The notes beneath the pieces were generated by a model, which was not told where the DNA came from, made no database searches, and saw nothing but the letters and a program-made list of their open reading frames with translations. This document shows, piece by piece, positions 1-64,000 of a stretch of 64,000 nt of DNA (within the stretch, counting starts at the first letter, position 1; each line of letters starts with the position of its first letter). The DNA lies in assembly GCA_950097015.1 (NCBI GenBank), contig CATNEN010000003.1, forward strand, positions 11,284,001 to 11,348,000. The letters run 5' to 3'. Made by a program: the position numbers and the translations under genes. The DNA comes from Macrostomum hystrix (lineage: Eukaryota > Animalia > Platyhelminthes).

Positions 1-210
1 TCTTAGAAATTCAACGTACCAGCAAATAATGTTTAACAAACTCAAAACATTTTTTAAAAATTCTGATAGAACTATATTCATAGAAGACTTACAGACTTTC
101 TCAGAAAAAAGCAAATAACTTATAACGAAAATGTTTAACTATAAGAATCCCTTGATAAGAATAAGCAAAAAATTAATTCTAAAGAGACTACCTTGCGTAG
201 CGTGGCGCAT

Positions 211-534
211 TTAGAATTTCGTGCAGCAGAACCCGCCTGTCAACAAACGGGGCACCCATCCCATTGTCAGTTTCAACATGCCAAGATCCACAGACAAGAT
301 CGATCCGATCAATTGAGGCTTTCGGACTCTCCAGTCGATCCGCCAACTCTCTTGCAGTCCGACGGGAATTTTCCTGTATCCTTTATCCTGTATCCTGTAA
401 CCTTCACCCCTTGAATCTGTGATTGTTAATGGAGAGATCGGACGGCCACGGTTGGCTGTGTCATCAGCAACGTCTGTTCGCCCATGACTGAACTCTTCAA
501 GCCAGCGATAGACAGCACTCTGCGAGATGGGACT
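211..534 (-). mobile_element. Degenerate Tc1/mariner (mariner-type) transposase fragment, N-terminal HTH region
   Basis: Stop-to-stop frame on the minus strand, absent from the ORF track, reads SQSAVYRWLEEFSHGRTDVADDTANRGRPIS...ILSVDLGMLKLTMGWVPRLLT. This matches the mariner motifs VYRW..F..GR....D..R.GRP and the WVPHEL-type linker. No start codon and no DD34D domain visible. Confidence 0.75.
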
Positions 535-1655
535 CTACGTGGAATTCAGTCAGCTGGATTACGATTTCATTACCTCGCTTCCACAATTTCCACTGTGAGT
601 ACACGAACTGGCGTTGATCTTTTTGGACGAAACGCTAAACATTGAACGATCGCACAAGGGAAAAGGAAAAACTCTAAACTCGACAGCGGCATCTTGTCGA
701 GGCGTACACAATGTCGATATCCGCGATGTGCTTGCTGCCTTTGGTGCCACGGATATCTCTTGCGTCAGCTTGTGCTTCTTTTGATTCTGGTGCTCACGCT
801 TCTCTGCTTGTCTGTTGCCTTTTTCTGCTTCTGTTTTCTAATGCTTCGGCTCATTTTCTTCTGTCGCAAAATTTTCGTCTATGGACAAACTTGGGTTGGG
901 GCCTTGACTTGGTGTAATTCAACCCCTTACCCCTTGTTCTAATTTTAGCCATGAATTTTAAATGAATTGACATTTTTAATTGATTCAAAAAGCCTTTGAA
1001 CTTTTGAATGTTTATTTATCAGTGACGTCAGTTTCAGTAAATTTAGTTTTACTACTTAGCTGGTGCATCGAGCTTTCCCACTATTTTTGGGACACCCCTC
1101 GTAGCTAAAATACAAAAAAGCCACAAGTCCAACTATTTATTTATGAAGCTACGAGTACAAGCCCAAAAGAGAAGGAAACAATATTTTATTACGAGTATAA
1201 TACTCGTAGATTAGTATCAAATAACTCCTGTGTATTTGTGCAAACTTTTGGTTGATGTTTAAACGATCATAATAAACGTCATAACAAAGAGTTTAAAATC
1301 ATAACAAAGTGTGTTCTAAACCGTATAAAAACCGATATTTCGTAGAATCTTATTTTATCATATTTATAAACGTCTTGCGAGAAGGGCCCGAATAAATATA
1401 GAAACTTAGATAGTTATAGGTTTATATATTTCAGAACATTGTCTAAAACTGAAAATCGGAATTGTTATAGATTAAAAATTTAATAGTACGAGCGTACATA
1501 ATATTTCAGCATATCGTTACTTGGTGGTCCTAGCCTCTCGCCAAATCTTGTAACTGAAGCAAGCTTATAACTTTTTTTTAACGCTGATAATATATAAATA
1601 TCCAGTTAAGAGTATTTTTATTATCGCTTAACAGAGTGGCGGTAGAGACTGAAAG

Positions 1656-2854
1656 TCAGACGGAGTCGCATAGAATATGCAGCTGCTGAAAATCGTTCAA
1701 ACCGAACGCTTTCGTACTCAATCCGTAGCACATCATGCTACCCTTGAGACAACCTGAGTCTAAACTCGAGTAACCCAGATTTAAACTCTCAAACAGACTC
1801 GGAGAGAACACAACGGTCTGGTGGTAGGCATGGAACACCGCGCCGACGGAGCCATTGATGAAGAAGTGCTGATGAGCCGTTTCGTTGAAAGCGAAACCAA
1901 CTGAAACATCTCGCTGAAGTCCATCAACGGGCAAGTTTGCAGGTGACAGCGAGAACAGTCCCGCTTCGTTGCTGTTAAGGTTGAATACGGCTCCGTTGTA
2001 GAAGTGGTCGTCTTTCTTGGCGAATGTATTGCCACCACCGCCGTCGCGCTGCATGAACCTGTGGTAGAACTGAAATCTAAAGCGTTTTGATGAATATTTT
2101 TATCAATCATTCTTGCTTGATACTATCGAAAAGCAACTTGACCGAATTTCAAGCTTTTTTTCTCACCCAAAACTAAAGGCATGCCTGACTCGAGTGAAGG
2201 CTGAAAACTGCTTGCCTAAGCCAAGCACTTCAGCGAATCCAGGAGTCTCAGTGCGCAGGTATGAGGCCGTGTCACCCCTGAACAGGGCTCCAGCGGCATT
2301 GATTGTGATGTTGTGAGCCGTGAGGCAGAACAGTCTCGGGTTGACCTCATTGACCAGACCGCTCCGAGAGAACTTGTAGAACATCTTCATCTGCAGCTGG
2401 CTGAACACGGGCTTGGCCACATCTGAAATGCGTGCGTGAATGCTCAGCTTGGTGACTGAGTGACTCCAATGCACTGATGGGATTGGCATGCAGCCAGTGC
2501 AGCCAGAGTGACAGCTCAGCTGTGCAACTCACCGCAGTCTCCACACAGCACATCGGTGTACTTGTAAGAGTCGCAGTCACCGGCAGTCCACTGAGCGAGC
2601 TCGGAACACGCGTCTCCGAGGTAGCACTTGTTGTTGGGCTGGTCAAAGTGGAACGCGTTGCATCGGGGCTGCTGACTGCAGACAGCGGCGCACTGCAGCC
2701 TGCTGGCCAGCCTCTGAGCCTGCAGGGAGGCGGCTGCAGTGGGGCAGCTTCTGACTTTGACAGCCGAGAAATACGGCAGCATTCTAGCGCAGGAGTTTAG
2801 CGTGAAAATATTCAGCAGCAGAAGAATGCTCAGAATCCCATCGTTAAGTGCCAT
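1656..2854 (-). CDS. Secreted PAN/Apple + ConA-like (LamG/pentraxin-type) domain protein, copy 1 (~332 aa); exons 2854-2533, 2422-2167, 2076-1656
   Basis: Hydrophobic leader, PAN motif CAAVCSQQPRCNAFHFDQPNNKCYL, and GT-AG introns (2532-2423, 2166-2077) that join the three ORFs in frame. The C-terminal region has F.G...SYL, HFFING, LNLG and LKGSMMCYGLSTKAF...DFQQL, resembling Laminin_G_3/pentraxin folds (domain call by pattern only). Confidence 0.85.
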
Positions 2855-4060
2855 ATTAGAAACTTTGGTGTCCTGGACAGACGCTATAACTTCAAAAGCA
2901 CGTTAATAGTTAGTTATTCAGTATTATTACCTTCAGCGATTTCGCTGTTTTACATGACTTTGTGACGGCTTGTTATTGGCTGACCAATCAATAATTGATC
3001 GCAAGAACTCATAACACGGATTCACTTTTACCCTGGAGCCGAGATCTGATTTTTTCAGCAGTTAGTTGAATAATTTTTTGGACTCGCATTTTTATTACTT
3101 CATGCGTTTTTGCTCTTCCAACTGAAAATGAATGGGTTTTAGAAAATAACATTTGAATGAGCACTGACATACAGAGACACATATTCATGAAAAAGTCTCA
3201 CAAAGCCACTGTCTATACTTGTCGTGGTCCAATTAATTTATCATATTTTACCGTATATTAGCAAGCGAATCGAATCAAGAATCAAGAATATTAAACTAAG
3301 TTTAAAGCTGACTAGAGGCACAAAATATATTTACACATTGAGTTGACTTTAAGTTTAAAAGCAAATCATTTCTTTACTAACATGTGATATTGTTAGTCGT
3401 ATTGGACCATTGTCACAAACAGAGTCATTTTCTTGTGTCTCCAATGTAGCATCAATAGAAAAAGTTGTGAAATTTTCTTAAGCCATCTTAATTATTTTTA
3501 CTTTTTTATTGAACACAATCACTTCATTTTAATTGAAGTCTAAGTTACTGCATGGTATTTTTTTTCTGAACGTCGATTCGTTTCCTTAGCGTTGTCGAAG
3601 CGTATTCGAAACGGGCGTTGAGAAAGTGTGAGGGCAAGGCAAAAAAGCTATTTAAATTTCTGAGCTCTATATAGAGTTGACTGCAGAATAATAATTTCCT
3701 GCTAATAGTAATTGATATGTCAGCAGATGAAAATTTACTTTAACCAAAGAGAGCCCGAAAACACACGTTAGTCGTTAAAAAAATTAACAAGTGTTCATAG
3801 CTAGGGTTTATGATGCTTAAATGTCACACGGTTCCGACACTCCTGTGTATCCTCCAAAAATTTGTTTATTAGTAAATCAAGTATGTAATTTAGTTTACTC
3901 TTAGCCGTGTCAATTTATTATGACTGAATAGGAAAATATATGGTCGTATACTCGTCACGGCAAATCATTTTTTGTTTTAGTTGACACAGTTTTCTCACTG
4001 AGGATCCCATGCAACGGTTTAAATTTTTCAATAGAAAAAATCTGTTTTTTCCTTCACGTG

Positions 4061-5256
4061 TCAGTCTTCATCGCAGAGTTGCTGTAGAAGCAGAAATTCA
4101 TTTAATGTCAGAACTTTTGAGCTGAAACCATAGCAGTACATGAGACCATTCAGACAGTTGGAATCTGTGGTCGACTGTCCCAGGTTCAGACAGTCAAACA
4201 GGTCCGGCGAGTACGTAGTTGACCCGATCGTGAACGAGTCGACAGCAACAATGGAGCGGTTCAAGTAGAAGTGCTGGTGCCTGGTCCCATCGAAGGCATA
4301 GCCAGCCGAGATCACTCGCGTCCGTCCGTCAGCAGGCAGGACTGTCGACGGTGAGTAAGAGTGAATAACTTCCCCGCTGCCGCTCCGAACCAACTTCATT
4401 GCGTCATAGATGCCGCCGTCTTTCTGAATGAATGAGTTCCCGAAACTGCTGTCGCACCTCAGAAACTTGTGATAATATTGCAGTCTGAAATAGGGCATGA
4501 AGAAGGTGCAAACAACAGCTGGTGGATGCAGAGAAGCTGAAACTGAATTATTCACGCACCCGGAGTCAAACACATGCCGGGCATTGACGAAAGCAGAATG
4601 AACCGCACTTTCTTTGAAAATATCTTTTAGCAGCAATTTCTCTAGAGTCAAGTAGGACGTACTGCGGCCCTTGAAGTGTGCGCCAGCTGCATCGACTGTC
4701 ACGTCAAAAGACTTAAGACAGAGCCTTCGTGAATTGACCTCATTGACCAGACCGCTCCGAGAGAACTTGTAGAACATCTTCATCTGCAGCTGGCTGAACA
4801 CGGGCTTGGCCACATCTGAAATGCGTGCGTGAATGCTCAGCTTGGTGACTGAGTGACTCCAATGCACTGATGGGATTGGCATGCAGCCTGTGCAGCCAGA
4901 GTGACAGCTCAGCTGTGCAACTCACCGCAGTCTCCACACAGCACATCGGTGTACTTGTAAGAGTCGCAGTCACCGGCAGTCCACTGAGCGAGCTCGGAAC
5001 ACGCATCTCCGAGGTAGCACTTGTTGTTGGGCTGGTCAAAGTGGAACGCGTTGCATCGGGGCTGCTGACTGCAGACAGCGGCGCACTGCAGCCTGCTGGC
5101 CAGCCTCTGAGGCAGCAGGGAGGCGGCTGCAGTGGGGCACTGCCTGCTGCTCTCGAATGACAGCTTGACGGCTGTAGCTGTGTAGCTCAGGCAAAGAAGT
5201 ACCAGTAGTCGTACCCTGAAGGCAGTATCGCATTGACAGTACTGACACAGCTTCAT
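4061..5256 (-). CDS. PAN/Apple + ConA-like protein, copy 2 (~336 aa); exons 5256-4926, 4815-4560, 4484-4061
   Basis: ATG at 5256 (the ORF-track start at 5328 is TTG). Same intron positions and phases as copy 1. Intron 2 (4559-4485, 75 bp) is in frame and stop-free. Confidence 0.85.
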
Positions 5257-5995
5257 GTTTGGTCTGGTTCTGTAAAATTTTCTGGTCGAATCTAGAGTAG
5301 CTGGCGTTGGCAAAGATACATGCTCCAAATATGTATATTCTTACCTCAACCCAAGGGAGAAGTCTGTCAATTCTCGAGAGGCCTTGTGCATAGCTTAGTG
5401 GCTGCATGATAGCCTCAAGAGCCGGCTTTCTCTCTGTCTCCAAAGTTTCTTCTAAAAGAGTGAAACGTGCACATTGCCCGTCCACAGAAGACTTGGGACT
5501 CAGGTTGATTGAGTGCGCTATTCTCATTGTTGAATTAGAAATCCAGAAGTGCTCTGGATATTTGTGAATTCTTTCATCTAAAATATACTCATTCTACAAA
5601 ATTCTCTGAAGATTTTAGAAGCTTTCAATCACTGAAGTGTTCTGAGTGCTACTTAACATTGCAAAGGCTGCTAGTTAGGAGTATCGACGAAGGATGAGCT
5701 TTGATCCTCTAAAAAACGTCCGGAGTTTTTTTAATCTTTCAAAGCTAATTAAAGAAATTTGTTTTACGTGGCTCTTCGGCTTGTCGTGGTTTTTGCGTCC
5801 AGATCTGAAGTCATTCGTTAAAAACTACATTGCCATTGACCAATGAATTTACAATCGTCACATCGTCCTAAGAATACTTTACTAAAACGTTAAGACCTCC
5901 GGCTCGTTTAAGGTACATAAGACTGGAGCTTTAGATTTCAGTAAATTAAAATATAAAGTAAAAGAAAGTTAGTTTGACAATGACAATAAAAACAA

Positions 5996-6296
5996 TTGCA
6001 GGATAATAATGGCTGTGGGCAATGGAACGCTTTTTGGTGACATTGAACCTTCAGGAGGCAATTCTGCCCATTTCGCTGACTCCTGAGCACACACGCACAC
6101 ATATACCGTGCGCACGCATACGCTCACACAGGTGTGTACATCTGCCCTGACTTTCTCATCGATAGGCAGTGTTCACTCTCACTGTGCATTGGAGGTTGGC
6201 CCCCCCCCAATATAATGTGGCCTCGCCGCGGAATCGAGCTCAGGGACCTTGGTGCGAGAGGCAAACGCGTTAGACCACACTGCCTGCCACTCACCC
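5996..6296 (-). mobile_element. tRNA-derived SINE family A, diverged copy
   Basis: Homologous to 22087-22437 and 32651-32995 (shared ctgcccatttcgctgactcctgagcacacacg...ggaccttggtgcgagaggcaaacgcg). Confidence 0.75.
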
Positions 6297-7257
6297 CTCG
6301 AAGTTCTACTTCAGTAAAACAAAAAAGGGGACGTTTATTTGATTACACTCGCATTGTGCTGCTCTCCGAGGCTTTGACGGACAGCGCTAGAGCGCATCTC
6401 TAGTGGTTGCTGAGGCCACCTGCAGTATAATACTGAGATAGCTCTCTGAGCACTGACTCAAACGCCCGATAGACAGATGCTCGATTCAGACCGTTCCATG
6501 GCCGCAGTTGTCCTGGCCTTAAGCCACAGTCTGTGGACAGATAATCGAAGCAAGAACTTTCACGTATTTGATTGTTGCGTCTTCAATATTAGAGAGCTGA
6601 GACAATAGCCTGACTATTGTACTTGAATGCTCGGTTGCACTTCTACAAAGTTTTCTGGCGCATGTCAATGTCCCACAAGTTCAAGAAGCATCCAAAGCAA
6701 AACTGTCCAGTGTTATTCCAGTGTTCGGGCTGTAGTGATACTATATTAGCTGTCAATAAAGTAGAGGTGAACCAACTAAGTGGAAAGTATGCATGACCGC
6801 GATAGAAACTAAAACACATTGTTAAAAACAAAAATAGAGCTCCTGAATGGAGAAAAAATCAATTAGTTCTATTATACTTATTTCATTATAATCGCCGTAT
6901 TTTATAGAAGAAAATATTTGAGTTTATTGATTACACCTGCCCCAAATTGGGCCAGATGAGCAGCCGACAACGCGTAATTGCGCGGCGCATTTTAAAGCTG
7001 TTAGGCTACAACCATTTAAGTCAGCGTTTAAAAATCTAACTTAATTTGATTTAATCGAGCTCAACTTAACAACAAAGAAAAACAAACATAAATAATGGAA
7101 AGTTTCTAATACTCTAAAAATACAATAGAATACAGTTAAAAATACAATATTCCAAAAATGTCTTAGGGAAAATTTAAGGCAAAAATATTTTCACATATTT
7201 AGTCTCTCAAATAGACTTCTCACGGACACAAACTGTATTTATTTTTTACGTCAGATT

Positions 7258-8459
7258 TCAGATTTCGTCACAGAGCTGCTGGATCTGCTCAAACTCGGTC
7301 TGGCTGAGCACTTTGGTGCTGAATGCGTAGCAGAACATGCGACCTTCCAGACAGTTGGCATCGATTCTTGGAATAGCTTGGCCAAGGTGCAGGCAGTCAA
7401 ACAGATTTGTGTTATAGGATGCACCTGCATTAAAAGGTGGGTCAGCCGAAACCATCGAGCCATTGGAGAAGAAGTGCTGGTTCGCTGTTCCGTTGAAGGA
7501 GAATCCCAAGGAGTTCGTCAGTCGACCGCTAGATGGCAGCACAGAGGGCGATGATAAAATAAGCCCAAACTCACTGGCTCCTTGCCTGAAGACGGCCGTG
7601 TTGTAAATCATTCTGTTTAACTTAAAGAACTGATGGCCAGGAATTCCAGAACCACAGGAAACGAAGTTGTGATAGAATTGTCGCCTGCGAAAAGAGACAG
7701 GATGAAATTAAGCCATAAAAAATGAAATCAATGGCTTTGGGATTTAAAAAACCGAGTCTGACCCAGTGCCGAAATTGTGGCTCGCACTGACGAAGGTGGA
7801 GAACTGGCTGCCATAATCAAGGTGCTTAGCAAAGCCGGGAGTCTCAGTGCGCAGGTATGAGCCCAGGTAGCCTTTGAACTGAGCTCCATTGCCATCTATG
7901 GTCACATTGTGAGCCGTGAGGCAGAACAGTCTCGGGTTGACCTCATTGACCAGACCGCTCCGAGAGAACTTGTAGAACATCTTCATCTGCAGCTGGCTGA
8001 ACACGGGCTTGGCCACATCTGAAATGCGTGCGTGAATGCTCAGCTTGGTGACTGAGTGACTCCAATGCACTGATGGGATTGGCATGCAGCCAGTGCAGCC
8101 AGAGTGACAGCTCAGCTGTGCAACTCACCGCAGTCTCCACACAGCACATCGGTGTACTTGTAAGAGTCGCAGTCACCGGCAGTCCACTGAGCGAGCTCGG
8201 AACACGCGTCTCCGAGGTAGCACTTGTTGTTGGGCTGGTCAAAGTGGAACGCGTTGCAGGTTCTCAGTTGACTGCAGACAGCGGCGCACTGCAGCCTGCT
8301 GGCCAGCCTCTGAGCCAGCAGAGAGGCGGCTGCAGTGGGGCACTGCCTGCTGCTCTCGAATGACAGCAGCTTGGCACCAGAAGCAGCTGCAGTCAAGCTG
8401 TGGCACAGCAGCATGAGCAGAATGAACCATGCCACGGCTGTGCAGTCTAGGTTAGCCAT
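7258..8459 (-). CDS. PAN/Apple + ConA-like protein, copy 3 (~337 aa); exons 8459-8129, 8018-7763, 7684-7258
   Basis: Leader MANLDCTAVAWFILLMLLCHS. GT-AG introns 8128-8019 and 7762-7685 restore one reading frame. Confidence 0.87.
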
Positions 8460-8596
8460 GTGAGCTTCAAGCTGGTAAAGTAATATAAGCTAGTAAAATC
8501 TTTCAAAGTCAGCTAAGTAACTTTTTCGGAGCTCTTCTTATGCTTCCTGACAGGGTGGATCGAGAAAAATGCAGCCGGTGTCAATCAGGCTACAAG

Positions 8597-8643
8597 CCAG
8601 AAGCAGCTGCAGTCAAGCTGTGGAATAGCAGTAAAAGTAGCAT
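8597..8643 (-). pseudogene. Orphan signal-peptide fragment of the PAN-ConA family (MLLLLLFHSLTAAASG)
   Basis: 27 bp at 8597-8623 are identical to 8377-8403 in copy 3 exon 1 and continue into a different hydrophobic leader. Nothing of the gene follows it. Confidence 0.7.
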
Positions 8644-9499
8644 GACGGAGAGCTTGCTAGCTCCTCTCAGACAGACAATAGGCTTTATCACTTGCCTGGG
8701 TCTGTTGCAACTTACAAGACTCTGTTTGCCTTGCATGGTTCACTTGCTTTTATGCATTTTGCTAAGAACCTGAAACAATTGATGTTTCGTTATTTGCTTC
8801 TGCCTGTCAGCTTAGGACAGCTTGGTGTCAGCTTGGTGTCAGCTTGGTGTCAGCTGTCACCATGGAGTCACACAAAACTCTGTCCTTGCGCTGCGTTCCT
8901 GCTCGTAGCCCAGTTGAGGCTCAGGCCTGAACTTGAGAGGGAACGAGACGAGTGGCCTGGTGGTTTTTTCCATTATAATTAAACAGTGCAAAAAAGTTCA
9001 AGAGTAGTTGGCAGAAATGTAGGATGAGCAAACACTCTGCGACTTGTCACCAAGGAAACGGGCATCCAAGGAAGAGAGGTACCGCGCAGCCAGTCTTCTC
9101 CGGTTCCTGAGTGTTAAGAACGTGCAGAATCGCTGCAGAAATTTTTTTACTGAAAGTCTTTGCCAATGCAGTTCTGTTGCAAACCGGATTTATCAATGCC
9201 AAGAAAGATTTGCTCCATGATCCTGTCGGCAGATACCTACTTGTCCACTTTATAGATTCGTCAATGGGAGGAGCAGAGAAATCACATGATCTACAGCAAG
9301 ACCAGCCACCAGCTAAGCGCATTTACTATTTTGACTACCAGAAACTGTTTGGAGAAGCCATGTCTGTATTTTCCTCTTCGCAGATTTATGCTATTCTTCA
9401 ACAGCAAAAGTGGAGCGCCGAGTGGAAAAGTAAATCAGGCAAGAGACAAATAGAGATGACGAGTTTAGTGCTGCCGGACGATATTTACCTTGATGGCAT

Positions 9500-9975
9500 G
9501 TTCGACTGCTTGCCGAGCGTTGAAGACATCGAGAGATCAATGGGCGAGCTGTCACGAGTGTCAATACCAGACGTCAAACGGATCATTACGTCAAAGAGAT
9601 GTTCGACTTCACGGCATCGACGCCGTCGTTAAACATTGACTTGATGACGACGGCTGAGCTGGAGTACGTTGACCGTGTGCTGCGATAGTTCTACGGCACG
9701 GCTCATAGGACAGACGGGGGATATTATATAGCTATATACCGCTACATGATGCCGGACAGGCAACTAAAGATCATCGAGGGCGATGCTTTCAGGGCGATGC
9801 TTTCTATGCTGCAAACGCGACTCTGAAGGCGTTGGCGCGGAAGTTTATCTTTGAGGGCGGTCGCGCGAAGCATTTCCAAGCTGTTAAACTGGAGGACATG
9901 CAAAAATTATCGCGATACTATGACAGGCAGTCTCCTACGGCTTTGCTGCACGAGGTTTATCTCAATGTTTTGGAA
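9500..9975 (+). mobile_element. Degenerate Crypton-like (DUF3504/ZMYM/KCTD1-type tyrosine recombinase family) fragment
   Basis: Reading through a stop and a 14 bp duplication frameshift gives ELEYVDRVLR*FYGTAHRTDGGYY...AIYRYM...LKIIEGDAF/YAANATLKALARKFIFEGGRAKHFQAVKLEDMQKLSRYYDRQSPTALLHEVYLNV. This resembles the Crypton N-terminal pattern L..FY...R..DG..Y...AI.R....II.D..F..AN..L. The catalytic YR part is not seen. Confidence 0.6.
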
Positions 9976-10315
9976 ACGCGCATCAGGCCGAGTAGCCAAG
10001 TAGATGATGGCATCGAGGCAGTCAAGCCTGAGTATAGACGATCAGATTGCCTAGCCGCTTGCGCGCAATCGAGGCTCTCCTGCTGACTATGCCGCTGAAG
10101 GATGACTATGGTAGCGTACTGACTCGCCTGAAGCGGGAGGTGGTGTTTCAGCAGAGCAACCAGCTACTGTTACAGGCCAGCGGTCTTGTCAAGCACGTTG
10201 AACAGCAGCATCGGGCGCTGAAGAGTCGATGAAATTTCCGCAAAATCTGGGTCGCGATGCCGATACTGCCGCCAGGACAGAAGACTTGAAGCGCTTTGAT
10301 TGACGGCCAGTCAAA

Positions 10316-10608
10316 GTGTCAAAAGATTCTGAGGATCTGAGGATGGTGTCAGAAGATTCTGAGGATCTGAGGATGGTGTCAGAAGATTCTGAGGATCTGA
10401 GGATAATGTCAGAAGATTCTGAGGATCTGAGGATAATGTCAGAAGATTCTGAGGATCTGAGGATAATGTCAGAAGATTCTGAGGATCTGAGGATAATGTC
10501 AGAAGATTCTGAGGATCTGAGGATCTGAGGATGGTGTCAGAAGATTCTGAGGATCTGAGGATCTGAGGATGGTGTCAGAAGATTCTGAGGATCTGAGGAT
10601 GGTGTCAA
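10316..10608. repeat. 30 bp minisatellite (GTGTCAGAAGATTCTGAGGATCTGAGGATG)n
   Basis: About 9 tandem units, directly visible. Confidence 0.95.
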
Positions 10609-11163
10609 AAGCAGATTTTTAAGGTTTTTGCTAATTTTTTTCATGTTTTCAAACTCGTATTATTCTTAGTAGTCATTTTAGTGACCAGAGAAAAAAGTTA
10701 AATTATTTCTTTATTTAGTAAATAAGCCAACCACAGTTAACCAATGACACTTTAACAGTCTAGTTTATTTTATTTTTAGAATTCAAAAAGTTCTAAACCA
10801 GATGGGTTTAGACTCTTATAAATTTATTGCTATAAAAAAGAAAACATTGAGATAAGTGGTAGCTAATATTGAGGTGATAAACAGTAAGACATTGATTGTT
10901 GGCTGTTTAAGCATCAGGGTCTAGGCCTCAGTTTTCCACTGAAGCTGTGATTTTTAGTCATCAGAAATGTAGTCAAGTTGAGTCCTTGAAAAATAGCTCG
11001 TGTAATCAATAGAAAAATATAAAGTGCAAAACTCAAAACTCATTCTCAAGTAACTTGCAGAAAAAATACAATTAATAACTAATAGTGAGCCGTAATCAAT
11101 TTCTCGCCTTGACAGCCATCTGACAGTCTGGCAGTTTGACAGTCAATACATTTTCGTCAGATT

Positions 11164-12366
11164 TCAGATTTCGTCACAGAGCTGCTGGATCTGCTCAAAC
11201 TCGGTCTGGCTGAGCACTTTGGTGCTGAATGCGTAGCAGAACATCCGGCCTTCCAGGCAGTGGGCATCGTTTCTTGGAAAAGCTTGGCCAAGGTGCAGGC
11301 AGTCAAAGAAACTTGTGTTATAGGATGCACCTGCATTAATAGGTGGGTCAGCCGAAACCATCGAGCCGTTGGAGAAGAAGTGCTGGTTCGTTGTTCCGTT
11401 GAAGGAGAATCCCAAGGAGTTCGTCAGTCGACCGCTGGATGGCAGCACAGAGGGTGATGACAGCATGAGCTGAAACTCACTGGCTCCTTGCTTGAAGACA
11501 GCTATGTTGTAAATCATTCTGTTAAACTTAAAGAACTGATGGCCAGGAGTTCCAGAACCACAGGAAACGAAATTGTGGTAGTATTGTCGCCTGCGAAAAG
11601 AGACAGGATGAAATTAGGCCATAAACAATTTAAATCAATGGCGTTGCGATTTAAAAAACAGAGGCTGACCCATTGCCGAAATTGTGGCTCGCACTGACGA
11701 AGGTGGAGAACTGGCTGCCATAATCAAGGTGCTTAGCAAAGCCGGGAGTCTCAGTGCGCAGGTATGAGCCCAGGTAGCCTTTGAACTGAGCTCCATTGCC
11801 ATCTATGGTCACATTGTGAGCCGTGAGGCAGAACAGTCTCGGGTTGACCTCATTGACCAGACCGCTCCGAGAGAACTTGTAGAACATCTTCATCTGCAGC
11901 TGGCTGAACACGGGCTTGGCCACATCTGAAATGCGTGCGTGAATGCTCAGCTTGGTGACTGAGTGACTCCAATGCACTGATGGGATTGGCATGCAGCCAG
12001 TGCAGCCAGAGTGACAGCTCAGCTGTGCAACTCACCGCAGTCTCCACACAGCACATCGGTGTACTTGTAAGAGTCGCAGTCACCGGCAGTCCACTGAGCG
12101 AGCTCGGAACACGCGTCTCCGAGGTAGCACTTGTTGTTGGGCTGGTCAAAGTGGAACGCGTTGCATCGGGGCTGCTGACTGCAGACAGCGGCGCACTGCA
12201 GCCTGCTGGCCAGCCTGTGAGCCAGCAGGGAGGCGGCTGCAGTGGGGCACTGCCTGCTGCTCTCGAATGACAGAAGCTTGACACCAGAAGCAGCTGTAGT
12301 GAAGCTGTGGCACAGCAGCATGAGCAGAATGAACCATGCCACGGCTGTGCAGTCTAGGTTAGCCAT
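11164..12366 (-). CDS. PAN/Apple + ConA-like protein, copy 4 (~337 aa); exons 12366-12036, 11925-11670, 11590-11164
   Basis: Closest paralogue of copy 3. GT-AG introns 12035-11926 and 11669-11591. Confidence 0.87.
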
Positions 12367-13390
12367 GTGAGCTTCAAGCTGGTAAAGTAATATAAGCTAG
12401 TAAAATCTTTCAAAGTCAGCTAAGTAACTTTTTCGGAGCTCTTATGCTTCTTATGCTTCCTGACAGGATGGATCGAGAAAGATGCAGCCGGTGTCAATCA
12501 GGCTACAAGCATTTTAATTTCACGGCACCGAATGCACCTAATATAGGCGACATTGTTAGCACGGCAAGTTAGTCTGCATTTGTTGGCGATTGTCGTGAAA
12601 TGGCTTTGCTATGGGGGACTCCAGTTTACACTGTCTCTGCTTGGCTGACGATTCCGTCGATGGCAAGTCTCTGAAACGCAAACATCATGACAATGGCGGC
12701 GTGTAAATGGAGTCAATTCCCGACTGCTTCCTGTTTGGGCTGAAACTGAATGCTGTTATTATCTTGCTTTCATTGCCCCAATCTCGCGCCCAGCTAGAGT
12801 TTGACTGACGGGCCAAACTCTCCGTTGTATCGAAAGATTTTGTAACGATCTCTGTGAGCTGGGGAATGACTTTGAAGCGGATGCACATTCATAGTCGATG
12901 AACACATCTATTTGCTCCGAAGCCAGCCGCTTAGAAACTTTTTTACCTGGAATAAATGCGACATGCAGAAAATCTAATATATTTAAAGTCCAACATGAGA
13001 AACATGTCTGCGTCGTGTTTTTTTAGAATTCGTGAGAACTATTTTTCCACATCAATGTTCTCATACCAGGCAGTTGAGGACCTGTTATAGTCTGGTTTGA
13101 ATATAGAATAGAAGTTGAATAGTCCTTTCTGTCCCTCTCACTTAAAAAACAGTCTAGCTTAACTGACAATGCTTCGATTTCAAGATAAGTCCAGTTAGCC
13201 TGTCATTATGGCATTTCTTAAGAACTTTTTAACATATTTTTCGAATCATTTCTTTGCTCTGTATTTTATTTTGTACCGAATAGTCACTAGGAGTAAAAAG
13301 CTGGGATGTCATTATACTGTTATTGTTAGGTATCCAATATATTTCTCAGAAAAACAACACTGAGAGCTTCTGATTTCACAAAGTCAACAG

Positions 13391-14618
13391 CTAGGCTTGT
13401 ACACAGAGTTGCTCCAACGTAGAAAACTCAGCTGAACTGAAGGCTTTCAAAGCCAAGCCGTAGCAAGCGATGCTGCCCAGCAGGCACTTGTCGCTGATGC
13501 TGTGGTAGCCGAGTCGAAGGCACTGGAACTCTGCGAGTGGCGCAGGATCCACACCGCCATCAAACTGACCGACTGCAGTCAGGGTTCCGTTGAAGAAGAA
13601 GCGACTCTGCTGGGTAGCAGAGTAGGTCATGCCCAAGGACAGAGTTCTGGATGTTCCTGAGATGCCAAAGAGCTTGTTTGAGACGGCTTTCAGATAGCCG
13701 AATGAACTGTGGCTGGAGGACCAGGCCGCGTAGTTGTACACGAACTCGGAGCTGCGACCAAATGTGTTCGATGGACTGCTGGTGTCGCCGGAGCAGACTT
13801 GGTAGCGATGGTAGATGCGGTTGCTGCAGTTGAGAATAGCGTATGCGTGTTTTAATTAACCTTCAAGCAAGGAAACTTAATGAATGACAAAATCAACAAT
13901 GAAAAACAATTGTACTACCTCAAGTCCAAGACTTCAGATATCAGCATATAGAATGAGTAGCTTCTACCATAGTCAAGGTATGCCTCGAATCCGGGAGTTG
14001 CAGTGCTCAGGTAAGAGCTCGGATTGCCCTTGAAGTGGGCACCTCTGGCATCTATGATCACATTGTGAGCCGTGAGGCAGAACAGTCTCGGGTTGACCTC
14101 ATTGACCAGACCGCTCCGAGAGAACTTGTAGAACATCTTCATCTGCAGCTGGCTGAACACGGGCTTGGCCACATCTGAAATGCGTGCGTGAATGCTCAGC
14201 TTGGTGACTGAGTGACTCCAATGCACTGATGGGATTGGCATGCAGCCAGTGCAGCCAGAGTGACAGCTCAGCTGTGCAACTCACCGCAGTCTCCACACAG
14301 CACATCGGTGTACTTGTAAGAGTCGCAGTCACCGGCAGTCCACTGAGCGAGCTCGGAACACGCGTCTCCGAGGTAGCACTTGTTGTTGGGCTGGTCAAAG
14401 TGGAACGCGTTGCATCGGGGCTGCTGACTGCAGACAGCGGCGCACTGCAGCCTGCTGGCCAGCCTCTGAGCCTGCAGAGAGGCGGCTGCAGTGGGGCAGC
14501 TTCGGACCTTGACAGCCGAGAAATACGGCAGCACTCGAACAGCGGTGGTGCCAGTCAGGCTATGCAAAAGCAGATGCCAGTTCAGGCTGAATATCGTAGA
14601 AAATCCTCTATACTTCAT
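13391..14618 (-). CDS. PAN/Apple + ConA-like protein, copy 5 (~340 aa); exons 14618-14285, 14174-13919, 13823-13391
   Basis: ATG at 14618. GT-AG introns 14284-14175 and 13918-13824 give a continuous frame ending ...FSSAEFSTLEQLCVQA. Confidence 0.85.
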
Positions 14619-15256
14619 GATTGGCAAGCTTTTTCAGTCTAATACAGGATTATAGAGCATCGCATTGAGCAACAATTGCTGTTTTATTTAAAATTTCCTA
14701 ACCCTCGTCGTTTAGCGTGTGGAATCTAGTATCAGAACAAATATCATTTGTAGAAATTATGGGCATTGGCAGCGAGAGCATTGTTCTTGGAAAGCAAACT
14801 TATGTGCCGTGTTTTTGCACGCGAAGCTTGAAATTCTGTTTGTTTTTGTTAGAATTGGAGTTGTCGCTCGATTGCCTCGAGCCAAAATCATTGCCTAGTT
14901 TCATCACTTTTCTAGGAAAAACCAGTAGTCCATTCAGGGATGAAAATCAACGAGTAGGCTCTATATGAAATCTGTACGCTGGTATAACTCTTTTGTAGCA
15001 ATGGAAGTATAATAAAAATGATTATCTGCTTAGCTTTATTCACGAAAACGGTTATATTGAGTAGCGCAGTTGTAGTGCTAGGATCTCGTACCGAAGTTTC
15101 CGAGCTCAAATCCGCAGCGAGTCCACATTCATTTTGAGGCATTTCGCGCATTTAGGGCCCCTTAAGGAACTCGCGTTGTACAGTGTTTGTCTGAGTTCGT
15201 ATCTGTGTGTGCATGTGTTCTTTTTCTGCAATACTCGTTATAGTTAAGGTATCGAA

Positions 15257-15605
15257 ATTAGTTCACTTCTGCTGGGGGGTATTAGTTCTCTGTTGCTGGG
15301 GTGGCATTAGTTCGTTGCAGCTTGGGGAATTAGTTCACTGTTGCTGGGGGCATTAGTTCTGTGTTGCTGGGGGACACTAGTTCTCTGTTGCTGGGGGGGC
15401 ATTAGTTCTGTGTTGCTGGGGGGCATTAGTTCTCTGTTGCTGGGGGGACATTAGTTCTCTGTTTTTGGGGCATTAGTTTACTGCTGCTGGGGGACATTAG
15501 TACACTTCTGCTGGGGGGACATTAGTTCTCTGTTGCTGGGGTATTAGTTCTCTGTTGCTGGGGTATTAGGTCTCTGTTGCTAGGGGTATTAGGTTTGTCT
15601 CTGTT
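15257..15605. repeat. ~23-25 bp degenerate minisatellite (ATTAGTTCTCTGTTGCTGGGGGGC)n
   Basis: Visible tandem units with variable G-runs. Confidence 0.9.
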
Positions 15606-16293
15606 ATAGTGGACAGGATTATGTTTGTGCCACCCAGAGGGGGGGGCTAAATGGGTAGTAACTATTCTAAAACTTTCAAGACCACAGAAAGATGCACTTA
15701 TAAAGCATCGCATGACGAAGGACACTTTCTGGGCTATGAAAACAGAGGAAAGCTTGTGACTACAAATTTATCTCTGGGAGAAAGTCATCAAGGAAGCAGT
15801 GACAATACCCATCGCATCAATGTCGACTTGGACCACCCAAATTCGTTTTTACCTCGCACTCTTTGGCGAGTGCCAATTGTACCAAGGCAAACAGAGAGCT
15901 TCGGTCCTAAAGTAAATATACAAAATAACACATCAATGCGAATTCGGCTGCAGAATTCAACCATTCAGATGCGTTCGACCTTGCAAACCCATACGATGCG
16001 GGTCTCAGGAAATCTCTCTCTCTTTTTTCCTTCTTTTCTTTAGGCCAACAGCTATAAGATTTTTCTTCTATTGAATCTTCTGGTTCAGGCCGAGTGGTCC
16101 TCGGTCAGAGTGGAAGTGGAATAGGAAATAAAGGAGAGAGACGCGTTGACTTAAGGTTCGTGTCAACTTATATCATTCATTTTCTGTCATGTTAAATGAG
16201 AATTTGTCGTTTAAGAGTAAGAGAATGAAGTGAAAAAAGGTCACGTTAATTGTGCTTCTGAGGTACAGCTCTACAGTGAGACACTTTTTTATC

Positions 16294-19271
16294 ATGTCAG
16301 AAAGTGGCGGAGACCCAGCAAAAATCCGCAAAGCCAAGTCACTTCTGTGCTTCTTGTTAGTTAGCATATCTGCCGGCATTGCCTACAATGCATCCTACGT
16401 TTTCCTGTCAAGCATGACAACAACTCTTGAACGACGCTTCGGATTCGATTCGGAGGACACCGGGCACATCATTGTGGCCAATGATATCGGCTTTGCGGCC
16501 ACCGTGACTCTAGTAAGTTTCTATGGCAACAGGGGGCACAGGCCGCGAGTACTCGGTCTGGGCGCCGTTGTTATGGGCCTGTCCACAGCCGCATACGCTC
16601 TGCCATACTTTGTCTATGGGCCTAAGTACTCGGACGCTGAAATCGCTCGCTACCTAACACTAACGGAGCAGCGAGCCTTGCAGAACTACAGTCAAGGCGC
16701 TGCCTCAACTATCGACGGAAGCGATTTACTCTGTCGCGTTGAATCAGCATCCGTACCGAACGAGCTCTTCAACAGATCCTCAGATTCAACACCATCTTTA
16801 ACGTCTACCACTCTGACATCAGAATCATCAGCTAGCAGTCAGGCCGACGCTCGCGATGTAGTTTTTGTCGTCTTCATGATAGTCGGCATAGTTCAAGGCG
16901 CAGCTTCAGCACCCTCCTGGTCAGTGCTTTTCACCATGGTCGAAGACTCGGCCACCGAGGCGCGCTCGCCAATCTACATCGGTCTGGTGATTACGGCTCG
17001 ATCGATTTCGCCCATGCTTGGCTACTATCTGGTTGGACAGTTTTTAGCGTTGCACGAGTCGCTTCAAGCGTCGGGTCTTCGCGAGTCCGACAGCCTTTGG
17101 ATCGGCAACTGGTGGCTGGGATTTCTCAGCCTGGGATTGATAACAAGCATCCTCGGTTTTCCCATGCTGCTATTTCCTCGCCAGCTGGAGGATCATATTC
17201 CTTGCTGCTCGGCAAGATCGGCTGCCAGTGTACAGAAGGATGTACAGGATGGCGACGAGGATCTCGAAGAGAATCTTCCACTGGAGGACGCGACGGCAAA
17301 CGTCGGGCGTCGTTTGAGTCGCCACAGATCGTGCGAATCTCAGCCAACCGGCTCCGGAAGGTGGGCGAAATTTCTTCACAGCCTGAGAGACCTGTCTCTG
17401 GCTGTAAAGCGCACAATGACCAACGCAATCCTCATGCTGGTCATGCTGTCTTGTGTGGTCAGCTTGCTGGGTTCGGGTCTCGAAGTTCTGTTTATTGTGA
17501 AGTATTACGAGAACTACTTCAATGTGCTGCCCTCGGCTGCAGGTCAATACGTTGGCATGACTTACGCCTTGCCAACGGCCTTAGCAACACTGGCTGGGGG
17601 CTACCTGGTATCTCGTCTGCGGCTGGACGTTGTCGGCATGATGCGTCTGATCTGCGGCATCTTCCTCGTCACTACTGTGCTCAATGCGCCCGCCTTCTTT
17701 ATGGACTGCCCATCGGAGAGGCTGAATCCGGCGACGTGAGTGCAACTTTCCAAGAATTTTGGATTGAAGTTTCTTTTGCTGAGAAAACAACTTTTACGAA
17801 TCTTTTACGCACAGAATCTTGGCTATCGCTGGCGACAATGTCTCAAGCGGTGGTTGCGCTTCAAACTGCGGCTGCGACCCCACTCTGGTTAATAATCTGC
17901 CCGTGTGCGGAGCTGATGGCAATTTCTACCTGTCTCCGTGTCACGCGGGTTGCACTGGAACAGTCGTTGGCGCCGCTGTTAATGAGACTGAATCAGTAAG
18001 AACACCTCGTAGAAAATTTTAGTCAAACTGGTGTTTTGATACTGTTAAAGGAATTCTTGGTAGCTAAATTGTTTATTTTGCTACTAAGGTCCCTGAACTC
18101 GATTGAAGCAATATTTAACTGATCTTCATTTGCATGCATGTATGATCGTTCAAGTGCGAATTAATTTAATTTTCTGACTTCAGGCCACAGAATCAAAGTT
18201 CAGCAACTGTCGGTGCTTGGAGAGCATGCAGTTGGACAATGCCTCTTCATCAAGCCCCGCTGTCAACACGGCTAGAGCAGGTGGCTGTCAGGGAGTCTGT
18301 AACATGGTTTACGCATTCTCAGTGCTGAAATTTATCGCTCACTTTGTCGATGGACTGTCCTATGTGTCTTGGTTTCTGCTAGTGATGAGGTAGGACTATT
18401 ATTACACTTTCTTTACGTAATAACATGAATTATTTCGTTATTTAAAAAAAGATAAAACACTTTGTTTTTTTGTTTTTTTAGAATCACAGACTCAAAAGAC
18501 GACGAAGCCATGGGTGTTGGAATAATTTCATTATTTTTTAGCTTGGCTGGTAAGTAGGATTATTACTGGCACATCTTTTGAGGACACTAGACCCTCAGCC
18601 AGCGAGGAGGCAATTCTGCCAGTTTGGCTGACTCCTGAGCACACACGCACACACAGATACTGTACGCAGGCACACGATCACACATGGGAGTGTACATGTG
18701 CCCAGAATTTCTCATTGTCATGCAGTGTACACTCTCATTGTAACTTCAATTTCTGTATCGTTTGATTTAAACAAAATAATCTACGTTAATTAAGCGACAA
18801 GAAACTTGCCAAAAAGATGAGCAACTTCTGAGTATAACGCTTTTTATTATATAGTTAAGTAAGCAAAAATTATAACGATTATAATGGTAAAAGACCTTAT
18901 AAATTCCGCAGAATTATAAAATATGTAAACTTTTTAAACCTAAAAGTTCTGCTATTTGTGTTACAGCATCGATCATGGGCGGGTTCTGTGGCAGAATCTA
19001 TGAGTCTGCTTGCCTAGCGACTACCAGCGGGTCGGCAGGCGAGCGCAACTGCCTGCTGTACGACCGTCAGAGACTTCGAATCCTGTTCAACGGAATCCCG
19101 ATGCTAGCTAGGGTGCCCTACTTTGCCCTGCTGCTAGCTGCCTATCTGCTAATTAAAAGACGTTTCGGATTTAGCAGCATTGAAGTGGTGCAACAGCAGT
19201 CGAACTTGGATGAAAATGAAGGCATTGAGAATGCTGATAACTGTGCCAGTAACAATGAAGCTGCAGTATAG
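16294..19271 (+). CDS. SLCO: Organic anion transporting polypeptide (OATP/SLCO family), ~733 aa; exons 16294-17735, 17815-17995, 18184-18389, 18482-18549, 18967-19271
   Basis: Motifs TTLERRF, VSFYG...HRPR..G.G, the OATP signature D..WIGNWWLGF and FPRQL. Kazal-like loop C..NC.C......PVCGADG..YLSPCHAGC and the terminal C...G..NC..YD. All four GT-AG junctions keep phase. Confidence 0.93.
18565..18742 (-). mobile_element. SINE family A, partial copy in SLCO intron 4
   Basis: Matches the body of 22087-22280. Confidence 0.7.
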
Positions 19272-19494
19272 GAATCGTTTGGAAATTATTTTTATTTTAT
19301 GTCAAATAATCCGAACGTACGTTAGGGCGTAGATCGTAATCAAAAACTAAATTTTTTCTTTTTTTTCTGTCTTCTTGACCTCAGTGCGTATTCTATTAAT
19401 CTTTTTAATAGCCTTTATTTTATTTCGCTTCACGTGAAACCGAGTATTCTGAAGATTTACTCACAAGCAAAAATTAAATATTGATAATAATTGA

Positions 19495-19690
19495 TTACAA
19501 CTGCCCCAATCGGGCCAGATGTGCAGCCGACAGCACAGTCGCAGCTAGTACCCATTTAACAGCTGGGTGAACTGAAGCAATGCAGGGTTAAGTGCCTTGC
19601 TAAAGGACACAAATTGTTCTAGTCGAATCAGGAATCGAACCCCCGAACTTCAATGAGTCCGACGCTCCTTACTGCAAGGCAACATAAAAC
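19495..19690 (-). mobile_element. tRNA-derived SINE family B with CORE/Meta-like central block
   Basis: The minus strand has B box GGTTCGATTCC (19641-19631) followed by TGTGTCCTTTAGCAAGGCACTTAACC...CACCCAGCTGTTAAATGGGTAC, resembling conserved central domains of metazoan SINEs. A remnant of its tail lies at ~6930-7020. Confidence 0.6.
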
Positions 19691-19718
19691 CTCATATAAA
19701 TATAATCCAGTAACTGAC

Positions 19719-20308
19719 GGAAGGAAGGAAGGAAGGAAGGAAGGAAGGAAGGAAGGAAGGAAGGAAGGAAGGAAGGAAGGAAGGAAGGAAGGAAGGAAGG
19801 AAGGAAGGAAGAAAGAAAGGAAGGAAGGAAGAAAGAAAGGGAGGAAGGAAGGAAGGAGGGAAGGAAGGAAGGAAGGAAGGAAGGAAGGAAGGAAGGAAGG
19901 AAGGAAGGAAGGAAGAAAGGAAGGAAGGAAGGAAGGAAGAAAGAAAGGGAGGAAGGAAGGAAGGAGGGAAGGAAGGAAGGAAGGAAGGAAGGAAGGAAGG
20001 AAGGAAGGAGGGAAGGAAGGAAGGAAGGAAGGAAGGAAGGAAGGAAGGAAGGAAGGAAGGAAGGAAGAAAGGAAGGAAGGAAGGAAGGAAGGAAGGAAGG
20101 AAGGAAGGAAGGGGGGAAGGAAGGAAGGAAGGAAGGAAGGAAGGAAGGAAGGAAGGAAGGAAGGAAGAAAGAAAGGGAGGAAGGAAGGAAGGAGGGAAGG
20201 AAGGAAGGAAGGAAGGAAGGAAGGAAGGAAGGAAGGAAGGAAGGAAGGAAGGAAGAAAGGAAGGAAGGAAGGAAGGAAGGAAGGAAGGAAGGAAGGAAGG
20301 AAGGAAGG
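19719..20308. repeat. (GGAA)n microsatellite, ~590 bp
   Basis: Direct reading. Confidence 0.98.
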
Positions 20309-20501
20309 GTGCCATTTTGAATGCTTGTGAATCAAAGCTTGTGCAACATTAACTTTCTATAGCACTAGCAAAATGTAGTCTTACCTCTATCAGTTAGATC
20401 TATGGCACAAGTTCAGACTTGTCTTGAGTTCACAGAGCGGGAAATAAACTGATTCTGCATCATAAAAATATAACATTTGTTCGATTCAAAAAATAAAAAA
20501 A

Positions 20502-21273
20502 ATGGCATTGATCGGCCTCAATGCTTTGAATTCCTTAAGCATTATCATTACTTTCGTTATTTTTTTAGTTCAACAACTGGAATTTTCTAGGGGTAAGTAG
20601 CGAATTGATGTTTAAAAAAACTAGCAAACCTTCCAGCTTGATGAACTAATAGCTAGCAAACCTTCTAGCTTGATGAACTAATAGCTAGCAAACCTTCCAG
20701 CTTGATGAACTAATAGCTAGCAAACATTCCAGCTTGATGAACTAATAGCTAGCAAACCTTCCAGCTTGATGAACTAATAGCTAGCAAACCTTCCAGCTTG
20801 ATGAATTAATAGCTAGCAAACCTTCCAGCTTGATGAACTAATAGCTAGCAAACCTTCCAGCTTGATGAAGCATTAGCTAGCAAACCATCCAGCTTGATGG
20901 ATACTGGAAATCCTTAACTCTAGTATAACTCTTAACTCATGATACCTTCAATATTTATTTAATTTCAGGCCAGATACAGGAGGTGATTGTATGTCCAGGA
21001 GAGAATATCGAGTTGACTTGTCAGTCAGAACAAGAGATCGTCATATCCTATGTTTTCTATGGCAGGCATCAGAATCTATGGCGGTGCAATCAGTACCTGA
21101 AGGAATGGTGCACGGATCCAAACGCAAAGAAGTTATTGCTGACGTTATGCGGCGGGAAAAGCAACTGCAGCATTACACCCGATGAAGGAATTCTAGGAAC
21201 AAATTGCCCTATTTATAAAAGCTACCTGGTCATTGAGTACTACTGCTTCTGGGTGTCCCCTGATTATTTATGA
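20502..21273 (+). CDS. Secreted single-domain SUEL/rhamnose-binding (Gal_Lectin) lectin, ~131 aa; exons 20502-20592, 20969-21273
   Basis: Leader MALIGLNALNSLSIIITFVIFLV and a phase-1 GT-AG intron. SUEL pattern C.G..I.L.C......I....YGR.....C......C...........C.GK..C.I.........CP....YL.I.Y.C. Confidence 0.85.
20619..20898. repeat. 32 bp minisatellite in the lectin intron
   Basis: (CTAGCAAACCTTCCAGCTTGATGAACTAATAG)n, ~8.5 units. Confidence 0.95.
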
Positions 21274-21825
21274 TTTCTGAGCTATCTACTGATCAACTTA
21301 CTTTTAGTAATATATTTCTGACACAGTTTATGCTAACAATGGAAATTATATGACAACAGTTGCTCAGGTTTCGATAAAGTTTCAAGCAAACTTTAGATTT
21401 AGATAAAGTCATCAAAACCAATTCAGTTGTTCAATGTAGTTGACAGGTCAAACTTAAACACAGAATTCACTCTATTGTTATAGAATCTAATATATTTGTC
21501 CGCTTTTGCTAAAACCGTATATGAATCGAGAACAGTTTTGCTGTCATAAAAGAAGAAAAACTTATGCTTTGTGTAATATAATGAAAATCAAACGTTTGGA
21601 ATAAATCACAATAGATGTACTTCTAAAGTAGCTACGATGGACAGGTAGAGGTAAAAAATGAAAACGCTGACAAGAGTGAGATGTCAAATTTCGACATCAT
21701 CAACGACAACGGCGTATTTCAAATACCCATCGCCTACTTCACCATAGCTCCCAAACTGAATGACCGATTTTCGTGAAACTCCTCCTCGTATTAAGTCGAA
21801 CATTTGACGCAATTTTGTTTTTAAA

Positions 21826-21940
21826 CCATTTCAGTACCCATTTCAAACCAAACCAGTACCCATTCCATTTCAAACCAAACCAGTACCCATTTCAAACCAA
21901 ACCAGTACCCATTTCAAACCAAACCAGTACCCATTTTGAA
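21826..21940. repeat. 22 bp minisatellite (CAGTACCCATTTCAAACCAAAC)n
   Basis: About 5 units. Confidence 0.9.
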
Positions 21941-22086
21941 CCCATGAACCAATTTAGCAGGTAACAAATGACCTCTTTAAGCAAATAACCAATGCACCCT
22001 TAAGTAGAGTTCCAATTTAATTTAACAAATACCCAATGCCCTTCTTTAGCAGAGAACCAATGACACTTTAATAATAAGAATAACAA

Positions 22087-22437
22087 TTGCAGGAGGGCTG
22101 CGGGCAGTGGCACATCATTCGGTGGCAGTAGACCCGCAGCCAGCGAGGAGGCAGTTCTGCCCATTTCGCTGACTCCTGAGCACACACGCACACAGATAAT
22201 TTACACAGGCACACGCTCACACAGGTGTGTACATCTGCCCTGACTTTCTCATTGTCAGGCAGTGTACACTCTCACTGTGCCTTTCAGGCTGGCCCTCAAG
22301 GGCGTAAATTGCGCGACAAGCCCCCAAGCCTTCTCTCCGCGGCTGCGCCCCAAATAAATGTGGCCTCGCCGTGGAATCGAACTTAGGGACCTTGGTGCGA
22401 GAGGCAAACGCGTTAACCGCTCTGCCACCGACTCCCT
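22087..22437 (-). mobile_element. tRNA-derived SINE family A, near full length (~350 bp)
   Basis: Minus-strand head GTCGGTGGCAGAGCGGTTAACGCG...AAGTTCGATTCC carries Pol III A and B boxes. At least 7 related copies in the window, ending in (TTA)-rich tails. Confidence 0.85.
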
Positions 22438-23266
22438 TACCAATGACACCTTTAGAAGAGACGCAGGCTTAGAATCAAATTTGTAGTTTAGTTTCTAGTT
22501 CTGATTTTCGAGCAGCTATTGATGCACTCGAAAAAATATTTAATTCTCTTAGAGCCAGAAAATTAATAAAGCTAAAGAATATTTGCTTCGACAGTTCCTA
22601 ATCAAAAGCGCTTACTATTAACAGTTAATTGTACCCTAAAATACAATAAAAAACGGTTACTAACTGTTGATGTAAAAATAAGCAGTAGAAAAAACGGATG
22701 CTGAAATTCGACCTGCATTCCGCGAAACAAAAGTACCTATAAACTTAGGAGCTAGATGAAAAGAAAGCGACACAATGATCGAAGTCTAGACAAGGTTTGA
22801 CAATATATGGGCTGCGATTTTCAGTGAATAGAAAGGAGGAGAGGTTTCGCTAACATTGAGAAATATGAAAGTCCAATCATTGAAATCTCCTATACGTAAC
22901 TGCTTTCTTGAAAATTCATACCTTTAAAAAATCACTTTTTAGAAAACTAACGTGCGCCAATTGTTGAGAAGGCAAATCTTTTAGAGACAATTATTATTGT
23001 TAGCGAAAAAGACGTCTGACTACTGTGAGTAGAGCACATGCACAGCAATAGAAATGTTAATTTTTCCTCGGCTTCGATTGATTGGCTGCGGCGAAAAAGC
23101 ACAACAGGACACGGAGGGAGGTGTGGGTTGGGTGTCTGGAGACATCCATAAAGCCAAAGCCTAAACAGAACGGTGGAGTCTTCACCGCCAAGTTTCAGCT
23201 TGAACGAAGGAAAAAAAAGGAGCGAAATTAATTCAATTTTCTAAGCATCCTTGCTGGCAAACTATC

Positions 23267-23623
23267 ATGTCTATCAACCTGATTTTGTAAGTCTCTTAAT
23301 CATTGTCTATTAAAACAATGCGGTGCGAGAACAGATTTTTAACAGCACTATCCGCTGTTGATTTTCCATTCAGCGGCCTAAGCCTTGTACTAAGCGTCGC
23401 TGCCGCCGGCGCCCTGGGCGGAGCGGTGAAGCGCGCCCCGGCCTCGGAGCAGCCGCAGCAGTACTGCTACGAGAAGCACCGCGACGAGGCGCCCTGCCTT
23501 AAATGCTGCGACGAAAATCACGAACAATGCAAAAAGGAACTCGGCTGCCAGAAGAACGATTGGCGATGCCAGAACCCGTGCTGGGAGTTTGTCAAGTACT
23601 GCGACTACCAGTGCAAGCTCTGA
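23267..23623 (+). CDS. Secreted cysteine-rich peptide precursor, 89 aa (signal peptide, KR site, 62 aa mature part with 10 Cys); exons 23267-23286, 23374-23623
   Basis: ATG TCT ATC AAC CTG ATT TT|gtaagt...ttcag|C GGC gives MSINLIFGLSLVLSVAAAGALGGAVKR-APASEQPQQYCYEK...CDYQCKL. Strong GC3 codon bias in exon 2. Confidence 0.8.
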
Positions 23624-24542
23624 TGATTGCGGCTCTTGGCTTGGCTAATTGTTGCAGCCATACAAACTGAGCAAGACTGAACAATTGAGACTTAATCGGA
23701 GACACAGAGGCTGCATTGAGACACGAAGGAACAGGTGGAATAGATATTTTCTCTCTCTCTGCTTTACCCCATTTTTTTTACATCCTAACAACAATAGAAT
23801 GGAGTTGCTCCGCTGATATATCTTCCTCGCCCGTCCCATACCGCTGGCCCAGAAAAAGAAACTGTTCGACAAATAAATAAATGTTCGAAGAGCAACCAGA
23901 CGATGCACCAGTTTTTAACTAACTCCCAGCTGACAAGCACGGCACGCGTTCACATATTTACCCAGGCAAAAGGAAGAATTTGGCAATTAAAAAAACTCTA
24001 CAAAGGATCTGCTAGTTGGTTTCGATCAAAGTAAAAATGATAGCAAATGAACAAACCACCGTAAGCTTCATAATTCATAGGTTTTTATCTACATAGAGCT
24101 TTAAAGCCAAACTTTATATTATCACTAGCTCAATATTGGAAACATTGGCTAGGATTTGATTATATTTTACGCATTGTAGTCAGTGTAAACAAAGCCCATT
24201 ACCATGTTGACTACAAATATGCAGATAGTCATTGCTAAAATAATGAAACAGATTAACAGACTTTACTGTATTACTCAACAGCGCAAGATAATGTACTAAT
24301 ATTTATTACGAGTACATGACCTGTTCCTTATAGAATAGATTACAAAACAGCTATAAAAACGCAAAATTTCTCCTTGAAAATTTCTCTCAAGCCAAAATCA
24401 AAGATTAGATCAATTTTAACTGGCAAATAAAACCCGAGGTAAAAAACTAATTTGCTATAAAGATAAAAAATGAGGATACAAGCTATTAACTGTTTTTGTA
24501 TAAAAAACTAAGCTAAAAATCTAGCTATTAATTTTTTACCCA

Positions 24543-25337
24543 TCTACCCCTCAGTATTTCATAATCTACCCCTCAGTATTTCATAATCTACCCCTCAGTA
24601 TTTCATAATCTACCCCTCAGTATGTCATAATCTACCCCTCAGTATTTTATAACCTACCCCTCAGCATTTTATAATCTACCCCTCAGTATTTTATAACCTA
24701 CCCCTCAGTATGTCATAATCTACCCCTCAGTATTTTATAATCTACCCTCAGTATTTCATAATCTACCCCTCAGTATGTCATAATCTACCCCTCAGTATTT
24801 CATAATCTACCCCTCAGTATTTTATAATCTACCCTCAGTATTTCATAATCTACCCCTCAGTATTTTATAATCTACCTCTCAGTATTTTATAATCTACCCC
24901 TCAGTATTTTATAATCTCCCCTCAGTATTTTATAACCTACCCCTCAGTATGTCATAATCTACCCCTCAGTATTTTATAATCTACCCCTCAGTATTTTATA
25001 ATCTACCCCTCAGTATTTAATAATCTACCCCTCAGTATTTAATAATCTACCCCTCAGTATTTTATAATCTACCCCTCAGTATTTTATAATCTACCCCTCA
25101 GTATTTTATAATCTACCCCTCAGTATTTTATAATCTACCCCTCAGTATTTAATAATCTACCTCTTAGTATTTTATAATCTACCCTCAGTATTTTATAATC
25201 TACCCTCAGTATTTTATAATCTACCCTCAGTATTTTATAATCTACCCTCAGTATTTTATAATCTACCCCTCAGTATGTCATAATCTACCCCTCAGTATTT
25301 TATAATCTACCCCTCAGTATTTTATAATCTACCCTCA
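24543..25337. repeat. 22 bp minisatellite (TCTACCCCTCAGTATTTTATAA)n
   Basis: About 36 units. It lies just downstream of the ZCCHC7 stop codon, ending about 70 bp from it. Confidence 0.97.
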
Positions 25338-25405
25338 TGTTTCAACTGTTCAGTGTGAAGTCTGTAAAAAATTGAACAGGCTAGAAACAGGACTGTGACA
25401 GGCTG

Positions 25406-28400
25406 CTATTTCTCTTGCTTTATCTTTCTTCTTGGCGTCTCTGAGTTGATCGGCTTGAGTTCGGAGGGCGGGCGATGAGAACTGGAACGTAGCCGGCCAG
25501 ACCAGACTCCTTCGCCGGTGCTGCCTGTCGCTTCAGCAGTTGCCTTAGGTGTCTTCACCTTCTTGACAGACTTTTTAGTTCCAGTGGGGCTAATCTGCTT
25601 TCGATTGTTTGAGTCTATGCTCAATTTTGATGTCTCGGGTGTCACTAGATCGGATTCGCGTTGATTGACGTGTTGCTGCTGCTTGTTCTTCTTCCGCTTG
25701 TTCTTACGGTTGCCAGGTCTGTTAGGACAGTCCGGCTGCTGCTCACTAAATTGTCTGCAACTTCTAATAACTTCAAGAGCTGCGCCGGTTGAATTCAACA
25801 ATCTACAGCGTCGCTTAAAATTGAGCTTGTGCAGCTGGTTGTGCGAATCGGCCACCTCCAGTACCCAGGCCTCCATGCGCTGTGCCATGTGGGCCTCCTC
25901 TTCGGGTGTGGATGGCTGGTAGCCGTGTCTGCGCCAATAGCCCAGCCTGTTAGCCAGCTTTTTCACCTGAGATCGGCTGCTGCCTTCGGGCAGAAATTGG
26001 CGAGCCATCGCTCTCAGCTGTTCTAATTCGGCTTTGAAATTGCGCGGATGCCTTTGGTGCTGCTGCTTCTGTTCGTATTGTGGCCACAACGGAATAAACG
26101 ACTCGCCAATTATTGGAGCCGAACGACCAGACGATGTTGAAGCCGCTTCTCTGTGCTCAATAGGTAACTGTTGAGCACGATTCCGTTGAGATCTGGTAGG
26201 ATCTGTTAGGAGCAGATGGGGGTGAAGTGACTCAAATAAAAATTCCCTTATCAAGAAGGGATGGATCTCCCTCTCGCACCAAGGTCCTGAGTTCGAATCC
26301 GCAGCAAGGTCACATTTATTTGAAGTAGCTTTAAGAACAACGCCAAGAGCAGATCATTTTTAAGGCTGTGACACAAGAGCAGATCATTTTGAAGGCTGTG
26401 ACACAAGAGCAGATCATTTTTAAGGCTGTGACACAAGAGCAGATCATTTTGAAGGCTGTGACACAAGAGCAGATCATTTTTAAGGCTGTGACACAAGAGC
26501 AGATCATTTTGAAGGCTGTGACACAAGAGCAGATCATTTTTAAGGCTGTGACACAAGAGCAGATCATTTTGAAGGCTGTGACACAAGAGCAGATCATTTT
26601 GAAGGCTGTGTCACAAGAGCAGATCATTTTGAAGGCTGTGACACGAGCAGATCAATTTGAAGGCTGTGACACAAGAGCAGATCATTTTGAAGACTGAGTC
26701 ACAAGAGCAGATCAATTTGAAGACTGAGTCACAAGAGCAGATCATTTTGAAGACTGAGTCACAAGAGCAGATCATTTTGAAGGCTGTGACACAAGAGCAG
26801 ATCATTTTGAAGACTGAGTCACAAGAGCAGATCAATTTGAAGGCTGTGACACGAGCAGATCAATTTGAAGGCTGTGACACAAGAGCAGATCATTTTGAAG
26901 GCTGTGACACAAGAGCAGATCATTTTGAAGGCTGTGACACAAGAGCAGATCATTTTGAAGGCTGTGACACAAGAGCAGATCAATTTGAAGGCTGTGACAC
27001 AAGAGCAGATCATTTTGAAGGCTGTGACACAAGAGCAGATCAATTTGAAGGCTGTGACACAAGAGCAGATCATTTTGAAGGCTGTGACACAAGAGCAGAT
27101 CATTTTGAAGGCTGTGACACAAGAGCAGATCATTTTGAAGGCTGTGACACAAGAGCAGATCATTTTGAAGGCTGTGACACAAGAGCAGATCATTTTGAAG
27201 GCTGTGACACAAGAGCAGATCAATTTGAAGGCTGTGACACAAGAGCAGAACATTTTGAAGGCTGTGACATAAGAGCAGATCATTTTGAAGGCTGTGACAC
27301 AAGAGCAGATCATTTTGAAGGCTGAGACAAGAACGGGAAATATATATTTTAGCATAGACTTCGAGAGTCATGGAATTAGAGTTGAATACTAAACCGCGTA
27401 ATAAGATTGGGAAAAGTAAATCCACCAGACTTCACCTTTCAAGTCAAGTATCATACAGGTGAGTTTTAAAGGACAGCAAAAAACGAAGTAAGACGTAAAA
27501 ATGCTTATTTCAAATCTGATGATACTAACCATCTTCATTGTCTTTGCTGCCAAGGAAGCTGGTGCAGTTGTTTATTCCACTTCCGCCGGAAGTGCCAGCA
27601 GCAGCAGCAACAGCAACAGCAGCAGCGGCGGTGACTTTGAATCGATCAGGTGAGAAGTTGTCCGTAGAATCGTAGCGGCCAACCAGTTGAGATTGAAACG
27701 AACCGACGCCTTTATTTAGCGAACCCCTAGGTTGACTGCATTGCTGCTCGCCAGAATTGAGGACGGGAAAAGGAAAGTAAATAGAACTGCCAGAGAACCA
27801 GAATGTACTTTTAGATTAATATTAGTTATGTACGGTTTTCTTTGGCTGTTAATCACAACTTGAGCTGTGATAACACCTCATTCCTAGCCTTGGATCATTA
27901 TCAGTCTGTGAGCTGTGATAACACCTCATTCCTAGCCTTGGATCCTTATCAGTCTGTGAGCTGTGATAACACCTCATTCCTAGCCTTGGATCATTATCAG
28001 TCTGTTAGCTGTGATAAAACCTCATTCCTAGCCTTGGATCCTCATCATTCTGTGAGCTGTGATAACACCTCATTCCTAGCCTTGGATCATTATCAGTCTG
28101 TGAGCTGTGATAACACCTCATTCCTAGCCTTGGATCATTATCAGTCTGTGAGCTGTGATAACACCTCATTCCTAGCCTTGGATCCTCATCATTCTGTGAG
28201 CTGTGATAACACCTCATTCCTAGCCTTGAATCCTCATCATTCTGTGAGCTGTGATAACACCTCATTCCTAGCCTTGGATCCTCATCATTCTGTGAGCTGT
28301 GATAACACCTCATTCCTAGCCTTGGATCCTCATTATTCTGTGAGCTGTGATAACACCTCATTTCACGTCTGTTCTTTTGATTTCTGATCAGTTTAGCATC

Positions 28401-31400
28401 TTATTTTTAGGTGTCTCTTTTGATTGCATTTAGTCAGCGAAAAACACATTGTGTGGACTGTTTAACTCAAGACTTAGGCTGTTAATTTTTGTTATAATAA
28501 TAGCTCTAAAAATAGATGTGCTGATGTTTTCATTCGTTTCGCATTGGTTTTATTTGCCTCACAGACATTAGCATAGCACTTGAGTCCTTTAGGCGTCAAT
28601 TTTTTAAAATCTAAAATTTGAAACAAGGACGTAATATTTTAGTGCTTTTAATATGACAGTTTAAAGTACCATTAAACTCACTCATTGTCAAGTAGTAAGA
28701 CGGAGCAATGGATTTTGACAACGGGGGTCATAGGATTAGGCAAAATTAGAGATGTATTTTTATTTATAAAAAATCGGCTTCTAAAACCGCGACAAAACGG
28801 GGTCGATGCAAATTTTATCTCCTCAATTCAGCACTGGATTTTCTAGCTGATTGGTTGGAGAAAATTGGCTCTAGCAGCCTCTCATTGCTGTTTTCTGATA
28901 TTTATAACAAGCCAGACAGAATTTTATCAGACCAGTTTTATAGAGGACTTAAAATGTTATTAGAAAACAGAACCAGACGATGCGAAAGGACTAGCAAGGG
29001 CTTAGCATGGCCTCCAGATAGGCAGAGAGCGGACAGTCAAGGCTTGGCCCTATGCAAACTAGAACATAGAAAACATAGCCCGTCTAACTTAGAGACATGA
29101 ATAGTCTTTGTCTGACCCCAAGCTGTAGGAGCAGCTAAATTGTCAGTTGATCTAACTAGTTTGGCCTCATCTGTTAGAATGAAAATAGGAGAAAGAAGCG
29201 GAACCAGCCAGGCGAAGCAATAAATAACAAGAGAAAATCCCAGTGACTAGGCCTGGCTAGCCTCCAGCGAAATGCTATCTACTTGTCAGGCTGTGACTTT
29301 ACTAGACACATTAATAATATTGCGATTACTTATAGAAGCGGCATTATGTTGAAAGGCTTACTTCTGTGGAATCAAATATATCAAATAGAAATACCGTACT
29401 TTAACTAAGCTAAAGAAAACTCAAGAACTCAAGTGTGCGATCTTTTAACTTAAGTTTCATGCAGGGAAAAAGGTTTGTAAACTTAAAATTGTGATGCCGT
29501 AATTCGGATGAGAATCTACAAAACAGGTGGGGGATCCTCGAGTCCGGGTGGGGAAACAGGAATCGGGATGGGGATCTTGGAATTGATATCAGGATCTTAG
29601 AATTGGGATGGGGATCTTGAAGTCGGGATGGGGATCTTGAAGTCGGGATGGGATCTTGGAATCTGGATGGGGATCTTGAAATAGGGACGGATCTTGGAAT
29701 TGGGATAGGGATCTTAATGTCGAGATGGGATCTTGAAATTAGGATGGGATCTTGGAATCGGGATTGGATCTTGGAATCGGGATGGGATCCTGGAATCAGG
29801 ATGGGATCCTGGAATCGGGATGGGATCCTAGAATCAGGATGGGATCCTGGAATCAGGATGGGATCCTGGAATCAGGATGGGATCCTGGAATCAGGATGGG
29901 ATCCTGGAATCAGGATGGGATCCTGGAATCAGGATGGGATCCTGGAATCAGGATGGGATCCTGGAATCAGGATGGGATCCTGGAATCAGGATGGGATCCT
30001 GGAATCGGGATGAGGATTTCGGAATTGGGATGGGATCCTTGAATCGGGATGAGGATTTCGGAATTGGGATGGGATCCTTGAATCGGGATGAGGATTTCGG
30101 AATTGGGATCGGGAGTTTGGAATCGGGATGGGCATCTTAGAGATAGTGATCTTGAAATCGCAATAGGTATGGATCTTAGCGTGGTGATCTGGCAATCGGG
30201 ATGGGGACATTACAATCAGGATTGTTTTGCAATCTAGGTATCGTATGAGTCTACGAAATAGGTTGCGATATGTAATTTTTTAATTAAATTAAGAACATCT
30301 AATTTGAACGGGAGGGCGCTTAAAAGGCGATGAAAAATGAAACCTGGATACACATAAAGATATTAAGTGTTTAATAGGAATCTAAAGAACCAAGAAATCA
30401 AGGATTTAGACATAACTATGACTATATATAAATATCATTGATATTGAAGATGGCTAATTCTTCAACCACCTGCCGTGACAATGCATCCGCAGAGATTTGA
30501 TTGAAATCTGACCAGACGCAGCAGAGCGAGTGTTGAAATCTGGCAGAAATCTTTCGTCATATTTTCAACACCTTGACTAGGGCGATGGAGAAGGCATTGA
30601 GCTGAGAAAAATAGAAGAATTAAAGTGAAGCGGCAGGAAATTTGAGTCGGACAAGACATAGGAGGAGTTGAGCCGTCGAGTCTTCTCTGCTTTCTCCCCT
30701 GCCTCCTCTCGTTCCTCTCTATCTCTCATCCGACTTCCCAAGTCAATTTCCTTCCCTTCGCCACCGACTCATTAGTTCTTTTTGCCATTCGCCATTTTTT
30801 CTTTAAAATCCCCACCCCACAAAAAAATCCTCTCAGCTTTAGGCGACAATTTCTGATCCCTTGACTAGACTCAATCGGCAGGCAAATCTAACATCAGGCG
30901 GGTTGTTGATGCCGGACAACCTCAAGAGCATTTCCTGGCTAATTTGCAGGGAAGCATGACCAAACCCAAGCTAATTAGAGTCCGTGTTCAATAGGGCCAC
31001 GGTGGGGATTTAGAGTTGGGGGAAGTGGACGAGCTGGCTAAAGTGGCCGGAACATGAGCCCAATCTCCTGACAATTTTGGCCTTGAGTCGAGAGACGACA
31101 GCGAGACAAAGCTCCAGGCCTGTTAGCGACCACTTTTAATATCAAATTTATTAGTCCCTACACTTCCTTAGTGTCATTGATTCTGTCTAGTTGCTGCCTG
31201 GTTGCGCCTTCTACCTGAATTTCCGACACTAAAAGTGTTTAATCAATTACCACCTTATAATCTATATAGTATAGTTAGCTGGCAAAGTATATACACCTAG
31301 GCAAAATTTATTTACTCGTATGGGATAACTCATCTATTAAAGTGCCTGTATGTCAAATTGAATGAATTAAAAAATCGCAATGCATGTCACTCTAGTTGAC

Positions 31401-34400
31401 CACTTAAGTGTAAATATCTGTCACTCTGTAGGACTACTCAAACGTGAATATCTGTCACTCTGTAGGACTACTCAAACATGAATATCTGTCACTCTGTAGG
31501 ACTACTCAAACATGAATATCTGTCACTCTGTAGGACTACTCAAACATGAATATCTGTCACTCTGTAGGACTACTCAAACGTGAATATCTGTCACTCTGTA
31601 GGACTACTCAAACATGAATATCTGTCACTCTGAGGACTACTCAAACATGAATATCTGTCACTCTGTAGGACTAATCAAACGTGAATATATCTGTCACTCT
31701 GTAGGACTACTCAAACATGAATATCTGTCACTCTGTAGGACTACTCAAACGTGAATATCTGTCACTCTGTAGGACTACTCAAACATGAATATCTGTCACT
31801 CTGTAGGACTACTCAAACGTGAATATCTGTCACTCTGTAGGACTACTCGAACGTGAATATCTGTCACACTGGGGGACCACTCAAACGTGAATATCTGTCA
31901 CACTGGGTGACCACTCAAACGTGAATATCTGTCACACTGGGTGACTACTCGAACGTGAATATCTGTCACACTGGGTGACTAGGAAGTTTTTCTGTTAGCG
32001 CCTTTGCAAACACGCCAGGCAAAAAAGCAGAGAATCTTGAGGCTAGGCATATAACCGCTAAAATAGCAATGGAAACTAACTAGCTAAGATATCCCAAATT
32101 CCATTTGCGAGTTTCTTGCAGCTAGCATACATAATAAAACAGTGCGTATATGCACTAACCAGTTTTTTTCTAACATTATACACGTCATATCAAAGCCATT
32201 AGAAAAGTTTACTTTAACACTAGTCCATAGGTCGCTATGCTTCGCATTTTATAAGGCATGAGAGTGCGGATAGCTAGCAGCGAACTGTACAGTAGCAACA
32301 GAAATGTAAGCGCAATCTCATTATCCCCTTTAGATACTGCCAATATCAGTTTTCTGCTAGCTTAGAAAACATTTTAACCCGACTGTCTCACTTTTCTCAT
32401 TCTAAAGACAATTTAATGTGTTAAGATTTTTCGTTTTTACAGCGAAAGTTATAAGCAACTATTAAGCAACTTAATCTGTTACTGTTTCGTTCAAAAAAAG
32501 GCCAAGCAAAGTTGCGAAAATCTTGACTGGCTCTACTGATTTATTATTATTTTACTCGTTTGCTTTTCATCTCAAATTCGATGTGATAAAGTTAAGAATA
32601 TTCAGTAAGCCATACTCCTAGATACAAGATAATAATAATAACTATTATTATTGCAGGAGGGCTGCGGGCAATGGCACATCATTCGGTGGCAGTAGACCCG
32701 TAGCTAGCGAGGTGGCAATTCTGCCAATTTCGCTGACTCCTGAGCACACACGCACGCAGATACTGTACGCAGGCACACGCTCACACAGGTGTGTACATCT
32801 GCCCTGACTTTCTCATTGTCAGGCAGTGTACACTCTCACTGTGCCTAGGAGGTTGGTCCCAAAGGACGTAAATTGCACGACAAGCCCCAAAGCCTTCTCT
32901 CCGCGGCTGCGCCCCAAATAAATGTGGCCTCGCCGTGGAATCGAACTTAGGGACCTTGGTGCGAGAGGCAAACGCGTTAACCGCTCTGCCACTCAACCTC
33001 CAAGATATTAGATACAAAAGTGACAAAATCAAAGAAAATCAGTTAGAACGGTAAAAAGATACAAATAAAAAATTCAATTTAAACACTAGAATGGTTACAA
33101 AAAAGCAACATTTCCAAGAAAGTAAGACGATAAGTATTTTTTAAATGGAGAGAAGTTTATATAGATTTTTCGAATCGACCGAGAAGATTATGAAGACTCG
33201 TTCGTAAAAAACACACAAAAAAGAGAGAGAGAATTTTGAAATCAAAGAGAAAATAGATTGTCGACTGGGGGCGAGAGAAAACAACCTAAGTAGATGTGTT
33301 CGACCAAAGTAGATCCAAAAAAGGGAGATCCAGAGAAACAGGAAACCCAATCAACTAGAGAGAGAGGGACACAGGAAGGGCGGGTAGGCCAAGACGGAGT
33401 GCTTGAAGTAGTGACTGACTGCACAGTTGTGAGAATGGTAAGGACATTTTTTGCAGTCAGTATCGGCTAACCGAAGCGGCAACTAATACAGATGCATATA
33501 TACGTGACTGCGTACTGACACGCATGGTATATCAGGATAGATACTAAATAAAAGAGCCATTTTGTTCGATGGCAACAACAAATTCTCAGGGGATCGTTTT
33601 ATAACCGACTAGCTTTGCCTGAGGGCTAAAACCAAAAATGGTCGCCCTTCTGAGCGGCTGACAAGGCGGAGATAGAGATAAAGAGAGAGAGAGACAGAGA
33701 GAGAGAGAGATGCAAACGAGACCAATCTAGTCAGAGCCATAGTCCTTTTTCAGTTCCCACACTTGCAGTAGTCTCAATATATACTAATTAAAGACTACAA
33801 GGCGTATCCCGAAATTTCGGGTGAAAATCTTTACGGGTGTAGTTAAATATTAAAGCTTACTAAACTATACCTTAATTTGAATCAGTTTTCTATATTAAAT
33901 CACTTATTTATAAATAAAAAAATGATTTGCAGAGAGACACACTGAGACAGGTGTGTACTCTGCACTGACTTTCTCATTGTGGTACAGTGTACACTCTCAC
34001 TGTGCCTTGGAGGTTGGCCCCCAGGGGCGTGAATTGCACGACAAGCCCCCAAGCCTTCTCTCCGCGGCTACGCCCCAAACGAAAGTGGGGCCTCGCCGGT
34101 GAATCGAGCTTAGGGACCTTAAATATATCTATAAATACATAAAGTACAGTAGGCAAGTTTCAAAGTACCAAGGTTTTACGAAATAAAAGGCAAACGCGAT
34201 GCGATCATAATTTAGGTGCTTTATAGTCAAATAAATGAATTTAGCAGGAATGATAAACCTTTCTTTCTTCTGCTTACAATTTCCTGTGATATTTATAATT
34301 CCCGCTTTTCAAATTTAAAAGCCAAAACCAGCGAAGACCCATTAACCCAAAGTAGATTAAATATTAATAAAATCTAAAAAATTAAAATAATTGAGCTATA

Positions 34401-37400
34401 CAAATTCAAATCTGAGCAGTCACCAAATGAAAAGCTATTTTCAAGATGGATTTCAGATAAAATGAATTATCATACACATTTAGCATTACCTTACTTATGC
34501 TTATAATTATTAACTAGAATCTATACAATACACCTTTTTTTAGTTTTAACCTACACTAAATTTCATTCACGAAAACTAAATAACTAAAAATGACCAGCAA
34601 TCAATAAAACTATGCGATTTCTTACATGAACAAGGTGACCACTTTGAGCACAGTTGCAGCAGAACGCAAACGGACTAATTTGGCCAACTAAATCATCGAT
34701 TGACAATTTTACAGATTTAGTTTGTTGCTGATCCTCATCGTCTGTTTCGTATGAAGCAGCTGCTGCTGCGGCAGAGCTAGTGCTTTGACTTGGCACACAA
34801 TGGGATGGCTTTAAATCTTGCTGTTGCACATCACGCGGCGATTGCATGGGTGCTTGACCCGGGGTCACCTGCAAAGCAAAACATTAATATTGTTGTGCTT
34901 ATGCTGTATTGCTGCTCTAATATACCCTCACCTTTCTAATCTACTCTCATCCTTCTAATCTACTCTTATCCTTCTAATCGACTCTTATCCTTCTAATCTA
35001 CTCTCATCATTCTAATCTACTCTCATCCTTCTAATCTACTCTCATCCTTCTAATCTACTCTAATCCTTCTAATCTCTTATCCTTCTAATCTACTCTTATC
35101 CTTCTAATCTACTCTCATCCTTCTAATCTACTCTCAACCTTCTAATCTACTCTTATCCTTCTAATCTACTCTTATCCTTCTAATCTACTCTCATCCTTCT
35201 AATCTACTCTTATCCTTCTAATCTACTCTTATCCTTCTAATCTACTCTTATCCTTCTAATCTACTCTTATCCTTCTAATCTACTCTCATCCTTCTAATCT
35301 ACTCTTATCCTTCTAATCTACTCTCATCCTTCTAATCTACTCTCATCCTTCTAATCTACTCTTATCCTTCTAATCTACTCTTATCCTTCTAATCTACTCT
35401 CATCCTTCTAATCTACTCTTATCCTTCTAATCTACTCTTATCCTTCTAATCTACTCTCATCCTTCTAATCTACTCTTATCCTTCTAATCTACTCTCATCC
35501 TTCTAATCTACTCTTATCCTTCTAATCTACTCTTATCCTTCTAATCTACTCTCATCCTTCTAATCTACTCTTATCCTTCTAATCTACTCTCATCCTTCTA
35601 ATCTACTCTTATCCTTCTAATCTACTCTTATCCTTCTAATCTACTCTTATCATTCTAATCTACTCTTATCCTTCTAATCTACTCTTATCCTTCTAATCTA
35701 CTCTTATCCTTCTAATCTACTCTTATCCTTCTAATCTACTCTTATCCTTCTAATCTACTCTTATCCTTCTAATATACTCTTATCCCTCTAATCTACTCTC
35801 ATCCTTCTAATCTACTCTCATCCTTCTAATCTCTCATCCTTCTAATCTACTCTCATCCTTCTAATCTACTCTTATCCTTCTAATCTACTCTTATCCTTCT
35901 AATCTACTCTCATCCTTCTAATCTACTCTCATCCTTCTAATTTACTCTTATCCTTCTAATCTACTCTCATCCTTCTAATCTACTCTCATCCTTCTAATCT
36001 ACTCTTATCCTTCTAATCTACTCTTATCCTTCTAATCTACTCTTATCCTTCTAATCTACTCTTATCCTTCTAATCTACTCTTATCCTTCTAATCTACTCT
36101 TATCCTTCTAATCTACTCTTATCCTTCAAATCTACTCTTATCCTTCTAATCTACTCTTATCCTTCTAATCTACTCTCATCCTTCTAATTTACTCTCATCC
36201 TTCTAATCTACTCTTATCCTTCTAATCTACTCTCATCCTTCTAATCTACTCTCATCCTTCTAATATACTCTTATCCTTCTAATATACTCTTATCCTTCTA
36301 ATATACTCTTATCCTTCTAATCTACTCTCATTCTTATAAAATACTCTTATCCTTTCACTACACACTCATTATTCTAGCTAGTATATTCTAGTGATTATAC
36401 TCTAATCTTCAGTTGTCTGATTGATTATTTGACAAGGAATATAAAGAACATCTGACACTTATCAAAAGTGCTTAGTGTGCTATTTTCCGTTCCTTCCAGT
36501 CGAGATTCGATTCACTAAACTAAAAAATCGATTACTTCTATTTTCATCAATCTACTTACTTTAATTGGTATCCGAATTATCAGTTTCTTGTTAATAACGC
36601 CTGAATATAAAGTTTCACTCTAGCTAACGAAACTGAATACTTTCTGGCAGAATATCGAGGCATTTCTATACATATCGTTCCACGGCAAATTAACTTATCT
36701 AGCTAACTAACCAACGTGTGTGAATTCATTGCGCTTGGTGATACAGAAAAGTCTGACACTACTATGGTCGAAAATAACCTGCCTATCTATTCGCCTTGAT
36801 TGAAGCTATAAAAATCCACAATCCAATTTGGCCGACTTCGTCACAGGCCCATGAAGACAACCGCTTCTCGGTAACTCAGCCACAAGGCTAATAATTAATT
36901 ACATATTTGATGACAGTTGAGGGAGGTAGAGGTAGAGGGAGGCTGAAGATAGGAGGGCAGAGGGGGTAGAGGGAGGCTGAAGATAGGAGGGCAGAGGGGG
37001 TAGAGGGAGGCTGAAGATAGGAGGGCAGAGGGGGTAGAGGGAGGCTGAAGATAGGAGGGCAGAGGGGGTAGAGGGAGGCTGAAGATAGGAGGGCAGAGGG
37101 GGTAGAGGGAGGCTGAAGATAGGAGGGCAGAGGGGGTAGAGGGAGGCTGAAGATAGGAGGGCAGAGGGGGTAGAGGGAGGCTGAAGATAGGAGGGCAGAG
37201 GGGGTAGAGGGAGGCTGAAGATAGGAGGGCAGAGGGGGTAGAGGGAGGCTGAAGATAGGAGGGCAGAGGGGGTAGAGGGAGGCTGAAGATAGGAGGGCAG
37301 AGGGGGTAGAGGGAGGCTGAAGATAGGAGGGCAGAGGGGGTAGAGGGAGGCTGAAGATAGGAGGGCAGAGGGGGTAGAGGGAGGCTGAAGATAGGAGGGC

Positions 37401-40400
37401 AGAGGGGGTAGAGGGAGGCTGAAGATAGGAGGGCAGAGAGGGTAGAGGGAGGCTGAAGATAGGAAGGCAGAGGGGGTAGAGGGAGGCTGAAGATAGGAGG
37501 GCAGAGGGGGTAGAGGGAGGCTGAAGATAGGAGGGCAGAGGGGGTAGAGGGAGGCTGAAGATAGGAGGGCAGAGGGGGTAGAGGGAGGCTGAAGATAGGA
37601 GGGCAGAGGGGGTAGAGGGAGGCTGAAGATAGGAGGGCAGAGGGGGTAGAGGGAGGCTGAAGATAGGAGGGCAGAGGGGGTAGAGGGAGGCTGAAGATAG
37701 GAGGGCAGAGGGGGTAGAGGGAGGCTGAAGATAGGAAGGCAGAGGGGGTAGAGGGAGGCTGAAGATAGGAGGGCAGAGGGGGTAGAGGGAGGCTGAAGAT
37801 AGGAAGGCAGAGGGGGTAGAGGGAGGCTAGAGCAGTTAGAGCAGCTAGAGGACGTTAGCGGCTAGAGCAGACTCACTATGGAGAGCAGTCAGTTTAGTAA
37901 TAAAAAAAATTCCGGATAAAATAAGAAATCGTGATTTGGCATCTAATCGTGGATTAACGAAAGTCCTTGCAACGGCCTGCCTAATTTCTTATAATCTAGC
38001 AAAACACATCTGGATTAGGGGACTTAAAAATTTTGCTCTAACTCATACATAGTCATCTATCTGTGTGCGTGTGTTAAGCAAACTCATGGAATTCAAGCTT
38101 CGTAAAATATAAACTGCCGATATGCACATCCTTCTACTCAACTAAATACTGCAAGTAGCGAGTATCGATTATGAAAGAAAAATAAAAACTTTTCAAACTT
38201 ACAGTCGAGTGATACTGTCGCCAGATTTCGGGACATTGCTGAAAAGGAATGGTGAGAAACAAAATTAATTATGTCTTTATTAATGTTTCCTAGCATATAA
38301 CTTAGCAAGTATAATCGTCCAAACTAGGTCATTACCCATCTAGATAATCGTCCAAACTAGATCATTACCAATCTACATAATTCTCCAAATTATGTCATAA
38401 CCCATCTTCCTCATAGTGCAAACTAGGTCATTACCCATCCTTTCTCATAGTCCAAACTAGGTCATTACCCATCCTTTCTCATAGTCCAAACTAGGTCATT
38501 ACCCATCCTTCTCATAGTCCAAACTAGATCATTACCCATCTTTCTCATAGTCCAAACTAGGTCATTATCCATCCTTCTCATAGTCTAAAGTAGATCATTA
38601 CCTATCTAAATAATTTTCCAAACTATGTCATTACCCATCTTCCTGATTGTCCAAACTAGGTCATTATCCATCTTCCGGATTGTCCAAACTAGGTCATTAT
38701 CCATCTTCCGGATTGTCCAAACTAGGTCATTACCCATCTTCCGGATAGTCCAAACTAGGTCATTATCCATCTTCCGGATAGTCCAAACTAGGTCATTATC
38801 CATTTTCCGGATAGTCCAAACTAGGTCATTATCCATTTTCCGGATAGTCCAAACTAGGTCATTATCCATTTTCCGGATAGTCCAAACTAGGTCATTATCC
38901 ATTTTCCGGATAGTCCAAACTAGGTCATTATCCATCTTCCGGATTGTCCAAACTAGGTCATTACCCATCTTCCACATAGTCCAAACTAGGTCATTATCCA
39001 TTTTCCGGATAGTCCAAACTAGGTCATTATCCATCTTCCGGATTGTCCAAACTAGGTCATTACCCATCTTCCACATAGTCCAAACTAGGTCATTATCCAT
39101 CTTCCGGATTGTCCAAACTAGGTCATTATCCATCTTCCGGATTGTCCAAACTAGGTCATTATCCATCTTCCGGATAGTCCAAACTAGGTCATTATCCATC
39201 TTCCACATAGTCCAAACTAGGTCATTATCCATCTTCCGGATTGTCCAAACTAGGTCATTATCCATCTTCCGGATTGTCCAAACTATGTCATTACCCATCT
39301 TCCGGATTGTCCAAACTAGGTCATTATCCATCTTCCGGATAGTCCAAACTAGGTCATTATCCATTTTCCGGATAGTCCAAACTAGGTCATTATCCATTTT
39401 CCGGATAGTCCAAACTAGGTCATTATCCATCTTCCGGATAGTCCAAACTAGGTCATTATCCATTTTCCGGATAGTCCAAACTAGGTCATTATCCATTTTC
39501 CGGATAGTCCAAACTAGGTCATTATCCATCTTCCGGATTGTCCAAACTAGGTCATTACCCATCTTCCTCATAGTCCAACAAGGTTGAGCTATATACTTGT
39601 TTGATCAAATACCAGCTCCCATAAAGCACTCAAAGCAATGCTCACATCCTTCCAATGTCCTAGAATGCCGCATCTGTCGCAGGGCGACCGAGTCAACAAT
39701 CCGTATCGATGACAAGTGTCTGATCCGTGCTCGGCTGCTAAACAAAGTGGACACAACCTATCCGGACAGTTGGTCTTCGGGTGGCCCTCGCGACCGCACA
39801 GAATGCAAACTGGGCCAGTTCTAGTGCAAGACTCAGTTAAATGACCGCGTTTTAAACACACACTGCATTCTGTTTGCATCGGATCAATTGGCTGCTGTAC
39901 AGGTTGATTGGGACTAGTTGACGTTGATACTGTTGGCGATTGCAATACTCGCTGTTTTTTGGGCTGCAGGTCTTCCAGATCAACGCGCCACAGGTCTGTA
40001 GTGATTGATGTTGCGTAAAATATTATATGTATGGAAGATGGCTTCTTAGAAAGCGCGTTGCATCAGCCTATCTCCCTCCTACTCAGCATATCAACAATTT
40101 ATCCCATTCACTGTGTGCTCATCAGTAGCTTTTCTGACTCAACTGTGTGTTTTACCTGTTAATCCTACTTATCTGATTGTTTCACCTGTTAACCCTACTT
40201 ATCTGATTGTTTCACCTGTTAATCCTACTCATCTGATTGTTTCATCTGTTAATCCTACTCATCTGATTGTTTCACCTGTTAATCCTACTCATCTGATTGT
40301 TTCACCTGTTAACCCTACTCATCTGATTGTTTCACCTGTTAATCCTACTCATCTGATTGTTTCACCTGTTAATCCTACTCATCTGATTGTTTCACCTGTT

Positions 40401-41437
40401 TATCCTACTCAACTCTGTGTTTCACCTGTTTATCCTACTCAACTGTGTGTTTCACCTGTTTATTCTACTCAACTGGTTGTTTCACCTGTTTATCCTACTC
40501 ATCTGATTGTTTCACCTGTTAATCCTACTCATCTGATTGTTTCACCTGTTTATCCTACTCAACTCTGTGTTTCACCTGTTTATCCTACTCAACTGTGTGT
40601 TTCACCTGTTTATTCTACTCAACTGGTTGTTTCACCTGTTTATCCTACTCAACTCTGTGTTTCACCTGTTTATCCTACTCAACTGTGTGTTTCACCAGTT
40701 TATTCATCCGATAATCCCCTTTATTGCACTAAACAACACGAGAATAATAGCTCGCCTTTATCAGGCTTCATATCAACAAGAAACTCGGTCAGATCTCGCC
40801 GATGAACCCTATTGAAAGCTGGGGCGTGATGCGCTGTAGACTTAACGCCAAGAGTGATTCCACTTCCATCATCTTCATCCTCATTGGAGTCCGCAGCTTG
40901 GATTAGCTCGTTGTCAAGGTTTTGTTCGCCTTTAATGATGGAAGAAGCCAACTGCTGATTAATGGATTTGAGAAGTTTCATTTCTTTACTAATACCAGAG
41001 GCACCTGCTGTTGAAGCCTTTGTCTGGTCTTCCTGTTTGTCGGCAAGCTCTCGCAGTTTATCGATAACACGACGCTTTGCACCGTGAATCATGTCCCTGA
41101 TGCTGGTGCCTGCGTCAGCGTCTGCGCTTTCACCGCCTTTGTCATCGCGATACTGCACGCGTTTTCTTTGCTTCCTACGTCTCCTACGTGCTGAAGATGT
41201 GGCGACAGCAGCAGCATTCAATGACTTTTCAACCTCGTTGGTATTACTCTCAATGACGCCGACATTTTCACCAAGATTGAGGGATTCAATTGCTACTGGT
41301 GCAGCTTCTAAGGTGGCATCAGTGCCAATAGTGCCGGTTCGATCAACAAAAAATGGCAGATGCACTTTTTCTTCAGGCATAGGCGCGTTGCAGTTGCAAC
41401 CAGTCTCGAGTTTAATCTTTTTTGGCTCAGGCTCCAT
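25406..41437 (-). CDS. ZCCHC7: Zinc-knuckle protein ZCCHC7/Air1-Air2 (TRAMP RNA-binding subunit), ~773 aa; exons 41437-40756, 39995-39646, 38238-38203, 34868-34626, 27743-27530, 26202-25406
   Basis: Five CX2CX4HX4C knuckles, two of which are completed only after splicing (CDRCGILGHWKD|QC and CCNCAQSGHLVH|QC). The Air/ZCCHC7 hallmark CPEIWRQYH lies in the 36 bp exon. All phases are consistent; the first donor is probably GC. Confidence 0.88.
26266..26322 (+). mobile_element. SINE family A head fragment
   Basis: CTCTCGCACCAAGGTCCTGAGTTCGAATCCGCAGCAAGGTCACATTTATTT matches the B-box region of family A. Confidence 0.65.
26344..27330. repeat. 30 bp minisatellite (ACACAAGAGCAGATCATTTTGAAGGCTGTG)n in ZCCHC7 intron 5
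   Basis: About 33 units. Confidence 0.97.
27861..28362. repeat. 42 bp minisatellite in ZCCHC7 intron 4
   Basis: (TGAGCTGTGATAACACCTCATTCCTAGCCTTGGATCATTATCAGTC)-type units, about 12 copies. Confidence 0.97.
29558..30135. repeat. 19 bp minisatellite (GGAATCAGGATGGGATCCT)n with degenerate flanks
   Basis: Direct reading. Confidence 0.93.
31408..31980. repeat. 34 bp minisatellite (GTGAATATCTGTCACTCTGTAGGACTACTCAAAC)n
   Basis: About 17 units. Confidence 0.96.
32651..32995 (-). mobile_element. SINE family A, near full length
   Basis: Highly similar to 22087-22437, with a (TTA)n-like tail at ~32630-32651. Confidence 0.85.
33945..34120 (-). mobile_element. SINE family A, internal fragment
   Basis: Matches 22220-22392. 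Confidence 0.7.
34932..36352. repeat. 19 bp minisatellite (TCTAATCTACTCTTATCCT)n in ZCCHC7 intron 3
   Basis: About 74 units. Confidence 0.98.
36925..37828. repeat. 34 bp purine-rich minisatellite (AGAGGGAGGCTGAAGATAGGAGGGCAGAGGGGGT)n
   Basis: About 26 nearly perfect units. Confidence 0.98.
38311..39578. repeat. 33 bp minisatellite (GTCCAAACTAGGTCATTATCCATCTTCCGGATA)n in ZCCHC7 intron 2
   Basis: About 38 units; source of the repetitive 320 aa ORFs. Confidence 0.98.
40130..40705. repeat. 30 bp minisatellite (TTCACCTGTTAATCCTACTCATCTGATTGT)n in ZCCHC7 intron 1
   Basis: About 19 units. Confidence 0.97.
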
Positions 41438-43228
41438 TTAAGTTCTTATCTCTATCAAATAGTCAGGTCGAAAGCTAATAACAAGTTGACACCACTGACA
41501 GACTTGCACAATATATTCAACGCATTAATCAAAATCTGAAATGTTACAGCAAGTGGGCACAGTGAAGTAGTAATAAAATATTATTGCCCTCATAAGTGAA
41601 CCCAATTGGCAACTTAGCTACTTACAATTTACTAGCCCTTTAGCCCCTCTCCATGTGGCAAAAACTGATTCCCTCAGGTAGCAATTGGCAGGCATAAGCA
41701 GACAAAAAGTATTTTACCCACAATAGAGAACTAGTTCCCCCAAGCAAGCAACCAATGCCCCACAGCAGACAAAAAACAACTCCTTTAGCAGCAAACCAAT
41801 GTCCAAAATTTATTCAATTTAGTTTGTTTTAATTCAAATTTAAACTCACACCATGGAACATAAGAAATTGCAATATGGATTAAGATTGTGCCATATTTGT
41901 CTGGCCAAAAAGATGCCACATATTTTGAGATCACATATTGGCTTTCATTCCAATCTTAATCATACATGCACGCAACACTTGGCTGACCTGGCCGAACCAG
42001 CCAGGTGAAATGAGGGCCAAGCAAGGTAAGTAGCAAAAACCAATCAACCAAGTGCAAAAAAATCAAAGTGGGGACCAAGGGACAAAAAAGGAAGGCGTGA
42101 AGAAAAGGAAAAAGGGGAGAGAAAAAGAGAGCAAATGAGAGCAAACTAAGTCGTAAATACAGCAAAAACTAAGTCGCATGGCTGGCTAAGATTTGAGAGG
42201 TTGCGCATGTATGATCTTAATCCATGTGTTCTACACTTATTCCAAAGTGTTAAATTAGATTATCAATATTGCATTAGCCTAATAATTGTAGCTAATTATA
42301 AAAATTGTATAGTTAACTAATATGTAAATACATTTTACAATTATTTTTTTGTAATTTTTGCTATTAACTAAATGTGAGTGAGTCAAGAAAAATTGAAAAA
42401 GTATTAAGACTACAAAAATAGAATAAAAAGAGGATAAGAAAACAAGAGATAGTATTGTTAGGCTAGGCAAAAGTATATAACTGTTCTCTAACAAGCCTAA
42501 TTAGCAAGCTTTTTGTTAGCCATTCTAGCTTTCTACTTACTTATTTGCAGGGGACCTGGGGCACTTAATGCACAAACACAGGAATGGCATGCCCCCAGGC
42601 CAGTGAACTAAGCAGGAGTTGCCGATTGTACACACCCAAGGTGCCCAAGGCACCTCATACATAGCAGCCAAACAAGTGGGGAAGGGGATGGCAGCCAAAG
42701 AGCCTCTCACCCCTGGCCCACACACGCACAGAGGAGACCAAACCAGGGGAGGACTTAAATGCCTGAAGGGTAGGGACAAGAGTACACATTTGTGCATACC
42801 CACCCCACCCCATACAACACCTCAAACCCAGCCCAATGCACAAACAAAAGCAAACAAACAGGCATGCAGAAGGCAAGGGTTAAGCTATTTCAAATTAGCT
42901 TCGGTAGCACAGAATAAGGTGCATCTCTACAAGTTGCTACTTTGCAAACCTCCAACTAAGCCCTGAAAAAATGGTGACTTATCACCTGATGGCAGAGGTC
43001 TAGATAGGGAAAAAGCTTTAAATATCTCTTGTCTAGACTGGAAAAAGCTTGTCTATTAAGCTTTCTTCTATGGACTAGACCAGAAAAAGCTCATCTGTTT
43101 TAAAATACTAGTATTTCAATTTTTCAATTTTTATTAAAAATCCTGTTAAAACCTGTTAAGATATTTTAAAATCCTGTTTATACAATTTACATGTTCTTTT
43201 CAATACAAAAATTACTAGGGCCTATAGC

Positions 43229-44142
43229 CCATAGTCCGGATCATGTCGTTTACGCCAGAGATCTCCGGCGTAAATCTGGTTTGGGATCGGAGGCTGGCGT
43301 AAGTGCTTGGCGTAAGTATAGGCCAAAATGTGCCTTGGCGTAAGTGCTTGGCGTAAGTACATGGCATAAATCAAGTGGCGTAAATGTTAGCACAAATGAG
43401 ATCATTCACGATCAAATGTATCACTATAGAACATAACATATTTGCGTTAATTATGATGTTAAGGAGCAGCATTAAAACAAAGTTCATTAAAATATTGCAG
43501 TTCGTATAAATGAGATAGCAGAATATCTATTGTAGGATAGCAAGTTTTTTTAGCTTTAAGATGCTTACTTTGATACTTGATTCAGAATTTGCAACTTGTG
43601 AGATTTTTAAACAGTTGCAACTTCTGAATTTAATAAATCACCGATTAATTGTGAATCATCTATTCTATTGTGAAGCTTCTTTAATCAGTGTAATCAGTAA
43701 ATCAATTCAGACTACTGACAACAGTAGAAAAGCAAGGACTTGGCTGCAAAACTCTCACATAACACTAAAAAAATATCGCCATGAAAATGGCAAGATTAAA
43801 AGAGACTTCTGTGCACACTAAGAGTGGTGGGAGAGGACTGCGTGTGGCTGACTGACGAAGGCAAACAAGCCAGAAACCAGTCTCGGTCTGCCAGCGCAGG
43901 GTTCGTTCCCCACTTTTAGTGTGTTACATGCTGGTTAGAGTGAGAGAGACATCCATGTAATAGTCAAGGGCAGCAAGCAAGGAGGCCGATAAAGAGACAT
44001 GGATTAACAAGAATTGTGAAGGACCTTTTTTTGGGTAGCGTAAGTCAGAGGGACCTTTTTTTGGTTGGCGTAAGTCTGGCGTAAGTGCCAAAAAATGTTG
44101 GATTTTTCCTCTGGCGTAAGTCCAGCATGATCCGGACTATGG
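43229..44142. mobile_element. Non-autonomous DNA transposon, hAT-like (8 bp TSD), 914 bp
   Basis: TIR CCATAGTCCGGATCATG / CATGATCCGGACTATGG. TSD CCTATAGC at 43221-43228 and 44143-44150. Repeated subterminal GGCGTAA motifs at both ends. Confidence 0.85.
43814..43923 (+). ncRNA. Candidate type I hammerhead ribozyme (variant core)
   Basis: CTGACGA (43852-43858); stem II GGC-AAACAA-GCC; GAAA (43873-43876); stem III ACC/GGT; GTC cleavage triplet (43886-43888). Stem I TGGC/GCCA and CTGCG/CGCAG is extended by a 14 bp helix 43814-43827/43910-43923. A.A replaces the canonical G10.1-C11.1 pair. Confidence 0.55.
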
Positions 44143-47094
44143 CCTATAGCTGCTTGACAGTATTACAGTCAATCTTTTTTCTACAAGTTGACTCTTGATA
44201 GCAAACCCAATTTTCTGGTCTAGTCCATAGAAGAAGGCTTAACAGACGAGCTTTTTCTAGGCTAGACAAGAGATATTTAAGCTTTTTCCCTATCTAGACC
44301 TCTACCACCGGGTGGACTTGGAAGGAGGAACAAACCAACGACCATTGAAAAGTGGGGCAGCAACATTTGCCACTAACCCACTTACCCCCAAGCCATTCTA
44401 GCTAATGACAAGCAAAAATATATACATTTATAGGCCTAGCTAAAATTTTGCTAAAAGACAAGTTAGTACAGTAGTAGTAGTAAAGTAGGCTAGCAGATAA
44501 GATAGCAGCAGTGCGGCACAGAAAAAGACCCCAAAACCAAATTTAATAGCAAACTAGCAAAATAACCAAAAAGCTGCTCAGCTAATACGATAGCAAAATA
44601 TAATACACAAACAAAGAAAGACTGAATTAGCAGCACATTAATAATAATGTAACACAGTACAAAGACACTATTGAATCAATTGTATCAATCATGTTAACTC
44701 TTTCTGATAAATTAAGTGAGTTTTTTTATGTAAAATGCTGATGCAAAGCTTCAACATCCAAAAGAATACAAATTCTTAATAGGCCTATACATGTTTTTAA
44801 TCTTTATGCAAATCTTGCCACTTCGTTTTTTGTTTAAAACAAAATAATGGATTTAGGATTCTTGCCTAGCAAACATAACGAACTCTCGATTTGCAACTGA
44901 TGCAATTTGCTAGGTGCAATTGAGGATTTCTAGGTGCAATAAAACTCTGAAGTCAGTCATCGAAACGAAACAGTACGTCAGTAGGGGCGTAGGGGGGCTA
45001 TCTAACAGAATTTATATTTTTTATTGATCATTTTTATGCAAATGCGATAAGTATCACTTTGAAGGCTCAGATTGAAGCAAACATTTAGCTTCATTGAATG
45101 CGACAATGTTGACGCGCCGCACAAGTGATTACTAAGTAGATTTAAAGCGAGCCGTGTTTGCGTCGCCGTGGACGCCAAAATCACACACTGGCTTTCATCG
45201 AAATTCCTAGGAATTTAAACCTGCATACTAATGATAAACTTTTTTTTCCTTTTGGACTAAGCGTTGTTTTATTTGCTTGACCATTCCTTTTTGTTTTTTA
45301 ATATGTTGCAAATGTGTTTAGAAAGTGCTGCACTTAGTTCTAACGAAGTGGACTTTGTACTTTTTTAAATATTTGTATATTTCCCAGAAAAGACGACTTA
45401 AAAATTATAAAGCTTCCTTAGTAAAAGGAATTGTGTTAATCGTGTTTGTTTTTATCGTAAATTGACTGCGTTTTAGGTTATACTTTCGCCTTTCTTGGCA
45501 ATTGCACTATAGTCTTGCTTTCTACCGGAAGTTTATGATCGCATCTCATTAGTTGCATAAGCATTATAAGCTAATGTGAAACAAAAAGATGCAAAAACTG
45601 AAAAAATAATAAAGTTGTACTTTCCATAATCAATCTTATATATGTAGCTTCTGCTCGAAAATCTTCATATATAATTTTCTGTTACGATGGCATTGTAAAT
45701 ATAAGTGTAACAGGCATAGTTGCCACCCTCCTCTCGGCCAGTGCTACTGTGCTATTCTATTTTAGCTGTGCTACTGCACTACCGTCTGTAAAAGGATGTA
45801 ATTTCTGCACTAAATTAGTTCTACACTTACATATTTAAATATTGTTCCATACTTTAAGTCTACACCATGGCATACACTTTATTTATTGTTAAACGGAAAC
45901 CTCAACAATTTCTTTGTTTTTAGGATTACATAGAAAGATAAAAAATCTACAAACAGTTAGGAACTGTTTCTCCAAAGGAACAGTTTTTATTAGCTCAACA
46001 AACTCAAGCACACTCACCCCAAACTTTTAATCCACTTAAAAAAAAATATGTTACTTGTTTGTTTGAAACTAAGTAAACAAAAACTGACTGAGTCCAGTCC
46101 AGCATTAAAGCTAATAGCTAGCTATCACTAGCTAGCTATCAACTGGTTATACTTTTTTGCCATTTTGGCATCTCAGAGCCATAGATTAGACATTAGAGTT
46201 TAACTGTATCCTTTTTATATAACCTACTAGGGCCTATTAAAGATAAAAAATTGGCACCAATTCTTTATCCAATAATAATATAATTTATATTCCATTTTTT
46301 CTGCAATGTCTCTTTTCCTTTTAATTTTTAACTCATTTTCTATTGCTTTATATTTTATTGATTTTTACTTAAAATAAATAGTTCAAATTAATCAATTCTT
46401 AAATTCTCTTACTAATAAATTATGTTTTATGTGCCTCTATTTTACTTCTTGACTAATATCTACTGAATGAATGGTTAGAATTTAAACAGCAAACAAATGA
46501 CTACCAAAACTATCAAATCCATTGGCTAATTTTTTGTTTTGACTATTAGAGAAGTATTTTTATATTTACAGTGAGTAAAATGTGTCATTACAATTATTTA
46601 TATATTTTACTTTTTTACAAAAAAACAACATATTTAAAATACTATACTTCATTGCCACATAACTAGAGCATAAATTTTAACCAATAGTAGAAAACGTTTT
46701 AATATAATATACATTAGTTTGACTACTATAGCTTTTCAGATACAGCTATTGGCTATGGATATTTTCAACTAATCAAACATTTTATGTATATGCAATGTAC
46801 TTGGTCTGGACTTAAAAGAAAGGAATTACCAAAATTTGTATTAACAAATAGAAATATTTAGATTGTTCTGCTAAGTAACTTAGTCATTTTGCTAACTTGA
46901 TGCTTTATTTCTTTAACATATTTGGTTATTCTTGTATTTTTACTCCTGTATTTTTACATACAGAATATATTCAATTTCTTTTTGCAGTCACTGCTAAGCT
47001 GGACCAGTAGTAGCAAATCTGTAAATTAAAGAAACCTTCAATACAGATCAGTGTCTGCAGTGATTATCTTCATTTTATACAAAGGTTTATTGGA

Positions 47095-48597
47095 ATGGCC
47101 GATTTAAGCAGCAGCAGTGGCTCCGGCTATTCTAGCAGCGGAGCTGGCAGTGACAGCAGTAGTCGGAGCAGCAGTCGAAGCAGCAGTCTAGGTCGGCATC
47201 GGAATCGTCACCGTCATCAGCATCGTCATCATCACCATGAGCCTAGACTAAGTCGCAGTCTCCAGCGTCAACAGCTTCATCAACAGCAAGATGATAGCGA
47301 TGATGCTGTTGTTCCAGTAGGTCATCAGACAGCTGGCCCGTCAGTTGTCTTACCCATGTCAGTCATAATAACTGCGAAGCCCGATGCTGCAATTGGAAAT
47401 TCGTCTTTAATTTCGGATAGTCAAGCTTCAACATCGGCTAGTGTTCCCATGCCAACGGCTTGGCCAGAATCGCTAATTGTTAATTGTTCTTTGCCGGGTA
47501 GTACTGTAAATGCTGCCGAAACAAGCAACTCTAGTCAGCAGCATCAGTATTCCCTGGATCAGACTTGCCTATCTAAACTGGCTTATCAACAGGCGAAGCA
47601 GCAGCAGCAGCAGCAGCCAACAATGGCTCCAGTAGCAATGGCCGGGCCTAGTAGCGGCTCAGCCTGCGGTGTTGCTCGGCCAAAATATCCTCTGCAGGAT
47701 GATTCGGAATATTCCAGCTACGAATCTCTGCTAGGCGCCGCTGACTGCGGTGGCGGTCGAGGTCGTTCCACCTCTTCTAAGCCATTCTGCCGCATCTGTC
47801 ATCTGCCTGGTGACGAGTGCGCCAGCGGCGCAGCCGGCGACGTCAGTGCAGCCTCAGCCGCTGTTGGCGTCGCCGCCGGAAATCGTCTTCTATTATCGCC
47901 CTGTCGTTGTTCCGGCACTCTTCAGCACGTCCATCCGGCCTGTCTAGCCAAATGGATTGAAGCTTCGGCTAGGATTCGTCGCTCCATGGATCCAGCCGCT
48001 GAGGCTGAGCGTCGCAGACGCAACGGCGGTCGCCATAGAAACGGCCGCTCGCCACCCAGATGCGAGTTGTGCAATTATGAGTACAGGCGTAGGGTGAAAT
48101 TCAGTCTAGCCGCTAACGGTGGCTGGCGCTTTCCCAGAGTGTCGCGCGGCGACCGCGTCCTCCATTTGATCTTTCTACTGTGCCTGATTGTTATGACAGC
48201 CTGCGCGGTCATCACTGTCATGTGCTTTGTTAGGGATCGGGACAGGCCTATGGTTGGTGGCCAGCAGCAGCAGCAGACACACTTGGCGGTTGGATCAGCG
48301 GCCTCGCTACCTTCTGCATCGTCTTCGTCGTCTGCTTCATTGACGCCCGGTGAAGCGGCTTCTAAACAGCAGCCGCAGCATCCGCATCAGTCGCCGCCGA
48401 CTCCACTAGTATTGACTAGTTACGAAGCTCTGACACTAGTGTCCGGTATATTATTCTTTCTGGCATTCTTCACAGCTATGAGTGTGCAAATTAAAAGTCG
48501 GCACACTGTTTACAAACTCATGGTAAAATGTTACAGGATGAATATTACTTATTCGTTTCTACCGTACGAGCGGGCCAGGGATCAGCAGTGTGCCTAG
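47095..48597 (+). CDS. MARCH: MARCH-family RING-CH (RINGv) membrane E3 ubiquitin ligase, 500 aa, single coding exon
   Basis: CRIC...LLSPCRCSGTLQHVHPACLAKWI...CELC (C4HC3), followed by two hydrophobic segments (VLHLIFLLCLIVMTACAVITVMCFV and LTLVSGILFFLAFFTAMSV). Confidence 0.92.
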   Translation: MADLSSSSGSGYSSSGAGSDSSSRSSSRSSSLGRHRNRHRHQHRHHHHEPRLSRSLQRQQLHQQQDDSDDAVVPVGHQTAGPSVVLPMSVIITAKPDAAIGNSSLISDSQASTSASVPMPTAWPESLIVNCSLPGSTVNAAETSNSSQQHQYSLDQTCLSKLAYQQAKQQQQQQPTMAPVAMAGPSSGSACGVARPKYPLQDDSEYSSYESLLGAADCGGGRGRSTSSKPFCRICHLPGDECASGAAGDVSAASAAVGVAAGNRLLLSPCRCSGTLQHVHPACLAKWIEASARIRRSMDPAAEAERRRRNGGRHRNGRSPPRCELCNYEYRRRVKFSLAANGGWRFPRVSRGDRVLHLIFLLCLIVMTACAVITVMCFVRDRDRPMVGGQQQQQTHLAVGSAASLPSASSSSSASLTPGEAASKQQPQHPHQSPPTPLVLTSYEALTLVSGILFFLAFFTAMSVQIKSRHTVYKLMVKCYRMNITYSFLPYERARDQQCA

Positions 48598-48759
48598 CGA
48601 TTTTTTAACACAATGTGACACGCTTGTGTTCATTTGGAGCAAGTTAAAATATTTCTAATTAGAACAATATTTACTAGCGAAGCATAAATAATCCCTATTT
48701 TACTATTTTAAAGCTCCAGATAATAAGGGATGCCAGATAGAGGGAGAGATATTACCGAG

Positions 48760-49122
48760 AGGGAGGGTGAGAAGTAGAGAGGTAGGTTGAGAAGTAGAGA
48801 GGTAGGGTGAGAAGTACAGAGGTAGGGTGAGAAGTAGAGAGGTAGGTTGAGAAGTAGAGAGGTAGGTTGAGAAGTATAGAGGTAGGGTGAGAAGTAGAGT
48901 GGTAGGGTGAGAAGTATAGAGGTAGGGTGAGAAGTAGAGAGGTAGGGTGAGAAGTAGAGAGGTAGGGTGAGAAGTAGAGAGGGAGGGTGAGAAGTTGAGA
49001 TGTAGGGTGGGAAGTAGTGATTTAGGGTGAGAAGTAGAGATGTAGGTTGAGAAGTAGAGAGGTTAGGTGAGAACTAGAGAGGTAGGGTGAGAAGTAGAGA
49101 TGGAGGGTGAGAAGTAGAGAGG
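48760..49122. repeat. 20 bp purine-rich minisatellite (GGTGAGAAGTAGAGAGGTAG)n
   Basis: About 18 units. Confidence 0.95.
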
Positions 49123-49984
49123 GGTGTTAAGATTAAAAGAGGGTAATAATAGGACTCTTAAAAATAGATAGAAAGAAAATTTAAATGGCATGACAAAAAG
49201 TGGGACAAGGCAATTCAGTGCTTTTTTCGATACTAGTCTGCTTTAGCAGAAACTGGGTAAATTAGAAAATATTATTTTGGGAATGAAAAGCTCGTGTTTT
49301 TTTCTAAATTCGTGCACTTCTGTTTTACAAAAGCTTGTCTAGACCCTTTTCACACCTGCCTATTTGTTCTATCATTTGTCTTGCCTTGAATGACAATAGA
49401 GAAATCGACTAGGCTTTAGAATAGGGTTGCTTTTTGATGAAAAAATGATATTTAAAAGAACTTAAAATTATTTTAGGAATGCCCTGACTTAGTTATAGGC
49501 CGCATAATTAGTAAGTTTTAAATGCGTTTTTTTGTTTTAAGCTTTTCTGAAAAGTTTTCGTGTTTTTGTGGATTGTTGTCAAATCGTGTACTCAATATTT
49601 GCTCTTTTAAAGAACATATTTACGAGGTATTAGAGTTTTCTTAAGTGTTTTTGTTTACTATGAACGAGGACGTTTACTTTTTTTATTAATCATTTTTCGA
49701 ACAAACGTTGCGGAAATTAAAATTGTCTCGATCTACAAGTTGTACTAATATTAAAAGACAGATTGTTTGCTTACGATTGGAATATTTTTTCTCTATGAGA
49801 TTCTCCACTGTTCTGAGTTGTGTGAAATTTACTTGCATACCTACTTGTTTCTCTAATTTTACTAGTAGAGTGTTGCGCTTACTTTGTTTGTTGGAAGTTC
49901 ATTAAAAAATAACTTTATTCATAGAGTACGCCTGTTATTTGTCTTTCTTTTTATTGCTAATAAGTTTCTTGGTTAATAAGGATT

Positions 49985-50085
49985 TTTCGCTGACTCCGGA
50001 GCACATGCTCACACAGATGTGTACACCTGCCCTGACTTTCTCATTGTCAGGCTGTGTGCACTCTCACTGTGCTTTGGGGTGTTGA
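49985..50085 (-). mobile_element. SINE family A fragment
   Basis: ttcgctgactccggagcac...tgtgtacacctgccctgactttctcattgtcaggc matches the family body. Confidence 0.65.
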
Positions 50086-51046
50086 CCCTTATGTTACCCG
50101 ATAATAATATCAATAGTTAGTGTAGAATTCTCTCTTTTTCATTATATACTACTCACTATCTGTTTATTCAGTAGTATAGCATGGGTGCGTGACTTAAAGT
50201 TAAACAAACGGCCGTATAACTTTTTATCGTTATGCTGTCTTACTGGAATCACGATATATGTAATTTATATTTGTATAAAAATGTTATCATTGTATAGATT
50301 TTATATTGATAAAATTTATTGATTTTCTATTTTCTAAGAATATTCTTTAAGACTTATTCTAAGCAATTAATGATGATAAGTTTTGAGTTTTAAATTATCC
50401 TACTATAAAATACTTTTTTTAACAAAAATCTTTATGTTTTTAGTTGGTTAGTTATTGCCCCCTTAACTCTAAGTACCGTTTGCTTATTTTGGCTTGGCTG
50501 TACCCGACGTAATTATTGTTCAGATAAGAGCATGTATTAATAAAACTAAATCACTGCTGTAAATTCACTACTTGTAATTACAAATTGCGTTCATGGCATA
50601 CTACGCCTGTACTTAAACACTTTTCTTTACGTTCAATTTAGTGTGAATCTATCAGATTGTCTGTTGTGTTTCTCTTCTGCTTTTATTAGCCTAAGCACTT
50701 GTGTCTTGCACTGCCTAAACCTGTCTCTATGATTTGCACAGTTAAATTACATACTTTTCTTCTAAAAAATGTTTTACTGCGTCACTAAATATATGCATAT
50801 TTAAATAAATTATACAATATACTATATTAACAAGAGCACACTATTTATTGTAAAGCTGTTTGTCTTTAAAGAATTTGTATAGATAGTGACAATTGTATTC
50901 TTTTTTATTTTTACTACTTATAACGGGTTCCTTAGCAGTAGCATAGTATTATAGTGTTCCTAAAAAATTATTCAATATTCGGTGCAGTATCCATTCGTGT
51001 ACTAGACAGTATTAGGTCTTGGTTTACTGATTATACAAGCCTTCTT

Positions 51047-54000
51047 TACAGTCATATCTTTAGGTCTTATTAAACTCATCTCTTCAGGTGTTATTAAACT
51101 CAGCTCTTCAGGTGTTATTAAACTCAGCTCTTCAGGTGTTTTTAACAGTCATATCTTCAGGTGTTATTAAACTCAGCTCTTCAGGTGTTTTTAACAGTCA
51201 TATCTTCAGGTGTTATTAAACTCAGCTCTTCAGGTGTTTTTAACAGTCATATCTTCAGGTGTTATTAAACTCAGCTCTTCAGGTGTTTTTAACAGTCATA
51301 TCTTCAGGTGTTATTAAACTAAGCTCTTCAGGTGTTTTTAACAGTCATATCTTCAGGTGTTATTAAACTCAGCTCTTCAGGTGTTTTTAACAGTCATATC
51401 TTCAGGTGTTATTAAACTCAGCTCTTCAGGTGTTTTAGCAGTCATATCTTCAGGTGTTATTAAACTCAGCTCTTCAGCTGTTTTAACAGTCATATCTTCA
51501 GGTGTTATTAAACTCAGCTCTTCAGGTGTTTTAACAGTCATATCTTCAGGTGTTATTAAACTCATCTCTTTAGGTGTTTTTAACAGTCATATCTTCAGGT
51601 GTTATTAAACTCATCTCTTCAGGTGTTATTAAACTCATCTCTTCAGGTGTTATTAAACTCAGCTCTTCAGTTGTTTTTAACAGTCATATCTTCAGGTGTT
51701 ATTAAACTCAGCTCTTCAGGTGTTTTTAACAGTCATATCTTCAGGTGTTATTAAACTCAGCTCTTCAGGTGTTTTAGCAGTCATATCTTCAGGTGTTATT
51801 AAACTCAGCTCTTCAGGTGTTTTAACAGTCATATCTTCAGGTGTTATTAAACTCAGCTCTTCAGGTGTTTTAACAGTCATATCTTCAGGTGTTATTAAAC
51901 TCATCTCTTCAGGTGTTTTTAACAGTCATATCTTCAGGTGTTATTAAACTCAGCTCTTCAGGTGTTTTAGCAGTCATATCTTCAGGTGTTATTAAACTCA
52001 GCTCTTCAGGTGTTTTTAACAGTCATATCTTCAGGTGTTATTAAAATCAGCTCTTCAGGTGTTTTAGCAGTCATATCTTCAGGTGTTATTAAACTCAGCT
52101 CTTCAGGTGTTTTAACAGTCATATCTTCAGGTGTTATTAAACTCATCTCTTCAGGTGTTATTAAACTCATCTCTTCAGGTGTTATTAAACTCAGCTCTTC
52201 ATGTGTTATTAAACTCAGCTCTTCAGGTGTTATTAAACTCAGCTCTTCAGGTGTTATTAAACTCATCTCTTCAGGTGTTATTAAACTCATCTCTTCAGGT
52301 GTTATTAAACTCATCTCTTCAGGTGTTATTAAACTCATCTCTTCAGGTGTTATTAAACTCATCTCTTCAGGTGTTATTAAACTCAGCTCTTCAGGTGTTA
52401 TTAAACTCATCTCTTCAGGTGTTATTAAACTCAGCTCTTCAGGTGTTATTAAACTCAGCTCTTCAGGTGTTTTTAACAGTCATATCTTCAGGTGTTATTA
52501 AACTCAGCTCTTCAGGTGTTATTAAACTCAGCTCTTCAGGTGTTATTAAACTCAGCTCTTCAGGTGTTTTTAACAGTCATATCTTCAGGTGTCATTAAAC
52601 TCAGCTCTTCAGGTGTTTTAGCAGTCATATCTTCAGGTGTTATTAAACTCAGCTCTTCAGCTGTTTTAACAGTCATATCTTCAGGTGTTATTAAACTCAT
52701 CTCTTCAGGTGTTTTTAACAGTCATATCTTCAGGTGTTATTAAACTCATCTCTTCAGGTGTTATTAAACTCATCTCTTCAGGTGTTTTTAACAGTCATAT
52801 CTTCAGGTGTTATTAAACTCATCTCTTCAGGTGTTATTAAACTCATCTCTTCAGGTGTTATTAAACTCAGCTCTTCAGTTGTTTTTAACAGTCATATCTT
52901 CAGGTGTTATTAAACTCAGCTCTTCAGGTGTTTTTAACAGTCATATCTTCAGGTGTTATTAAACTCAGCTCTTCAGGTGTTTTTAACAGTCATATCTTCA
53001 GGTGTTATTAAACTCAGCTCTTCAGGTGTTTTTAACAGTCATATCTTCAGGTGTTATTAAACTCAGCTCTTCAGGTGTTTTTAACAGTCATATCTTCAGG
53101 TGTTATTAAACTCATCTCTTCAGGTGTTTTTAACAGTCATATCTTCAGGTGTTATTAAACTCAGCTCTTCAGGTGTTATTAAACTCAGCTCTTCAGGTGT
53201 TATTAAACTCATCTCTTCAGGTGTTATTAAACTCATCTCTTCAGGTGTTATTAAACTCATCTCTTCAGGTGTTATTAAACTCATCTCTTCAGGTGTTATT
53301 AAACTCATCTCTTCAGGTGTTATTAAACTCAGCTCTTCAGGTGTTATTAAACTCATCTCTTCAGGTGTTATTAAACTCAACTCTTCAGGTGTTATTAAAC
53401 TCAGCTCTTCAGGTGTTTTTAACAGTCATATCTTCAGGTGTTATTAAACTCAGCTCTTCAGGTGTTATTAAACTCAGCTCTTCAGGTGTTATTAAACTCA
53501 GCTCTTCAGGTGTTTTTAACAGTCATATCTTCAGGTGTCATTAAACTCAGCTCTTCAGGTGTTTCAACAATCATCTCTACATGTGTTTTAACAATAATCT
53601 CTTGAGGTGTTTTAACAGACATATCTTCAGGTGTTTCAACAATTATCTCTTCAGGTGTTTTAACAATAATCTCTTCAGGTGTTTTAAGAGTTATCTCTTC
53701 AGGTGGTATTACAGTAATCTCTTCAGGTGGTATTACAGTAATCTCTTCAGGTGGTATTACAGTAATCTCTTCAGGTGGTATTACAGTAATCTCTTCAGGT
53801 GGTATTACAGTCATATCTTCAGGTGGTATTACAGTAATCTCTTCAGGTGGTATTACAGTAATCTCTTCAGGTGGTATTACAGTCATCTCTTCAGGTGGTA
53901 TTACAGTAATCTCTTCAGGTGGTATTACAGTCATCTCTTCAGGTGGTATTACAGTCATCTCTTCAGGTGGTATTACAGTCATATCTTCAGGTGGTATTAC

Positions 54001-54115
54001 AGTAATCTCTTCAGGTGGTATTACAGTAATCTCTTCAGGTGGTATTACAGTAATCTCTTCAGGTGGTATTACAGTCATCTCTTCAGGTGGTATTACAGTA
54101 ATCTCTTCAGGTGTT
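51047..54115. repeat. 24-25 bp composite satellite sharing the CTTCAGGTG core
   Basis: Units CTTCAGGTGTTATTAAACTCAGCT and CTTCAGGTGTTTTTAACAGTCATAT are interleaved, switching to CTTCAGGTGGTATTACAGTAATCT after ~53695. Confidence 0.97.
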
Positions 54116-54555
54116 ATATGCGTCATCTGTTGATTTATTTGTATTTTAATCAACATAGACAACACTGTAAGTAGTCTATGCAATGATGTCTGGAATGTGG
54201 ATAGCAAATGTGAAATTGCTGCCAGATTTTATTAATCGTGTTCTGAGAGCATTAAAAAGTATATAGAATGAATAGTTCTTTCTCTGGACTAACTAAGGTA
54301 AAACCAATTTTGGCCAGATTTGAGTGCATGGTTAGCATCATTTATTATATTACTAGCAATTCTTGGCCAGCCTCACTAAATGACCGAGCAATCAATTTTC
54401 ACCAAAGTCTTGCGTACCCTATACCCTCTCTCTCTCTACTTCTCAACTAGCAGCCTACGTTTAATTCCAACTTGTAACTAAACTCAAGAGCAATATAACA
54501 GGCTGCTAGAAAAAAATAGGACACGAATCTGAGCTATGATTCAAGGGGTAGAAGG

Positions 54556-54590
<35 letters not shown>
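54556..54590. repeat. (TGC)n microsatellite
   Basis: About 11 units. Confidence 0.9.
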
Positions 54591-54594
<4 letters not shown>

Positions 54595-54974
54595 CTCTTA
54601 GGAGTATAGGAGTATATATAGCTAGTGTGTTTCTTTTAAAAGCAACATTTTGAGTGGCTTAACTAAAGCTTGTTTGTTATCAAGTGCTTGTTAGTTATAT
54701 AAAGAATATAAAGAATGAAGCATACATTTTTGTACTCGAACAATGCTGTCTCATTCTTGAAGCTTCGTATGCAGACTCGTTTGATTAACTAGCTCGTATA
54801 AGCGCCTGAGAAGATAAAAAACTGTAGTTGTCTTGGTTGTAATCTATTGTCTATATGACGCTTGAGTTTTCCAATTGAAAAAATTGGCTAAAAGTGTACA
54901 CTTGTAAGGGTATGGCTAGTCTTTCGGGACGGGAAATTAATAATTTTATGCCAACTTTAGTGGGGGAGTACTGA

Positions 54975-57130
54975 GAAGTTGACAGGGAGGGTGGGAAGTA
55001 GTTATGGAGGGTGGGAAGTAGACAGGGAGGGTGGGAAGTAGTTATGGAGGGTGGGAAGTAGACAGGGAGGGTGGGAAGTAGACAGGGAGGGTGGGAAAGT
55101 AGTTATGGAGGGTGGGAAGTAGACAGGGAGGGTGGGAAAGTAGTTATGGAGGGTGGAAAGTAGACAGGGAGGGTGGAAAAGTAGTTATGGAGGGTGGGAA
55201 GTAGACAGGGAGGGTGGGAAAGTAGTTATGGAGGGTGGAAAGTAGACAGGGAGGGTGGAAAAGTAGTTATGGAGGGTGAAAAGTAGACAGGGAGGGTGGA
55301 AAAGTAGTTATGGAGGGTGGAAAGTAGACAGGGAGGGTGGAAAGTAGACAGGGAGGGTGGAAAAGTAGTTATGGAGGGTGAAAAGTAGACAGGGAGGGTG
55401 GAAAAGTAGTTATGGAGGGTGGAAAGTAGACAGGGAGGGTGGAAAGTAGACAGGGAGGGTGGAAAAGTAGTTATGGAGGGTGGAAAGTAGACAGGGAGGG
55501 TGGAAAAGTAGTTATGGAGGGTGGAAAGTAGACAGGGAGGGTGGGAAAGTAGTTATGGAGGGTGGAAAGTAGACAGGGAGGGTGGAAAAGTAGTTATGGA
55601 GGGTGGAAAGTAGACAGGGAGGGTGGAAAAGTAGTTATGGAGGGTGGAAAGTAGACAGGGAGGGTGGAAAAGTAGTTATGGAGGGTGGAAAGTAGACAGG
55701 GAGGGTGGAAAGTAGACAGGGAGGGTGGAAAGTAGACAGGGAGGGTGGAAAAGTAGTTATGGAGGGTGGAAAGTAGACAGGGAGGGTGAAAAAGTAGTTA
55801 TGGAGGGTGGAAAGTAGACAGGGAGGGTGGAAAAGTAGTTATGGAGGGTGGAAAGTAGACAGGGAGGGTGGAAAAGTAGTTATAGAGGGTGGAAAGTAGA
55901 CAGGGAGGGTGGAAAAGTAGTTATGGAGGGTGGGAAGTAGTGAGGGAGGATGGGAAGTAGACAGGGAGGGTGGAAAGTAGACAGGGAGGGTGGAAAAGTA
56001 GTTATGGAGGGTGAAAAGTAGACAGGGAGGGTGGAAAAGTAGTTATGGAGGGTGGGAAGTAGACAGGGAGGGTGGGAAGTAGACAGGGAGGGTGGGAAAG
56101 TAGTTATGGAGGGTGGGAAGTAGACAGGGAGGGTGGGAAAGTAGTTATGGAGGGTGGAAAGTAGACAGGGAGGGTGGAAAAGTAGTTATGGAGGGTGGGA
56201 AGTAGACAGGGAGGGTGGGAAAGTAGTTATGGAGGGTGGAAAGTAGACAGGGAGGGTGGAAAAGTAGTTATGGAGGGTGAAAAGTAGACAGGGAGGGTGG
56301 AAAAGTAGTTATGGAGGGTGGAAAGTAGACAGGGAGGGTGGAAAGTAGACAGGGAGGGTGGAAAAGTAGTTATGGAGGGTGAAAAGTAGACAGGGAGGGT
56401 GGAAAAGTAGTTATGGAGGGTGGAAAGTAGACAGGGAGGGTGGAAAGTAGACAGGGAGGGTGGAAAAGTAGTTATGGAGGGTGGAAAGTAGACAGGGAGG
56501 GTGGAAAAGTAGTTATGGAGGGTGGAAAGTAGACAGGGAGGGTGGGAAAGTAGTTATGGAGGGTGGAAAGTAGACAGGGAGGGTGGAAAAGTAGTTATGG
56601 AGGGTGGAAAGTAGACAGGGAGGGTGGAAAAGTAGTTATGGAGGGTGGAAAGTAGACAGGGAGGGTGGAAAAGTAGTTATGGAGGGTGGAAAGTAGACAG
56701 GGAGGGTGGAAAGTAGACAGGGAGGGTGGAAAGTAGACAGGGAGGGTGGAAAAGTAGTTATGGAGGGTGGAAAGTAGACAGGGAGGGTGAAAAAGTAGTT
56801 ATGGAGGGTGGAAAGTAGACAGGGAGGGTGGAAAAGTAGTTATGGAGGGTGGAAAGTAGACAGGGAGGGTGGAAAAGTAGTTATAGAGGGTGGAAAGTAG
56901 ACAGGGAGGGTGGAAAAGTAGTTATGGAGGGTGGGAAGTAGTGAGGGAGGATGGGAAGTAGACAGGGAGGGTGGGAAGTAGACAGGGAGGGTGAAAAGTA
57001 GACAGGGAGGGTGGGAAGTAGTGAGGGTGGGTGAGAAGTCGAGAGGGAGAATGAGAAGTAGACATGATGGTGAGAAGTAGTGAGGGAGGTTGAGAAGTGC
57101 ATAGAGAAAGGGTGATAAGTCGACAGGGAG
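54975..57130. repeat. 20-21 bp G-rich composite satellite (AGTAGACAGGGAGGGTGGAA / AGTAGTTATGGAGGGTGGAA)
   Basis: About 100 units with two alternating variants. Confidence 0.97.
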
Positions 57131-58393
57131 AGTGGTAAGTAGAGAGGGAGGGAGAATGCTGAGTTGTTTCAGTGAAAATGCAGAGGGGAATAAAAAAAGT
57201 AACAAAAATCCCGAGAAAAAATTTAACTTTTTCTTCCTCTTGCTCGGGAATCAGGAGACAGAGAGTGGAAATAGAAATGAACTGTCAGTAAGAAATGAGC
57301 CTTCAACTGAGCAGCCAACCCATGCAGTGATGCAATTCACCAAGTCAGTATCATAGGCTATCTGCCTGGATCTAGCCTCTATAACCGCAGCCAATAGCAT
57401 TAGAGCATTAACCCCACCCATTTTGCATTGAGGCATTTGGCTAAAACTTACCTTCGGGCCTTAAATTGAGGCCAAATACGCACACAGACACACACACACA
57501 GCATAGAGAATATAGTAGAGAGCATAACAAGCTTGACTTTAAACTAACCGAACCTTTGGCTTCACTCTCCTGCAGCAGCAACAGCAGCAGCGGCAGTAGC
57601 AGCTATAGTATATTAAACAGTCAGTTTTTGCGCATAATTTGTATGTGTACACCTATTTGTGTAGCAACTCTCTTTAATTCTATTTAGTATCGAAAGTAAT
57701 AGCAAACCTATTCATTTTACTGTTCAGTGTGGATCGTGACGCTCGTATCTAATTGAGATTTGTTAGAAAAAGAAGATTGCAATCGAATATCTTGTAATCA
57801 AGCGAACAGGCAGGTTCACTATTATATAGATATTGGTAATTTGAGCCACGAGAATTACTCAACTGAGTTGAAGGATCAAGGTAAGCCTCGGTTGTTAGTG
57901 TTGCTACCACTTTTTTGTTGGTCATGCGGGTCGCAACCCAATAGATTGTGAGCTGAGTCTGAGTCTTCAAGGCTTAAAGGATACGCGTCTATCAATAATT
58001 AATGGACTCATTGACAGACAGGGGCCGGGGGGTATCTCATGTGCGGCATCAAGGCTCAATGATATGCTAAGTAGAAAAGAATGTCAGGCTTGTTAAACCC
58101 CCCCCGCCTGGTCCGTGTTGCGAAAGCTTGCCGCACAATTCTGATCTATTCCACCAATCTCTGACATCTGCATATAGTTAGTAGCCTCTGAGCGGAGTAA
58201 GATCAAGATAGAATATTGAGGGGGGGGAGAAAAAAGACTGGGTTAGGAAATTCCCACGATGCTCCACCCACCTTCAGTCCTTGTGCTCAGCGATTCAACT
58301 CAAATATATTGAGGGCCTCTTTGAATTGATCCTTGGTTAGTTATTCGTCAAAGAATTCATCCACCTATTTCTACACACACACAGAGGACCATC

Positions 58394-59518
58394 ATGTGGT
58401 CGCCAACATCACGGCTGCTGTTGCTGCTTCTAATAGCAGCGGCGGCAACAGTTCCGCATTATCCAGTTAGTGCTCAACTACAGAACCCGGACTACAATGG
58501 CAAAGCTTCAGTTCGCTTGAGCACACTCTACGACAAGAAGGACGATTCGGTTGACAAGTCGTGGCCGCCGGCTGCCAGCGGCGAATTCGCCAGAATCGAC
58601 GTCACCGTGATGGGCAAGAAGGTGAGCGGAGCGGCCGTCAACAGCATGGAGCCGCATCTGGACCAGATGAAGCCCAAGAAGCTAAGAAAAGTTCTCGACG
58701 GCGACCTAGACCCGAATTGGGTGTCGATAGATCGGCCTAGACAAGCCGACGCGGCTGCCGGCAATGACTCAGCTGTTGGACAATCGACCAGAGCATCGAG
58801 CAGCGGCACAACTGCTCAACTGCCGCCACAGTCGGCCCCGGATCCCAAACTGTTGGCCCACCTGGACAAGCTCAATCTGCGAACAATGCGGGACGATCTC
58901 GGCCAGCTAGTCACCTTCGATGATAAGACAGTCTACATGTTCAAATCCTGGCTAATGAAGCAGGCCGCATGCCCCGTGGAATACCTGTGGGAAGATCTGG
59001 GCGCCCTGTTCTGGCCCAGATGGATTCGGCGCGGAGTCTGCAGCTCGTTTAGCAGCTGCAGCTGGCCTCCTGGCATGAAGTGTCGCAAGAGCGGCCAGAA
59101 GGAGCTCAAAGTCCTCCGCTGGGTCTGCAACGACAAGGCCTCCATGGACGACGCTCAGGATCCGCGGCGTGGCGCTCGACGCCGATCTGCCGACGGTCGG
59201 CGGGCCGACGCCGGTCGACGCAGACGTCAGAGACGTCGCGGTAGGCGACGCCAGAGACAAACGCGCGACGGCAACAATCCGGGAGCCGCAGCCGGAGCCG
59301 GCTCGTCGGCAGCAGCTGCCGCGTCTTCTTCCGCGTCTAGCGACGATTCTCGCCCCCTGCCGGAGGGCTGGCAGGCCCGACCCAGGCGACGCGAAGGTCG
59401 CGAGAAGCGTCGACGACGACTGATTATGCGCCTGTCCAAGACTTTCGGAGACTATTTCTGCTACTGGAGGCAGATTAACTATTACGTGACAGACAGGTGC
59501 GCATGTATGTGCTCTTGA
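58394..59518 (+). CDS. nlg: Noggin-like protein (noggin domain with a long insertion), 374 aa, intronless
   Basis: Signal peptide; CPVEYLWEDLGALFWPRWIRRGVC....SCSWPPGMKC...LRWVC, then an insertion of ~110 aa, then CYWRQINYYVTDRCACMC. This is the noggin cystine-knot pattern with an insertion between Cys5 and Cys6, as in noggin-like genes. Confidence 0.92.
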   Translation: MWSPTSRLLLLLLIAAAATVPHYPVSAQLQNPDYNGKASVRLSTLYDKKDDSVDKSWPPAASGEFARIDVTVMGKKVSGAAVNSMEPHLDQMKPKKLRKVLDGDLDPNWVSIDRPRQADAAAGNDSAVGQSTRASSSGTTAQLPPQSAPDPKLLAHLDKLNLRTMRDDLGQLVTFDDKTVYMFKSWLMKQAACPVEYLWEDLGALFWPRWIRRGVCSSFSSCSWPPGMKCRKSGQKELKVLRWVCNDKASMDDAQDPRRGARRRSADGRRADAGRRRRQRRRGRRRQRQTRDGNNPGAAAGAGSSAAAAASSSASSDDSRPLPEGWQARPRRREGREKRRRRLIMRLSKTFGDYFCYWRQINYYVTDRCACMCS

Positions 59519-59852
59519 ACTGACAGCCTTAGCCAAGAAAACTGACCAATTGATGGCTATTGACTATAATTATGGCTAATTCAATGCTGTAACTGAGGAC
59601 CGAACCACAAAAAAACTATTGTATTTCTTGTCCACTGATTTTATTTCTCGTCATTTGTTTGCATATATTAGGAGAGAGGAAAATAGAGAGAAAATCAGTA
59701 GTGACATTTGGTCTGGTCTTTTACTTTTACATTTTCGTGCGTGTTATCACCTTTGAAACTTTTCACTTCGTTGTTCTTGTCAAAGCTGTCTTTAGATTAT
59801 GGGTTTTTAGGTTTTCAAATAGATTTGAAACACTCTTCGCTTTCTCTTCTCT

Positions 59853-60112
59853 CCTGTCTCATCTCCCTGGTATCATTATTTCCCTGTCTCATCTCCCTGG
59901 TATCATTATTTCCCTGTCTCATCTCCCTGGTATCATTATTCCCCTGTCTCATCTCCCTGGTATCATTATTCCCCTGTCTCATCTCTCCCTGTCTTATCTC
60001 TCCCGTGTCTCATCTCTCCCTGTCTCATCTCTCCCTGTCTTATCTCTCCCGTGTCTCATCTCTCCCTGTCTGATCTCTCCCCGTCTCATCTCTCTCCCCT
60101 GTCTTATCTTTC
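59853..60112. repeat. 30 bp then ~16 bp pyrimidine-rich tandem repeats 3' of the noggin-like gene
   Basis: (TCCCTGTCTCATCTCCCTGGTATCATTATT)x4 followed by TCTCATCTCTCCC(GTG/TG) units. Confidence 0.9.
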
Positions 60113-60636
60113 CCCTGAATCATCTCTTCTCTGGGTTTAGGCCATAGACAGTGAACTTCTATTCTAGTTAGCAACAATTATTTTTAGGATAGATTATTTT
60201 AGATCTGCAGGTCTGAATAATCTATCGTATCAGCTGTAGACAAGCTGTTTAATCTTACATATATTACATTCACACATATGGATCTCATTGTCTGTCGTTA
60301 TCTCATAGTCTCTCATAGTGCATTACAATAAATTGTCATGTTTTGTTGCTTTTGTAAAATTTGTGTTTGTTTTTTTAATCTCTCATTCGTGTTGGATGCG
60401 AAATCAATGATTTCAATTTAAGGCGAATCGTCCTGGACCTCATTGTACATTTGTTCTATCTGTAGTTGAACTCGTTTTATTTTTTTACAACCAGTACAAC
60501 AAGTAGTTAATATTTTCTCACATCATGTACAAAGATGTAATTTCCCATTTTTCGCGAATTTTACCTGTTTTTCTACGCAGAAATGATTTTATAATTAGTC
60601 ATTGACAATGTTTGACCAAGTAATAATGCTTTAGAA

Positions 60637-61183
60637 CAGGGGTAGGCAAACTTATTTGCTGGCGGGCCAAAGAGAGAACCTAAAAGACGACAGCGGGCCG
60701 CATTGACTGTATAAATATGAGATAGGGGAGAGATGAGACACGGGAGAGATGAGACACGAGAGAAATGAGACACGGGAGAGATTAGACACGGGAGAGATGA
60801 GACACGGGAGAGATTAGACACGGGAGAGATGAGACACGGGAGAGATTAGACACGGGAGAGATGAGACACGGGAGAGATTAGACACGGGAGAGATTAGACA
60901 CGGGAGAGATGAGACACGGGAGAGATTAGACACGGGAGAGATGAGACACGGGAGAGATTAGACACGGGAGAGATGAGACACGGGAGAGATTAGACACGGG
61001 AGAGATGAGACACGGGAGAGATGAGACACGGGAGAGATTAGACACGGGAGAGATGAGACACGGGAGAGATTAGACACGAGAGAGATGAAACAGGACATTG
61101 TAGATGTCAGAAGGGGCAACGGGCCGGATTTGGGAGCTTCGAGGGCCGCATCTGGCCCGTGGGCCGGAGTTTGCCGACCCCTG
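60637..61183. mobile_element. hAT (Charlie/Buster-type) MITE containing a 16 bp minisatellite
   Basis: TIR CAGGGGTAGGCAAACT / AGTTTGCCGACCCCTG. TSD CTTTAGAA at 60629-60636 and 61184-61191 (central TA). Subterminal GCGGGCC motifs. (ATGAGACACGGGAGAG)n at 60717-61088. Confidence 0.92.
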
Positions 61184-61537
61184 CTTTAGAAAAACTAACT
61201 TTAGCTGTACGTGTACATTTAGCATACTTAACATGATCAAACAGCACACAACAATAAGAATTTGCCCAAACCACAGAAATATTAAGTTTATTGCTTTTGA
61301 CCTCACATTATATTGGCACCAAATTTCGATAACAGAAACCTTAATAACAATTTTTCCTTTGTCTGTTTAATAAAAGAACCAATTATGCATAAACACAGGT
61401 TAATCTGTGTTCACGTGCTTAACCTGTTCTGTTCTCATTTTTAACCAAGGATTAGCAGAACTGTATTCTGTTCGTGACTTTGCTCAGAAAAAAATGAGTT
61501 TTTGATTTGTGAGAAGCACAGTCAACAAGTTAATTTT

Positions 61538-62136
61538 TTACGATTCCTCGATTTGGTACGATTCCTTTATTTGGTGCGATTCCTTAATTTGGTGCGATTC
61601 CTAGATTTGGTACGATTCCTTAATTTGGTGCGATTCCTAGATTTGGTACGATTCCTTAATTTGGTTCGATTCCTCGATTTGGTACGATTCCTTAATTTGG
61701 TGCGATTCCTAGATTTGGTACGACTCCTTAATTTGGTACGATTCCTCGATTTGGTACGATTCCTTAATTTGGTATGATTCCTTAATTTGGTGCGATTCCT
61801 AGATTTGGTACGATTCCTTAATTTGGTGCGATTCCTAGATTTGGTACGATCCTTTATTTAGTGCGATTCCTTTATTTGGTGCGATTCCTTAATTTGGTAC
61901 GATTCCTCGGTTTGGTACGATTCCTTAATTTGGTATGATTCCTTAATTTGGTGCGATTCCTAGATTTGGTACGATTCCTTATTTCTTTGATTCCTCGATT
62001 TGATACTATTCTTTGATTTAGTACGATTCCTCGTGTTCGTACGATTCTTCGATTTAGTCCGATTCCTCATTTAGTACGATTCCTCAATTTAGTACGATTC
62101 CTCGATTTAATACTATTCCTCGATTTGGTACGATTC
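61538..62136. repeat. 18 bp minisatellite (TACGATTCCTTAATTTGG)n
   Basis: About 33 units, degenerating rightwards. Confidence 0.95.
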
Positions 62137-62859
62137 CACGACTTGTGAAGATTATTTAAGTCGGGAAGATTCTTCGAGTTCAGAAGATTCCACAATATGG
62201 CGATTCTTTAAGGCGGTTCCAATAGTCAGGATGGTAGGTGCGAGTGTTTTTTATCAAGATTAAAAATTAATATCTAGATTTTGAAATAAAATTCAAGTGA
62301 CAAAAGTACTTAGGTCAGCAATCCTGCGAATAGAAATCTTCAAGTCACACGGTATTTCTTGTTTTTCTTTCATTCTTAGAAAGAAAGCATTTTTTGGCCG
62401 GTTGACCCGAAAGAAAGAGAAAAAAAAGTTGCCACACTAAAAAGCACTGCTTTCGCTCCTAGAATATTGTCAAGGTGATAGAAGTCTTAGTAATGTAATA
62501 ATAATTCAATCATTGGGTGTTAATGCAAATTTTTCTTGATTTTTGGCCTTAACTGACCTGTCGAGAATAGCTGGCCTTCTTAATTCCACCTTTTGTTTGA
62601 AACTAATCTACCAGGAACTAAGACACAAGACATGTTCACCTGATTACGTAATGATATTAATATTTATAAGCCTGCGTCCTCATAATTTTCGAATGTCATA
62701 GGTGAATCTGGTTCATTTGGTTATTATGGAAAAATAATCTACTTCACTGATTAGGTCATGTCATACAGCTGTCATTTTATTATTTTAGGGTCATCGAACG
62801 TACTTTGACTGTCATTTTCATTTTAATTTTCTTATTGGTTATTCAATCAATCATCAATA

Positions 62860-63615
62860 GTGACCATTCATCAAATTTCATTCATCAGTGATAGTCATGC
62901 ATCCATGATGGTCATTCATCAATAACGGACATTCATTAATTAAGGTCATTCATAAAGCATGATCATTCAACAATGCCGGTCATTCATCAAATTTCATTCT
63001 TCAGTGATAGTCATTCATAAATGATGGTCATTCATCAAAGAAGGTCATTAATTAATTATGTTCATTCATTAATTATTATGGTCATTCATCAATCATGGTC
63101 ATTCATCAATTATGGTCATTCATCAATTATGGTCATTCATCAATTATGGTCATTCATCAATCATGGTCATTCATCAATTATGGTCATTCATCAATTATGG
63201 TCATTCATCAACTATGGTCATTCATCAATTATGGTCATTCATCAATTATGGTCATTCATCAATTATGGTCATTCATCAATTATGGTCATTCATCAATTAT
63301 GGTCATTCATCAATAACGGACATTCATTAATTAAGGTCATTCATAAAGCATGATCATTCAACAATGCCGGTCATTCATCAAATTTCATTCTTCAGTGATA
63401 GTCATTCATAAATGATGGTCATTCATCAAAGAAGGTCATTAATTAATTATGTTCATTCATTAATTATTATGGTCATTCATCAATCATGGTCATTCATCAA
63501 TTATGGTCATTCATCAATTATGGTCATTCATCAATTATGGTCATTCATCAATTATGGTCATTCATCAATTATGGTCATTTTACTAATGGCGATCATTCAT
63601 CAAGGATGGTCATTT
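62860..63615. repeat. 17 bp minisatellite (GGTCATTCATCAATTAT)n with a 391 bp higher-order duplication
   Basis: The block starting ~62910 recurs at ~63301; ORFs at 63021 and 63412 start identically. Confidence 0.93.
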
Positions 63616-64000
63616 ATGAATGACTTTCATTTAACCATGATGATTGTAATAAAAACTACGATCGTAAAGGTGCAAGCGCGCCTACTACATATCGAAGCTA
63701 ACTACATATTTTACTAACCAAGTCAGGAGTATCATATCATGTCATTGTCATGTCTCCTAGCTCCAGTGTATAATAGGGTCGGCCAAGTGTTTTAGCTTTA
63801 CTTATTAAACTAACATGCTTATGTATATACTACACAAACTCAGAGCGAACTGTGTGTTTAGGCTGACAGATCGACAGATAGCAGAATGGCCGAAGCCTTA
63901 ACCCTGTCTCTAAGAAAATCCTATATAACAAAGCTTTGTTTACTTAGGAGTAAAGCAGTCACTCAGTGACTTGCCTAGCAATGTGCTGAAGAGGTCATAC

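Follow-up and report, generated by a model that had tools for sequence, protein, structure and literature searches.

A five-gene array in Macrostomum hystrix with a near-identical PAN cassette and anciently diverged C-terminal halves

Snail FREPs, sea-urchin 185/333 proteins and conotoxin-type prepro/mature genes form tandem families of secreted products in which a constant N-terminal part is joined to a variable C-terminal part. The Macrostomum hystrix array described here shares this outline. However, neither positive selection nor somatic diversification is apparent in it, and its constancy stems from gene conversion, intron included. Whereas snail FREPs carry a C-terminal fibrinogen domain (PF00147), the array proteins gave no PF00147 match in Pfam; the label "Fibrinogen C-terminal" on two M. 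lignano entries is an automatic name and belongs to other gene models. A second group of comparable proteins is found in hemichordates and brachiopods, where Laminin_G_3/pentraxin proteins (Ptychodera flava XP_070535747, P0029; Saccoglossus XP_006812501, P0013; Lingula XP_013404145, P0023) contain domains matched by our family profile. The P. flava protein even combines PAN_1 with LamG_3, as the array proteins do, but the proteins of this group are much larger and are built of multiple domains or repeats, among them EGF and as many as nine pentaxin units. None of the five array proteins contains the pentraxin signature H-x-C-x-S/T-W-x-S/T or gave a Pfam match to PF00354.

In a profile search, close relatives were confined to Macrostomum. 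The M. lignano "Apple domain-containing proteins" (UniRef A0A1I8GWZ0, P0003; A0A1I8HM75, P0006; PAA58135.1, P0008; and others) belong to the same family, with a PAN-like domain followed by the same C-terminal domain (profile E 1e-55 to 1e-16). Their annotation is automatic only, and several of the gene models are fused or truncated. Databases hold the family under automatic names of this kind. A literature search found no study of it, and the M. lignano gene identifiers were absent from main texts and from the supplements of PMC5816591 and PMC10468722. This agrees with the sequence-only reading of the locus, which had not recognised a described family.

The window, a 64,000-nucleotide stretch of M. 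hystrix DNA, contains five intact three-exon genes, c1 to c5, all on the minus strand between positions 1656 and 14618 and encoding products of 332-340 amino acids (Table 1). Splice sites and reading frames bore out the gene structure proposed from the sequence alone: all introns are of the GT..AG type and lie at identical positions in the five copies, the lengths of exon 2 (256 nt) and of intron 1 (110 nt) are the same in every copy, and there are no internal stops. Intron 2 is 90, 75, 78, 79 and 95 nt long in c1 to c5, respectively. Exon 1 encodes a PAN/Apple domain, and exons 2 and 3 a divergent Laminin_G_3/ConA-like jelly roll. The spliced models were used for alignment, dN/dS estimation, tree building and local BLAST against fetched proteins; Pfam and fold analyses used exons or an open stretch of c2. 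The intergenic open reading frames 9111-9632, 9832-10086, 5036-5527 and 12685-12888 matched no Pfam family.

Transcript contigs were examined for c1, c2 and c3 in four runs of a single study of undeclared library type. The c3 gene is transcribed, and its spliced mRNA contig, present in the four runs, agrees exactly with the modelled introns; the mismatch counts of 21 and 11, together with the 150-letter gap, are precisely those expected of c3. No contigs were found in the same runs for c2, or for c1 over its unique parts. The products had been described as secreted. This is consistent with the strongly hydrophobic N-termini of c1 to c4, but is doubtful for c5 as modelled, the N-terminus of which is only weakly hydrophobic.

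Assignment of the N-terminal half to the PAN/Apple type, also made in the first reading, was confirmed by Pfam: exon 1 of c1 scored 24.9 bits against PAN_1 (PF00024), above the gathering cutoff of 21.4 (E 1.8e-5). Among 15 family members, six cysteine columns (C40, C58, C62, C68, C80 and C97 in c3 numbering) show complete or at least 90% conservation. PAN/Apple domains are held by C1-C6, C2-C5 and C3-C4 disulfides, and the cysteine pattern of the family is compatible with this pairing. An AF2 model of the domain (pLDDT 75.7, pTM 0.58) gave weak Foldseek matches (E at least 0.012, TM about 0.45-0.5), of which the top PDB hits were all PAN/Apple structures (SML-2, HGF N domain, MIC4, FXI and plasminogen).

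The C-terminal half was modelled on c2, using positions 4064-4813 of the minus strand, a stretch that is open through intron 2. The AF2 model (pLDDT 83.9, pTM 0.83) places the 25 intron-encoded residues in a low-confidence loop. Foldseek returned a best E value of 8e-7. In a structure search (VIA), the top match was AbnA domain 4 (Z 18.2, 2.9 A over 183 residues), followed by the neurotoxin HcN domain (Z about 16), CBM40 (Z 14-15), and TSPN and pentraxins (Z 13-14); all 113 chains with Z of at least 8 are ConA-like. The best matches, namely AbnA domain 4, sialidase CBM40 and the clostridial HcN jelly roll, align over 170-210 residues. Since sequence identity to the structural matches is only 7-14% (7-12% for Hc chains), the likeness is at the level of the fold. 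Functional kinship with clostridial neurotoxins was rejected: these consist of an HcC beta-trefoil, a translocation domain and a zinc protease in addition to the jelly roll, whereas the array proteins comprise only PAN and one jelly roll and lack any domain of the enzyme, translocation, protease or beta-trefoil kind.

At the sequence level, the family profile matched hemichordate, brachiopod and bacterial proteins (E 1e-9 to 1e-20), the matched stretch being a LamG_3 or pentaxin domain in P0025, P0027, P0029, P0013 and P0023, and the Atlas neighbours of the family are Laminin_G_3 clusters (score 0.98). None of the exon 2 or exon 3 pieces of c1 to c5, nor the c2 stretch, reached a Pfam threshold, including that of Laminin_G_3 (PF13385, clan CL0004); the highest PF13385 score among the paralogues was 19.3 bits (L033) for a cutoff of 27.6. 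A word-indexed homologue search with the c2 open stretch gave no match, and an exhaustive profile search then recovered the family. A search of PDB sequences with the family profile gave a chance match only (E 0.2). The expected pairing of PAN_1 with a Laminin_G_3/pentraxin-like domain was thus found in Pfam for its first member, and by fold and profile for the second. Model and profile together assign the C-terminal half to the beta-sandwiches of the ConA-like/LamG/pentraxin type.

Further copies had been anticipated elsewhere in the genome, and at least 43 family loci were found. Among them, the paralogues L031-L042 share with c1 to c5 the two-domain architecture, the cysteine skeleton and the conserved N-glycosylation sequon of the jelly-roll domain, which is kept in 21 of 27 family members. 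They differ in being intronless, single-exon genes, in often bearing a Thr/Pro mucin-like linker, in forming a separate clade (support 96/98) and in lacking the cassette of contig C3 described below. These linkers, long in L031, would suit structural components of extracellular matrix, mucus or adhesive, in which TSPN/LamG-type modules serve matrix assembly with no specific binding, and the c2 model does match collagen IX NC4 and the thrombospondin-1 N domain at Z up to 14. However, the array copies are small single-unit proteins devoid of a mucin linker, and carbohydrate-binding modules are the best structural matches, so that we regard a structural role as unlikely.

We then compared the C-terminal halves. 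Over the last ~197 residues, amino-acid identity between copies is 28-47%, except for c3 and c4, which are 92% identical; the sequence-only reading had singled out the same pair. The skeleton that it listed (GA.F.G, SYL, YH.F, F.NG, CL.LG, CY, LC) is visible in the alignment of the five proteins. Synonymous sites of this half are saturated in all pairs but c3/c4 (pS 0.66-0.84), indicating that the halves are simply old and that their divergence is explained by age. For c3/c4, the sole unsaturated pair and thus the one pair on which dN/dS could be estimated in the array, the variable region gave dS 0.109, dN 0.036 and dN/dS 0.34. End branches of the family tree measure 0.6-1.3 substitutions per site. 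The C-terminal domain of c5 is 52% identical to that of M. lignano P0006, versus 28-37% to its neighbours in the array, indicating that at least this one type is older than the split between M. hystrix and M. lignano; the variable half of P0003 is 44-49% identical to the array copies. The C-terminal jelly rolls are therefore anciently diverged paralogues under purifying selection.

These data bear on the FREP-like scheme initially put forward, in which positive selection, serving immunity or self/non-self recognition, drives apart a hypervariable C-terminal domain and PAN serves as the constant region. Such a repertoire would account for the constant/variable layout, the tandem multiplicity, the lectin-type fold and the lineage-restricted expansion. 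It is improbable in view of the dN/dS of c3/c4, the synonymous saturation of every other pair and the existence of at least one cross-species counterpart, that of c5, closer than the paralogues within the cluster. Variability had also been expected to cluster, but strands and loops have similar column entropies (2.09 vs 2.24), with no loop enrichment. Hypervariability was rejected on these grounds. A role in reproduction, as seminal fluid, egg-surface or sperm-surface proteins of a hermaphrodite with hypodermic insemination and sexual selection, would fit the restriction of the family to one genus and the fast evolution reported for Macrostomum reproduction-related genes (PMC7336406). We assign it a low probability, as the single testable pair indicates purifying selection and the main text of a prostate in situ screen (PMC5977470) includes no PAN, lectin or LamG proteins.

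The N-terminal part presents the opposite picture. Across c1 to c5, nucleotide identity is 98-100% throughout the PAN part, the whole of intron 1 and the opening 75-110 nt of exon 2, in agreement with the near-constant PAN domain and linker noted at first. This cassette of 322-479 nt, formed by the PAN-coding end of exon 1, the whole of intron 1 and the start of exon 2, is 98-100% identical in ten genes over 1.15 Mb of contig C3, where it occurs at 11 loci between 10.146 and 11.298 Mb. A further copy at 15.21 Mb is 92% identical. At the protein level, the cassette is 74-76% identical to that of M. lignano P0003, versus 98-100% within this genome. The constant core had been interpreted as a shared interaction or oligomerisation module. 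Because the identity extends to the intron and to synonymous sites, it points to gene conversion and not to a conserved module as such. Recent whole-gene duplication is excluded, since the flanks of the cassette in the same genes are saturated.

Table 1. Positions of the five genes and of their cassette copies in the window.
Feature	Position	Strand	Exons or extent	Remarks
gene c1	1656..2854	-	2854-2533 / 2422-2167 / 2076-1656 (stop included)	332 aa; exon 1 encodes predicted signal peptide and PAN; model based on splice sites and frame
gene c2	4061..5256	-	5256-4926 / 4815-4560 / 4484-4061	336 aa; 75-nt intron 2 open in frame by chance
gene c3	7258..8459	-	8459-8129 / 8018-7763 / 7684-7258	337 aa; 3' UTR to about 7167
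gene c4	11164..12366	-	12366-12036 / 11925-11670 / 11590-11164	337 aa; recent duplicate, c3 type
gene c5	13391..14618	-	14618-14285 / 14174-13919 / 13823-13391	340 aa; weak N-terminal hydrophobic region
cassette c1	2311..2746	-	PAN end of exon 1, intron 1 (2423-2532), first ~110 nt of exon 2	0-4 mismatches to other copies over 352-479 nt
cassette c2	4734..5139	-		3' boundary ~30 nt shorter than in other copies
cassette c3	7907..8258	-		5' boundary cut by a patch of c3-private substitutions, about 8258-8267
cassette c4	11809..12249	-		
cassette c5	14058..14498	-	reaches 14533 against c1	common leader type with c1

The invariance of an entire intron could also reflect purifying selection on a DNA or RNA element, for instance an intronic RNA, or a very recent segmental duplication with no conversion. 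Either is highly improbable. Intron 1 folds no better than its shuffles (z -0.59) and no Rfam match was found over window positions 1-16000, so that a functional RNA in the intron was rejected. Moreover, the cassette flanks within the same genes are saturated, the tract ends are staggered from one pair of copies to another, and identity has fallen to 92% in the more distant copy at 15.21 Mb. The pattern of identity indicates concerted evolution of the cassette through gene conversion. The unusual feature of the array is its constant part.

Taken together, we consider it fairly probable that these genes form one stretch of an old tandem array belonging to a Macrostomum-restricted family of two-domain extracellular binders, with old jelly rolls and a converted cassette. 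Each protein would consist of a signal peptide, a six-cysteine PAN/Apple domain and a divergent Laminin_G_3-type jelly roll with its conserved sequon. The jelly rolls are anciently diverged paralogues kept by purifying selection, and recurrent conversion with staggered tract ends has held the cassette at 98-100% identity among ten linked genes. By analogy with its fold relatives, each paralogue may be an extracellular binder, the jelly roll of each recognising a separate ligand, most probably a glycan, in line with the CBM40, pentraxin and LamG relatives, and the invariant PAN module may contact one partner common to all. The function is probably extracellular ligand binding, probably of glycans. 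The lectin-like proteins would then make up a fixed, sub-functionalised set and no rapidly diversifying repertoire.

It is also conceivable, though we hold it unlikely, that the constant/variable layout is a selected design, with conversion confined to or begun in the cassette so that one PAN "handle" is carried by different jelly-roll "heads" on ten to eleven linked genes. If true, a basal flatworm would possess a combinatorial set of recognition proteins encoded in the germline, serving immunity, mucus/microbiome handling, or gamete/partner recognition.

The array is no new kind of system. It is a clean and expressed case of mosaic concerted evolution within genes, in which one cassette of ~0.4 kb, intron included, is homogenised among ten genes over a distance of more than 1 Mb and the remaining gene parts have diverged to saturation. 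Macrostomum is a tractable model in which RNAi, transgenesis and in situ methods are available, and the paralogue-specific third exons make tests of tissue expression, knock-down and glycan binding simple to design. The array defines a large secreted PAN-LamG family within one genus.

The sequence-only reading had described c1-c5 as five co-oriented genes with common intron positions and an exon 2 of 256 bp, and modelling of splice sites and reading frames on the minus strand confirmed this arrangement. A repeat search of the window recovered five copies, spaced by 2393, 3203, 3907 and 2249 nt. With the conserved 5' end of exon 2 as the anchor of the models, intron 1 measured 110 nt and exon 2 measured 256 nt, followed by GT, in all five copies. 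Exon 3 was started at frame-consistent AG acceptors lying just 5' of a conserved (F/Y)YH(R/N/K)(F/Y) motif, giving intron 2 lengths of 90, 75, 78, 79 and 95 nt for c1 to c5. The spliced models translated without stops into 332, 336, 337, 337 and 340 aa, respectively.

Contigs of 1069-1308 nt from four runs of one 2020 study (library type not recorded) matched c3. They followed exon 3 and the 3' UTR without mismatch, then ran on into exons 2 and 1, from between which intron 1 had been spliced out. The region used for contig placement comprised c1, c2 and the 3' part of c3; the upstream exons of c3 were therefore placed on their paralogues in c1 and c2. The spliced c3 mRNA predicts exactly the mismatches that resulted (21 and 11) and the 150 letters left unplaced (85 nt from exon 3, 65 nt from exon 2), so c3 is transcribed and spliced as modelled. 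A c4 origin of the contigs was rejected, as it predicts 4 mismatches where 11 were observed. The spliced transcripts expected from the sequence-only reading were thus found for c3; no contig covered the unique parts of c1 and c2 in the four runs, which is no proof of silence. The gene array is real, intact and at least partly expressed.

The proposed PAN domain was recovered by Pfam, c1 exon 1 matching PAN_1 with 24.9 bits, above the gathering score of 21.4, and six cysteine columns were kept across 15 family members. In the AF2 model of c3 exon 1 (pLDDT 75.7), an N-terminal helix that is presumably the signal peptide precedes an alpha/beta module; the top PDB matches of the model were all PAN/Apple modules, though weak (E 0.012 or worse). 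The N-termini of c1-c4 are hydrophobic (maximum Kyte-Doolittle 2.25-2.91) and an N-x-S/T sequon is kept in 21 of 27 family members, suggesting that the c1-c4 proteins are secreted. The predicted N-terminus of c5 is weakly hydrophobic (maximum 1.33). Secretion of c5 as modelled is doubtful: its real start may lie elsewhere, or its signal peptide may be degenerate.

Pfam found no match in the C-terminal halves of the window copies, and an intronless paralogue gave a sub-threshold match to Laminin_G_3 (E 0.0014). As fold query we used a c2 stretch that is open through intron 2 and carries 25 intron-encoded residues. AF2 modelled it as a jelly-roll sandwich (pLDDT 83.9, pTM 0.83), with low confidence solely in the intron-encoded loop, in keeping with the lectin-type fold that had been anticipated. 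VIA-align matched the model to the AbnA arabinan-binding domain 4 (Z 18.2), the HcN jelly roll of clostridial neurotoxins (Z about 16), sialidase CBM40 (Z 14-15), TSPN and collagen IX NC4 (Z 14), pentraxins (Z 13-14) and LNS domains (Z 11); Foldseek gave E 8e-7. The likeness to the neurotoxin binding domains is one of shared fold, nothing more. A profile of the c2 stretch aligned with 37 family pieces gave 145 matches among 1.84 billion representative proteins; those ranking below Macrostomum proteins were LamG_3/pentaxin domains of Saccoglossus, Lingula, Ptychodera and bacteria. Atlas neighbours were Laminin_G_3 clusters (score 0.98). The earlier guess of a ConA-like/pentraxin-like domain thus holds at superfamily level, but the pentraxin signature was absent from the window proteins.

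The near-identity of the PAN part, also remarked earlier, was reproduced by sliding-window comparison. A block 98-100% identical in all copies, the cassette, takes in the PAN-coding end of exon 1, runs through the whole of intron 1 and stops 75-110 nt into exon 2, whereas flanking sequence is 30-60% identical. Pairwise tracts measured 322-479 nt, with 0-5 mismatches and staggered ends; over all pairs, dS was 0-0.10 and dN 0-0.026. Intron 1 showed no RNA family match and no unusual fold. Genome-wide, 11 loci carry the cassette, all of them on contig C3, where the window spans 11,284,001-11,348,000, with 98-100% identity over 10.146-11.298 Mb and 92% at 15.21 Mb; protein identity to the Macrostomum lignano Apple domain-containing protein P0003 is 74-76%. 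Judged from these comparisons, gene conversion between linked genes has produced the constant core, which is a derived feature. The cassette of each copy is also open in two more frames crossing intron 1 (antisense, 96-137 aa; alternative sense, 99 aa), probably a side effect of composition and identity.

A hypervariable C-terminal recognition domain had been proposed, and this did not stand. In the variable half, synonymous differences were saturated in all pairs except c3-c4 (pS 0.66-0.84; dN 0.45-0.86; omega unreliable), and c3-c4 gave dS 0.109, dN 0.036 and omega 0.34. The c5 half is closer to M. lignano P0006 (52% identity) than to its window neighbours (28-37%), and column entropy was alike in strands (2.09), helices (2.30) and loops (2.24). 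Taken together with the cassette identity, these results argue for old, constrained C-terminal paralogues carrying a converted 5' cassette, a reading that replaces hypervariable recognition.

A six-frame search of the 220,453,370-bp assembly (42 contigs) for further copies gave 60 matches; counted in the match table, the C-terminal domain is encoded at no fewer than 43 loci. The tree separated two clades (support 96/98), one of genes without introns, which often have mucin-like Thr/Pro linkers, the other of three-exon genes including c1-c5. The c4 C-terminal domain grouped with a locus 4 Mb away, at 15.21 Mb of the same contig (L009), not with adjacent c3 (support 100/89). Close protein matches were all from M. 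lignano, and the profile search of the 1.84 billion representatives found no close relatives outside Macrostomum. Both PAN and LamG_3 are already known as domains, and a Ptychodera protein also combines them. As the sequence-only reading had supposed, the family appears undescribed: databases carry automatic names alone, and we found no published study of it. The neighbouring OATP, RING-variant and Noggin genes confirm a metazoan context.

Features of the window and of one paralogue
Feature	Position	Strand	Remarks
Extra cassette frames, c1	2477-2800	+	
Extra cassette frames, c1	2347-2646	-	
c2 fold query	4064-4813	-	
Short element between c2 and c3	6053-6276		resembles a SINE-like repeat, dispersed and transcribed; summed contig depth ~1,800-7,500, many divergent loose ends, 4/4 runs
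c3-private patch, exon 1	8258-8267	-	~9 substitutions in 10 nt of otherwise identical cassette; QQPRC to QLRTC in PAN domain; also in mRNA contigs
Minisatellite between c3 and c4	10317-10611		30 nt, 9 copies
c4 exon 3	11164-11590	-	
c5 leader	14533-14618	-	
Array just upstream of c5	15257-15586		24 nt, 14 copies
OATP transporter	16252-17739	+	E 4e-79
Long mini-/microsatellite arrays	19.6-20.3, 26.6-28.4, 38.6-40.8, 52.0-54.2 kb		give spurious long ORFs
RING-variant protein	47095-48597	+	
Noggin homologue	58394-59518	+	E 3e-31
L031, intronless paralogue	2030-3703 of locus (G000:C14:1.05 Mb)		mucin-like member; Thr/Pro linker ~250 aa (TTPTTATP units) between PAN-like and LamG-like domains

We consider the explanation as a whole, in which old two-domain paralogues with a converted cassette are secreted and bind ligands, somewhat probable, its structural and evolutionary part being much firmer than its functional part. 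Each jelly roll would have an extracellular ligand of its own, a glycan being most likely, and the identical PAN module would contact a partner common to the paralogues.

Follow-up and report, generated by a model that had tools for sequence, protein, structure and literature searches.

A near-identical PAN-domain core in old paralogues of the Macrostomum hystrix genome, probably homogenised by interlocus gene conversion

Introduction

Conopeptides, snake-venom PLA2 and the intron homogenisation of MHC class I are examples in which a conserved 5′ module with its introns stands beside a divergent mature domain. In chicken Ig pseudo-V genes, lamprey VLR and antigenic variation, an expressed copy is varied somatically or clonally from silent donors. 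Segmental (mosaic) concerted evolution by interlocus conversion in tandem paralogues has been described with models and cases (PMC3924837); further examples are the GOT1 paralogues of Tigriopus (PMC3728101) and HMA4 in Arabidopsis halleri (bioRxiv 10.1101/2025.10.29.685298).

Here, we describe a locus of the latter kind in a stretch of 64,000 nucleotides of the M. hystrix genome (the window). A short module that includes an entire intron is almost the same in otherwise strongly diverged paralogues, and the sequence comparisons are best explained by recurrent non-allelic (interlocus) gene conversion among at least 11 family members on one contig, a reading to which we assign a probability of about 0.88. 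The process is a known one, and this instance of it is clear but ordinary.

Results

Five genes of a putative secreted PAN–jelly-roll family

The window contains five loci (c1–c5), all on the minus strand and with three exons each. Gene c1 (1656–2854) consists of exon 1 at 2533–2854, encoding a signal-like leader and the PAN domain, a phase 1 GT..AG intron 1 at 2423–2532, exon 2 at 2167–2422, intron 2 at 2077–2166 (90 nt, phase 2) and exon 3 at 1656–2076, stop included; its splice sites were inferred from the frame, GT/AG signals and the M. lignano protein P0001. Gene c2 (4061–5256) has exon 1 at 4926–5256, intron 1 at 4816–4925, exon 2 at 4560–4815, a stop-free, in-frame intron 2 of 75 nt at 4485–4559 and exon 3 at 4061–4484. 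The acceptor of this intron 2 was found by script, and the donor (GG|GTGCGT) and the exon 2/intron 2 coordinates were set by eye on the alignment. The corresponding features of c3 (7258–8459) are exon 1 at 8129–8459, intron 1 at 8019–8128, exon 2 at 7763–8018, intron 2 at 7685–7762 and exon 3 at 7258–7684, and those of c4 (11164–12366) are exon 1 at 12036–12366, intron 1 at 11926–12035, exon 2 at 11670–11925, intron 2 at 11591–11669 and exon 3 at 11164–11590. With an exon-3 dS of 0.16, c4 is a recent tandem duplicate of c3. Gene c5 (13391–14618) comprises exon 1 at 14285–14618, intron 1 at 14175–14284, exon 2 at 13919–14174, intron 2 at 13824–13918 and exon 3 at 13391–13823.

The products of c1–c5 are putative secreted proteins combining a PAN/apple domain with a ConA-like jelly roll, the latter predicted at the level of the fold only. 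PAN/apple (PF00024) was detected in c1 exon 1 with 24.2 bits against a cut-off of 21.4 (E = 3e-5), and the M. lignano proteins P0001 and P0006 scored just under the cut-off; a Pfam search of exons 2 and 3 gave zero matches. Structure prediction was run on the natural full-length M. lignano P0001 with exon-wise rows as the alignment, the window exons being used separately. In the AlphaFold model of P0001, the C-terminal domain reached a pLDDT of mostly 84–96, and Foldseek matched it to lectin-type jelly rolls at E ~3e-8 and 10–15% identity, a resemblance at the fold level only. The matches included CBM40 (TM 0.66, target-normalised) and the lectin-like subdomain of clostridial receptor-binding domains.

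A full HMMER scan returned 13 proteins, every named one from M. lignano, and word-indexed protein searches returned M. lignano proteins only. Judged from these searches, the PAN plus jelly-roll family appears to be Macrostomum-specific and undescribed; in the literature, we found no paper joining Macrostomum with the apple domain and none on gene conversion in this family.

A 406-bp core is near-identical in all five genes

The initial annotation had reported five 406-bp blocks with few differences from copy 1, a cluster of changes in copy 3 and a 110-nt intron 1 with a single substitution, in copy 2. All of this was confirmed, as was the length of intron 2 (75–95 nt across c1–c5). The blocks lie on the minus strand at 2341–2746 (c1), 4734–5139 (c2), 7937–8342 (c3), 11844–12249 (c4) and 14093–14498 (c5), and each takes in the final 214 nt of exon 1, runs through intron 1 and ends 82 nt into exon 2. 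The exon-1 part corresponds to the whole PAN/apple domain, starting at its first Cys. In an ungapped comparison of each copy with copy 1 as the reference, c2 differs at 4 positions, including the sole intron substitution, c3 at 10, c4 at 2 and c5 at 1. Eight of the ten c3 differences fall within the 10 nt at 8259–8268 on the minus strand, where the gene encodes QLRTC and the other copies QQPRC. The same state is found in a distant copy at 15.21 Mb, and also as RL.TC in M. lignano and other paralogues; the patch may be either an ancestral island left unconverted or a micro-tract.

The core offers about 174 silent sites (110 in the intron and about 64 synonymous), of which 0–6 differ in most pairs and up to about 7 in pairs with c3. 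Core pS is 0–0.10, and intron 1 differs at 0–2 of 110 positions between copies. Exon-3 pS is 0.63–0.91, and thus saturated, for every pair outside a young subgroup of c3, c4 and the 15.21-Mb copy (d15.21). Because 0–7 of about 174 core silent sites differ, against a synonymous difference of 63–91% in exon 3, identity of the core cannot, on these counts, be a matter of chance. Selection on the protein is likewise insufficient, as had been argued at the outset, since synonymous and intron sites are near-identical at such exon-3 divergence.

As to base composition, the GC content of intron 1 is 54.5% versus 29–42% in intron 2, and GC3 is 0.85–0.89 in the proximal part of exon 2 versus 0.45–0.66 in the distal part. 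In unconverted paralogues, intron GC ranges from 0.30 to 0.59 and GC3 from 0.51 to 0.85, and some of them have GC-rich PAN exons and introns. The pattern is suggestive of GC-biased conversion, with which it fits, though the signal is not specific.

The third exon reflects old divergence

The tree of exon 3 joins c5 with M. lignano P0004 as its sister (97/91) and c2 with P0001 as its sister (91/92), and the AU test rejected monophyly of the nine core-sharing genes for exon 3 (p = 0.0002). Exon 3 of c5 is orthologous to P0004. Since the third exons of c5 and c2 group with separate M. lignano proteins, the paralogues are older than the split from that species. A protein tree of the PAN domain, with its few sites and long branches, gave no resolution, and identities were used in its place: the c2 core protein is 97% identical to those of c1 and c5 and 77.5% identical to its orthologue P0001, and core identity among copies of the M. 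hystrix genome is 97–100%. The expected arrangement, with cores clustering by species and exon 3 by orthologue, was recovered at the protein level against M. lignano, for exon 3 in the tree and the AU test and for the core in the identities. The dN/dS ratio is about 0.3 in the young c3/c4/d15.21 subgroup, and dS is saturated elsewhere. On this reading, the C-terminal domain is not "hypervariable" through fast evolution but simply old.

Homogenised copies extend beyond the window

The five homogenised copies first noted are real, but their number understates the scope of the phenomenon, which embraces at least 11 copies over 1.15 Mb and, in part, 3.9–5 Mb. The core is 98–100% identical in five further copies on the same contig (C3), at 10.146, 10.857, 10.860, 10.864 and 11.211 Mb; these occur in both orientations and up to 1.15 Mb away. 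Core divergence amounts to 0.2–4.6% and does not clearly rise or fall with distance up to 1.15 Mb. Two of the copies, d10.864 and d11.21, are pseudogenes, although their cores are only 1–5 nt from that of c1 (98–99%). In d10.864, deletions of 8 and 44 nt frameshift the PAN exon and exon 3 is broken; d11.21 carries stops in exon 3 and a minisatellite in place of the leader. Retention of the core is thus independent of the function of the copy.

Two copies share the core in part. The copy d10.860, one of the five just listed, is identical over core offsets 1–260 and then diverges exactly at a SINE-like element in intron 1, a high-copy sequence of about 250 nt. The copy d15.21, located 3.9 Mb away, shares with the core no more than intron 1 and the beginning of exon 2: compared with c4, it differs at 1 of 101 positions in intron 1 and at 0 of 82 in proximal exon 2. 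Elsewhere the two differ more, most of all in intron 2 (about 32%), with 10.7% for the PAN exon and 9.9% for exon 3.

Paralogues on contigs C15, C11, C9, C7 and C26 show a PAN identity of only 35–62%, and their exon-3 divergence is similar to that among the C3 copies; therefore, the core is not intrinsically invariant. Every homogenised copy is on contig C3, which agrees with a dependence on linkage. Homogenisation localised to the PAN region recurs independently in a pair of genes on C9 and, at the protein level, in M. lignano P0003.

Tract ends and alternative explanations

The initial annotation had described the flanks as unalignable except between copies 3 and 4. Ungapped identity there is indeed about 25–60%, copies 3 versus 4 excepted, but short stretches beyond both block edges are still common to the copies. 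Upstream of the block, about 24–45 nt are shared in two alternative versions, type A in c1 and c5 and type B in c2, c3 and c4 among the window copies. Beyond the 3′ edge, at least 30 nt are common to four of the five window copies, and in c2 the high identity ends exactly at the core edge. Tract ends are staggered on both sides (0, 30, 63–68, 85, 102–109, 170–212 and 470 nt on the 3′ side; 0, 24–31, 35–37, 43 and 61 nt on the 5′ side). Within the core, four-gamete violations were found at the site pairs 21/26, 21/72 and 72/233, and site 233 takes three states: the five window copies have C, three distal copies have G and two have A. Together with the end at the SINE and the half-converted d15.21, these features reveal a mosaic of tracts.

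The type-A leader junction of c1 is the one found in c5, d10.860 and M. lignano P0004, and c1 exon 3 belongs to the type-B clade. Because this junction disagrees with the position of exon 3, the earlier proposal that the core acts as a recombination hub is weakly hinted at. In its strongest form, the island would be more than a by-product: a fixed homology "joint" at which at least 11 linked genes could swap leaders or promoters as well as lectin-like C-terminal domains, pseudogenes adding to the pool of donors. This would amount to germline or conceivably somatic combinatorial diversification of secreted recognition proteins. We regard this as a very unlikely reading; the c1 junction and the PAN-localised homogenisation in the C9 pair and P0003 are hints in its direction.

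Recurrent conversion has also to be weighed against a single recent event, in which every copy had its segment replaced by one wave, be it conversion spreading in a burst from one donor or unequal crossing-over. The uniformly very low core divergence, without clear dependence on distance up to 1.15 Mb, is what such a wave would leave behind. It is nevertheless very unlikely, as several events with different endpoints are needed to account for the staggered ends, the two 5′ junction types, the four-gamete violations, the c3 patch and the half-converted d15.21 and d10.860.

The near-identity could further be a product of assembly or polishing, the cores truly differing and having been made alike by multi-mapped short reads or collapse. 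The published assembly with matching statistics (220 Mb, 42 contigs) was made from PacBio reads with canu and corrected with Arrow and then with Pilon using Illumina reads, and the Pilon step might, in principle, have hidden minor differences among copies that are almost the same. However, private or subset variants survive (four in c2, one in c4, the 8-nt patch in c3 and the three states at site 233), and with flanks diverged by 30–50%, reads would not cross-map and polishing could remove a few percent at most. A 406-bp repeat within unique flanks is trivially spanned by long reads, and the tract ends coincide with the SINE, exon structure and subfamily relations. An artefact is, in our judgement, highly improbable.

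Equally hard to sustain is purifying selection at the nucleotide level on an element within the cassette, such as an intronic enhancer, an ncRNA or a splicing element, even though the intron varies as little as the exons and many copies have similar block edges. Rfam gave no match at E ≤ 1 (window positions 1–16000), the RNA fold of intron 1 was no better than that of shuffled sequences (z = −0.31), indicating no structured RNA, and no Pfam family was assigned to the antisense ORF (2477–2797, plus strand) or to the alternative-frame ORF running through the intron (2350–2646, minus strand). Moreover, the core persists in pseudogenes and is missing from paralogues on other contigs and from the 5′ half of d15.21; d10.860 works although its intron carries a SINE and has an unrelated 3′ half; and 22% of core residues are different in the M. 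lignano orthologue. Finally, spread of the cassette by a Helitron or other transposon was rejected, as the cassette sits in frame at the homologous position in every paralogue and a DNA search located it in family members only.

Discussion

Together, our results favour interlocus gene conversion that is localised, homogenises the core and is escaped by the C-terminal domain, as the initial annotation had proposed and as every test run agreed. That the process is ongoing, also part of that proposal, we infer from the multiple overlapping events; a small number of conversion bursts not long ago would leave the same picture.

On this reading, a segment of about 400–480 bp is copied repeatedly from paralogue to paralogue, wiping out differences alike at replacement, synonymous and intron sites. 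The segment covers the PAN domain in full, intron 1 with its 110 nt and 27 codons at the start of the second domain. The process may have originated because purifying selection, acting on the PAN domain as well as on the first strand of the lectin-like domain, kept two exon stretches alike enough to pair, and the short intron between them could have been carried along in heteroduplex tracts spanning both. Once identical, the segment would stay a preferred substrate, and flanks more than 30–50% diverged, or interrupted by insertions, would block tract extension. The outcome would be a self-sustaining island of identity with sharp but staggered edges.

The locus offers an unusually clean natural example of sub-genic concerted evolution. 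Because an intron is homogenised, pseudogenes are involved, one tract is stopped by a SINE, the reach exceeds 1 Mb and inverted copies exchange, it lends itself to measuring how long the tracts of ectopic conversion are in a flatworm, how far they reach and how much homology they need. It also calls for caution: an apparent "constant core / hypervariable domain" in the M. hystrix genome can represent old divergence plus local copying rather than rapid adaptive diversification, and orthology calls and phylogenies of this Macrostomum-specific secreted family are affected.

Among known systems, the programmed ones (chicken Ig pseudo-V, lamprey VLR, antigenic variation) have the family pseudogenes as their only parallel here. 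Conopeptides, PLA2 and MHC class I share with this secreted multigene family a conserved N-terminal module and intron beside a very divergent domain; unlike in those systems, the C-terminal domain carries no sign of fast evolution and its divergence is old. The likeness to segmental concerted evolution extends to old duplicates, a sharp-edged homogenised tract beside islands of old divergence, homogenised silent sites and restriction to linked copies. Unlike the segmental cases cited above, the present one involves at least 11 copies over 1.15 Mb (partly 3.9–5 Mb), in both orientations and including two pseudogenes, and its tract is a fixed sub-genic module with a complete intron, in an undescribed flatworm-specific family.

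Gene organization and encoded protein

Five tandem genes (c1–c5), each of three exons, lie in the leftmost 15 kb of the window, all on the minus strand; splice sites were inferred from the reading frame, GT/AG boundaries and the Macrostomum lignano protein P0001. A hydrophobic leader is encoded in exon 1 together with an entire PAN/apple domain, which scored 24.2 bits with Pfam PAN_1 (cut-off 21.4). This exon is followed by a phase 1 GT..AG intron of 110 nt, an exon 2 of 256 nt, a phase 2 intron of 75–95 nt and an exon 3 of ~420–430 nt. No Pfam match was obtained for exons 2 and 3, the exons being searched separately rather than as a joined spliced model. Structure prediction was performed on P0001, a full-length M. 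lignano relative, and the alignment rows are exon-wise translations from the M. hystrix genome. The C-terminal domain of P0001 was predicted confidently (pLDDT mostly 84–96), and its Foldseek matches are lectin-type jelly rolls such as CBM40 and, in clostridial receptor-binding domains, the lectin-like subdomain (E ~3e-8, 10–15% identity); what the predicted model shows is a generic ConA-like resemblance in fold, no more. Intron 2 of c2 (window 4485–4559, minus strand; acceptor placed by script, donor set by eye on the alignment) is 75 nt long, and its retention would add 25 residues without truncation. Because this intron is in frame and free of stops, a 273-aa ORF runs across c2 exons 2 and 3.

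All named relatives are M. lignano proteins, a family scan of 1.84 billion representative proteins returned 13 matches only, and no mention of apple domains in Macrostomum was found in the literature searched. The gene family is undescribed and restricted to Macrostomum. The window also holds an OATP/SLCO-like ORF of 495 aa (16252–17739, plus strand; Pfam OATP, E = 3.7e-79), a gene indicative of an animal genome.

A near-identical core in diverged copies

The initial annotation described a ~406-bp core, including the whole of intron 1, as nearly identical in five otherwise diverged paralogues. This description holds for the core, which spans the end of the PAN exon, intron 1 and the first part of exon 2: differences from c1 number 4 (c2), 10 (c3), 2 (c4) and 1 (c5), with 8 of the 10 in c3 grouped in the small extra cluster already noticed there, and the single intron 1 substitution lies in c2. 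Synonymous difference (pS) in the core is 0–0.10, and intron 1 differs at 0–2 of 110 sites. The flanks, excepting c3/c4, which are a recent tandem duplicate, are indeed unalignable or ~25–60% identical, but shared sequence runs slightly beyond the block on both sides. Upstream, copies have a further 24–45 nt in common, of which two forms exist: type A (LPYFSAVKVRS) in c1 and c5, and type B (KLSFESSRQ) in c2, c3 and c4. Downstream, at least 30 further nt are common to all window copies except c2. Upstream of c3 and c4 there is a direct repeat of 64 nt (97%; window 8377–8690 and 12447–12510).

The number of participants had been underestimated. A whole-genome search with the block revealed 98–100% identity at five more sites on the same contig, C3 (10.146, 10.857, 10.860, 10.864 and 11.211 Mb), all within 1.15 Mb of the window and four of the five on the opposite strand, together with a copy of 92% identity at 15.21 Mb. 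Pairwise divergence of the core is 0.2–4.6% and does not clearly change over distances of up to 1.15 Mb, and the leader and C-terminal domain of each copy are its own. Two copies, named like the others by their Mb position, are pseudogenes: in d10.864, deletions of 8 and 44 nt frameshift the PAN exon and exon 3 is also frameshifted; in d11.21, exon 3 carries stops and the leader is replaced by a minisatellite. Even so, just 1 and 5 bases separate their cores from that of c1.

Minisatellites also flank d10.857 on its upstream side and d10.864 on its downstream side, and others lie between or beside the window genes (10287–10632, 15252–15537 and 19652–19996), with units of 30 nt ('SEDSEDLRI' in one frame), ~24–25 nt and 8/12 nt. 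A 64-nt stretch at the 5' end of every core (window 2683–2746 and its equivalents) contains four CTGCAG palindromes; over the 3.4-kb locus there are six, where 0.9 would be expected. Two of these palindromes bracket the 44-nt deletion of d10.864. The repetition may simply reflect LQ/AA codons.

Old paralogues with a near-identical core

Outside the young c3/c4/d15.21 subgroup, all pairs have saturated pS in exon 3 (0.63–0.91) and 24–44% protein identity; within the subgroup, dS is 0.16–0.28 and dN/dS ~0.3. The exon 3 tree places c5 as sister to the M. lignano protein P0004 (97/91) and c2 as sister to P0001 (91/92), and members on contigs C11 and C15 likewise pair with M. lignano proteins. A single group of the nine core-sharing genes, set beforehand by core sharing, was rejected by the AU test (p = 0.0002). 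Judged by their sequences, the paralogues are old. The c2 core protein is nevertheless 97% identical to c1 and c5 versus 77.5% to its orthologue P0001; the expectation that cores group by species and exon 3 by orthologue was thus borne out, at the protein level, by the exon 3 tree and these identities. The PAN domain by itself was too short for its tree to be resolved.

Could the cores only look identical through assembly or polishing? The published M. hystrix assembly, which derives from a highly inbred line, was made with canu on PacBio reads and then treated with Arrow and, using Illumina reads, with Pilon (PMC10468722). Polishing could at most understate differences of about a percent, and an artefact is unlikely given that private and subset-specific variants are retained, reads from 30–50% diverged sequence are unable to cross-map, 406 bp is easily spanned by long reads, and tract ends coincide with biological features. 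Nor is the identity held by constraint on the core, which both pseudogenes retain. In members on C15, C11, C9, C7 and C26, exon 3 is 28–39% identical to c1, comparable to the divergence among C3 copies, and PAN identity is only 35–62%; the core is therefore free to vary. An Rfam search of window 1–16000 gave no match at E ≤ 1, intron 1 folded no better than shuffled sequence (z = -0.31), and ORFs in other frames were assigned to no Pfam family.

Exchange tracts

The ends of shared tracts are staggered by pair, extending past the core by 0–470 nt on its 3' side and by 0–61 nt on its 5' side, and core sites 21/26, 21/72 and 72/233 each display all four combinations. Several events with different endpoints are required. 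In d10.860, the core matches over offsets 1–260, up to a SINE-like element of ~250 nt inserted in intron 1 (L011:1761-2010; G000:C3:10860972-10861221), beyond which strong divergence affects the remainder of the intron and the beginning of exon 2; the conversion tract evidently stops at heterology. This element has >3,800 first-look candidates genome-wide, many copies being 90–91% identical over a 163-nt core, and a second SINE-like copy lies ~1 kb upstream of the d10.860 gene.

The copy d15.21, 3.9 Mb away, is the reverse case and has exchanged its 3' half: relative to c4, 1/101 sites of intron 1 and 0/82 of proximal exon 2 differ, whereas divergence is 10.7% for the PAN exon, 9.9% for exon 3 and ~32% for intron 2. 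The 8-nt patch of c3 is of the type present in d15.21 and corresponds to the RL.TC state of M. lignano and other paralogues. QQPRC is therefore a derived allele that has come to occupy nine copies, and the c3 patch is probably a small remnant of the ancestral sequence.

Further segments of high identity occur outside this set. On C9, two neighbouring members of a different subfamily (L062:1427-1690 and L063:1427-1690; G000:C9, ~1.003 and 1.005 Mb) are 97% identical over 264 bp of leader and PAN exon versus ~70% elsewhere, an independent island at the PAN domain. The predicted M. lignano protein P0003 (UniRef A0A1I8JIC5) contains two tandem family units, in which 25–28 residues per 30-residue stretch are identical in PAN against 5–15 of 30 in the jelly-roll parts; a similar pattern may therefore occur in M. 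lignano too. Two family members on C7 (L059 and L060; G000:C7, 12.49 and 12.99 Mb), inverted and 0.5 Mb apart, are 99.4% identical over 1,237 bp, the result of either a large conversion or a recent segmental duplication in inverted orientation.

Proposed mechanism and comparison with known cases

In the proposed mechanism, selection would hold two exon stretches, those for the PAN domain and the first jelly-roll strand, at a similarity that permits ectopic pairing, and the 110-nt intron between them would be carried along in tracts spanning both. Identity would then be self-perpetuating, and strongly diverged or interrupted flanks would halt heteroduplex extension. GC content is 54.5% in intron 1 versus 29–42% in intron 2, and GC3 is 0.85–0.89 in proximal versus 0.45–0.66 in distal exon 2. 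These values are consistent with GC-biased conversion but not decisive, because unconverted paralogues overlap them.

The type A junction of c1 is shared with c5, d10.860 and the c5 orthologue P0004, yet c1 exon 3 falls within the type B clade; this combination could have arisen by a crossover within the core or by a tract extending further 5'. The suggestion that the core acts as a recombination hub has weak, indirect support, and a designed role in diversification seems very unlikely.

Together, silent-site and intron identity, the discordant exon 3 tree, the pseudogene cores and the staggered ends strongly support the proposal that interlocus gene conversion homogenizes the core. Mosaic divergence under this process is well described (PMC3924837, PMC3728101, bioRxiv 10.1101/2025.10.29.685298). 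This case is set apart by the number of participants, their reach and indifference to orientation, the homogenized intron, the participating pseudogenes and the tract limited by a SINE. It is a clean example of a known process in an undescribed, Macrostomum-restricted family.
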